DNA of 32,000 nucleotides from Candidatus Scalindua sp. (GTDB lineage Bacteria; Planctomycetota; Brocadiia; Brocadiales; Scalinduaceae), in assembly GCA_031316235.1 (NCBI GenBank), contig JALDRA010000001.1:390001-422000 (forward strand), read 5' to 3'. Both the position numbers and the translations under genes were made by a program. The notes below the pieces were generated by a model, which did not search any database, had not been told where the DNA came from, and was given only the letters and a program-made list of their open reading frames with translations. This document shows, piece after piece, positions 1 to 32,000 of the stretch. Numbering within the stretch: position 1 is the stretch's first letter; every line of letters begins with the position of its first letter.

Positions 1-137
1 TTTTTGCCTATACCGGCAAGTGTTTTTAAAAACTCTGTATAGAGGGGGATTTTCGACCTGATCTCTTCAGAAGCGATCTTTGCCCTTCTTCCCAACTTCT
101 CCCTGATATCTTTGATCGGTATCTTATTACGTATCAT
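1..137 (-). CDS. hypothetical protein, N-terminal part only (runs off left edge)
   Basis: ATG at 135-137 on the minus strand opens MIRNKIPIKDIREKLGRRAKIASEEIRSKIPLYTEFLKTLAGIGK... with no stop before position 1. Same strand as purD, no clear SD, too short for a family call. Confidence 0.25.
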   Translation of the reverse strand, partial: MIRNKIPIKDIREKLGRRAKIASEEIRSKIPLYTEFLKTLAGIGK

Positions 138-154
138 TCCAGACTGCCTGTCAA

Positions 155-293
155 TATATACTCATCTTACAATGGTTTTTGGATAGATTCCGGAAAAAAC
201 GGAGCGGGGAAAGTCCTCGGCGCCTGGTCCGGGGATACCAGCAACCAGGCTTTGGTTTTTAGAAAAATCCAAGGCCAAACCGGTTTTCGTATA
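155..293 (-). repeat. dispersed mosaic intergenic repeat, full-length copy (reverse orientation)
   Basis: The reverse complement reads tatacgaaaaccggtttgg...aaaaaccaaagcctggttgctggtatccccggacc...ccgctccgttttttccgg...aaaaaccattgtaagatgagtatata. It is colinear with the copy at 18606-18750 and shares modules with the other copies. Confidence 0.75.
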
Positions 294-333
294 GTCCCAG
301 ACTAACGTCCCAACGAAACCAATATCTCAGATG

Positions 334-1608
334 CTATCGTTCCTTTATCGCCTTGTAACCAATATCTTTCCGGAAATATACCCCTTCAAATGCTATTTCA
401 CCAGCAGCGTCATAAGCCTTCTTCTGTGCATCTTGAATATCTTTACCACAGGCAACAATATTGAGAACACGACCGCCGTTGGTCACGATCCTCCCATTCA
501 TATACTTTGTCCCAGCGTGGAAAACTTGTGTATCAACTCTATCCTTCAGCAGATCCAGCCCAGATATTTCCTTACCATTGGCATAATGTCCCGGATATCC
601 TCCGGAGGCCATTACCACACACAACGATGAATGGGGATTCCATTCGATATTGACGCCTTCGAGATTACCAGAGATTGTAGCCTGCATAATCGGCACTATA
701 TCACTTTTCATCCGGCTGAGCACAGCCTGTGCTTCTGGATCACCAAAACGAACATTAAATTCCAATACCTTAGGCCCCAGTTCAGTCATCATCAAACCAA
801 CATACAAAATTCCCTTATACGGCCTGCCCTCACTATTCATGGCATTAATGGTAGGTATAAGGATCTGCTTCTCCACATGATTACGCAGTTCAGCAGTCAT
901 AAAGGGAACCGGTGAATATGCCCCCATACCGCCGGTATTCGGCCCTTTATCACCCTCATATACTGTTTTGTGGTCTTGGGATGTTTCCAGGGACAAGAGG
1001 GTTTTCCCATCGGTAAACAAAAGAATTGACACTTCCTCACCGGAAAGGAAATCTTCTATCACGACAGTATCACCTGCATCTCCAAATATCTTATCTTGCA
1101 TTATGGCGTTAAGGGCTTCAAAGGCCTCATCTTCAGTTTTGCAGACAAACACACCCTTCCCCATGCTGAGACCGTCAGCCTTTATTACCATCGGTTTACT
1201 TCTTGATACTATGTGCCTTCTCGCTTCATCATAATCATTAAAATATGTAAAGTCTGCTGAAGGAATGCCGTATTTTTTTAACAGACATTTCGTAAAAACT
1301 TTGCTACTCTCCAGAATGGCGGCGTTTTTATCAGGACCAAATACATCCAGATTATACTTACGAAATTCATCAACTATTCCCGCTACCAACGGAGCTTCCG
1401 GACCAACTACCGTCAGGTCAATTTTCTCTTTTACCGCAAATTCAGTAAGCAGGGGTATCTGTTCAGGCAATATATCTACACATTCAGCAATCTCACCAAT
1501 ACCAGGATTCCCTGGTGCACAAAAGATCTTTCCTACCCGCGGCGATTGAGCTAATTTCCATACGAGACAATGCTCTCTTCCACCACTTCCGATTACCAAT
1601 ACTTTCAT
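334..1608 (-). CDS. purD: phosphoribosylamine--glycine ligase (GAR synthetase)
   Basis: The 434-aa ORF has the canonical PurD N-terminus MKVLVIGSGGREH and ATP-grasp body (GPNTGGMGAYSP, EFNVRFGDPE). Start moved to the internal ATG (MKVLVIG) by homology logic; the TTG at 1638 has no SD. Confidence 0.93.
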   Translation of the reverse strand: MKVLVIGSGGREHCLVWKLAQSPRVGKIFCAPGNPGIGEIAECVDILPEQIPLLTEFAVKEKIDLTVVGPEAPLVAGIVDEFRKYNLDVFGPDKNAAILESSKVFTKCLLKKYGIPSADFTYFNDYDEARRHIVSRSKPMVIKADGLSMGKGVFVCKTEDEAFEALNAIMQDKIFGDAGDTVVIEDFLSGEEVSILLFTDGKTLLSLETSQDHKTVYEGDKGPNTGGMGAYSPVPFMTAELRNHVEKQILIPTINAMNSEGRPYKGILYVGLMMTELGPKVLEFNVRFGDPEAQAVLSRMKSDIVPIMQATISGNLEGVNIEWNPHSSLCVVMASGGYPGHYANGKEISGLDLLKDRVDTQVFHAGTKYMNGRIVTNGGRVLNIVACGKDIQDAQKKAYDAAGEIAFEGVYFRKDIGYKAIKER

Positions 1609-1890
1609 TCCTGTATGCTGTCCTTTCGTCCCCACCAAAACGAGGGAGAATAAAGCGCCACAAGGTAAGCCAATCCTGCCTGTGTGTTATCATGAGGACG
1701 GACGTAAATCTTTCAACATTGCTGCAATGAGCAGTCAAGTTTGTTCCCAGATTTATCAGGCTTCCTGATTATTTTGATTTTCTAAACGTTAACGGAGAAT
1801 TTTATAACCAGATTCTAAAGATTACTCTTCAAAAAAGGCTATTTTAGAGACGATCAGCAGTTTCAGCAAGAGAAATGTATAATTTTCTCA

Positions 1891-1919
1891 TTGACAGAAT
1901 ACTTTTTAAATTATACTAT
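1891..1919 (+). promoter_or_regulatory. candidate sigma70-type promoter for tRNA-fMet
   Basis: TTGACA (1891-1896), 17-nt spacer, TACTAT (1914-1919), about 80 nt upstream of the tRNA 5' end. Confidence 0.3.
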
Positions 1920-1998
1920 GGATACTAATGATCGATAAGGCTACATGATTCCATGAGGGAACAAACGTCTAAAATCATCGGCCACACTATATAGGGTA

Positions 1999-2075
<77 letters not shown>

Positions 2076-2083
2076 ATTTTACA

Positions 2084-2116
2084 GGGCTCAGGATAACTTC
2101 CTCAGCCCTTTTTTTA
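2084..2116 (+). terminator. rho-independent terminator after tRNA-fMet
   Basis: Imperfect hairpin gggctcagga/tcctcagccc (one C:C mismatch) followed by a T7 run. Confidence 0.5.
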
Positions 2117-2239
2117 TTATCTTCGAACAATCTTCTAACAGAATCTGAAGCGTTACCAAGATGTCCGGTATAATTAAGGGCATTATCAGGTTTCATTGCC
2201 TGCTCTGTATTCACCTCCTTGAACAGGTGTCCATACCTC

Positions 2240-4741
2240 TCAATTATCGATTGTTTCCTTTATCTCTTTTATTTCCTGTTTCAATGACACATTTTCCTCA
2301 TGAAGCTCCTTGACTGCTTCAACCAAAATGCCTACGAGTTTCCCATATGAGACAGACTTCATACCCTCTTTATCCCGGGAAACAGCCTCAGGAATAACAC
2401 TCTCCACTTCCTGTGCAATTACACCGATTTGCCTGCCTTCACCCATGCTCTTGTCAATCCACCTGAAATTCACACCACGAATATTTTCAACCTTCTCAAG
2501 TGCATTATCTATGGTGTGGATATCTTCCTTCAGCCTGACGTCAGACGGTGATACATTGTCTCCCCGTATAGTACCCTTTACGTCTAAATTATAGGACGGA
2601 TCCGTTCTGCCAATACCGACAAATCCGGATGGGATTATAGTCATCTTCTGACTGTTATTTACAACGAAATCTAATCTGTGATCTGTCATAGTGCCGATAA
2701 TACCTCTATCGAGCCAGCCCTCCAGATACGTTGTAGCACCTCCGGTTGTTTGTAATTGAAAATTCCCTGGTCCGCTATCACCCGTTACGATAAGATTTCC
2801 ATCATAGACGTGCAACCTGGCATCAGGACTCGCCGTCCCCAAACCAACGTTACCATCATTATAGTACGTATTAACTCCGTCAAGTAGCCACTGTGAATCC
2901 CCGGGATCTCCCTTATCACCTTTCACTCCTGGTACACCTGATATTCCCTGAACTCCCGTATCGCCTTTGTCACCCTTCGGGCCCTGTGCACCATCTGCAC
3001 CCGCTATTCCCTGAGGACCAACCGGTCCCTGTACACCGTCTGCACCCGCCGGTCCAATCAATGTTGCTGTGGTCTGCAGTGTCCCATCAGGAAACATAAT
3101 CCCATCAGTTCCAGGAGTGCCGCCCACATGGAGCTTTGCTATTGGATTCGGTACTCCAATGCCGACGTTTCCCCCAGCCGTAACTCGTAACATCTCGGCA
3201 CCATATTCCAGGGTAAAGTCATTGGTGTCTGTCTCTTCCAGGTCCCAGAATACACCATTTCCCCCTGTGTCACCCAGGCGAACGGTATCAAGCAGGCTTA
3301 TTCCTTTCACATGAAGTTTTTCAAGAGGGCTCGTTGTGCCAATACCAATATTGCCATTCTTAAGCACTGTTATCGCATTCCGGCGATTCGTACCATCAGT
3401 ACCATTGCCGATTACAAACAACGGATCAGTTTTTACCCACGATAACGGGTCTCCGGAAACAACATTATATTGACCGACAACCAATGAGGCCAGGGACTGT
3501 GCGGTGGTCTGTAATCCCATGGCAGTTGAATATTTTCCGCTTGCAGTTGTGCCGTTTCCCATGGCGGTTGATGTATTCCCGCTGGCAGTTGCCCATCTTC
3601 CCATTGCAGTGGAAGACCATCCGTTTGCAGTTGTACCTCCTCCCATAGCGGTTGAAAAGCGTCCGCTTGCTGTTGTTCTCCATCCCGTTGCAGCTGAATA
3701 ATTTCCAACCTGTGCCGAATCCCATTGATTACCATTTACATACCCAGCCCTGAAGGCAGCTTTTTTCGGGTACCATATCAGTCTTGCACCTTCTCCTGTT
3801 GTGTTAAGATCAGTACCGGAACCAAAAGTTCCCCTTGCAAGTATACCGCCATCATTATCGAGTGAGAGTTTGAATTGAGGTCTGGACGTGCCTATTCCCA
3901 CATTACCTTGAAGGTAATACGTGTTTAACCCGTCAAGCAGCCAGTGCGAATCACCTTCAGGCCCTCGTGGGCCTCTGGCACCGGTATTACCTGCCGGCCC
4001 TTGTGCCCCTGGAATTCCCTTCGGTCCGCGAAACCCTACTGCACCATCTGCACCTGCCGGCCCTGCCACCCCTTGAGGCCCCGGAATACCCTGTGGACCT
4101 ATAGGCCCTGCAACAGTCGCCGATGTCTGCAGCGTACCGTCAGGAAACATGATGCCGTCTGTTCCCGGATTACCGCCGATGTGCAGTCTGTGAAGCGGAT
4201 CAGGGACATTAATCCCGACATTTCCATTCTCCTTTATTGTAAGATTCTCACCGCTGTCATCATCAATAAACCTCAGAGCGCTCTTGTCTCTCGTAATCGT
4301 AGTAAATTCCCTGTAGGGGACTAGTGCTGATTGAGGAAGGCTGTTACCTTCGAGCCGGATAGCTGTTGACACCTGATCCTGGTTATAGATATGGAGGTCT
4401 ACCTCGGGATTAGTTGTCCCGATCCCGGTACCAGGAGTTGTTTCCGGCTCCATCTGATTTTGAGCAATGGATTCATCTTTGTATCCGGATGCTGCTGTTG
4501 TCTCCAGACTGTCATTGAGAGATTTTTCTTCATACCTCGTTATAATCTCCTTCATGGCTTTCATTTCCACTTTCAACTCTTCGATTTGTTTCTCTTGTGT
4601 TTTGATTGCCTCCACGAGAGTAGCAACATCAGTGCCCGGGACATCTTCACCGGAAACACCTGTCTTTACCGGAGAAAAACATACACTTACTAACAAGAGA
4701 AATGCTGCTATAACTATAATTCTTCCTGATCTTGATACCAT
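2240..4741 (-). CDS. secreted collagen-repeat fibre protein with YadA-head-like repeats and a C-terminal tail-fibre intramolecular chaperone (peptidase S74) domain
   Basis: N-terminal signal peptide (IIVIAAFLLLVSVCFS), then a coiled-coil segment. Two G-X-Y collagen tracts lie at nt 3953-4108 and ~2896-3054. A run of S/T-A-x-G repeats (STAMGxxTTASG) resembles YadA head/Hep_Hag. The C-terminus SDVRLKEDI...GVNFRW...IGVIAQEVESVIPEAV...VSYGKLVGILVEAVKEL matches the endosialidase-chaperone/S74 pattern. Confidence 0.85.
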   Translation of the reverse strand: MVSRSGRIIVIAAFLLLVSVCFSPVKTGVSGEDVPGTDVATLVEAIKTQEKQIEELKVEMKAMKEIITRYEEKSLNDSLETTAASGYKDESIAQNQMEPETTPGTGIGTTNPEVDLHIYNQDQVSTAIRLEGNSLPQSALVPYREFTTITRDKSALRFIDDDSGENLTIKENGNVGINVPDPLHRLHIGGNPGTDGIMFPDGTLQTSATVAGPIGPQGIPGPQGVAGPAGADGAVGFRGPKGIPGAQGPAGNTGARGPRGPEGDSHWLLDGLNTYYLQGNVGIGTSRPQFKLSLDNDGGILARGTFGSGTDLNTTGEGARLIWYPKKAAFRAGYVNGNQWDSAQVGNYSAATGWRTTASGRFSTAMGGGTTANGWSSTAMGRWATASGNTSTAMGNGTTASGKYSTAMGLQTTAQSLASLVVGQYNVVSGDPLSWVKTDPLFVIGNGTDGTNRRNAITVLKNGNIGIGTTSPLEKLHVKGISLLDTVRLGDTGGNGVFWDLEETDTNDFTLEYGAEMLRVTAGGNVGIGVPNPIAKLHVGGTPGTDGIMFPDGTLQTTATLIGPAGADGVQGPVGPQGIAGADGAQGPKGDKGDTGVQGISGVPGVKGDKGDPGDSQWLLDGVNTYYNDGNVGLGTASPDARLHVYDGNLIVTGDSGPGNFQLQTTGGATTYLEGWLDRGIIGTMTDHRLDFVVNNSQKMTIIPSGFVGIGRTDPSYNLDVKGTIRGDNVSPSDVRLKEDIHTIDNALEKVENIRGVNFRWIDKSMGEGRQIGVIAQEVESVIPEAVSRDKEGMKSVSYGKLVGILVEAVKELHEENVSLKQEIKEIKETIDN

Positions 4742-4769
4742 GTTATTACCCTCCCACCTGTTTCCTCAT

Positions 4770-6224
4770 TCACTGAGTCTGATAAGTATAATCCACATAT
4801 TTCCATGTACCGCTCTTAAACCACAACCTGACATACAAATTCTGTCCATTCAAGGGTATTCCTGATACTGTTGCTGATGTATTGAGATACTGGTTTCGGC
4901 TGTAAATATCTCCGTATGGTGTTCTATCGAGTGAAGCCAGGCTTGTCCCGACTGAGAGCCAATGCTGGCTGACAGCGCTGCCGTTGACCCACTCAAATTC
5001 CACCGTAGGTGTCGCTAATGTAGGATCCGTAAATCTTGAACCCGGTCTCGGACTCCTGATATAAGAATTCTCAGGGTACTCGAACTCGATCGCACCAATA
5101 TCACAGGCAGCAGTTCCATCACCATTGCCATCTACCGGGCGGCTCTTGCCAAGTTGATCTATTTGAGGACATGCAGAGTTATTCCCCGAATCTATAGCAG
5201 GACTATCGAGTAGTAACGGAACATGCCCGTGCCCTGGTAAACCATCATCGATGAATTCCCGCAGACGCGGATCACCGGTACTATCGCTCTCCAGGAGGGC
5301 GATAGTACAATTTACGGGGTCACCAATAATATTATTTCCGAGTGAAGTTATGGGGCCCTCACAATCACCAGGATAGTCAACGTCAGCAGAATTATATGCA
5401 AGAATAGTGTTTTTCAGCTCAACGGTTCCCGCTCCACTATAATCCCCGTATCCATTAGTAATGGCAGCCCCTGGTCCATGATTGTCAGAAATAGTACAGT
5501 TGGTGATACTCACCGTACCTAAAACATTGTGAATTCCATTTCCGTAATACGCCCCACCATTTTGCGAGATTGTGCAGTTTTCAACAGTCACTATTCTTTC
5601 ATAGTTTTTTATACCACTGCCCTTATCACTTCCGTTATACGAAATAGTACTATTCGTTATGCTCATCAAACCGCTCCAATTAGCGATACCACCACCATTA
5701 TGCGCTTCGTTATCTAAGATACTGCTGTTTCTTATAGTGACCGTGCCAATGTTATATATTCCCCCGCCATCAAAGGTTTCGGTTTCATCATTAAGCGAGT
5801 AGGGAACAACCCCATCCTTAATGGTAAAACTGTCTATCTGTAAAACCCCTGTATCAGCAACATGAAAGATACGAAAGAGCGGCGCATCTCTTTCCCGTTG
5901 GATGATTGTTGAATCGGCGCCAGTACCTTTAAGGGTGATACTACTCGTTACAGAGGGAAGGCCGTTAGGTCCATTGGTATCGTTGTCCATTCTGGTCAGG
6001 GTATACGTACCGCCTTGCAGGTTAATGGTATCGTCTTCATTGCTGCTGTTCGCAGTATTGATTGCATCGATAAGGGCAGCTGCATCACCTGACGGTATGG
6101 TAAATTCCGCGGCATGCAGATTATCCAAACGATCCAGGTTAAAGAAACTATATGAAATGAATAGAACACTCAACATTAAATTAAATGTCCACGTTCCTCT
6201 TTTTTTTATAGCTCTATTGCTCAT
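4770..6224 (-). CDS. secreted right-handed parallel beta-helix repeat protein (choice-of-anchor-Q-like) with the shared ~93-aa C-terminal module
   Basis: Signal peptide, then repeated NxTIxxN / GGGIxN beta-helix rungs (TIRNSSILDNEA, ITNSTISYN, VENCTISQN, ITNCTISDN). The motif DSPAIDSG...DQLGKSRP...CDIGAIEFE is typical of that family. The C-terminal 95 aa are homologous to the two modules in the 14417-15658 product. Only 28 nt separate it from the downstream fibre gene, so an operon is likely. Confidence 0.8.
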   Translation of the reverse strand: MSNRAIKKRGTWTFNLMLSVLFISYSFFNLDRLDNLHAAEFTIPSGDAAALIDAINTANSSNEDDTINLQGGTYTLTRMDNDTNGPNGLPSVTSSITLKGTGADSTIIQRERDAPLFRIFHVADTGVLQIDSFTIKDGVVPYSLNDETETFDGGGIYNIGTVTIRNSSILDNEAHNGGGIANWSGLMSITNSTISYNGSDKGSGIKNYERIVTVENCTISQNGGAYYGNGIHNVLGTVSITNCTISDNHGPGAAITNGYGDYSGAGTVELKNTILAYNSADVDYPGDCEGPITSLGNNIIGDPVNCTIALLESDSTGDPRLREFIDDGLPGHGHVPLLLDSPAIDSGNNSACPQIDQLGKSRPVDGNGDGTAACDIGAIEFEYPENSYIRSPRPGSRFTDPTLATPTVEFEWVNGSAVSQHWLSVGTSLASLDRTPYGDIYSRNQYLNTSATVSGIPLNGQNLYVRLWFKSGTWKYVDYTYQTQ

Positions 6225-6442
6225 TGGTTTATCCGTTGCTATTTTTTACATAATGCTCCATAAAGTAAACAACCTTGCTGTCCTGGATTTACAAATCAAC
6301 TATCCTCGGCAGTTATGCCATCTTTTCTCAGATCAATCATCACCAGGTAGTTTTAAGACTCCTTACTTCAGGTCGCCTGACCACTCAGGGTTTGCCCCTT
6401 TCTGGCACTCTTAACCTGATCTGATATTATAGCGGAAGCATA

Positions 6443-6483
6443 GACAAAGCTGGTGCATTTGTCAATAGGACAGAGTAGGACAC
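6443..6483. promoter_or_regulatory. candidate regulator-binding array upstream of the beta-helix gene
   Basis: Inverted repeat gacaaa(6443-6448)/tttgtc(6458-6463), then TTGTCAATAGGACAG, then two TAGGACA direct repeats 10 bp apart (6467-6473, 6477-6483). Lies ~235 bp upstream of the start at 6224. Confidence 0.3.
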
Positions 6484-6544
6484 GTCAATTATAACGAACT
6501 GAGAATGTGGGTATTAGGGAGGATGGTATATACCCATGACAAAT

Positions 6545-6766
6545 TATTTTTCGGTTTTCAGAACCAGATTCCACATGAAGTTTCCGGTTTTGTTCAATCG
6601 GAAAATAAAAATTTCAAGCAGACTCCTGCCCTCAAATTCCGAAAATCTATCTGCAATGGGTATAAAATATCTATTTGATAAATAAAAAAAGGAAACTTTG
6701 CGAATCAGTGCTTGAAATGAAACTCAGTGGTTGAACAAAAACTATTATAAGATGAGTATATATATC
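6545..6766 (+). repeat. degenerate copy or copies of the mosaic intergenic repeat
   Basis: Contains ttcggttttcag and ccggttttgtt 5'-module-like pieces and ends with the conserved 3' module ctattataagatgagtatatat (6742-6766). Confidence 0.35.
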
Positions 6767-6781
6767 ACCAACAAACATTTT

Positions 6782-7156
6782 TTAACACGGCCTGGTTGAA
6801 TCAGCTGATGCAATGAGTAACTCCAGCATTAAATCGGAAGCGCCAAGGTGGGGGGCAATTCTGATATCAACATCAGGGTAATACTTCATGGTATCCTTGA
6901 CAATATTGGGAATATCGTCAACCACATGTCTCCCTGAATTCAGGAAATATGGTAAAACAACAACAGATGATGCACCCTCATCGATACATTTTCTTATACC
7001 ATCAGGGATTAAAACTTCTGCTAGTTCCAGAAATGCAGCATGAACAATATTGTATTGCGCAAAACATTTCTTTCTAAGTTTGTCGGCAAGTAAAACAACT
7101 TCATCATTAGACTGTTGACGGCGGCTGCCATGAGCTACCAGTAATAACGCTTTCAT
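6782..7156 (-). CDS. cbiX: sirohydrochlorin cobaltochelatase, short CbiX-type
   Basis: 124-aa product starting MKALLLVAHGSRRQQSNDEV, with LPYFLNSGRHV; the size and motifs fit CbiX(S). Confidence 0.75.
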   Translation of the reverse strand: MKALLLVAHGSRRQQSNDEVVLLADKLRKKCFAQYNIVHAAFLELAEVLIPDGIRKCIDEGASSVVVLPYFLNSGRHVVDDIPNIVKDTMKYYPDVDIRIAPHLGASDLMLELLIASADSTRPC

Positions 7157-7370
7157 AAATAATTCCCATGAGTAATATGTTGTTTGAAATAAAACTGTAT
7201 TCTGCTGTTATTCGTGTCAAACCTCTTTCAAATAAATGATCCAGCCTCGCAATTTCGTACCACTTACCCAGATATTTTTCCACCTTGAAATTATCAACAG
7301 GTTTCACATTTTCAGGGATTCCAACACACCCCATTAAGAAGTAAACCAATAGTACTGACAGGTTATTCAT
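7107..7370 (-). pseudogene. blc: 5' remnant of a bacterial lipocalin (Blc-like outer-membrane lipoprotein) gene
   Basis: Lipobox LMGC followed by VDNFKVEKYLGKWYEIARLDHLFERGLTRITAEYS, which matches the first third of Blc. Similarity then stops, the frame ends after 87 aa (Blc is about 170-180 aa), and it overlaps the cbiX start by 50 nt. Confidence 0.5.
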
Positions 7371-7604
7371 CGCAGTTCGTCAGGAAATATAACGCTTTTC
7401 ATAGTTGAATACTCCATTGTTCTGATAATCATTATATGCGGAAAAGAGTTTTATTCACACGAATAAATTAACAAAATGGCTCCCGTATAAAGAGGGTAGC
7501 CATCAGATGCATATAAATCGTCCCTCATGTTTGTGCCTGCCTTCAAATAAATCAATTTCTCCTTATTTGTACCCGCCAATTCTCATAAAGAGCCGTTTAT
7601 AGAT

Positions 7605-7715
7605 TATACTAAAACCGTTTTGGTTTTAGATTTTGCTAAAAACCAAAGCCTGATTACCGTCATATCTGCTCCGTTTCTTCTCGTATTTTTTCCGAAAACC
7701 ATGATAAGATATCCT
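7605..7715 (+). repeat. mosaic intergenic repeat copy (5' module plus 3' module)
   Basis: tatactaaaaccgttttggttttagattttgctaaaaaccaaagcctg ... ttccgaaaaccatgataagatatcc. The first 48 nt are 47/48 identical to the copy at 8422. Its 3' end abuts the stop codon of the 7715-8407 gene. Confidence 0.75.
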
Positions 7716-8407
7716 TACTCTTCTCCAATAGTGACTTCCCCGCCTGATGTATCGAGTATCATTTTTTTTGTTATCATCAGCGCCTCGTTCGACTTGCCTG
7801 CCTTTATTATCAGCTCCCCTCCAACCTCAAGAGCATCAGCACCTTCCTCTACCGTATTGTATGGATTATCAAATGTACCCTTTTCTGTGCCGGTGAAAGG
7901 AAATTCCACCCACTTTGTATCAAGAGTTGGATTTGTACCTTTTTCATATTCGAGCTTATTTGTAATGCCATCTCCATCTGGATCACCTTCAGGGCCGTTA
8001 TTGATATTGATGCTTCCGTCATCTGACGGGTCAAGACCATTAGCTATTTCCCATGTATCCAGGAGGCCATCTTTGTCATTATCGGTATAAATCAGCTCAT
8101 CGGAGTAAGCACTTTCATTACCGGCGTAATCATATGCTGTTAGAGCTATATAATACGTCTTTCCAGGTATAAGGCCGGAAAGGGTATAGGATGTCTCTAC
8201 TCCGGCAACATCATGAAAACTATATTTCCTGCTTAATTCTCCATAATATATCTTATAACCGGCAAGATCATCTTCGGGTGACGGATTCCAGTACACTTTT
8301 ACATGACTTGCGTCTACAACAGCCTCTGCCGTAGGTAGAAAATTACATTCAAAGAAACAGAGTAAAAAGAACAGAATACCAGGAAACCTTACAAATTGTG
8401 TATTCAT
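7715..8407 (-). CDS. secreted FN3-domain protein with thrombospondin-type-3-like Ca-binding D-x-D-x-DG repeats
   Basis: Signal peptide; FN3-like segment VKVYWNPSPEDDLAGYKIYYG...TYYIALTAYDYAGNESAYS; then DNDKDGLLDTWE...GDPDGDGITNKLEYEKGTNP. SD GGAGGGG upstream. Confidence 0.75.
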   Translation of the reverse strand: MNTQFVRFPGILFFLLCFFECNFLPTAEAVVDASHVKVYWNPSPEDDLAGYKIYYGELSRKYSFHDVAGVETSYTLSGLIPGKTYYIALTAYDYAGNESAYSDELIYTDNDKDGLLDTWEIANGLDPSDDGSININNGPEGDPDGDGITNKLEYEKGTNPTLDTKWVEFPFTGTEKGTFDNPYNTVEEGADALEVGGELIIKAGKSNEALMITKKMILDTSGGEVTIGEE

Positions 8408-8421
8408 TTTCCCCTCCAGAG

Positions 8422-8525
8422 TATACTAAAACCGATTTGGTTTTAGATTTTGCTAAAAACCAAAGCCTGCTTGCTGATATCCCCGGACAAAAAAACAGCG
8501 AGGGCTTTGTGATTATGAATGCGGG
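8422..8525 (+). repeat. mosaic intergenic repeat copy (5' module plus central CCCCGGAC module)
   Basis: tatactaaaaccgatttggttttagattttgctaaaaaccaaagcctgcttgctgatatccccggacaaaaaaacagcgaggg... It starts 14 nt from the ATG of the 7715-8407 gene. Confidence 0.75.
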
Positions 8526-8584
8526 ACAATACGGTAACAAACTATTTAAAGAATCAAAAGATAAAAAGCATTAAATGAGTGTCC

Positions 8585-10849
8585 TCAACGAACAGCTCGG
8601 ACACAGTTTTTGAAGCTTGAGTTGTAGTAACTGCAACCGCCATTGACAAAATCAACACCCCAGACAAAAGATGCATTATATGGATCTGAAGTCCAGATTC
8701 TTTCCTGAAGAGCACCAAACTCCTCTTCTATATAAAGAAAAGGATCCCCAGGAGTATCAACTTTCTTTTTACTCTGCTCCAGTAAGGTTAGTGCTTCCAG
8801 AAGGGTCGGCAAACGCCAATCGCTGTACCCGGCAAATTGCTCACCATTCAACTGTACAACATAAGCCTCGGCATCTCTAAACGTGATCTGAGAAGAGCCT
8901 GCCTGCTGCCACATTAAACCTGTAGCCTGATCATTGACCACCTTGTCGCTGTTGATTGTTTTTACTTCAAATTTGTTATCAGTATAGGTTCGTGGTCTCC
9001 CATTATCCAAAACCTTATTAACTTCTTCGTAAGTCAAATACGTCTCTGATTTGTCCGGCAAAGATTCTAATTCCAGTTGCGGCTGAACAGCCGCAGCTTT
9101 GAGGACCTCCACCTCATCTATCTCTGTTATGCTTTTTTCTTTTTTTTTTTGTGTAAGTACTTTTGGCTCCTGTAAATCTATTTCAGCCTTACCGCTATTG
9201 AGAGAGACCTCGGTATAAAGTTTCGTCAATCTGTCAGTTTTATCGAGAAGTGTGTCACAGAATTTAACCATCAATGGTACATTAAATTTTGTACCATTAC
9301 TCTCAATACATTCAGTTGCCGCTTTGTACACTTTTCTCCATTCCATTTTAGTTATAGAATTTATAAGGCCCTTGATCTCTGATGTGTTTTCAGAAACTCC
9401 TTCAAGTGCCAACATGGTACTTTCAAATTCAACTGCAGCATCAAGCATTGAATCTATTCGATACTCTTTATCGACACCCATGCTCGCGGCAAGATAATCA
9501 CGTAACAATTTCTGAGAGTACATCCGCTGCCGCCCTGCAATAGTAATAATTTCTGATAGGGGCACAGGTGACAGGGATTCCATATATGATGTCATCATCT
9601 CATTTTCTTCAAGCAGTTTATCGCTTGCATCCAGGACATCGGAAAACCTATCCTGTACCGGTGCTTGCGAAAGCACCTTTTCGAGCTGACTCCAGTTCGC
9701 CTGGGCCGAGTTAACCGTTTTCGTTAATTCATTACTGTCTGCAACAGGCGTATACATCAATAGTTCATTATAGATTTCACTTATTGTTCTTTTCGCATCG
9801 ATCAGCTCTTTTTCAGCAAGCTTCTTTTTCACGGCAGGATAATCTTTCAGGACTTGAACACCATATAAATTTGTCATCAGCATTGATAACATCCTGGTTT
9901 TTCCACTAAGGTTTAATGCATCATTTATATCACGAATCATTACTGCTTTTGTCTGTCCGGGCTCAACACTTGTTACATCTGTCTGAGACGTTCCCGCAGG
10001 TCCTGCCAACGCACTCCATAAAATGTTGTTTTCCAGAGAAACGGCTGCAGGTTCCTCACCGGTGAATCTCCGTTCTTCAACCGTGGTTCTCTCTTCTCCG
10101 GGAAGGGTTATTTCAAGAAGTGGATTAAACTTGTTTCTGTAAATTTCTGCATGGTGGTATGCTTCCCCGTACATTTCCTTTGCGCTATACAGATCTTCAA
10201 GTACTTTATGTACTGCAACAAATTCAGGATTAATCTCAAGTGCTTTTTTTAGAAACGCTTCAGCATTTTCAAACTCACCCTTGTTTTTATATATAAGTCC
10301 TTTTAAGTAATGAATGTTTGATGTATCCTGATTTTTCTCTATTGCCTTTTGCCACAATAATACAGCATCATCCGGTTTTCCTGTTTTTACGTAAGCATTA
10401 CCCAGATAATAATATATTTCCATTCTTTCAGGGTTTATTGCAATGGCATTTTCAAACAGGAGGATCGCTTTGTCATATTCCTTACTCTTACTTAAGATTC
10501 TACCCTGCCCGATAAGAGGTTCCTCTGATGAAGGATTAAGTCCGGATGCCTTTCTGTATGCATCTAAAGCATCCTTAAGCATGAATTTTTCTTCATATAA
10601 GTATCCCAGATTATAATACGCTTCATAATTGTCTGGATTGGTCATCAGGAATGCTTCGATTTTTCCTGTTGCATCGTCTTCACTTATGCCCTTTTGAGTA
10701 GCGGTAATATTTTCATCGGCAACTGAAGTCAATCGCTTCTGTTTTGCTGGATCAGTAGCAGATTCTTTATTGCCGCATCCCTGCATACAGGAGATAAGAA
10801 ATAGAAGTAGTAAAGAATAATAGATTATATGTCTGTCTATCTGAGTCAT
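8585..10849 (-). CDS. lipoprotein with TPR repeats, an internal PilJ/NarX-type four-helix-bundle sensor-like domain and a C-terminal DUF1566 (Lcl C-terminal-like) domain
   Basis: Lipobox LISC. TPR repeats span aa ~70-240. Aa ~305-548 carry the twin motifs SGKTRMLSM and IAGRQRMYSQKL typical of the PilJ N-terminal domain and are paralogous to the 11874-12710 product. The C-terminus GLMWQQ...YSDWRLPTLLEA...WTSD...VRAVR fits DUF1566. Confidence 0.8.
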   Translation of the reverse strand: MTQIDRHIIYYSLLLLFLISCMQGCGNKESATDPAKQKRLTSVADENITATQKGISEDDATGKIEAFLMTNPDNYEAYYNLGYLYEEKFMLKDALDAYRKASGLNPSSEEPLIGQGRILSKSKEYDKAILLFENAIAINPERMEIYYYLGNAYVKTGKPDDAVLLWQKAIEKNQDTSNIHYLKGLIYKNKGEFENAEAFLKKALEINPEFVAVHKVLEDLYSAKEMYGEAYHHAEIYRNKFNPLLEITLPGEERTTVEERRFTGEEPAAVSLENNILWSALAGPAGTSQTDVTSVEPGQTKAVMIRDINDALNLSGKTRMLSMLMTNLYGVQVLKDYPAVKKKLAEKELIDAKRTISEIYNELLMYTPVADSNELTKTVNSAQANWSQLEKVLSQAPVQDRFSDVLDASDKLLEENEMMTSYMESLSPVPLSEIITIAGRQRMYSQKLLRDYLAASMGVDKEYRIDSMLDAAVEFESTMLALEGVSENTSEIKGLINSITKMEWRKVYKAATECIESNGTKFNVPLMVKFCDTLLDKTDRLTKLYTEVSLNSGKAEIDLQEPKVLTQKKKEKSITEIDEVEVLKAAAVQPQLELESLPDKSETYLTYEEVNKVLDNGRPRTYTDNKFEVKTINSDKVVNDQATGLMWQQAGSSQITFRDAEAYVVQLNGEQFAGYSDWRLPTLLEALTLLEQSKKKVDTPGDPFLYIEEEFGALQERIWTSDPYNASFVWGVDFVNGGCSYYNSSFKNCVRAVR

Positions 10850-10934
10850 CAGTACTCTCTCCTTTTGTTATCATGTTTGAGTATAAGTTACCGAATTGCT
10901 CTCACTTACTGGATTACCAGAAAAGTAAACATTT

Positions 10935-10975
10935 ATCAGTCAAATGCAGAATACTCTATTCTGCATTTGACTGAT
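10935..10975 (-). terminator. strong hairpin at the 3' end of the haem-protein gene (candidate terminator)
   Basis: Perfect 19-bp inverted repeat atcagtcaaatgcagaata / ctc / tattctgcatttgactgat overlapping the last codons and stop. On the minus strand it is followed only by a weakly U-rich aaatgtttactttt. Confidence 0.4.
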
Positions 10976-11735
10976 TCTCAGAAGGATAAGGGAATTTCAA
11001 ACTAATGGCTCCCCGTATCTCTCCTTCCTTATATCCCTCCTTTATTTTATGAGAAATGTCTCTCTCTCCCTCAGGACCTCCATGGCATTTGAGACAGGGA
11101 GTGGTAACATAAAGAGGTAACATATATCGGTATGTCATCGATCCATCGTGATTCGTAACAATCTCTCCTTTCCCTTTCCCTTTCGGGTAACCGCTGGTCT
11201 CAAATTCTTTCAGCACACCCTTTTCAAAGGAATCAGGATGATTCGCAGGATTCCTGAATTGAAGACTCGTCTGCTTGAGATTATAGCCTGCTCCCAACGC
11301 CTTGTTATATTTGTAACCTGTACGTCTCCCAACAATTGCAGGAATCAATTTTTTAAATCCCCTGCCTTTCATGTTCAGTACGTTCTGACTTTCATCGATT
11401 ACGGTTTTTGAAGACATAAGCAGGGTACCCAGGATTTTTTTTGTGGGATCAGGAGAAGAAGCGTCATTTTCAGAAACATCCACACCGGTAGCATCTTTAA
11501 AATGTTTCTTGACCTTGGTTATATAGATATCGCCAGTAAACCCTTTATCGCCTTTTGAAGGATCGTTAAACAAATCCTGATTTTGGGCAATAATGGCCCG
11601 GCAGGAAACAAGCAGTCTGGCAGCAAGTTCAGCCTGCTTTTCCAAATCTTTTTCAACATCTGCAAAGAGATGAGCTGAAGAAATAAAAATGGTAAACAAT
11701 AAAATCAACACTCTGAGCATTAATTTCCTCAACAT
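10956..11735 (-). CDS. periplasmic c-type haem protein, DUF3365 (Tll0287-like) family
   Basis: Signal peptide; single CxxCH site (CLKCHGGP) followed by YKEGEIRGAISLKFP, the arrangement I recall for DUF3365. Start moved to the ATG preceded by GAGGAG (MLRKLMLRV). Confidence 0.7.
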   Translation of the reverse strand: MLRKLMLRVLILLFTIFISSAHLFADVEKDLEKQAELAARLLVSCRAIIAQNQDLFNDPSKGDKGFTGDIYITKVKKHFKDATGVDVSENDASSPDPTKKILGTLLMSSKTVIDESQNVLNMKGRGFKKLIPAIVGRRTGYKYNKALGAGYNLKQTSLQFRNPANHPDSFEKGVLKEFETSGYPKGKGKGEIVTNHDGSMTYRYMLPLYVTTPCLKCHGGPEGERDISHKIKEGYKEGEIRGAISLKFPYPSENQSNAE

Positions 11736-11818
11736 CAGGTACTCCTCTCTAATCAAAAAACATTAAAAAAAATTGGTGCTCTTCGACACACAAGAACAAG
11801 ACCTCCAGGCAAAGCGGT

Positions 11819-11866
11819 TATACGAAAACGATTCGGTTTCAGATTTTTACGTATCAAATCAGCACG
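11819..11866 (+). repeat. partial mosaic repeat copy (5' module only)
   Basis: tatacgaaaacgattcggtttcagatttttacgtatcaaatcagc, colinear with the first ~48 nt of the copy at 16122. Confidence 0.55.
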
Positions 11867-11873
11867 TATATTT

Positions 11874-12710
11874 TCATTCAGCAGCGCTTTGGTCGGAAAC
11901 AATCATGTAGAGTCCTGTTAACCGGTCAGTCTTATCCAGGAGAGTGTCACAGAATTTAACCATCATTGGTACATTAAATTTTGTACCATTACTCTCAATA
12001 CATTCAGTTGCTGCTTTGTACACTTTTCTCCATTCCATTTTAGTTATGGAATTTATAAGGCCCTTGATCTCGGATGTGTTTTCAGTAGCACCTTCCAATG
12101 TTAAAATGGTACTTTCAAATTCAACTGCAGCATCCAGCATTAAATCTATTCGATAATCTTTGTCGATATCCATGCTCGCAGCAAGATAATCACGTGACAA
12201 TTTCTGAGAATACATCCGCTGCCGCCCTGCAATATTAATAATTTCTGATAGGGGCACAGGTGACAGGGATTCCATATATGATGTCATCATCTCATTTTCT
12301 TCAAGCAGTTTATCGCTTGCATCCAGGACATCGGAAAACCTATCCTTAGTTATTTCCTGGGAAAGCAGCTTTTCAAGCTGACGCCAATTTTCCTGAGCGG
12401 ACTTGACCGTCTGCGTTAATTCAGGGCTCTTGGCAACAGGTGTATACACCAAAAGCTCATTATAGATTTCACTCATTCTCTTTCTCTCGGCATTTAAATA
12501 TTTTTTAGCAATTATTTTTTTCCCTGCAGGATAATCCTTCAAGACTTGAATTCCATATAAATTTGCCATTCTCATTGATAACATTCTGGTTTTACCGCTA
12601 TTATTAATAGCCTGCTCCGTATTTTCTATTGTCAACGCATGTACCTGTGTCACGGCTGTAACGGCAAAAAACATAAAAACAAACACTCCGATTGATCTTT
12701 TCATTTCCAA
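11874..12710 (-). CDS. secreted stand-alone PilJ/NarX-type four-helix-bundle (sensor-like) domain protein
   Basis: Signal peptide (VFVFMFFAVTAVTQVHA) and twin motifs SGKTRMLSMRM / IAGRQRMYSQKL. No transmembrane or output domain. Close paralogue of aa 305-548 of the 8585-10849 product. Confidence 0.8.
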   Translation of the reverse strand: MEMKRSIGVFVFMFFAVTAVTQVHALTIENTEQAINNSGKTRMLSMRMANLYGIQVLKDYPAGKKIIAKKYLNAERKRMSEIYNELLVYTPVAKSPELTQTVKSAQENWRQLEKLLSQEITKDRFSDVLDASDKLLEENEMMTSYMESLSPVPLSEIINIAGRQRMYSQKLSRDYLAASMDIDKDYRIDLMLDAAVEFESTILTLEGATENTSEIKGLINSITKMEWRKVYKAATECIESNGTKFNVPMMVKFCDTLLDKTDRLTGLYMIVSDQSAAE

Positions 12711-12947
12711 CTCCTTATAATATTAAATTGGTTTTTTTCTTCTCAAGGTACAGCAACCATTCTTTTATACGGATACTAAAAAAATCTTCGCTGCAAACGA
12801 ATAAACCCTTTACATCAGGTCATCTCAGCTCTTACCACTCTGCGTTACCCATATGGAAAAAACCGGCCGCCGGTCATTCAGGTTCTGCTGTTGCAGGATA
12901 CTTATCACGTAACCTGTTTTGTTCTGAATCTTATACGGAGCTAGTGT

Positions 12948-12997
12948 CTTTGTCAATATGACAAAGTATGACAAGGTATGACAAAGTATGACAGAGT
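12948..12997. promoter_or_regulatory. inverted repeat plus four phased 10-bp direct repeats (candidate regulator-binding array)
   Basis: ctttgtca-ata-tgacaaag palindrome followed by atgacaaagt / atgacaaggt / atgacaaagt / atgacagagt in exact tandem (12958-12997). Lies ~240 bp upstream of the start at 12710. Confidence 0.35.
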
Positions 12998-13135
12998 AAT
13001 ACTGGTCTGCATGAAGAGACGGAGGATTTGTTACCGGGAAGAGGTAAGAAAGGTGTACATGGTTTTATAAAAAGAAAAGAAATGCTATACAAACTTCATT
13101 TTTACTCTTTTTTCCTGCTTCTCCCTGAACAGCCT

Positions 13136-13275
13136 CCCGGATTGTATCCGAAAACCATTATAAGATGAGTAGAATACACCGTTGAGGATGATCCCCGGAC
13201 AAAAAACCCCGGGGACATTGTGAATAAGAATATGGTACTGTTCAGGTGAAACCGGATCCTGAAAACCGATGGTCA
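13136..13275 (+). repeat. mosaic intergenic repeat copy with permuted module order
   Basis: The 3' module (cccggattgtatccgaaaaccattataagatgagtagaata) is followed by the CCCCGGAC module (gatccccggacaaaaaaccccgggga, itself a hairpin) and then an aaaaccgat 5'-module fragment. Confidence 0.6.
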
Positions 13276-13320
13276 ATTTGCAATGGATATGCCGTTCACG
13301 AAACTATAATCAAACTGTTT

Positions 13321-13938
13321 CTATTCGGGTAATTTCCCCATTATGTGGTTCCCCACTATTGCTGCCAGGATTGAACTTCCAATTCCGTTAAAGCGCAAAC
13401 CCAGAGCCTCTATATCCTCAAAATTTTCATCATCGGGGATAACTATGAGTTTTTTATTTATCAGTTTCGCTACACCCAGAGGTATATAGAAATCAATCAA
13501 ACCCGTTGATACATAGAGCCAGTTAAAAACCTCATCTCTCTGATTCATTAATTCTCCGGCAACATTCCCCTCAATAATTTCTTCCAGAATGGTTTTGATT
13601 TCTCCGATTTTTGACTTAGTCGTCTGGATGACAAACTCATCTGATTCATAGGCTTTGATTTTTCTATTGGTATTGCTTGATGAGAGTTGAGCATTCAGCC
13701 ACTTTTTCTGGGTTGGCGGCAGGTCCGGAATTATGCTGTGTAACTGGTCTATTTCTTTTCTCAATGCCTGCGCAAAAGCAATTCTTTCTTCCTTTCCGGG
13801 AGCTGGGTCCACTTTCAAAATTGTTGTACTCTCCGGTGCGGTGAAAGCGACTGATATATCTATCGTCATCACATTCAAACCAAAATATAGTACAATTGTT
13901 AATAAAACTGTGTTAATAAATGCGGTTTTCGTGGTCAT
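13321..13938 (-). CDS. hypothetical membrane-anchored protein
   Basis: 205-aa ORF with one N-terminal hydrophobic helix (FINTVLLTIVLYFGLNVM) and SD AGGAAGGA upstream. No recognisable motif. Confidence 0.55.
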   Translation of the reverse strand: MTTKTAFINTVLLTIVLYFGLNVMTIDISVAFTAPESTTILKVDPAPGKEERIAFAQALRKEIDQLHSIIPDLPPTQKKWLNAQLSSSNTNRKIKAYESDEFVIQTTKSKIGEIKTILEEIIEGNVAGELMNQRDEVFNWLYVSTGLIDFYIPLGVAKLINKKLIVIPDDENFEDIEALGLRFNGIGSSILAAIVGNHIMGKLPE

Positions 13939-13961
13939 ACATATTCCTTCCTGTTTTTCTT

Positions 13962-14141
13962 TTATTTAAAACTAACCATACTTACCCACTTAAATAATCT
14001 CTCACCGCTATTCTGAAGCATTTCTGCAATGGAGCAAAGGGCTGACGGACTGCACATTACCTGGTGAAAAATAAAAATTTGCTGTAAAAGATTATCAGAT
14101 AACGGGTGTGTAATAAGAGACAAAAGGAAATCAGCAGGCAT
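13962..14141 (-). CDS. hypothetical small protein
   Basis: 59-aa frame from the ATG preceded by AAGGAGGA (5-nt spacing), directly upstream of the 13321-13938 gene. No family recognised. Confidence 0.4.
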   Translation of the reverse strand: MPADFLLSLITHPLSDNLLQQIFIFHQVMCSPSALCSIAEMLQNSGERLFKWVSMVSFK

Positions 14142-14416
14142 TTGATTCCTCCTTTGCTCAATCAAGATGAGTGCATGGGGACAGTATCACCTTCCATTAC
14201 AACCAGGATAAGGTTATCCATGAGGAAAAGACTCTGGCATTCGTTAAATCTTTAACCCCTCTGAATATGCTTTGGTTGAATAATAAAGTGATATGTCTCT
14301 AAAATCAAGGATAAAACTGAAGACAAGACCATCACTGATTCCTCGTACTTTATATGTCAGGGTTGTTTATGTATGAGTAAAAGCAACAATCACGCTCCAT
14401 GTGCCTGATTGTCGCT

Positions 14417-15658
14417 TCACTGTGTTTGATAAATATAGTCTTTATATGACCATGGAGCAGTACCGATCTTCCACCACAATCGTACATGCACCGGATTCCC
14501 ATTTATGGGGATCCCTGTTACCTTTTGTGTTCTATTTGTCCCTGTTGTTGAGGCAAATATATCTCCCCATGGCTTAGCGCTTACTGATGGAAAGCTTGTC
14601 CCTACTCCCAGCCAGTACCTGCTGACCCCGGCGCCAACGTCCCATTGAAAGGTAACAGTCGATGTCGTCAACGTCTGGCCCGGTGCCGGACCTGTTATTG
14701 CAGGTGCCTGATTACCGCCTCCCTGTTTTTCATAAGTGTAGTCTTTAGTAAACCATGTACTGCCAATTTGCCACCACAATCGTACATACACCGGATTCCC
14801 GTTTATGGGGATTCCTGTTACCTGCTGTGTTGTATTTGTCCCTGTTGATGAGCCATATATGTCTCCAAATGGATAAGTGCTTACTGATTCAAAGCTTGTC
14901 CCCACTCCCAGCCAGTACTTGTCGGCTCCTGAAATGGGGCTCCATTGAAAGGTCACCGTTGATGTCGTTAACGACGAGCCTGGTGGCGGACTTGTCATCT
15001 CAGGGGCATCTGATGAGCTGATAGCCACCGTCACCGTTGCCTCGTTAGAGGTTGCACCCATAGTATCCTCCACCGTATAGCTGAAAGAGTCGTTATCTTG
15101 AAACCCTAAATCTGGTATATATGTAACCGTGCCGTCCCAATTGTTTATGGCGGTACCGTTGGCTGGAAACTTTGTAACAGCGACCGTTGCAGGGTCAACG
15201 GTACCATTGATATCTCTATCATTGGCAATCACATTAATCTCGACCTGAGTATCCGCAGCCATCATCATCAAATCGTCAACCGCAATGGGTGGTGAATTTC
15301 CGGAGACATAGTTTGTATAAATCACCTCATTTGAGTAGACGCTCTCAACACCTTTGGAATTGTATGATACTACCGAAAGATAATAGGTCTTGTCGACTGC
15401 AAGAAAATCGAGAAGCATGCTTGTCTGTTTATTTGCATTCCGACTTGCATGATAATTCCTGCTTGAATTCCCATAGTAGACTTTATATCCGTCAACGTTT
15501 GTCCTATCTACCGGCGGGTCCCAAAATAATGTTGTATCAGCGAACACAACCCCTGTGTTGCATAAAAACAGCAGAATTGTCAGGATTGGAAAAAGAGAGA
15601 AGAAATCAGCTGTCAAAAAAAAGCGCCGTGTTTTCTTTAATGGTAAAAAATCGTTCAT
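14417..15658 (-). CDS. secreted FN3 / cadherin-like (VCBS-type) protein with two tandem copies of the shared ~93-aa C-terminal module
   Basis: Signal peptide; FN3-like aa 42-116 (LFWDPPVDRTNVDGYKVYYG...YYLSVVSYNSKGVES); PPIAVDD...INVIANDRDINGTVD...DSFSYTVED cadherin/VCBS-like segment; modules at aa 220-312 and 320-413 ending YTYEKQ and YIYQTQ. Confidence 0.8.
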   Translation of the reverse strand: MNDFLPLKKTRRFFLTADFFSLFPILTILLFLCNTGVVFADTTLFWDPPVDRTNVDGYKVYYGNSSRNYHASRNANKQTSMLLDFLAVDKTYYLSVVSYNSKGVESVYSNEVIYTNYVSGNSPPIAVDDLMMMAADTQVEINVIANDRDINGTVDPATVAVTKFPANGTAINNWDGTVTYIPDLGFQDNDSFSYTVEDTMGATSNEATVTVAISSSDAPEMTSPPPGSSLTTSTVTFQWSPISGADKYWLGVGTSFESVSTYPFGDIYGSSTGTNTTQQVTGIPINGNPVYVRLWWQIGSTWFTKDYTYEKQGGGNQAPAITGPAPGQTLTTSTVTFQWDVGAGVSRYWLGVGTSFPSVSAKPWGDIFASTTGTNRTQKVTGIPINGNPVHVRLWWKIGTAPWSYKDYIYQTQ

Positions 15659-15702
15659 CAGAATCTCCTATTTATTTTTTTATAAAGTGTACGTTGCCAC
15701 GC

Positions 15703-15717
15703 TTGTCAATCTGACAA
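15703..15717. promoter_or_regulatory. palindromic TTGTCAATCTGACAA motif upstream of the 14417-15658 gene
   Basis: ttgtca-atc-tgacaa, 45 bp upstream of the ATG at 15658. Same core as the motifs at 6459 and 12949. Confidence 0.3.
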
Positions 15718-16121
15718 TGCAGGTCATGAATACTATTTGAGTTACTGTTACCGCTACCTTACCCCCTAGCAAGAAGCATGCCAAGCTGAATCTTCTGAGT
15801 TATGTTTTTGTGATTATTGAAGTTACAATACTGAAAGCGTAGGTAAGGTGATCAGTCATATGAAGGAAATCTCAAACAGTAAACGTGGAAGGTACGTAAA
15901 CCGGTCGCTTAAGCGTCTGCCAATTCTCAACTTTCAGGGGTAGGCTTATCCATACAACATGTGGTAGCTCTCAATATCCTGGAAACGTGCTTAACTGGTA
16001 AAGGAAGTTAAAGATCTGAAGAGTTGTGGATATATAATGTGTTACGTGAGTCAGAAGAAATTGTGAAAAAACTGTGAATGCACTCAGGCGGCACGTGCTC
16101 CGTAACATCACAAGGAGTTGA

Positions 16122-16233
16122 TATACGAAAACCGATTTGGTTTTCGGTTTTACCGGAAATCAAATCTGGGTGAAGGTATACTCGCTCAATTTTGTCTCGG
16201 ATTTTATCCGAAAACCATTATGAGATGAGTATA
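16122..16233 (+). repeat. mosaic intergenic repeat copy (5' module plus 3' module)
   Basis: tatacgaaaaccgatttggttttcggttttaccggaaatcaaatctgg...ctcggattttatccgaaaaccattatgagatgagtata. Confidence 0.7.
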
Positions 16234-16424
16234 ACTGATGATACGGGTTCAAAAAAACAATCGGGTCTTCTCATCTCTCGTTTCAGGGCCGTCTTCGTCA
16301 GCCCTTCACCAGAACAAACTTCAATTCACCGAGTTACACTCTACCATCCCGGCTCAACCTGCCATTCAGTCTGGCCAGATCGATACTAAACGCGGCAAAA
16401 TACAAAGCTTCTTTTCCTGATCCT

Positions 16425-17594
16425 TTAGCTGTCGCAGCCCGCTGCTCTCTGTAATTCTTCAACCTTATCTGTTTTTTCCCAGGTGAAGTCAGGGTCATCT
16501 CTGCCAAAGTGGCCATAACTGGCTGTTTTTTTGTAAATAGGCCTCCGGAGATTCAGTACATCAATGATCGCTTTCGGCCTGAAGTCAAAAACCTTACGTA
16601 CCGCGTCCTGGATTTCTTTTTCAGATCTCTTTTCAGTACCGAAACACCATACGTTCACGTTTGTTGGTTGTGCAATGCCGATTACATAGCTCAACTGCAC
16701 CTCGCAGCGCCTTGCCAGTCCTGCGGCAACGATATTCTTCGCCACATAGCGTGCCATATACGCACCGCTTCTATCAACCTTGGATGGGTCTTTTCCTGAA
16801 AAACATCCGCCTCCATGTCTTCCCGCCCCGCCATACGTATCAACAATAATTTTTCTCCCTGTAACACCCGTGTCTCCTTCCGGGCCCCCTGTTACAAATC
16901 TGCCGGTTGCATTTATGTGTACTATTGTGTTTTTGTTACTGTATTGCCCGCATACCGGATTGACAACATGTTCAAGTATTTGAATCCGTAAATCTTCTGT
17001 TGATATCGCATCGGTATGCTGCTGCGCAATAACTACATCAGTGACTTTTATCGGTTTATCATTTTCATACAGTATTGTAACCTGTGATTTTCCATCCGGG
17101 CCAATCTCCTCAATTACACCCCGTTTTCTTACTTCTGCAAGTTTCATCGTAAGCTGATGAGCCAGCATTATCGGCAGGGGCATGAGCACCGCAGTTTCAT
17201 CTACCGAATAACCATACATCATTCCCTGGTCTCCGGCACCCTGTTCATTATCCTCCCCTTTTCCTGCCGTTATCCCCCGGGAAATATCAGGACTTTGGCT
17301 GTGGATACTCACCCAGACACCTGCACTCTCTGAGTCAATGCCGAATTTATGATTGGTATAACCAATTTCCCGTAAGGTTTCCCGCACGATCTTCTGTACG
17401 TCTGCCCATCCTGCGGTAGATACCTCACCGGCAACATGAACAGTACCGGTAGTTGCCAGACATTCAATTGCTACTCTGCTATCAGGGTCCTGTCCTATCA
17501 GATTATCCAGTATGGCATCACTGATTATGTCACAAATCTTGTCCGGATGACCTTCTGTTACACTCTCACTGGTTATGGTATAGCTCCGTTTCAT
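16425..17594 (-). CDS. metK: S-adenosylmethionine synthetase
   Basis: Canonical MetK motifs: TSESVTEGHPDKICD, GAGDQGMMYGY, DTYGG, GGGCFSGKDPSKVDRS. Start set at MKRSYTITSE, since the 35 upstream codons of the track ORF have no homology logic. Confidence 0.93.
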   Translation of the reverse strand: MKRSYTITSESVTEGHPDKICDIISDAILDNLIGQDPDSRVAIECLATTGTVHVAGEVSTAGWADVQKIVRETLREIGYTNHKFGIDSESAGVWVSIHSQSPDISRGITAGKGEDNEQGAGDQGMMYGYSVDETAVLMPLPIMLAHQLTMKLAEVRKRGVIEEIGPDGKSQVTILYENDKPIKVTDVVIAQQHTDAISTEDLRIQILEHVVNPVCGQYSNKNTIVHINATGRFVTGGPEGDTGVTGRKIIVDTYGGAGRHGGGCFSGKDPSKVDRSGAYMARYVAKNIVAAGLARRCEVQLSYVIGIAQPTNVNVWCFGTEKRSEKEIQDAVRKVFDFRPKAIIDVLNLRRPIYKKTASYGHFGRDDPDFTWEKTDKVEELQRAAGCDS

Positions 17595-17909
17595 ATTACC
17601 CTCTTCCCGGAATAAATGGACTATTTGTATTTTTAGAAAATTACGTTTTAATCTGTTATCGGTATCAACTTGTGTCAGGTAACTAATCTCCCATTTCATC
17701 TTGTTTTGGGAAACACCCGTCTATTATAAGTATCCTTGTTTTTTTAATCTACCAGATTTCATATCATAAAGGCATGCATATTTTCAGATCTTGAAACAGG
17801 ACTGAAAATATGTAATAATTTTGTAACGGTACCGAAACTATAGAATATCCGGGTTGTGTCCGGGTGTGGTAGAAACCATCCATATTAAAAACTAAGAGAA
17901 GACACACAC

Positions 17910-18107
17910 ATGATTGATATTATTGAATGGCTTCGGAAAATTGAACGTTCAGCAAATAAAGTTTATCTGCAAGCTGGTTTAGCGGAAAATAGTCTTTCAA
18001 AAGAGGAACTGATCACGAAAATTGCGAAAGTAGAAGTTTCAGAATATAATGAAATTTTTCTCTATGTTGTTACCTTTCTAAAAGAAAAACTGGACAAATT
18101 TGAATGA
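17910..18107 (+). CDS. hypothetical small protein
   Basis: 65-aa ORF whose stop overlaps the start of the next gene (ATGA), suggesting translational coupling. No motif recognised. Confidence 0.4.
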   Translation: MIDIIEWLRKIERSANKVYLQAGLAENSLSKEELITKIAKVEVSEYNEIFLYVVTFLKEKLDKFE

Positions 18108-18475
18108 TTAAACTACTGATCTTTATAAAAACCAATTGGGCTGTTTTCACACTGTTTACCCTTGCAGTCATAACGACCTTTTCTCTCTGGCCATTGGAAA
18201 AATTACCACCGGTACCAGGAACTGATAAAACCCACCATTTGATTGCTTATGCCGTTTTGATGTTTCCTACGGCTTTACGCAAACCAGATAAATGGATACT
18301 GTTCGGTTTATTATTTATAGCTTACAGCGGCGTAATCGAATTATTTCAACCATATGTAAATCGTTACGGAGAGTGGCTGGATATTGCAGCAAACACTGCT
18401 GGAGTAGTTTGTGGTTTGATCATCGCAGAGCTGATAAATAATTTTTTCCCGGTAATTTCAAATAGTTCCCGGTAA
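18104..18475 (+). CDS. VanZ-like membrane protein
   Basis: 123 aa with several hydrophobic helices. The pattern DKTHHLIAYAVL ... ELFQPYVNRYGEWLDIAANTAGVVCG fits my recollection of the VanZ-like family. Confidence 0.55.
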   Translation: MIKLLIFIKTNWAVFTLFTLAVITTFSLWPLEKLPPVPGTDKTHHLIAYAVLMFPTALRKPDKWILFGLLFIAYSGVIELFQPYVNRYGEWLDIAANTAGVVCGLIIAELINNFFPVISNSSR

Positions 18476-18605
18476 TTACTAAAATGGATTTGTATTCGGG
18501 AAGATGTGACTTATTACTGTAAAATATTCAAAATGATTAATTAGTTTCTCTACCCTAAGCACATTCAAACGTTACTTAGCCACAAAAGAGCCTTCACTTC
18601 ACTTG

Positions 18606-18750
18606 ATAAACTAAAACCGATTTAGTTTTAGATTTTTCTCAATACCAAAGCCTTGTTGCTGGTATCCCCGGACACACCAGGCGTCGAGGACCTTACCCGC
18701 TCCGTTTTTTCTCGGATTTTATCCGAAATCCAGTATAAGATAAGGATATT
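18606..18750 (+). repeat. mosaic intergenic repeat, full-length copy
   Basis: ataaactaaaaccgatttagttttagatttttctcaataccaaagccttgttgctggtatccccggacacaccaggcgtcgaggaccttacccgctccgttttttctcggattttatccgaaatccagtataagataaggatat. Confidence 0.75.
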
Positions 18751-19004
18751 TATACGAAGGGGGTCTATAGTGGAGGATCTTAAAACCATTATGAACAGCT
18801 TTAGTGTGAGAAAAAGCAATCACTATAAATCGCCTATTCGTTAGCCCTTTTTTTTACTGGTTTTTTGTGACCAATTTGTGACTAAGGTTTTGTCGCACAT
18901 TAAAACACATTACGATATCTTGCAGTATTTGGATTGGTGGTGAATAGGGCGTTAACCTTCTTATTAACAGGAAGTTAGATGCAAATATCGGCAGGACAAA
19001 GAAG

Positions 19005-19051
19005 TACGCCCGAGAGGATTCGAACCTCTGGCCTACGGTTTAGGAAACCGT
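19005..19051. repeat. att-type direct repeat (displaced copy of the tRNA-Arg 3' 47 nt)
   Basis: tacgcccgagaggattcgaacctctggcctacggtttaggaaaccgt is identical to 26607-26653. The flanks diverge on both sides (19004 g vs 26606 a; 19052 t vs 26654 c). Confidence 0.9.
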
Positions 19052-19085
19052 TTCGGTCTTTTATTAGCAACTACTTACGGCATGT

Positions 19086-19104
19086 TTTTGACCGTATTTT
19101 GACC
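19086..19104 (+). promoter_or_regulatory. two TTTTGACC direct repeats (candidate integrase arm-type sites, left arm)
   Basis: ttttgacc at 19086-19093 and 19097-19104, 11 bp apart, 35-53 bp inside the left att repeat. The same octamer recurs near the right end. Confidence 0.4.
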
Positions 19105-19121
19105 AAAAAAGCCGCACAAAT

Positions 19122-20117
19122 TCAGCACACTTTGACATTCTGGATAATCCTTTTAAGATCCTCAGTGTAAACTTTCGTATAAATATCAAGAGAAGTAATC
19201 GCGCTCTTGTGTCCCAATAACGCCTGAATATGTTTCGGGTGAGTGTTATTACTTGCCAAAATTGTAGCGAACGTATGCCGCAAACTATGCAGATTAAGCC
19301 CGTCAGGATCAATACCCGCCTTGGCAATACATTCCTTAAAGCGCCTTAGTAAATTGTTTTTGTACTGAGTCCCGATTTTGGTCTTGAATACGTACCCTTT
19401 CCGGTCCACCATCTTCTTTAACTCAACCATCAAGCCGGGTGATATGGGTATCTCTCGCACTCCTGCATTGGTCTTTGATTGCCTTACCGATATCATTCCC
19501 TTATCAAGATCCACGTCACCCCATGTCAAGCTAATAAGCTCTGAAAGCCTTACGCCTGTGGATAGAAACGTCAACCAAATAATTTTGTATTTCCCTGAAT
19601 GATTCAACAAGCTGGTGATCTCTTCATGAGTCAATACCCGCCTTGCTGGCCTTCTCTCTTTGAAATATTTAATATCTGCAATGGGATCAAATGTGATCAC
19701 CTTTGTTTGGATACCATAGGCAATTACACGCTTGAATAATCCTATTGTACGGTTCAGGATCTTGGCCGATTTTCCTGCCTGAATCCGTGAGTTAATATAC
19801 CCATTCAATAAGCTTCTCAGGGTGGCCAATTGAACGCCCTGCATTTGTTCAAAGGCATTGTTAAGGATTGTTTCTGAGTCGTGATATGTTTTGGGAAGTA
19901 TGTGCGGTTTGATCTCTTGTAAGAAATCATTTTTCAGCCTGTCAAGCGGATAACCTTCTTGAACGATACCGAACGCCGCAAGCTGATTGCTTGAAACCAG
20001 CCTGTTATAGATCTTTTGCGCTGTGTTCCTGTTTGAACTCAGCTTTTTTCGGACCCGTTTTCCGTTTACGTAGATATCAGAATACCAAGTATCTCCGATT
20101 TTGCGAATAGGTGACAT
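19122..20117 (-). CDS. int: tyrosine recombinase / phage-type integrase
   Basis: 331 aa. The N-terminus GDTWYSDIYVNGKRVRKKL looks like an arm-binding domain. The catalytic-domain pattern is present: GVRLSEL (Arg), HSLRHTFAT (His-x-x-Arg), LLGH, LDIYTKVY (Tyr). Confidence 0.9.
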   Translation of the reverse strand: MSPIRKIGDTWYSDIYVNGKRVRKKLSSNRNTAQKIYNRLVSSNQLAAFGIVQEGYPLDRLKNDFLQEIKPHILPKTYHDSETILNNAFEQMQGVQLATLRSLLNGYINSRIQAGKSAKILNRTIGLFKRVIAYGIQTKVITFDPIADIKYFKERRPARRVLTHEEITSLLNHSGKYKIIWLTFLSTGVRLSELISLTWGDVDLDKGMISVRQSKTNAGVREIPISPGLMVELKKMVDRKGYVFKTKIGTQYKNNLLRRFKECIAKAGIDPDGLNLHSLRHTFATILASNNTHPKHIQALLGHKSAITSLDIYTKVYTEDLKRIIQNVKVC

Positions 20118-20126
20118 TGAGCCAGA

Positions 20127-20154
20127 ATTATACCAGAAATAAAACCCTGTTCAA
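20127..20154 (-). promoter_or_regulatory. candidate integrase promoter giving a near-leaderless transcript
   Basis: On the minus strand: TTGAAC, 16 nt, TATAAT. The -10 ends 9 nt before the int ATG and there is no SD. Confidence 0.4.
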
Positions 20155-20223
20155 GGCCTGTTTTATCTTGAATTTAACAGAAATATAGGTATAATTTATA
20201 CCTGATTACACCAGTAACAACTT

Positions 20224-20278
20224 GGCCTTGAGATTGTTTTTCAATATCCTCCATATATGGAAGAATGATCTCAAGGCC
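20224..20278 (-). terminator. long hairpin between the protease gene and int (terminator or recognition site)
   Basis: 11-bp perfect arms ggccttgagat / atctcaaggcc with a nested tccatatatgga palindrome, 13 nt past the protease stop. No U-tract follows. Confidence 0.3.
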
Positions 20279-20291
20279 GCACCTACAAAAC

Positions 20292-21632
20292 TTACTCTTT
20301 TTGATCTTCCGACCTTCTCTTGTTTTCAAATATCCTTACCCGGCCTGCGGCAACCGCTTCACTATACGCCTTAAAACTCTCAAAGCTTGAAAACTCTTCC
20401 TGTAATTCCTTTGATGCATCCCATTTTGCCTTTAACGCTTCAGGTGTTACCGATTGTCCCGGTTCCGCTTTGGCACTGTCTACTCGCCCGGTAATTCTCA
20501 CTTGCCCGGCGGCAACCGCTTCACTATACGCCTTGTAGCTTCCAAAACTTGAAAACTCTTTCTGAAGATCTGGCGAAGAGTCCCATTTTGCCTGATATGA
20601 GTCTTTGACTTCTGTTACCTCTGTTGCTTCCTGTTTTGTTTCCATGCTTCCCCCTTTCAAATTAGGAATTTTAAAGCCTACCCTCTTTTGCTCTGCTGCA
20701 AGTATTTGTGTCGCCGCTTCCCCGGTACTGGTGACACCATCGGCTTTTAATTTCTTGACCAAGGCTTCATGCCCGGGTAATGATAATTTTTCGATACCTT
20801 TCACCCGTGCGACCTCTGCAACCTCTGCAATGGTCCCTTTCATGCTCTTGATACCATCAACCAGCCCGGCTTTAATGCCCTGACTACCCAGAAATAACTG
20901 GCCGTCCGCCATGTTGGCTAAAACTTCCTCTACGGATACCCCTCTAAACTTTGCTACGTCCCCGGTAAACGCATTGTAAATATGCGCAACCTGACCTTGT
21001 AGCTCTTCGAGGCCTTCATCCGTTAACGGCGCGTAATCCGAAACAATACGTTTCTTGGTCCCGGCTGTCACTTCTGTGGTCTTGATACCGATTTTCTTTT
21101 CAAGCTCTGAGATATCAACGTGAGTTGCTATAACGCCAATTGACCCGGTCGTCACTGCCTCGTCGGTTATATACACCTTGCTTGCTGCGGACCCTATCCA
21201 ATAAGCCGCACTTGTAGCCATGGCCGACGAAATCGCAAAGACTGGTTTAACCTTGCTACCTGAATGAACCAGTTTTGAAAATTCCTGAACCCCGAACACG
21301 CTTCCGCCGGGTGAGTCAATATCGAGGACGATTGCTTTAACCGTGCTGTCTTTGAGAAGCGCGTTAAACTCTTGAGTCAACACGTCAAGCCCGATACCGC
21401 CGAACAGATAAGACCAAATGTCTGACTTAGGCTGAATGATCCCTTCAATGGGCAAAATAGCGACGTCACCATCAACACGGTACAGATTACCCTTCCTTTT
21501 AACCGGGTTATCATAATAAGCCTTCACCGCTTCATGATCAACATTCTGGACAGCCGCCTTTATCTTTTGTAGCTCCTGCCGGGTAATTGCCCATAGATTT
21601 GACAATTTGTCAATTTTTGTATTGTGAGTCAT
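20292..21632 (-). CDS. S49-family (SppA/ClpP-fold) prohead maturation protease with a duplicated C-terminal scaffold-like module
   Basis: VLDIDSPGGSV, SSAMATSAAYWIGSAA and GSIGV motifs of peptidase S49, as in lambda gpC-type head proteases. The C-terminal ~110 aa hold two copies of AKWDxSxxLQxEFSSFxSxKAYSEAVAAGxVRI. SD GGAGGAG. Confidence 0.8.
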   Translation of the reverse strand: MTHNTKIDKLSNLWAITRQELQKIKAAVQNVDHEAVKAYYDNPVKRKGNLYRVDGDVAILPIEGIIQPKSDIWSYLFGGIGLDVLTQEFNALLKDSTVKAIVLDIDSPGGSVFGVQEFSKLVHSGSKVKPVFAISSAMATSAAYWIGSAASKVYITDEAVTTGSIGVIATHVDISELEKKIGIKTTEVTAGTKKRIVSDYAPLTDEGLEELQGQVAHIYNAFTGDVAKFRGVSVEEVLANMADGQLFLGSQGIKAGLVDGIKSMKGTIAEVAEVARVKGIEKLSLPGHEALVKKLKADGVTSTGEAATQILAAEQKRVGFKIPNLKGGSMETKQEATEVTEVKDSYQAKWDSSPDLQKEFSSFGSYKAYSEAVAAGQVRITGRVDSAKAEPGQSVTPEALKAKWDASKELQEEFSSFESFKAYSEAVAAGRVRIFENKRRSEDQKE

Positions 21633-21665
21633 TTGTCTTGCTCCTCCAATAAGTAAAATATAAAA

Positions 21666-22067
21666 TTAAACTCTCGATAATGCTTCTTGCAAGATACCCG
21701 TCAAAATCTTGTGAATTTCGCTTTCCGTCAAGATATGATTCAGGCCTTGCATTTTCTCAAGGTAGATATCTGGAACCTTGAAAATTTCTTCCTTGATACG
21801 TTTGCTCAGGATCTCGTCTTTGGTATGCTCTGCTATGTTTGCTTTGTACTCTGTCAATGCGGTCCGTGCCTTGCTGAATGTGTCCTGACTTTTGACCGCT
21901 TTCCTTGCATCAAGCCATTGTCGGGCTGTATCCAAATCAAAAACGATCCTGCCTCTTCCGGTCCGGCTGAATGGCATTCCGTTAAATCTCCAAGATATTA
22001 CCGCTTGCGTTGACACGTTTAGCATTTTGGCCAATTCGGCCTGACTTACCCTCTCACTTGATCTCAC
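21666..22067 (-). CDS. MerR-superfamily winged-HTH protein, Nu1-type small terminase-like or AlpA/excisionase-like
   Basis: VSQAELAKMLNVSTQAVISWRFNGMPFSRTGRGRIVFDLDTARQWL parallels lambda Nu1 (QLADIFGASIRTIQNWQEQGMPVLRGGGKGNEVLYDSAAVIKWY), but the same fold occurs in AlpA/Xis. 133 aa with a helical C-terminal half. GTG start with AAGGAGG. Confidence 0.5.
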   Translation of the reverse strand: MRSSERVSQAELAKMLNVSTQAVISWRFNGMPFSRTGRGRIVFDLDTARQWLDARKAVKSQDTFSKARTALTEYKANIAEHTKDEILSKRIKEEIFKVPDIYLEKMQGLNHILTESEIHKILTGILQEALSRV

Positions 22068-22205
22068 TTTCTATAACCTCCTTTCTTACCTATACTTAGA
22101 AATATTTTCTATCACTAGCGAAAAGCCGCGGTCTCCTGTTACCCTTACCTCGACGGCCTCTTAAAGTACCTTGTGTCTTTACATGGCACACATTTACAAA
22201 GCTTA

Positions 22206-22793
22206 CTATCCCTTCTCGCTCAGTATATCCTTGAGAATTGCATCGGTTTTATTCCTTCGGTCCTCATTCGTTAAAATTCTCAAAGCCTCATATTGATTGC
22301 TGATAACCGCCACGCCTGATGGGTTCACGCCCGGATTAGAAACCGTCAAGCAGAGTAGGTATCTCGATAACAAATCCCCTGCTTTCTCTTGGACCTCTTC
22401 GAGTATCCGGTCTCTCTCTTTACCAAACAGCTTCATTAATGCGGTTTGCTTCGCCGCTCTTGTCTGCTGTAGCGCGTTGCCCGCATTGGCAACCGCAATA
22501 CGTAGATTCTCAACAACAACCGCAAAATCAGATACCAGCGCCCTTGCTCTGTCTGTGTCAGCTTTGGCCTTTTGAAGATCCTTGACCGTGATAAGATCCC
22601 GCGATTTTTCATTCTTCAAGCAAACCTCAAGGTTTTGCTGTGAGTTCTCTAAGTCAATCCCTGCCTGAATCAATCTCAGATTCATTTTCTCTGCCTGTGA
22701 AACCAAATAACTTTCTTTTTTCTCTAATTCTCGAAATGTGTCAGCCGTGCTCATTTCTTTTGCTATCTCTTCTGTCTCAGTGATTGTTACCAT
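22206..22793 (-). CDS. hypothetical coiled-coil protein
   Basis: 195 aa counted from the ATG preceded by GGGAGGG (MVTITETEE...). Heptad-rich and alanine/glutamine-rich helical sequence; no motif recognised. Confidence 0.6.
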   Translation of the reverse strand: MVTITETEEIAKEMSTADTFRELEKKESYLVSQAEKMNLRLIQAGIDLENSQQNLEVCLKNEKSRDLITVKDLQKAKADTDRARALVSDFAVVVENLRIAVANAGNALQQTRAAKQTALMKLFGKERDRILEEVQEKAGDLLSRYLLCLTVSNPGVNPSGVAVISNQYEALRILTNEDRRNKTDAILKDILSEKG

Positions 22794-22922
22794 TTGCAAA
22801 CCCTCCCGTATAAAGCTACAAAAATACGCGCCCGGCACACTGCCAGAACGCTTCCAAAAAACCTTGACAATATTACTTGTATAATACAACAATTGCATTA
22901 ACTACGTTTCATACAGTTAACT

Positions 22923-23042
22923 TCAAAAATCATGCTTCATTGACCAATACACGCTGGCCATTTTTTTGGATTTTTGAGCCGTTGATATATAAGGACTTAC
23001 AACAAGCAAAATCAAGTTAACTGTATGAATGAGAACCCGCAT
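22923..23042 (-). CDS. possible 39-aa membrane peptide
   Basis: MRVLIHTVNLILLVVSPYISTAQKSKKMASVYWSMKHDF. Its ATG lies immediately after the TAA of the upstream gene (cATAAAATG). It has one hydrophobic helix; no other support. Confidence 0.2.
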   Translation of the reverse strand: MRVLIHTVNLILLVVSPYISTAQKSKKMASVYWSMKHDF

Positions 23043-23043
23043 T

Positions 23044-23412
23044 TTATGCCGCTTTACTCTTTCTATGGTTTTCACGGTCCGTTTTGCGTCTTCGAGCCTT
23101 CCTGCACCTGATGCAAAATCTTTCTCGTTTTGATAACTCAGCACCGCATGAACAAACCCGGACCTTTTCTTTCCTGATTGATAAGTCAATGTCTTGATAC
23201 TGCTTCATGACCTGATCATAACACCCGATAACATTCGCAATCGGCAATACGGCCTTCACAAAATACTCGCAAGGTCTGCTTGATAGGATTCTGCATTTCC
23301 CTTGTTCCCGGAACCCGACGCCGAAAGCATCAACGCCGATACATTCACCGCCGACCAGACAAGCGCATTCTTGTCTAATAAATTCCCATAAGGTAGTTTT
23401 GTTTCTTATCAC
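23044..23412 (-). CDS. cysteine-rich VLP-motif protein with a C-terminal zinc-ribbon-like CxxC...CxxC and basic tail
   Basis: CACLVGGECIG...GKCRILSSRPCEYFVKAVLPIA fits the Cys_rich_VLP pattern (C..C...C.....C.YF...VLP) known from mobile elements. Followed by CSCGAEL...CIRCRKARRRK. GTG start with AAGGAGG at 5-nt spacing. Confidence 0.65.
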   Translation of the reverse strand: MIRNKTTLWEFIRQECACLVGGECIGVDAFGVGFREQGKCRILSSRPCEYFVKAVLPIANVIGCYDQVMKQYQDIDLSIRKEKVRVCSCGAELSKRERFCIRCRKARRRKTDRENHRKSKAA

Positions 23413-23468
23413 TGCAACCTCCTTTCAATACTCTTTCCGCACCTCGTCGGAAAACATTTTGCCATGCT

Positions 23469-24374
23469 TTACGTCCTCCCCTGATTAAGTACAATTTTTC
23501 CTTTTTTAATATCTGACCTTATGAAATTTCCCACGGCTGCCGCATGGTCCTTGTACTTTTTCCCATGTGCCCGCATGTAGCCGTCAAGATCCTCGATAGC
23601 ACTAACAACATTATCCGCACCGTATTTCCTGACAAGTGATTGATAAGCATTCGACGAAATATAAACAAGCTCTGCCCTACGCCTTTTTACGTACCCGGAT
23701 AAAAATTCGCCCGGATCTCCTCCTTTTTCCAAAACCGCCGCCGTTTTTTTTAAAAGCGATTGACAATCTTTAAACCCAATTTTCTGATTAACGCTTTTCA
23801 ACTTACCTAAAAAATCTAACCAAGTTTTTTCGGTTAGGTTTTTAGGGAGAGAGATTTTTTCCAACCGCGCGGTTTTTTCGCGCGCGGTTTTTATTTCTAC
23901 TTCTTTAAATTTCTTTTTACTTCTTTTTACTTCTTTCTTTGTGGTGTTTTGCTGGTGTTTTGCTGGTGTTTTGTTGGTGTTTTGTTGGTGTTTTGTTGGT
24001 GTTGTGTAGTTCTCATATTCTTGGTATGCCCCGTATTTGCATACAGTTACGATAGTAAATTTGTTGGTGCCGTTTTTGGAAATAGCTTTATATTTCACTA
24101 ATCTTTTTATAGATTCGTAAAACGTGTTAGGGTTGAGTTTTAAATCTCTCGCGGCTTCAAATCTACCATAAACAAATTGCCCGGTTTTTAACTCATGCCC
24201 CCTGTGCGAAATGGCTTCCGTTTTGTAGTTAGCACGAAACAAACACCATAGAAAAACTTTAACGTCAACGGCATTATCCCATATCCTTTTATCCTGCAAA
24301 ACCCTTCCAACAAGGACGAAACCGCCGGGAATCACCGGCACCTTTACTGCCCCGCCTTCAATCTCTGTCGACAT
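23469..24374 (-). CDS. putative replication initiator / replisome organiser (winged-helix N-terminal domain)
   Basis: The N-terminal ~110 aa (VKVFLWCLFRANY...TGQFVYGRFEAARDLKLNPNTFYESIKRLVKYKAI) resemble phage/plasmid replication-protein wHTH domains. The central low-complexity linker is encoded by 11-bp iterons. The start overlaps the stop of the upstream ORF (TAATG). Confidence 0.55.
   Translation of the reverse strand: MSTEIEGGAVKVPVIPGGFVLVGRVLQDKRIWDNAVDVKVFLWCLFRANYKTEAISHRGHELKTGQFVYGRFEAARDLKLNPNTFYESIKRLVKYKAISKNGTNKFTIVTVCKYGAYQEYENYTTPTKHQQNTNKTPAKHQQNTTKKEVKRSKKKFKEVEIKTAREKTARLEKISLPKNLTEKTWLDFLGKLKSVNQKIGFKDCQSLLKKTAAVLEKGGDPGEFLSGYVKRRRAELVYISSNAYQSLVRKYGADNVVSAIEDLDGYMRAHGKKYKDHAAAVGNFIRSDIKKGKIVLNQGRT
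23942..24003. repeat. 5.6 tandem copies of an 11-bp unit TGGTGTTTTGY (iteron-like) inside the rep gene
   Basis: tggtgttttgc x2, tggtgttttgt x3, tggtgtt. The 11-bp period makes the peptide repeat every 33 bp (TPTKHQQNTNK / TPAKHQQNTTK). Confidence 0.85.
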
Positions 24375-24799
24375 TATGCCACCCCCTTTGATTTTGGCTT
24401 CTTACGTCTAGGCCTCGCTCCTTTGGCATTAATTTTCACAATCCTGTTGCACACTGGAAACAATGACGATAGCTCTTCAAGTGAAAATTCTTTCCAAATC
24501 TCTTCAAAAGTATAGTTGTCGACCAAACCCTTGAGGGTGCCAATCTCAAGGACTCTTTTTTTCTTGGTAGGCATTTCACGCACGCTAGTCACGTCTACTA
24601 CTTTGCCGCGCCTATTGCGCATTGTATAGAATTCAACATCGTACCGAACCTCATAGACTGTAGGGTTTACGGTAGTGTCAAATGTTGCAAAGCCCGCCAT
24701 CAATGCCAAGTCAATAGCCTTTCTGGCTAGCTTGCGCGTAAAGTTGTTTTCTTTCGCGTACTCTTCAATAGTTACACATTTGATATTTCTGTTTTCCAC
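24374..24799 (-). CDS. hypothetical protein (basic C-terminus)
   Basis: 141-aa ORF with a GTG start, coupled to rep by a 1-nt overlap. The C-terminus GARPRRKKPKSKG is basic. No motif recognised. Confidence 0.55.
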   Translation of the reverse strand: MENRNIKCVTIEEYAKENNFTRKLARKAIDLALMAGFATFDTTVNPTVYEVRYDVEFYTMRNRRGKVVDVTSVREMPTKKKRVLEIGTLKGLVDNYTFEEIWKEFSLEELSSLFPVCNRIVKINAKGARPRRKKPKSKGVA

Positions 24800-24934
24800 T
24801 GTGGCACCCTTTCTATTTGGTTTGGTTTTTAGCCTGTCACTATTTAAAATCTATACATTGATAAATCACTAACTCAATAATGGTTATAAGCGAATAATGG
24901 CTGTTACTTTCAATTTTTAGGTACCCTCTATCCA

Positions 24935-25102
24935 TTATTGCAAACGTCTCCTTTTTTCCCTTAAAAGCTTTCTAATATTCTTAAAAGTTTTATCTTTCAT
25001 TTTCCTTGCCTCTTCAGCCGAAAACCCAAGATCTTTCGAAAATCTGTATTTTGCTCTCCTTTTAACCTTTTCCCATTCTGATATTTTTGCTTCCTGTTTC
25101 AC
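24935..25102 (-). CDS. possible 55-aa highly basic protein
   Basis: GTG start preceded by AAAGGGGA: VKQEAKISEWEKVKRRAKYRFSKDLGFSAEEARKMKDKTFKNIRKLLREKRRRLQ. Below the ORF-track length cutoff. Confidence 0.3.
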   Translation of the reverse strand: MKQEAKISEWEKVKRRAKYRFSKDLGFSAEEARKMKDKTFKNIRKLLREKRRRLQ

Positions 25103-25273
25103 GATTTTCCCCTTTGATTTTTTTAGATATTTTCGTTAGAATCAAAATATAAGGCGTAAATAGAAAAGGGCATATTGTCTCTGGTTAGATCCATAGTCAA
25201 TAGGCCTTATCTATGACGCTTTTGCGAATACCTCTCTTCACCTTCAGTTTGCCGACTCGGGTGTTGAGAGGTA

Positions 25274-25453
25274 CTATTTTCCCGCTTTGAGTCTCTGTAT
25301 TTCCTTCATTTTGCTCTCTATCAACTTTCCAGTACCTTCCCGGATCAACTCTGATATACTCGTGTTCAGGTAAAATGCCGCTTCCCGCAAGGTAGCATGC
25401 TGTGACTCTCTCAGCCTGACCATTACCGATTTATTAAAATCTGGTTTCAACAT
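25274..25453 (-). CDS. ribbon-helix-helix (CopG/Arc/MetJ-type) DNA-binding protein
   Basis: 59 aa counted from the ATG preceded by GGAGGAG. NKSVMVRLRESQHATLREAAFYLNTSISELIREG gives the beta-strand plus two helices pattern of RHH regulators. Confidence 0.65.
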   Translation of the reverse strand: MLKPDFNKSVMVRLRESQHATLREAAFYLNTSISELIREGTGKLIESKMKEIQRLKAGK

Positions 25454-25486
25454 TTCGTACTCCTCCTTCAGGTTAAAAAATTTGCA

Positions 25487-25526
25487 TAAAAAAAGCGTGC
25501 GTGTCATACATCTATGGCACACACGC
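25487..25526 (-). terminator. rho-independent terminator after the 25616-25882 gene
   Basis: On the minus strand gcgtgtgtgcca-tagatgta-tgacacgcacgc (10/12 pairs) is followed by T7. Confidence 0.55.
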
Positions 25527-25530
25527 CGTC

Positions 25531-25559
25531 AGTATACAATATGTATTATGATATGTCAA
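25531..25559 (-). promoter_or_regulatory. sigma70-type promoter for the RHH gene and downstream genes
   Basis: On the minus strand: TTGACA (25559-25554), 17-nt spacer, TATACT (25536-25531). The predicted start falls inside the upstream arm of the terminator hairpin. Confidence 0.55.
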
Positions 25560-25615
25560 GTAATATCAGTGTAGTCAAACTTTTTCTTATTCGGCTTTTT
25601 ACTATTGTCAAGTCT

Positions 25616-25882
25616 CTATTCCTTCACAAAAACCGTGTTTCCGTCTTCTCCGTAAACTAAAAATTTAAGATCCTCCATAACTTCACTACTCAATAAGCTG
25701 AGTCCTAATGCCTCGGACCCGGAAAAGTCATCTTCGTTGTTTATGATTCTCTGAAAGATCCCAATAATCCCGGCTAATTTGCAAAATGTCTCATCTGCAT
25801 TAATGTTGCGATAGTTAGTCAATTGCCCACTCTTAGCACTTGACACCTTTTCTTTCTCCTTCTCAACTGTCTTTTTGTTCAT
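25616..25882 (-). CDS. hypothetical protein
   Basis: 88-aa ORF with AAAGGA upstream and a terminator downstream. No motif recognised. Confidence 0.5.
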   Translation of the reverse strand: MNKKTVEKEKEKVSSAKSGQLTNYRNINADETFCKLAGIIGIFQRIINNEDDFSGSEALGLSLLSSEVMEDLKFLVYGEDGNTVFVKE

Positions 25883-25924
25883 TGCCTTTTATCCTTTCAA
25901 AAAGTTATAAAATTTTAACAATCA

Positions 25925-26227
25925 TCAAGTAACCTTCAATTTCGATGCCAATTTCGTCACCTTCTCAACTTCATCCGCTCTGGTAGTTATTGCCCTTTGT
26001 CGCGGGTATGTCTTGCCGTCTGCACCCTTTGACGTGTGCGATTCGCACACCTGATTATTGTTAATTAGATTCTTTCTTGCTAACGAAACCGTGTTATTGC
26101 TAACCCCTAACCCCTTAGAAATCTGCCTATCTGAAATTTCCGGGGTTTCTCTCAACTGGTCCCTGACAAGTTCCTGCTTTTGTTTCTGGTTAAGATGCCG
26201 CCTTGCAAGGTTTTCTCTTGCCGTCAA
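25925..26227 (-). CDS. HTH DNA-binding protein (ParB/KorB-like HTH region)
   Basis: ENLARRHLNQKQKQELVRDQL...SDRQISKGLGVSNNTVSLARKNL resembles the helix plus HTH segment of ParB-type proteins. TTG start; an in-frame TAG 12 codons upstream excludes a longer N-terminus. Confidence 0.5.
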   Translation of the reverse strand: MTARENLARRHLNQKQKQELVRDQLRETPEISDRQISKGLGVSNNTVSLARKNLINNNQVCESHTSKGADGKTYPRQRAITTRADEVEKVTKLASKLKVT

Positions 26228-26276
26228 AACCTTTTGAGGTGATGCATTGCATCGCCTGCCCTACAAAGCTATAAAA

Positions 26277-26293
26277 TTAATGATTTTCATTAA
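26277..26293. promoter_or_regulatory. perfect inverted repeat TTAATGA-ttt-TCATTAA (candidate operator)
   Basis: 7-bp arms with a 3-bp spacer, ~50 bp upstream of the first element gene (start 26227), within an AT-rich promoter-like stretch. Confidence 0.3.
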
Positions 26294-26389
26294 AACAATC
26301 GGTTGTAGCGCCGGGAACTTTAGCGGAAAATTTTGGGGATTATTTTGCAATCAATGTCAGCTTAGGGTTATGGCTTTTGAAGTGAGATT

Positions 26390-26494
26390 TTTTGACCAGA
26401 AATACCCGGCAAAACTACGGCCTGCGGTTTGAGATTTTTTGACCACTGTTTGACCATGTATAATTTCTATACACAATTTGACCGATTTTTGACC
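26390..26494 (+). promoter_or_regulatory. five (T)TTTGACC direct repeats (candidate integrase arm-type sites, right arm)
   Basis: Copies at 26390-26397, 26437-26444, 26449-26455, 26477-26483 and 26487-26494, all in the same orientation as the two at 19086-19104. gagattttttgacca occurs twice. Confidence 0.45.
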
Positions 26495-26606
26495 ATAAAA
26501 AGGTAGTTTTATGTAACAAAATGGAACAGATTGCGCTATGAGAAGGGTAAAAAAACGGCTTATTTAGGGGGGAAATTTTGTTGTAAGTCTTTTAGGGTGA
26601 AAGAGA

Positions 26607-26680
26607 TACGCCCGAGAGGATTCGAACCTCTGGCCTACGGTTTAGGAAACCGTCGCTCTATCCTTCTGAGCTACGGGCGT
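26607..26680 (-). tRNA. tRNA-Arg (anticodon CCU)
   Basis: The reverse complement folds as a 74-nt cloverleaf: acgcccg-ta-gctc-agaaggata-gagc-g-acggt-TTCCTAA-accgt-aggcc-agagg-ttcgaat-cctct-cgggcgt-a. CCA is not encoded. Its 3' 47 nt form the right att repeat. Confidence 0.9.
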
Positions 26681-27404
26681 ATGGAGCTTTTAATGGCATA
26701 TATTCAGGTATAACGTTTGTAAAAGCATAACTTAAATCCTCTGCACACCCTCAAGCTCAATAATGCAAACTAATACAAATCTGTGGGCAGAATATGGGCA
26801 ATAAAAGTCAGGAAAAAAATACTCTCAGTTTCCATATATTCGTAATACTTCGAATGGTATTAGAATGGAACATAAAGTGAATTCATCGATACAATCGCCT
26901 ATACAATAAAGTGATTACTCGATACTGACATGTATACGTATTTCTGGTAAGTTTATCAAAGTTCGCCTGTATGGGCAAGAAATTTTATACTATCCGTTTT
27001 TTTACCTCATTTACGTCATTACTATAAAATGTAATTTAGTTTACATCATATTTTATTATGTTGTTTACCATAATCTGCTTTCTGTTCAAGTTCGCTCACT
27101 CCTTTCACCTGGACTCGCAGTCGCGAGTCACTCTCTCGAATTCTCCCCTTCAAAATACCTAACCCTTTTTTTGAAAGCATACACAATTGTCAACAGTAAC
27201 TGACACTATGTATAACCAGAAACAACCTCCAATTTCTGTCATAAAAGAAAAAATTAAACTTTCAACTGCCATAGTTTTAAAGCTTTACTTCTTTTCTAGA
27301 TGAAAATTTATTTCCTTGGTATAAAATTTGAGATAGCATAACCAACAGTTGCACTTGTTTAAGAAAGTTATTTTAAACACAATCATTTTTAGGTAGATAC
27401 AAAC

Positions 27405-27599
27405 ATGAACATAACAGAATCAAAAAAGATATGCATGGAATTAGCACTTGTCAGAAAATCAATCAATACAGGAAACTTCGAGAACTTCGAAGAGTTCGTC
27501 AAGTTGGACAGTTATCGACAAGATCTGGAAGCGGAAATTGCCGTAATTGGAGAATACAAAGCAGGGACCGTGGTTAATCGAAAAAGCCATAGACAATAA
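27405..27599 (+). CDS. hypothetical small protein (weak call)
   Basis: 64-aa ORF in an otherwise ORF-poor AT-rich region. It has no canonical SD but shares a GTAGnTACAAA leader with the next small ORF. Confidence 0.25.
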   Translation: MNITESKKICMELALVRKSINTGNFENFEEFVKLDSYRQDLEAEIAVIGEYKAGTVVNRKSHRQ

Positions 27600-27643
27600 C
27601 TTTTCCTTTACCTGTTGATAACATTTTTTTAAGTAGGTACAAA

Positions 27644-27730
27644 ATGAAAAAAGCAATTGCCTTAACAATGTTTGCCTTCGATTTCATGCTACTTGGCCAT
27701 CTTGTTAGTTCGACGATAAAATTCATTTAA
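27644..27730 (+). CDS. possible 28-aa hydrophobic peptide (weak call)
   Basis: MKKAIALTMFAFDFMLLGHLVSSTIKFI; the leader tttttaaGTAGgTACAAAatg parallels tttttagGTAGaTACAAAcatg of the 27405 ORF. Confidence 0.2.
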   Translation: MKKAIALTMFAFDFMLLGHLVSSTIKFI

Positions 27731-28469
27731 AACGCACTGGCAGACTTTGTTCATTTGAGGAACACGCTGGGAATTAATGTGAGGTTTTCAGTTTTTGATA
27801 CCGTATGTATTCAATCGGCAATCTATTACTTTACTTCTTACTATAAATATTTCAGTTTTAGCAAGTATCTTCTTCGGCTGAAGAATCAGCTTGAAGAAAT
27901 TGACCCATTGCCGCTGACATCACACGTAATTTTCCGGCGAGTTCCTCACTCACCAGGGTCTCGCTTTATCCTCTTCATTTAAGAACATACCACCCACAAG
28001 GATTGAAAAAACGTATATCCATGGGTGTTAGTTGGATCAAGCAAATTACTCAGCGTGAGATCTGCAGTGGGTATAGGGTAAAATCTGTAAAAATAGAGAA
28101 CCATGAGGCAAGGCGCAGGGTGATTATCACTACAATAATCGACGCTGCGCCCTGCAGACAAGAGTCAAACGTGGGTCATCTGACTCTTGGACTTCACTCT
28201 TTTTCACAATTGAGACATTGCCAAACGTGCAAAGATGGGAAACAATAACACACGCACATGCAATTTACACCATGCAACCCCTCCCGATCCTTACCCTCTT
28301 TTTCTTATATGTCCATTCAGAATCCCGTGCACATGGCATTCAGGAGGTATTTTGTCGATCACGGTATGGAGCCGAACGGATATAATGCTGGCAAGCCGGT
28401 GATTCGATAGCGTATCTGTCTGGTTCCGGAGCACGGAACCGTGCAAATAGTTCTAAAGGAAAAATTTAC

Positions 28470-28979
28470 CTAATAATTGATCAAGGAAAAAATATCAAAT
28501 TTTTCCAACTTCTTTTTCCCGTGTAAAAAATCGAGTTCTATGATAAAGGCGCATCCCGCTATTTTACCACCAAGTGACTCTACCAGAGCACAAGAAGCCG
28601 CCATTGTTCCACCAGTAGCCAAGAGATCATCAACCATCAACACTGTGTCATTTTTTGAAATAGCGTCTTTGTGTATCGCAAGCGTATCAGTGCCATATTC
28701 TAATTCATACGTCATAGTTGCTGTCTCACAGGGGAGCTTTCCCGGTTTTCGTATCGGCACAAAACCAGCGTTTAATTTCATCGCAACTGAAGGCCCAATG
28801 AGAAAGCCCCTTGCCTCTGCTCCGACTACAACATCAATCTCTTTTCCCACATAGTGGGCAGAAATTTTATCTACAATCTCTTTTAAACTTGAAGGATTGC
28901 GAAACAGTGGTGTTATATCCTTAAATATAATACCCTCTTTGGGGAAATCCGGAACGTCACGTACAAGCTCTTTTAACAA
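28470..28979 (-). CDS. apt: adenine phosphoribosyltransferase
   Basis: VPDFPKEGIIFKDITPL and the PRPP-binding loop VLMVDDLLATGGT. 169 aa with a TTG start 3 nt after the rpsA stop. Confidence 0.9.
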   Translation of the reverse strand: MLKELVRDVPDFPKEGIIFKDITPLFRNPSSLKEIVDKISAHYVGKEIDVVVGAEARGFLIGPSVAMKLNAGFVPIRKPGKLPCETATMTYELEYGTDTLAIHKDAISKNDTVLMVDDLLATGGTMAASCALVESLGGKIAGCAFIIELDFLHGKKKLEKFDIFSLINY

Positions 28980-28982
28980 TTT

Positions 28983-30728
28983 TCACCCTTCCTTTTCTTG
29001 ATTATCGTTTTTTCCCTCATCAACTGAATCTTCCGAGACTTGTGTTTCAGTTTGTACTTCCTCAGCTTTCCCTGCCTCACCAATTACGTTTTTAACACCC
29101 TTGAGACTCAGACCAATCTTTCTGGCATCTGCCTCCATCTTGATAATCCTGACCTCTAGATCATCACCAATAGAAAGAATTTTTTCGATATCGGTTACCT
29201 TCTTGTCAGAAAGCTCTGAAATATGCAATAACCCTTCCAGGCCATCACCCAAATCCAGGAATGCACCAAAATCGGTAATCTTGGCAACCTTGCATTTTAC
29301 AATGTCTCCCACAGCATATTTTTCAGGAATCTCTTTCTTCCAGGGATCTTCTTTCAGTTGCTTATAACCTAAAGAGACCCTTTTCTTCTCTTTGTCAACA
29401 GAGAGGACAATCGTCTCAATAGTATCACCTTTTTTCACAATTTCCGAAGGATGGGTAACCTTCTTGGACCAGGATAAATCTGATATATGAAGCAGACCGT
29501 CTATACCTTCTTCAATCTCGACAAAGGCACCATAATTTGTCAGATTTCTCACCTTTCCCATTATCTTGGTTCCTGATGGATATTTCTCTTCGATAAGGGT
29601 CCAGGGATTTTTTTCAACCTGTTTAATGCTTAAAGAAATCTCTTCCTTTTCCTTGTTTATGTTTAAGACAATAGCTTCAACCGAATCACCAATAGCAACA
29701 ACTTCGGTAGGATGGTTGATACGTCTCGTCCAGGACATTTCAGAGATATGAACCAGACCTTCAATACCGGTTTCCAACTTAATAAAGGCACCGTAGGACA
29801 TAATGTTAACAACCTGACCCTTAATTGTAGATCCAATCGGGTATCGATCTTCCACCTTGACCCACGGATTCTCGGATTTCTGCTTTAACCCTAGTGCAAC
29901 TTTTTCTTTTACTTTATCAATTTCGAGTATCTTTACCTCTATTTCATCACCGATTGCGAGCATTTCAGAAGGGTGACTGATTCTTCCCCAGCTGATATCT
30001 GTAATATGGAGCAGCCCGTCAATTCCACCAAGATCGATAAAGGCACCAAAATCGGCAATATTTTTTACTACTCCCTTGGCAACCTGACCAATCTCTACGC
30101 TTTCCAGGAACTCCCGTTTCAGTTTACTTCGCTCTTCCTCAATCAGTTTTCTGCGAGACACAATGATATTCTGCTGAACCTCATCAATCTTCAGTATTTT
30201 ACAGGTCACTTCACTGCCAATATAGTCAGCAATCTCACCTGGCGGTTTCGTGTCTATCTGTGAAGCCGGCAAGAATATGGGTATGCCGACATCTACAAGC
30301 AATCCTCCTTTTATTTTTCTTATAACCTTCCCGGTAACAACATCCCCTTCTTTATAGACATTTACAATTTTTTCCCATCCACGTATACGGTCTGCTTTTC
30401 GCTTTGAGAGCTGTATCAGGCCGGTATCGTCCTCAAATGATTCCAATACCACCTCCAGCTCATCCCCCTTATTTACCTCCTCCACACTGTCAAACTCGGA
30501 AAGCGGAATGATACCCTCAGACTTATACCCAGTATCAATTACGACATCATTCCCGATAATACCCAGGATCTCACCCTTTAATATCATGCCCAATTCGAAA
30601 TTTTTGATTGAGTTGTTATATACTTCCTCAATCTTTTCGAAATCATAACTCTCAATTGATTTCGCAAATTCCTTTTCTATCTCTTCCTGTGCAATATCGT
30701 ATTCCTTTAAGACATTTCTATTAACCAT
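28983..30728 (-). CDS. rpsA: 30S ribosomal protein S1
   Basis: Six S1 (OB-fold) repeats with recurring G.V..I..fGAF(V/I).l..g..GLlHiSe(l/m)s. Follows cmk, as in many bacteria. Start placed at the ATG (MVNRN) downstream of GGAG. Confidence 0.92.
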   Translation of the reverse strand: MVNRNVLKEYDIAQEEIEKEFAKSIESYDFEKIEEVYNNSIKNFELGMILKGEILGIIGNDVVIDTGYKSEGIIPLSEFDSVEEVNKGDELEVVLESFEDDTGLIQLSKRKADRIRGWEKIVNVYKEGDVVTGKVIRKIKGGLLVDVGIPIFLPASQIDTKPPGEIADYIGSEVTCKILKIDEVQQNIIVSRRKLIEEERSKLKREFLESVEIGQVAKGVVKNIADFGAFIDLGGIDGLLHITDISWGRISHPSEMLAIGDEIEVKILEIDKVKEKVALGLKQKSENPWVKVEDRYPIGSTIKGQVVNIMSYGAFIKLETGIEGLVHISEMSWTRRINHPTEVVAIGDSVEAIVLNINKEKEEISLSIKQVEKNPWTLIEEKYPSGTKIMGKVRNLTNYGAFVEIEEGIDGLLHISDLSWSKKVTHPSEIVKKGDTIETIVLSVDKEKKRVSLGYKQLKEDPWKKEIPEKYAVGDIVKCKVAKITDFGAFLDLGDGLEGLLHISELSDKKVTDIEKILSIGDDLEVRIIKMEADARKIGLSLKGVKNVIGEAGKAEEVQTETQVSEDSVDEGKNDNQEKEG

Positions 30729-30858
30729 TAAAAACAATCTCCAAAATAATAAAATGTTAAACCACAGATATTAGAACAACTTGTAAATTTTGCAAATGCC
30801 ATGTACCGTAAAAGGCTTCTGGATCAACCTGATCCAGACCAGGACCATCATTACTGTT

Positions 30859-31521
30859 TTATTTCGGAATCTTTCCAATTTCTTCAATTAAGATTCTGAC
30901 AACTTCTTCTATTGTTAAGCGTGTCGTATCAAGATAAAAGGCGTCATCGACCTGTTTTAAAGGCGCCACACCCCTCGTCATATCTTTATGGTCCCTCTGC
31001 CTGAGGTCTTCGGCCACTGTAAAAAGTTTGCTTGTCCCGTTAAGACTCGCCAGTTCGGAATGACGCCGTTCTGCCCTTACGGTAATATCCGCATCGAGAT
31101 AAATCTTCATATCTGCGTCTGGAAAAACCACCGAAGCCATGTCCCTTCCTTCGGCTACAATATTCTCACCTTCAGCAAAACGTCTCTGGTGCTCAACCAT
31201 CTTTTCACGAACAAACCCGATATTTGAAACATAATGTACATTCTTTGTTACGAATGGCAGCCGTATCTCCCTGCTGACATTAACATCGTCTACATATGTC
31301 TCAAATCCATTTTTCGTGCTTTCTATTCTTATGCAGGTTCCACTCATCAATTTACAAAGCCCTTTATCATCATGGAAATCAACTCCTTCTTCAGCCGCTT
31401 TCCATGTAAGGGCCCTGTACATCGCGCCGCTATCAAGATATCTGAAAGAGAGCCGTTCAGACAGCATCTTTGCTACAGTACTTTTTCCAGACCCAGCAGG
31501 CCCATCAATTACAACGACCAC
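30859..31521 (-). CDS. cmk: cytidylate kinase
   Basis: The P-loop VVVIDGPAGSGKST, YLDSGAMYRA and overall length (220 aa) fit Cmk. GTG start. Confidence 0.9.
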   Translation of the reverse strand: MVVVIDGPAGSGKSTVAKMLSERLSFRYLDSGAMYRALTWKAAEEGVDFHDDKGLCKLMSGTCIRIESTKNGFETYVDDVNVSREIRLPFVTKNVHYVSNIGFVREKMVEHQRRFAEGENIVAEGRDMASVVFPDADMKIYLDADITVRAERRHSELASLNGTSKLFTVAEDLRQRDHKDMTRGVAPLKQVDDAFYLDTTRLTIEEVVRILIEEIGKIPK

Positions 31522-31634
31522 TAGGCTTCTCCAGGTAAAATAATAACTTTTCTCGGGTTACAGGCTTTTTTATAACAAAGCAACCCAACGAATGCAAGCT
31601 ATTTTTGTACAAAACTGCGGTCCTCAATCATCCA

Positions 31635-32000
31635 TTAACGGCACTTTTTTATTCTCGCCAATTTTCTCGTAAAAGCACGCGCAACACTTGTAGATTTTAT
31701 TAATACTGATGCCTCATGATTCTTTCTTAACGCACTGTAAGTCCAGTTAGTACTTCCAATTATGGTAATATATTCATCAATAACGAGCACTTTACTATGG
31801 GTCACCTCTCTTTCACCATCATAGAAAACGGGAACACCGTTTGTAGCCAGGAGATCATACGCATATTCGCTTTTTCTCTCCAACGCACCTTTTTTTCTCC
31901 CCTTTTCCCAGAACATGATATTCTGATCAAATATTACCTGTACATTCACCCCTCTTTTATGCGCATTGATCAGATCAAGAACTAATTGATGTTCATCACC
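31635..32000 (-). CDS. phospholipase D-family (HKD motif) protein, C-terminal part; continues past the right edge
   Basis: HSKVLVIDEYITIIGSTNWTYSAL is an H-x-K-x4-D-x6-GSxN motif. The frame stays open upstream to position 32000 (GDEHQLVLDLINAHKRGVNVQV...). Confidence 0.75.
   Translation of the reverse strand, partial: GDEHQLVLDLINAHKRGVNVQVIFDQNIMFWEKGRKKGALERKSEYAYDLLATNGVPVFYDGEREVTHSKVLVIDEYITIIGSTNWTYSALRKNHEASVLIKSTSVARAFTRKLARIKKCR

Follow-up and report, generated by a model that had tools for sequence, protein, structure and literature searches.

Among described phage satellites, the closest in design to the locus reported here are the cos-type PICIs (EcCICFT073 / 'PICI-A', cos-rpp), integrated islands with a lambda-like helper whose terminase is of the Nu1/GpA type; they carry helper-like cosQ/cosN DNA without a recognisable helper cosB (PMC9026076, PMC6739421). 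In the cos-rpp unit of enterobacterial PICIs a short wHTH gene stands directly after cos, and its product Rpp, at 139-154 aa, is shorter than TerS (PMC9026076). VEIMEs, marine virion-encapsidated integrative mobile elements, are small environmental satellites of about 5-17 kb that encode tyrosine integrases and replication proteins but no capsid; some of their modules hold TerS homologues closest to those of co-occurring phages, and one includes 'periplasmic serine proteases', as S49 proteins are usually annotated (PMC9618062). The cfPICIs and the MiniFlayer/MulchRoom satellites encode a head-maturation protease and a TerS of phage origin, together with major capsid, portal, head-tail connectors and often TerL. 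The PICMIs of Vibrionaceae, which are marine, are very small satellites of minimal gene content that integrate next to fis; their three core genes serve excision and replication, and morphogenesis genes are absent (PMC10803314).

Our window, the whole stretch of 32,000 nucleotides analysed (contig JALDRA010000001.1 of a Candidatus Scalindua assembly, positions 390,001 to 422,000), contains a 7.6-kb element that is likely to be an integrated satellite of Candidatus Scalindua, dependent on a lambda-like cos-packaging siphophage (Table 1). As first described, it is bracketed by perfect 47-bp repeats that coincide with the 3' part of a tRNA-Arg(CCU). A repeat search returned a direct repeat at 18998-19051 and 26600-26653 with a spacing of 7602; because both mismatches of this longer repeat fall within its first 7 nt, 19005-19051 and 26607-26653 form a perfect pair. 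The tRNA was called by ARAGORN (as CCT) and matches Rfam RF00005 at 26607-26680 with 71 bits. Every long ORF between the repeats lies on the minus strand, in agreement with the 11 or so co-oriented ORFs counted originally, and an independent gene call on an identical Logan contig (L002) gave 11 same-strand genes. That contig ends inside the att repeat. Housekeeping genes (metK, apt, rpsA, cmk, purD) flank the element; with these on both sides and perfect att repeats, the locus is not one end of a larger decayed prophage.

Table 1. Features of the element and its insertion site (positions in the window).
Feature	Position	Strand	Evidence or remark
tRNA-distal att core	19005-19051	-	Exact 47-bp copy of the tRNA 3' end
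Two GGTCAAAA repeats, putative P'-arm sites	19086-19104	-	Between integrase stop codon and distal core
Tyrosine integrase, 331 aa	19122-20117	-	PF00589 1e-26; phrog_1 2.5e-60
S49 head-maturation protease with shortened scaffold-like tail, 446 aa	20292-21632	-	PF01343 2e-34; phrog_53 ('head maturation protease') 5e-72
Shortened small-terminase (TerS) homologue, N-terminal wHTH, 133 aa	21666-22067	-	phrog_57 ('terminase small subunit') 2.9e-12
cos-like block (cosQ-like and cosN-like)	22094-22171	-	blastn to phage contigs; lambda alignment
Coiled-coil protein, all-helical, 195 aa	22206-22793	-	Conserved in L031 and L032, immediately before the TerS-like gene
Cys-rich protein, 122 aa	23044-23412	-	PF14194 Cys_rich_VLP, sub-threshold
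Replication initiator / DnaD-like helicase loader, 301 aa	23469-24374	-	phrog_2514 ('DnaD-like helicase loader') 6e-19
141-aa protein	24374-24799	-	Stop overlaps rep start
Early/regulatory region	24935-26227	-	Weak matches
55-aa ORF	24935-25102	-	Early/regulatory region
RHH-like protein, 82 aa	25274-25522 (start probably 25453)	-	RHH-type 0.04; phrog_876 6.5e-4
88-aa ORF	25616-25882	-	Early/regulatory region
HTH protein, 100 aa	25925-26227	-	HTH_24 0.0037; phrog_17439 1.6e-12
GGTCAAA(A) repeat cluster beside core, putative attP P-arm integrase sites	26383-26496	-	Repeat search
Intact tRNA-Arg(CCU)	26605-26681	-	ARAGORN, Rfam; 3' 47 nt (26607-26653) double as the tRNA-proximal att core

As is typical of satellites, the element brings its own recombinase and att sites (PF00589, the 47-bp tRNA repeats and arm-type repeats) and does without virion-building genes. 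The predicted absence of capsid, portal, large terminase, tail and lysis genes held in a Pfam and PHROGs scan of the ORFs of at least 82 aa, and the same databases gave no family match for a relaxase or T4SS gene. The integrase, recognised correctly from the outset, has the HxxR...H...Y motifs in its translation and looks intact. It does sit at the tRNA-distal end, although this layout is less unusual than had been thought: the related element L032, described below, has the same distal integrase. Near the tRNA-proximal core, GGTCAAAA occurs at 26390, 26437 and 26487, in all cases on the minus strand, and the window holds 6 copies against 1.9 expected, a number reached in 0 of 100 shuffles. Standing on both sides of the att core, these repeats are putative integrase arm-type sites. 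No excisionase/Xis/AlpA (HTH_17) gene was found in the element, whereas L031, a second related element, and L032 do have one.

Two of the genes belong to phage head assembly and packaging, and in both cases the phage families proposed for them, rather than non-phage ones, were recovered. Judged by its sequence, the 446-aa S49 protein is a head protease/scaffold of the lambda gpC type. In an alignment with Bacillus subtilis SppA (3RST), S141 and K194 occupy the positions of the Ser/Lys dyad, and both are invariant across 76 homologues; its AF2 model (pLDDT 83) has helical units at 340-374 and 397-428, and its Foldseek matches are phage S49 proteases. Fold and dyad thus agree with the gpC type, but the gene is not beside a portal or capsid gene and its scaffold part is shortened, a segment of ~80 aa that is present in all phage-borne relatives being absent. 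The C-terminal three-helix motif is tandemly duplicated (DNA repeats 20332-20431 and 20494-20593) and is closest to that of phage L010 (29/36 positions, 81% identical); in L031 an additional copy of this C-motif is encoded as a separate ORF. Nine other S49 proteins likewise lack the ~80-aa segment. The two of these with usable context (L031 and L032) belong to small integrase elements that have neither portal nor capsid genes, while relatives that have the scaffold insert and readable context all lie in complete TerS-TerL(GpA)-gpW-like-portal-S49-major capsid modules, including those of the Scalindua MAG L003 and of a 2.9-Mb contig (L007). Insert-less proteins are scattered over at least five separate places in the protease-domain tree, which hints that the edit recurred, and a distant clade (P0101/P0103) is insert-less and also has the duplicated motif. 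The closest relatives of all, P0002 and P0003 (MDR4498446.1 and MDR4497394.1), come from another Scalindua MAG.

The neighbouring 133-aa protein had been called a Nu1/AlpA-like wHTH protein; it proved to be a TerS homologue, and the AlpA part of the description fell away. It matches Pfam Phage_Nu1 only at 0.011 and is 24-29% identical to the TerS encoded beside a GpA-type TerL in phages L003, L007, L008 and L010, and hhalign against the TerS adjoining the GpA-type TerL of Scalindua-type phages gave a probability of 99.45% (E 4.6e-22). Its orthologues in L031 and L032 match phrog_57 at 1.4e-23 and 1.2e-30. Lambda Nu1 itself is matched only weakly (56.6% probability). Compared with phage TerS of 177-189 aa, the protein is missing ~45 aa, the gaps falling behind the wHTH and within the central helix, and no TerL is found beside its gene.

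Small relatives of the element do occur elsewhere. L031 adjoins tRNA-Pro, and L032 adjoins a 48-nt tRNA-Arg 3' fragment, 96% identical to the att described here and next to the integrase. Common to all three is a module of coiled-coil, TerS-like and truncated S49 genes, whose proteins in L031 and L032 are only 26-46% identical to those of our element. The integrase and replication genes of L031 and L032 differ from those of the element, and the replication modules are unrelated. Since the reduced module recurs at such low identity alongside different replication and integrase genes, it appears to have been maintained over the long term rather than to be in fresh decay.

By homology, the element also has a replication module of its own. 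The initiator call was upheld by phrog_2514, and the protein is 32% identical to a 216-aa phrog_2514 protein encoded upstream of a Toprim-DnaB gene in phages L003 and L004. Iterons were indeed present inside rep, as 6.5 copies of an 11-bp unit (95% match, 23938-24007; TRF), and are adjoined by A+T-rich 10-bp repeats at 23894-23936, so that a putative origin lies within the gene.

A further tie to a putative helper lineage is the block that lies about 27 bp upstream of the TerS-like gene. By blastn, 50 nt of it match the opening 50 nt of phage contig L010 at 88% identity, and a 79-nt stretch is 77% identical to DNA between genes in prophages L003 and L007; its 30-nt core was found only in the element and in these phages. 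This cis site is 88-97% identical to L010, compared with 24-58% for the proteins. The block, the TerS homologue and the S49 gene all derive from one phage lineage, and the element thus holds a probable packaging signal and proteins that match its putative helpers, as satellites do. Because the contigs of two related phages (L010, L040, L041 and L042, from four samples) begin exactly there, at a homologous column, while their other ends differ, the block is very probably a cos site. The phage contigs start 19 nt before TTT(T)CG and the mature left end of lambda lies 18 nt before the same motif; the block then matches lambda bp 13-43 at 27 of 32 positions (score 35, against 15.7 +/- 2.1 for shuffles). 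The predicted left cohesive end begins at 22143 in the minus-strand reading. Two points fit our reading less well: there is almost no room for a cosB between the block and the start codon of the TerS-like gene, and in the phages the block stands 1.5-2 kb upstream of TerS, separated from it by two ORFs. It might be argued instead that the block was copied from the helper as a late promoter or an activator site, through which the helper turns on the TerS-S49 operon of the satellite while packaging uses another signal. P2 Ogr, which activates genes of P4, offers a model for such a helper-switched operon. The block does stand directly upstream of that operon, and the late-gene region of the prophages lies 1.5-2 kb beyond it; however, a promoter would account neither for the shared contig starts nor for the spacing and matches seen with lambda, and we regard this explanation as unlikely.

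The common phage ancestry of cos, TerS, S49 and Rep would also suit a defective lambda-like Scalindua prophage from which internal deletions removed the TerL, portal, capsid and tail genes, leaving TerS, S49, int and rep as immobile debris, the more so as the order of TerS-like gene then S49 is the phage order minus TerL, gpW and portal. We nevertheless think such a remnant quite improbable. Every ORF is intact, with little space between neighbours, the two att copies agree perfectly, arm-type repeats have been kept, the deletions within the S49 and TerS-like genes are in-frame without frameshifts, and the cos block is much better conserved than the proteins; the recurrence of the same divergent module in L031 and L032 also speaks against it. 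We give slightly less credence still to an integrative defence island, not itself transduced, in which the truncated TerS and protease-scaffold are purely decoys against packaging and head assembly of lambda-like phages. Dominant-negative assembly proteins are a plausible interference strategy, and blocking of the helper is documented for known satellites (PMC9026076, PMC9618062). Moreover, no resident helper was found, which counts against the satellite reading as well: a search with the TerL of L010 returned no cluster from the 4.15-Mb contig of the same genome among matches of at least 49% identity. Yet a pure defence island needs neither a conserved cosN/cosQ-like site directly before the TerS gene nor an origin and initiator of its own, and a PADLOC search of the element gave no meaningful match to any family. 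It is very hard to credit that the locus is an integrative mobilizable element moved by conjugation, with the phage-like genes as incidental cargo. The 82-aa protein has a very weak NikA-like RHH match (0.04), but Pfam and PHROGs revealed no relaxase, coupling protein, T4SS or oriT-like feature, and it is precisely the phage-derived genes that are conserved across the elements.

The satellite reading put forward in the original prediction is therefore the one supported by the cos-like block shared with putative helpers, the arm-type repeats and the phage-family TerS and S49. Because the element carries a probable copy of the cos site of lambda-like phages known from Scalindua and related samples, and cut-down versions of two of their head-assembly genes, it probably spreads in their capsids. 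In a cell where a helper of the L010/L003 type is replicating, the element would excise and replicate from its own origin, possibly with the primase-helicase of the helper, since its initiator is homologous to the phage's. The satellite TerS homologue could then bind beside the satellite cos and bring in helper TerL, on its own or, as Rpp does, in an oligomer mixed with helper TerS; helper TerL would nick the conserved cosN, and satellite concatemers would be packaged into helper capsids. The least certain step, which we offer only tentatively, is that the truncated protease-scaffold keeps its capsid-binding C-motif and co-assembles with the helper capsid protein, so that the procapsid is shrunk or helper assembly is sabotaged. 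Somewhat more doubtful is the generalisation that satellites that exploit lambda-like phages repeatedly took over the helper protease-scaffold gene and converged on deletion of the ~80-residue scaffold core and gain of a second capsid-binding C-motif, either in fusion or on a small ORF of its own. This would be a new way to redirect or sabotage capsid assembly, acting alongside TerS shortening and cos mimicry.

Set against the systems described above, the element is probably a cos-type satellite, a kind already known. With the cos-rpp PICIs it has in common the order of a cos-like block and then a short wHTH gene, but it departs from them in that its wHTH protein is a true TerS homologue (phrog_57), without a match to the Rpp chain of 6HN7 (PDB) and with weak matches to lambda TerS DNA-binding domains. 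It differs from cos-type PICIs also in its DnaD-like initiator, its S49 protease-scaffold gene, its size of ~7.6 kb and its Planctomycetota host; the int, alpA and primase module with divergent int and regulators is not there, as neither HTH_17/AlpA nor primase-helicase was matched and all genes are co-oriented, with the integrase tRNA-distal. VEIMEs are defined as concatemers from virus particles and are compared here by gene content alone; the study describing them argues against capsid remodelling and reports no cos site, scaffold truncation or Planctomycetota host (PMC9618062). An analogy may be drawn with CpmAB of SaPIs and Sid of P4, satellite proteins that mimic or replace the scaffold and interact with the helper capsid protein (PMC10690885), but there is no relation in sequence or fold, and our candidate is a helper-type protease-scaffold with an internal deletion and a duplicated, predicted capsid-binding motif. 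Pfam and PHROGs detected neither the major capsid, portal and head-tail connectors of cfPICIs nor any of the P4-like set sid/psu/delta/alpha(primase)/epsilon, and the element parts from PICMIs in lying in tRNA-Arg and in having TerS-like, S49 and cos-like components.

The literature we searched contains no report of a satellite from Planctomycetota, a phylum not mentioned in the SatelliteFinder survey, and just four papers name Scalindua together with prophage. Anammox bacteria, Scalindua among them, account for a large share of the fixed nitrogen lost from the oceans. To our knowledge they cannot be grown in pure culture, and almost no mobile genetic elements or genetic tools have been described for them. 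A satellite with defined att, origin, cos and candidate helper lineage would be among the first and, if packaged, would constitute a natural 7.6-kb vehicle that might be delivered by phage particles. The Rpp-like cos/TerS layout and the edited helper protease-scaffold together yield a concrete, testable hypothesis on how internal scaffolds set capsid size.

The remaining genes are less readily assigned. The coiled-coil protein shows 26% identity to its L031 counterpart (1.6e-9, tblastn) and has 12 relatives among 1.84 billion representative proteins; its AF2 single-sequence model is a helical hairpin, with which a fold search gave no informative match. The phage ORF preceding TerS was compared as a possible counterpart and is not related. 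For the 122-aa protein the suggested Cys_rich_VLP family was recovered only below threshold (1e-4, 22.7 bits against a cut-off of 27), with no match in PHROGs, and the 141-aa protein matched no family in Pfam, PHROGs or PADLOC. The proposed RHH and HTH regulators each have weak profile matches, and RHH_3 genes occupy the equivalent place in L031 and L032. The best promoter-like site of the element lies in this region, at 25559-25531.

The boundaries of the element were correct as originally predicted: ARAGORN and Rfam identified an intact tRNA-Arg(CCU), and a repeat search recovered the perfect 47-bp repeats, equal to its 3' part, as the last portion of a slightly longer direct repeat bracketing the element. 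Housekeeping genes (metK, apt, rpsA, cmk and purD) lie on both flanks in this Candidatus Scalindua, an anammox member of the Planctomycetota. Every substantial ORF between the repeats is on the minus strand, as had been claimed, and profile searches bore out the tyrosine integrase, the S49 head-maturation-type protease and the replication initiator with internal iterons. For the 133-aa winged-helix protein (wHTH), described as Nu1/AlpA-like, the small-terminase (TerS) half of the call held, whereas the AlpA half did not; no alpA gene was found in the element. Calls of a Cys-rich VLP protein and of RHH and HTH regulators were less secure, as the Cys_rich_VLP match fell under the family cut-off and the HTH and RHH matches were marginal; the other small proteins of the element had weak or no profile matches. 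Among ORFs of at least 82 aa, these searches matched no capsid, portal, large terminase (TerL), tail, lysis, relaxase or secretion genes in the element, bearing out the predicted lack of all of these, the T4SS included, and PADLOC returned nothing meaningful there.

Positions of the features discussed, in window coordinates
Feature	Position	Strand	Match or remark
tRNA-Met	1999-2075		
833-aa protein	2240-4741	minus	collagen triple-helix repeats, YadA-head repeats, C-terminal Peptidase_S74
Direct repeat (att)	18998-19051; 26600-26653		spacing 7602 bp; last 47 nt perfect
GGTCAAAA repeats	19086, 19097; 26390, 26437, 26487		single orientation
Tyrosine integrase		minus	PF00589, 1e-26
Promoter-like site	20154-20127		
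24-nt imperfect inverted repeat	20224-20278		83% complementary
S49 peptidase, 446 aa	20292-21632	minus	phrog_53, 5e-72; PHROGs class head-maturation protease
DNA repeat behind C-motif duplication	20332-20431; 20494-20593		
133-aa wHTH protein (TerS-like)	21666-22067	minus	best family small terminase, phrog_57, 2.9e-12
cos-like block	22171-22094		non-coding
Predicted cohesive end	22143		minus-strand reading
Terminator-like hairpin	22847-22826		
Perfect 16-nt inverted repeat	22908-22923; 23014-23029		arms 90 nt apart
DnaD-like helicase loader or initiator (rep)		minus	phrog_2514, 6e-19
Iterons in rep gene	23938-24007		6.5 copies of 11-bp unit
36-bp tandem repeat	25049-25124		2.1 copies, 80% match
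tRNA-Arg(CCU)	26605-26681	minus	ARAGORN and Rfam

The GGTCAAAA repeats lie on both sides of the att core and number 6 in the window versus 1.9 expected, a count that none of 100 shuffles reached; we infer that they are putative integrase arm-type sites of a complex attP. No excisionase gene was found in the element. The Logan contig identical to the element (L002) and the Logan contigs carrying apt (L033-L036) all end inside the att repeat, as expected of a k=31 graph, and therefore carry no information on excision. Since both ends of L002 fall within this repeat, its reading as a circular assembly was rejected.

Within the rep gene the iterons are adjoined by A+T-rich 10-bp repeats which, judged from sequence, is the arrangement of an origin within an initiator gene. 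The initiator is 32% identical to a phage protein located upstream of the phage primase-helicase. Among the other repeats, the 36-bp tandem repeat overlaps the start of a 55-aa ORF and the DNA upstream of it, and could be an operator-like element of the early region. The 16-nt inverted repeat, in a gap of ~250 nt between the Cys-rich and coiled-coil genes, is followed by the terminator-like hairpin and could mark a regulatory boundary between replication and hijack modules. In the 174-nt gap between the S49 and integrase genes, the promoter-like site with the 24-nt inverted repeat just upstream suggests int expression independent of the long operon.

The origin of the S49 gene points to a specific group of phages. 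Among 3832 relatives, those that retain the full-length scaffold part and whose context could be read all lie in complete lambda-like head modules, in the order TerS, TerL (GpA), gpW-like protein, portal (Phage_portal_2), S49, a 253-260-aa protein and the major head protein; the phage TerS belongs to phrog_57, with a weak match to Pfam DUF1441, and the major head protein to phrog_1005/Mu-like gpT. These modules include two loci of a Scalindua MAG (L003 and L004), a prophage on a 2.9-Mb contig (L007) and the contigs L008, L010 and L040-L045, and lambda-like cos phages therefore infect Scalindua. The prediction of a phage-type head-maturation protease was further upheld by Foldseek, in which the modelled protease domain matched phage S49 head proteases. 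From alignment and model, the protease looks functional: the Ser/Lys dyad positions of B. subtilis SppA (3RST) are occupied by S141 and K194, which do not vary among 76 homologues, and the AF2 model, at pLDDT 83, shows residues 50-262 as a confidently predicted protease domain. The best S49 match in cultured phages, among 50,697 phage records, was 33% identical. Scans of viral contigs with Rep, the TerS-like protein or S49 as single proteins found nothing; a scan with the alignment gave 16 loci, and the 14 whose ORFs were listed looked, by ORF size, like ordinary phage head modules except L016 and L017. These two IMG/VR contigs encode a 448-aa S49 protein (34% identical) preceded by ORFs of 253-321 aa in place of the ~530-aa portal, and might, from ORF sizes, represent another non-canonical S49 context. 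A metagenome scan with the S49 alignment returned one phage contig of the known set and nothing further.

Compared with its phage relatives, the element's S49 protein differs in two ways. In the alignment, a stretch of ~80 residues separates the protease domain from a conserved 'SLPGHEALV...' helix pair in all phage-borne S49 proteins, and this insert is missing from the element protein and from P0002, P0003, P0004, P0014, P0017, P0023, P0035, P0101 and P0103. In addition, its C-terminus consists of two tandem copies of KWDxSxxLQxEFSSFxSxKAYSEAVAAGxVRI (C-motif), as in P0002, P0003, P0101 and P0103; phage S49 proteins with this type of tail have a single C-terminal copy, and a few (for example P0016) have a different tail. 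Each copy is modelled by AF2 as a small three-helix unit (pLDDT near 95), with disordered linkers between them. If lambda gpC/Nu3 and other internal scaffolds are a guide, capsid binding is likely to reside at the extreme C-terminus. The second copy matches the C-terminus of the L010 S49 protein at 29/36 positions, the protease domains being 58% identical, and L010 is the closest phage both in this C-terminus and in cos. We also considered that the two motifs serve two helpers, copy 1 resembling L040 and copy 2 L010. This was rejected: the copies match each other at 26/34 positions and copy 1 matches any phage at 22-23/34, which a plain tandem duplication explains better. In a neighbour-joining tree, which has no support values, the insert-less proteins occupy at least five separate positions, only a hint of repeated capture of the S49 gene.

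The closest S49 relatives, P0002 and P0003 (MDR4498446.1 and MDR4497394.1; 48-49% identity), share both the missing segment and the duplicated C-motif; they have neighbouring accession numbers and lie on 245-kb and 312-kb contigs of one Scalindua MAG, so one other Scalindua genome may carry two such elements. In the context of P0103 (L039, from a high-GC organism), a coiled-coil ORF comes after the insert-less two-C-motif S49 gene, and ~1 kb downstream of S49 lies a partial second S49 catalytic region of 76 aa (L039:2472-2702), which could reflect either rearrangement or misassembly. No diagnostic neighbour genes were found around this S49 gene.

The 133-aa protein is a homologue of the phage small terminases. 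It is 24-29% identical to, and ~45 residues shorter than, the TerS of L003, L007, L008 and L010 but retains their wHTH, C-terminal end and FSKA(K/R)..YKA..AE motif, and a profile-profile comparison of three element proteins with four phage TerS gave 99.45% probability (E 4.6e-22). Its likeness to lambda Nu1 is weak and confined to the wHTH, and a word search with it matched only the protein itself.

At the nucleotide level the element resembles the phage loci in two places only: the coding sequence of S49 and a non-coding block between the coiled-coil and TerS-like genes, ending ~27 bp before the TerS-like start codon. Aligned with the opening 50 nt of L010, the block is 88% identical over 50 nt; against intergenic DNA of the L003 and L007 prophages it is 77% identical over 79 nt. 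Its 30-nt core, GGAGACCGCGGCTTTTCGCTAGTGATAGAA, has 1 mismatch in L010, 3 in L007 and 4 in L003 and L004, and did not recur in the rest of the window or in any of the other loci. With the mature left end of lambda (bp 13-43) the block agrees at 27/32 positions (alignment score 35, versus 15.7 +/- 2.1 and a maximum of 27 in 500 shuffles). Contig L010 begins at the first base of the block, and L040, L041 and L042, from another phage (TerL 74% identical) in three other samples, all begin at the homologous column; thus Logan contigs of two phages from four sequencing runs share a start and differ at their other ends. TTT(T)CG follows the phage contig starts by 19 nt and the mature lambda end by 18 nt. 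On this sequence evidence we conclude that the starts are very probably physical cohesive left ends and the block therefore cosN; a conserved AGGTACTTTA ~20-27 nt upstream may be the equivalent of cosQ. The contig starts also give the cos position for the uncultured phage lineage of L010 and L040. Between element and phages the cis site is conserved at 88-97% and the shared proteins at 24-58%, as would be required of a satellite whose DNA must be cut by its helper's TerL.

Two insert-less S49 proteins could be placed in an informative context, on L031 and L032, and related elements thus occur elsewhere, beside tRNA-Pro(GGG) and a tRNA-Arg 3' fragment, respectively. L031 (8.7 kb) carries a 376-aa ORF, RHH_3, a PrimPol/D5 primase-helicase, 182-aa and 153-aa ORFs, S49, a 93-aa ORF, HTH_17, an integrase and the tRNA. 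The order in L032 is RHH_3, a DnaG-type zinc-ribbon protein, an AAA_25 helicase, small ORFs, two 184-aa ORFs, S49, a 69-aa ORF, HTH_17, an integrase and chromosomal genes. Both lack portal and capsid genes. The L031 182-aa protein is 26% identical to the element's coiled-coil protein (1.6e-9) and the 153-aa protein 34% identical to its TerS-like protein (3e-10); the TerS-like orthologues match phrog_57 at 1.4e-23 (L031) and 1.2e-30 (L032), and the second C-motif resembles the separate 93-aa ORF downstream of the L031 S49 gene (45%, 6e-10). A unit of coiled-coil, TerS-like and truncated S49 genes is therefore conserved, with an extra C-motif in several members, and the replication modules are interchangeable. 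Random prophage decay could be envisaged for such loci, but the three-gene unit is kept across the elements while the replication modules swap, which argues for a maintained family instead. In L032 a 48-nt tRNA-Arg 3' fragment (L032:9482-9529), 96% identical to the element's att, directly follows the integrase, so that the target and the integrase-distal layout are common to L032 and the element, and this layout is not unique to the element. There is no intact tRNA near the fragment. The host of L032 is a different organism with other flanking genes, and the integrases are ~30% identical over 214 aa despite the att likeness. The coiled-coil protein is rare, with 12 relatives among 1.84 billion representative proteins, and matched no Pfam, PHROG or PADLOC family; its single-sequence model gave generic coiled-coil fold matches, none at E < 0.001. 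The phage ORF preceding TerS was considered as its counterpart and proved unrelated on comparison.

Taken as a phage satellite, which we consider probable, the element would depend on a helper resembling L010 and L003. Among relatives of at least 49% identity, none of the TerL genes of this lineage came from the 4.15-Mb source contig; the helper is therefore not resident. Such a helper would trigger excision through the integrase and arm sites, and the element would replicate from its iteron origin, its initiator, being homologous to that of the phage, perhaps recruiting the phage primase-helicase. The shortened TerS would bind beside the satellite cos and bring in the helper TerL, alone or mixed with helper TerS in the manner of Rpp, and concatemers of the 7,602-bp unit would be packaged. 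The truncated protease-scaffold might enter helper procapsids via its putative capsid-binding motifs and either shrink them or spoil helper assembly; redirection of capsid size in this way is a tentative proposal, and we would lean against it. Many TerL-bearing contigs of the helper lineage are 40-44 kb; as arithmetic and not evidence, a normal head would be filled by five units (38 kb), and one of roughly T=4 size would hold two (15 kb).

In its way of working the element is closest to the cos-type PICIs of Enterobacteria, in which a short wHTH gene follows helper-like cosQ/cosN without the helper cosB and Rpp mixes with helper TerS (PMC9026076), although it lacks their alpA, primase and divergent layout. 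In gene content it is closest to marine VEIMEs; TerS genes and 'periplasmic serine proteases' occur in some of these (PMC9618062). It differs from cfPICIs in having no capsid or portal gene, from P4-like satellites in having none of their characteristic genes, and from PICMI in not being at fis and in carrying morphogenesis genes. The SatelliteFinder survey makes no mention of Planctomycetota, and our literature searches found no comparable element reported from anammox bacteria or any other Planctomycetota. It probably belongs to a family of cos-type satellites that carry an edited version of a helper protease-scaffold gene together with a TerS homologue.

Elsewhere in the window, the gene of the 833-aa protein directly adjoins tRNA-Met. 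Peptidase_S74 is the intramolecular chaperone of endosialidase, and the mix of collagen, YadA-head and Peptidase_S74 parts is typical of phage tail fibres and is found in bacterial surface proteins too.

Follow-up and report, generated by a model that had tools for sequence, protein, structure and literature searches.

A head protease-scaffold gene with a doubled terminal motif in a small integrative element of Candidatus Scalindua

Why would a 7.6-kb element, integrated in the genome of an anammox-type planctomycete, carry a gene for a phage head protease with a scaffold at its end and no gene for a capsid? The question is raised by a 32,000-nt stretch of DNA (hereafter, the window) from Candidatus Scalindua sp. 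(contig JALDRA010000001.1, positions 390,001 to 422,000), in which an earlier note, made from the letters alone, had singled out the open reading frame at 20292-21632 as an orphan prohead protease and a candidate capsid-remodelling factor. The discrete 7.6-kb element that this note assumed does exist. It is delimited by a 54-nt direct repeat (18998-19051 and 26600-26653, 96% identical) corresponding to the 3' part of a tRNA-Arg(CCT), and in a genome of the same genus (G001) the site is empty, with the left flank continuing directly into the tRNA-Arg. The att repeats and the empty site thus indicate that the element is mobile and site-specific in tRNA-Arg. Its features are the following:

18998-19051, no strand: left att repeat (54-nt direct repeat), which copies the tRNA-Arg 3' end in part
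19122-20117, minus strand: tyrosine integrase, 331 aa (Phage_integrase, E 1e-26; phrog_1, E 2.5e-60)
20292-21632, minus strand: S49 prohead protease-scaffold of the lambda gpC/Nu3 type, 446 aa (P0001)
21666-22067, minus strand: short small-terminase-like protein (TerS), 133 aa (phrog_57, E 2.9e-12)
22206-22898, minus strand: helical ORFan, 195-230 aa, no Pfam or PHROG match
23044-23412, minus strand: Cys-rich small protein (Cys_rich_VLP, E 1e-4, a weak match that stays under the cut-off)
23469-24374, minus strand: DnaD-like replication initiator (Rep; phrog_2514, E 6e-19)
24374-24799, minus strand: 141-aa protein, no family match in Pfam or PHROG
25274-26227, minus strand: three small ORFs in the tRNA-proximal part, encoding 82, 88 and 100 aa and putatively regulatory (weak matches to repressor and winged-HTH families)
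26605-26681, minus strand: tRNA-Arg(CCT), found with ARAGORN, the target of integration; the right att repeat (26600-26653) corresponds to its 3' part

The genes of the element are intact, co-oriented and tightly packed, with Shine-Dalgarno sequences. Promoter-like sites accompany the integrase gene (TTGAAC-16-TATAAT at 20154-20127) and the tRNA-proximal ORF region (TTGACA-17-TATACT at 25559-25531), whose small ORFs, when tested for AlpA- or Stl-type regulators, gave weak HTH and repressor matches only. Iterons of 11 nt lie inside the Rep gene (23925-24006), and the Rep protein shares 33% identity with the Rep of same-genus prophages and of another small element. The TerS gene ends 33 nt upstream of the protease gene, itself preceded by the Shine-Dalgarno sequence GGAGG, and the two form a compact operon; the C-terminal part of the 133-aa TerS aligns with the TerS of the same-genus prophage (26% identity, pairwise E 4e-4). 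The 230-aa ORFan has a single relative, found on short contigs as a copy with 98% identity. A likeness of this ORFan to P4 Psu, a weak Atlas lead, received no support from Pfam and was discarded.

Pfam and PHROG searches of the 7.6-kb element revealed no gene for a capsid, portal, large terminase, tail or lysis protein. All its ORFs of at least 270 aa are assigned (integrase, protease and Rep), and the 7.6 kb are fully accounted for. Searches of the whole genome, which is 96.85% complete, with PF03864, PF05065, PF05876 and the capsid and large-terminase proteins of the same-genus prophages found no counterpart either, and remnants of TerL, portal or capsid genes were detected in neither the element nor the genome. 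The protease was thus rightly described as having no cognate capsid gene; the protease-scaffold is the only head-assembly gene of the element. Set against the PICI criteria of Fillol-Salom 2018 and de Sousa 2023, the element combines an integrase with att sites, a Rep with iterons and a TerS, and lacks tail, lysis, portal and large-terminase genes. Since it encodes functions for integration, replication and TerS activity but no capsid, portal, TerL, tail or lysis proteins, we read it as a PICI-like phage satellite. One could instead regard it as a decaying remnant, in which deletions of a lambda-like prophage left the protease behind as a relic with no present role. Such an origin would suit two observations: complete prophages of the genus encode homologues of the protease, TerS and Rep, and no helper phage was found in this genome. 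It sits poorly, however, with the near-perfect att repeats and the clean empty site in a related genome, with ORFs that are all intact and tightly packed and not accompanied by TerL, portal or capsid fragments, with the compact TerS-protease operon, with the strong purifying selection on both repeat units described below, and with the existence of other small elements of similar design (L113, L190 and L068). We regard decay as very unlikely.

Within the 446-aa protein, the following parts can be distinguished:

20847-21485, minus strand: protease (SppA-like) domain, residues ~50-262 (AlphaFold2 pLDDT mostly >90)
20676-20843, minus strand: helical Nu3-like scaffold core, residues 264-319 (AlphaFold2 helices 264-282, 289-298 and 303-319)
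20643-20645, minus strand: in-frame internal ATG (M330), with GAAAGGGGG just upstream
20493-20591, minus strand: C-terminal motif unit 1, residues 348-380 (motif HMM, E 4e-18)
20331-20429, minus strand: C-terminal motif unit 2, residues 402-434 (motif HMM, E 6e-18)

The frame from 20292 to 21632 on the minus strand translates without stops into 446 aa. The S49 motifs on which the earlier assignment to a prohead protease rested are corroborated: Pfam Peptidase_S49 (PF01343) covers residues 126-277 (E 2e-34) with 119 bits, where the cut-off is 24.9; the best family is PHROG 53, 'head maturation protease', which covers residues 13-398 (E 5e-72); the AlphaFold2 model of the whole protein (pLDDT 83.7) has an SppA fold, its best Foldseek matches being SppA 4kwb and 3rst (E 5e-17; TM for the target, 0.84); and identity to lambda gpC reaches 30% over 219 aa. 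Residues S141 and K194 are invariant across 90 homologues and align, respectively, with the active-site Ser of Bacillus subtilis SppA and with its catalytic Lys position (Ala in the crystallised mutant). The product is probably a lambda gpC-type head-maturation protease that is competent for catalysis, its Ser/Lys dyad being intact. That it might be a cellular signal-peptide peptidase of the SppA type, merely located on the island, is suggested by the name 'signal peptide peptidase SppA' given to its homologues in databases and by the nearest solved structures, which both by sequence and by fold are SppA. Yet the housekeeping SppA of this genome is a separate gene, encoding a protein of about 357 aa with 32% identity and present in nearly all relatives, which upholds the original preference for a prohead protease. 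Furthermore, PHROG 53 is the best family, most homologues sit between portal and capsid genes (the window gene is instead flanked by those of TerS and the integrase), and the AlphaFold2 model predicts no N-terminal membrane-spanning helix. A cellular peptidase seems to us extremely improbable.

The two 33-aa copies that had been noticed at the C-terminus are confirmed. They span residues 348-380 and 402-434 and are also seen in the DNA as a 100-nt repeat (20494-20593 and 20332-20431, 77% identical) with a spacing of 162 nt, that is 54 codons, in frame. When the C-terminal 140 aa of 150 ORFs for related proteases or scaffolds were scanned for tandem repeats, the window protein was the top outlier (13/14 identical, against a background of at most 8 among these ORFs); the duplication far exceeds what could be expected by chance. 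Structure prediction, which the earlier note had proposed as a check, models each repeat as a confident three-helix unit: unit 1 forms three short helices within residues 345-374 (pLDDT about 95), and unit 2 has its helices within 397-428, after which comes the basic tail typical of the family. Unit 2 is the ancestral terminal copy. Between the units, synonymous sites are saturated (pS 0.74) while pN is 0.11, for a dN/dS of about 0.04, and two variants that are 97-99% identical (P0124 and P0125) retain both units. Given the saturated pS and low pN, the confident three-helix models and the retention in the variants, both copies look functional and under strong purifying selection. As a more speculative point, M330 might serve as the start of a 117-aa two-unit product; free-standing proteins of 105-140 aa that consist of two units occur elsewhere.

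Lambda gpC is an S49 head protease with a nested scaffold, gpNu3. By homology, the C-terminal ~180 aa of the window protein are likewise the normal scaffold part of its protease family, because the corresponding region, terminal motif included, is a separate ORF of 167-183 aa in six phage head modules (L029, L035, L039, L042, L060 and L201), where it lies between the protease and the decoration/capsid genes. The 33-aa unit thus does occur in phage scaffold proteins, as the note had wondered, at the end of these ORFs. The scaffold core, with conserved residues E273, R276, G287, D298 and A307, aligns with the stand-alone scaffold ORF L201:9296-9829 (33% over 140 aa; E 7e-16); its likeness to the lambda Nu3 core was judged by eye only. 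What had been taken for an unusual fusion is, then, the family's normal C-terminus, and multi-copy forms are common worldwide. The unit is the conserved terminal motif of the protease-scaffold family, represented in 2,574 protein clusters, and nearly all of the best 150 of these 2,574 have 2-4 copies. In most relatives of the window protein lying in ordinary head modules, the motif is single-copy. It trails prohead proteases of both S49 and Mu-like_Pro (PF10123), two families that are not related, is also found free-standing, and is common to the window protein and the protease or scaffold of same-genus and same-order prophages (L014 and L201). With multi-copy motifs so widespread, the doubling may be unrelated to the satellite way of life. 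Strict degenerate DNA patterns for the doubled motif gave 0 matches in IMG/VR and then 2 chance matches; the patterns being strict, this does not show absence. Among cultured phages, tblastn with the 117-aa tail found no match, and a related query matched solely the protease C-terminus of Pseudomonas phage KT1.

The closest homologues, P0002 (MDR4498446.1) and P0003 (MDR4497394.1), are paralogues in one Ca. Scalindua MAG and have two motif copies each. The closest with readable context belong to complete lambda-like head modules in prophages of the same genus; those of G001 and G002 are ordered TerS-TerL-portal-protease-decoration-capsid, and their protease shares 51-52% identity with that of the window over residues 7-287. 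A search for sibling elements through Rep and the 230-aa ORFan returned only prophage Reps, the small element L190 and near-identical copies, and two metagenome scans yielded no close relative, their sole match (L202) being an ordinary portal-protease-decoration module. The earlier note had held that a capsid gene next to the protease in related elements would point to an ordinary head-module fragment; such an association exists for the homologues in full prophages but was not found in sibling elements. Capsid-less protease elements do recur: one of 11.1 kb lies at a tRNA-Val in a Nitrospirota genome (L113), and L068 and L120 are further cases. An integrated element of Vibrio albus (L145) has the order integrase-primase-capsid-protease. 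Two other loci, L159 and L148, were considered as orphan-protease elements and dropped, a capsid gene being present upstream of the protease. In L113 and its relative L122 the C-terminal motif is tandemly duplicated as well, with a sequence unlike that of the window motif; these two and the window protein are the only three repeat outliers among the 150 ORFs.

How might such a gene serve the element? We lean slightly towards the view that this PICI-like satellite places its own protease-scaffold into the procapsids of a helper. The helpers are likely to be lambda-headed phages resembling the prophages in other species of the genus, which carry TerS, protease and Rep of the same families; we infer both the identity of the helper and any effect on capsid size. 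Upon helper infection, the element would excise and replicate, and its TerS would steer the helper terminase to satellite DNA. The two C-terminal motifs would recruit the protease-scaffold into assembling procapsids, competing with the helper's scaffold/protease for one capsid-protein site in the manner of SaPI1 CpmB. That the motif binds the capsid protein is suggested by its position and by analogy with P22, 80alpha and CpmB. As the satellite protein is shorter and has two motif copies, scaffold spacing and capsid-scaffold stoichiometry would change, and assembly could be biased towards particles better suited to the 7.6-kb genome or less suited to the helper, with the protease still maturing them.

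Two other roles have to be weighed against this insertion into helper procapsids. The satellite's protease-scaffold might simply secure the maturation of full-size helper procapsids with no remodelling, which would be useful if the satellite represses helper late genes or if the helpers' proteases match poorly; the 7.6-kb genome would then fill each head as a concatemer of about five copies. The lambda-helper PICI EcCICFT073 indeed uses full-size lambda capsids, with no remodelling (PMC6092414), and VEIMEs, some of which have serine proteases, are packaged as concatemers with no remodelling of the capsid either (PMC9618062). It follows that a 7.6-kb satellite does not need small capsids, and the conserved catalytic dyad fits such a role. 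Complementation, though, leaves unexplained both why a satellite should bear the cost of a gene present in all helpers with such heads and the shortened scaffold part with its doubled and conserved motif, and we think it unlikely. In a role of pure interference or defence, the protein would enter helper procapsids as a poison subunit and take no part in the satellite's own packaging; premature cleavage or displacement of the helper's scaffold, portal or capsid protein would abort helper production, to the gain of the host or the element. Interference with the assembly of helper capsids is common among satellites (PMC10945586, PMC5644958). Two motif copies could give higher avidity and an advantage over the helper scaffold in competition, and the gene adjoins that of TerS, another interference or hijack function. 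Nevertheless, the protein has all the parts of a functioning head protease, and TerS and the replicon point to transfer, not to abortive defence alone; we hold pure interference to be quite unlikely.

Comparison with known systems helps to place the protein. With lambda gpC/Nu3 it shares the S49 domain, the scaffold C-terminus, the usual position of its relatives' genes (between portal and decoration/capsid) and, speculatively, an in-frame internal start; unlike lambda's, the window gene belongs to a 7.6-kb element lacking portal, capsid and large-terminase genes, and the extreme C-terminal motif, present in two copies, is missing from lambda. SaPI1 CpmB copies the capsid-binding C-terminus of the scaffold of helper 80alpha; it is a 72-residue dimer with no protease, for which size redirection is proven (PMC5644958). 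In both satellite proteins the C-terminus is homologous to a helper-type scaffold end and the satellite version is the shorter one, so that the window protein too could compete for that site. The two have no sequence relationship, however; the window motif is doubled in one chain and joined to an active-looking protease, and size redirection is something that we only infer for the window element.

Among the marine satellites described by Eppley et al. 2022, those of VEIME module 2 lack a capsid and encode 'periplasmic serine proteases', which the authors connect with procapsid maturation; VEIMEs were defined from virions, as concatemers, in marine Alphaproteobacteria (PMC9618062). They too are small tyrosine-integrase elements with no capsid genes, and some VEIME modules have small terminases; they differ from the window element in having been recovered from virions. 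We read 'periplasmic serine proteases' as the COG name of S49/SppA. In the Vibrio satellite-plasmid PISP (TG93), a head maturation protease is accompanied by a small terminase and capsid protein E (PMC13230959). PISP and those enterobacterial PICIs that have capsid-morphogenesis genes (PMC13230959, PMC6092414) have in common with the window element a lambda-type kit of small terminase and helper-type head-assembly genes; theirs add a capsid protein E homologue, whereas here the protease-scaffold stands alone, in an anammox-type planctomycete host. The statement that this is not a described satellite strategy was therefore too strong: VEIME module 2, Vibrio PISP and SaPI1 CpmB are partial precedents. 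The cfPICIs encode a whole head, with capsid, portal, connectors and terminases; the satellite prohead protease is shared, but none of their capsid, portal, connector or large-terminase genes was detected in the window element. P4 Sid and PLE TcaP are external scaffolds unrelated to helper proteins. They alter helper capsid assembly, as the window protein presumably would, whereas the latter combines a protease with an internal scaffold of helper origin.

One may further ask whether capsid-less satellites of distant phyla (that of the window on the one hand, L113 and L122 on the other) independently kept a helper-type head protease and doubled its scaffold-terminal motif in tandem, giving a bivalent internal protease-scaffold that re-sizes or poisons the procapsids of helpers. 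We consider this possible but doubtful. If true, it would amount to a capsid-hijack principle distinct from those of CpmB, Ccm, Sid and TcaP, and the hundreds of uncharacterised metagenome proteins with 2-4 motif copies would be its wider footprint; were motif doubling linked to satellites, it would also provide a sequence signature for new satellites in metagenomes. The terminal scaffold motif defined here is widespread, often repeated and absent from Pfam, and is a candidate for a general capsid-interior targeting signal. To our knowledge, no phage satellite has been described in anammox planctomycetes. In published surveys, satellites come chiefly from Proteobacteria and Firmicutes, and some from Actinobacteria (PMC10085698). 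The Scalindua element offers a minimal, testable case of how satellites lacking capsid genes may manipulate lambda-type heads, with one protease-scaffold gene and a small terminase.

The 7.6-kb element mentioned in the earlier note is a discrete insertion, since in G001, a genome of the same genus, its left flank directly joins tRNA-Arg(CCT) and the alignment is unbroken across the junction. This empty site is matched in the window by att repeats, a 54-nt direct repeat (18998-19051 and 26600-26653) that copies the 3' part of tRNA-Arg(CCT) (26605-26681). Every gene between the repeats is on the minus strand:

20292-21632, minus: P0001, the S49 prohead protease-scaffold (446 aa; ORF translation)
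22206-22898, minus: helical ORFan, whose sole relative is a 98%-identical copy
between the repeats, minus: small-terminase-like protein, 133 aa (phrog_57)
between the repeats, minus: DnaD-like replication initiator with internal 11-nt iterons
between the repeats, minus: Cys-rich protein
between the repeats, minus: 141-aa unknown protein
between the repeats, minus: small regulators (putative)
between the repeats, minus: tyrosine integrase

P4 Psu, the nearest named Atlas cluster to the ORFan (0.92, a weak lead), was considered as its relative and set aside, Pfam giving no support. The cognate capsid gene reported missing is indeed absent: no capsid, portal or large-terminase gene was found in the element, nor in the 4.26-Mb genome (96.85% complete) when queried with the capsid and TerL proteins of same-genus prophages and with PF03864, PF05065 and PF05876.

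Just left of the element lies an intergenic repeat of about 140 nt (18606-18750; more copies within 155-18750), which matches dozens of sites at 75-84% identity in both G001 and G002, another genome of the genus, and looks like a MITE-like family abundant across the genus. Separately, a perfect 43-nt match to the tRNA-Arg body occurs 20 kb downstream of the empty site (G001:C13:260501-260543); a further copy of the tRNA, or the distal end of a different island, could explain it.

P0001 matches Peptidase_S49 of Pfam (residues 126-277, E 2e-34) and the PHROG 53 "head maturation protease" (residues 13-398, E 5e-72). Its protease domain shares 30% identity with lambda gpC over 219 aa and is modelled by AlphaFold2 with an SppA fold (pLDDT 83.7; Foldseek matches 4kwb and 3rst, E 5e-17), S141 and K194, invariant in 90 homologues, lining up with the SppA catalytic positions. 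Among named homologues, the nearest (49% identity across the full length) carry a Ca. Scalindua annotation, and relatives at the level of the order resemble anammox bacteria. Apart from the P0001 gene, the genome of the window has a single S49 gene, the housekeeping SppA (32% identity). Together with the repeat coordinates, these matches bear out the initial description of an S49 protease carrying a duplicated 33-aa unit.

The units span residues 348-380 and 402-434. As had been noticed, the duplication is visible in the DNA, 20494-20593 aligning with 20332-20431 at 77% identity over 100 nt with an offset of exactly 54 codons. Fifteen of about 20 synonymous sites differ (pS 0.74) against a pN of only 0.11, values which, though drawn from just 33 codons, point to an old duplication with purifying selection on both copies. 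Both are retained in P0001 variants from other samples, and each is predicted by AlphaFold2, with high confidence, to form three short helices, with a disordered linker between the units. That the element is merely what remains of a degenerating prophage is unlikely in view of this selection, the clean insertion and the intact genes. Aligned with same-genus prophage homologues, P0001 is shorter by about 60-100 residues in the stretch that links the protease to the Nu3-like helices. At M330, an in-frame ATG has a strong Shine-Dalgarno-like sequence ahead of it; one could speculate that this candidate start gives a 117-aa two-unit product, akin to the free-standing two-unit proteins described below.

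Across 160 loci drawn from IMG/VR and GTDB genomes, homologues of P0001 usually lie in the setting TerL-portal-protease-(decoration)-capsid. In G001 and G002, the homologue (51-52% identity to P0001 residues 7-287) belongs to a complete lambda-like module, TerS (phrog_57)-TerL (phrog_15)-portal (phrog_21)-protease (phrog_53)-decoration protein-capsid (phrog_371). Alignment shows that proteins of this protease family end in the unit, W-D-x6-L-x2-E-F-x2-F-x2-Y-x-A-Y...G-x-V-R/K-I, which is conserved among them. In six head modules (L029, L035, L039, L042 and L060 from IMG/VR, and L201, a Brocadiaceae-type prophage) the counterpart of P0001 residues ~250-446, with the motif, has an ORF of its own (167-183 aa) between a protease of ~290-330 aa and the decoration/capsid genes. 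The unit thus does occur in phage scaffold proteins, a check the earlier note had proposed, and the canonical scaffold position of this ORF indicates that the P0001 tail is a Nu3-equivalent scaffold.

Run against 1.84 billion representatives, a profile of the motif, for which Pfam has no family, retrieved 2,574 protein clusters; nearly all of the best 150 carry 2-4 copies. The architectures among the best matches (P0129, P0130, P0142-P0204) include S49 proteases with two copies, Mu-like_Pro proteases (PF10123; Mu gpI-type) with two or three, and free-standing proteins, 105-140 aa long, built from exactly two units. This occurrence on S49, on Mu-like_Pro and alone marks the motif, by sequence, as a portable module joined to unrelated prohead proteases, which would fit capsid-interior targeting or a scaffold role. 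Its doubling is evidently not unique to the P0001 gene; among 401 sampled Planctomycetota genomes, 11 have the motif and only that of the window has it doubled.

When the last 140 aa of 150 protease/scaffold ORFs were scanned for repeats without bias, only P0001 and the proteins of L113 and its relative L122 stood out as outliers. L113:1441-12618 (Nitrospirota MAG JAMOAZ010000004.1) is 11.1 kb long and flanked by a perfect 49-nt tRNA-Val repeat. It has genes for an integrase and a primase together with an S49 protease and a Neck1-like gene, and no recognisable capsid, portal or TerL. Two tandem copies of ELPADYMxxLAExxAA form the end of its orphan protease, and two of LKAYMxxSxLxMAAG that of the L122 protease, motifs different from the one doubled in P0001. 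These outliers are suggestive of a link between doubled terminal motifs and capsid-less elements, but they represent two lineages, one being the discovery case. Another protease element in which no capsid gene was recognised is L068:220-8246 (IMGVR_UViG_3300033553_000547), on a 9.4-kb contig. Beside an integrase and O/P-like replication genes, it encodes a mini-scaffold of 93 aa that bears the motif, a tail-less S49 protease of 315 aa and a 600-aa tape-measure protein. L120 is similar to it.

Further small elements came to light. L190:7059-14220 (G001:C14, about 1230000-1237200), a second satellite-like element in the genus, encodes TerS (phrog_57), two ORFs of 86 aa and 311 aa (the latter an unknown), a DnaD-like Rep, a primase/helicase and an excisionase-like protein, and has its integrase gene beside tRNA-Val; it lacks a protease. 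L145:2411-12761 (Vibrio albus NZ_QFWT01000006.1), 10.3 kb between 25-nt repeats, has an integrase and a primase, followed by a capsid protein (phrog_29), an ORF of 136 aa and an S49 protease, and resembles an integrated version of the Vibrio PISP satellite-plasmid.

At the sequence level, the element of the window qualifies as a PICI-like satellite: it has an integrase, att site, replicon and small terminase, and apart from the protease-scaffold it lacks genes for structure or lysis. Lambda-headed prophages of sister species are a plausible helper type, since their TerS, Rep and protease are of the same families. Most likely, P0001 would use its doubled motif to gain access to helper procapsids, where it would compete with the helper scaffold, altering assembly by size redirection or interference; CpmB, the SaPI1 scaffold-like protein, and its helper 80alpha provide a precedent for such competition (PMC5644958). 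Complementation, in which P0001 would serve without remodelling the capsid, is a serious rival because both lambda-helper PICIs (PMC6092414) and VEIMEs (PMC9618062) use full-size heads.

A protease in a satellite is already known from cfPICIs, Vibrio PISP and VEIME module 2. We know of no mechanistic study of the proteases in any of these. In PISP the protease accompanies capsid protein E (PMC13230959), and its presence in the capsid-less VEIME module 2 is mentioned in one sentence (PMC9618062). What is new here is the variant, a PICI-like satellite with a helper-type protease-scaffold as its sole head gene, in an anammox-type planctomycete host.
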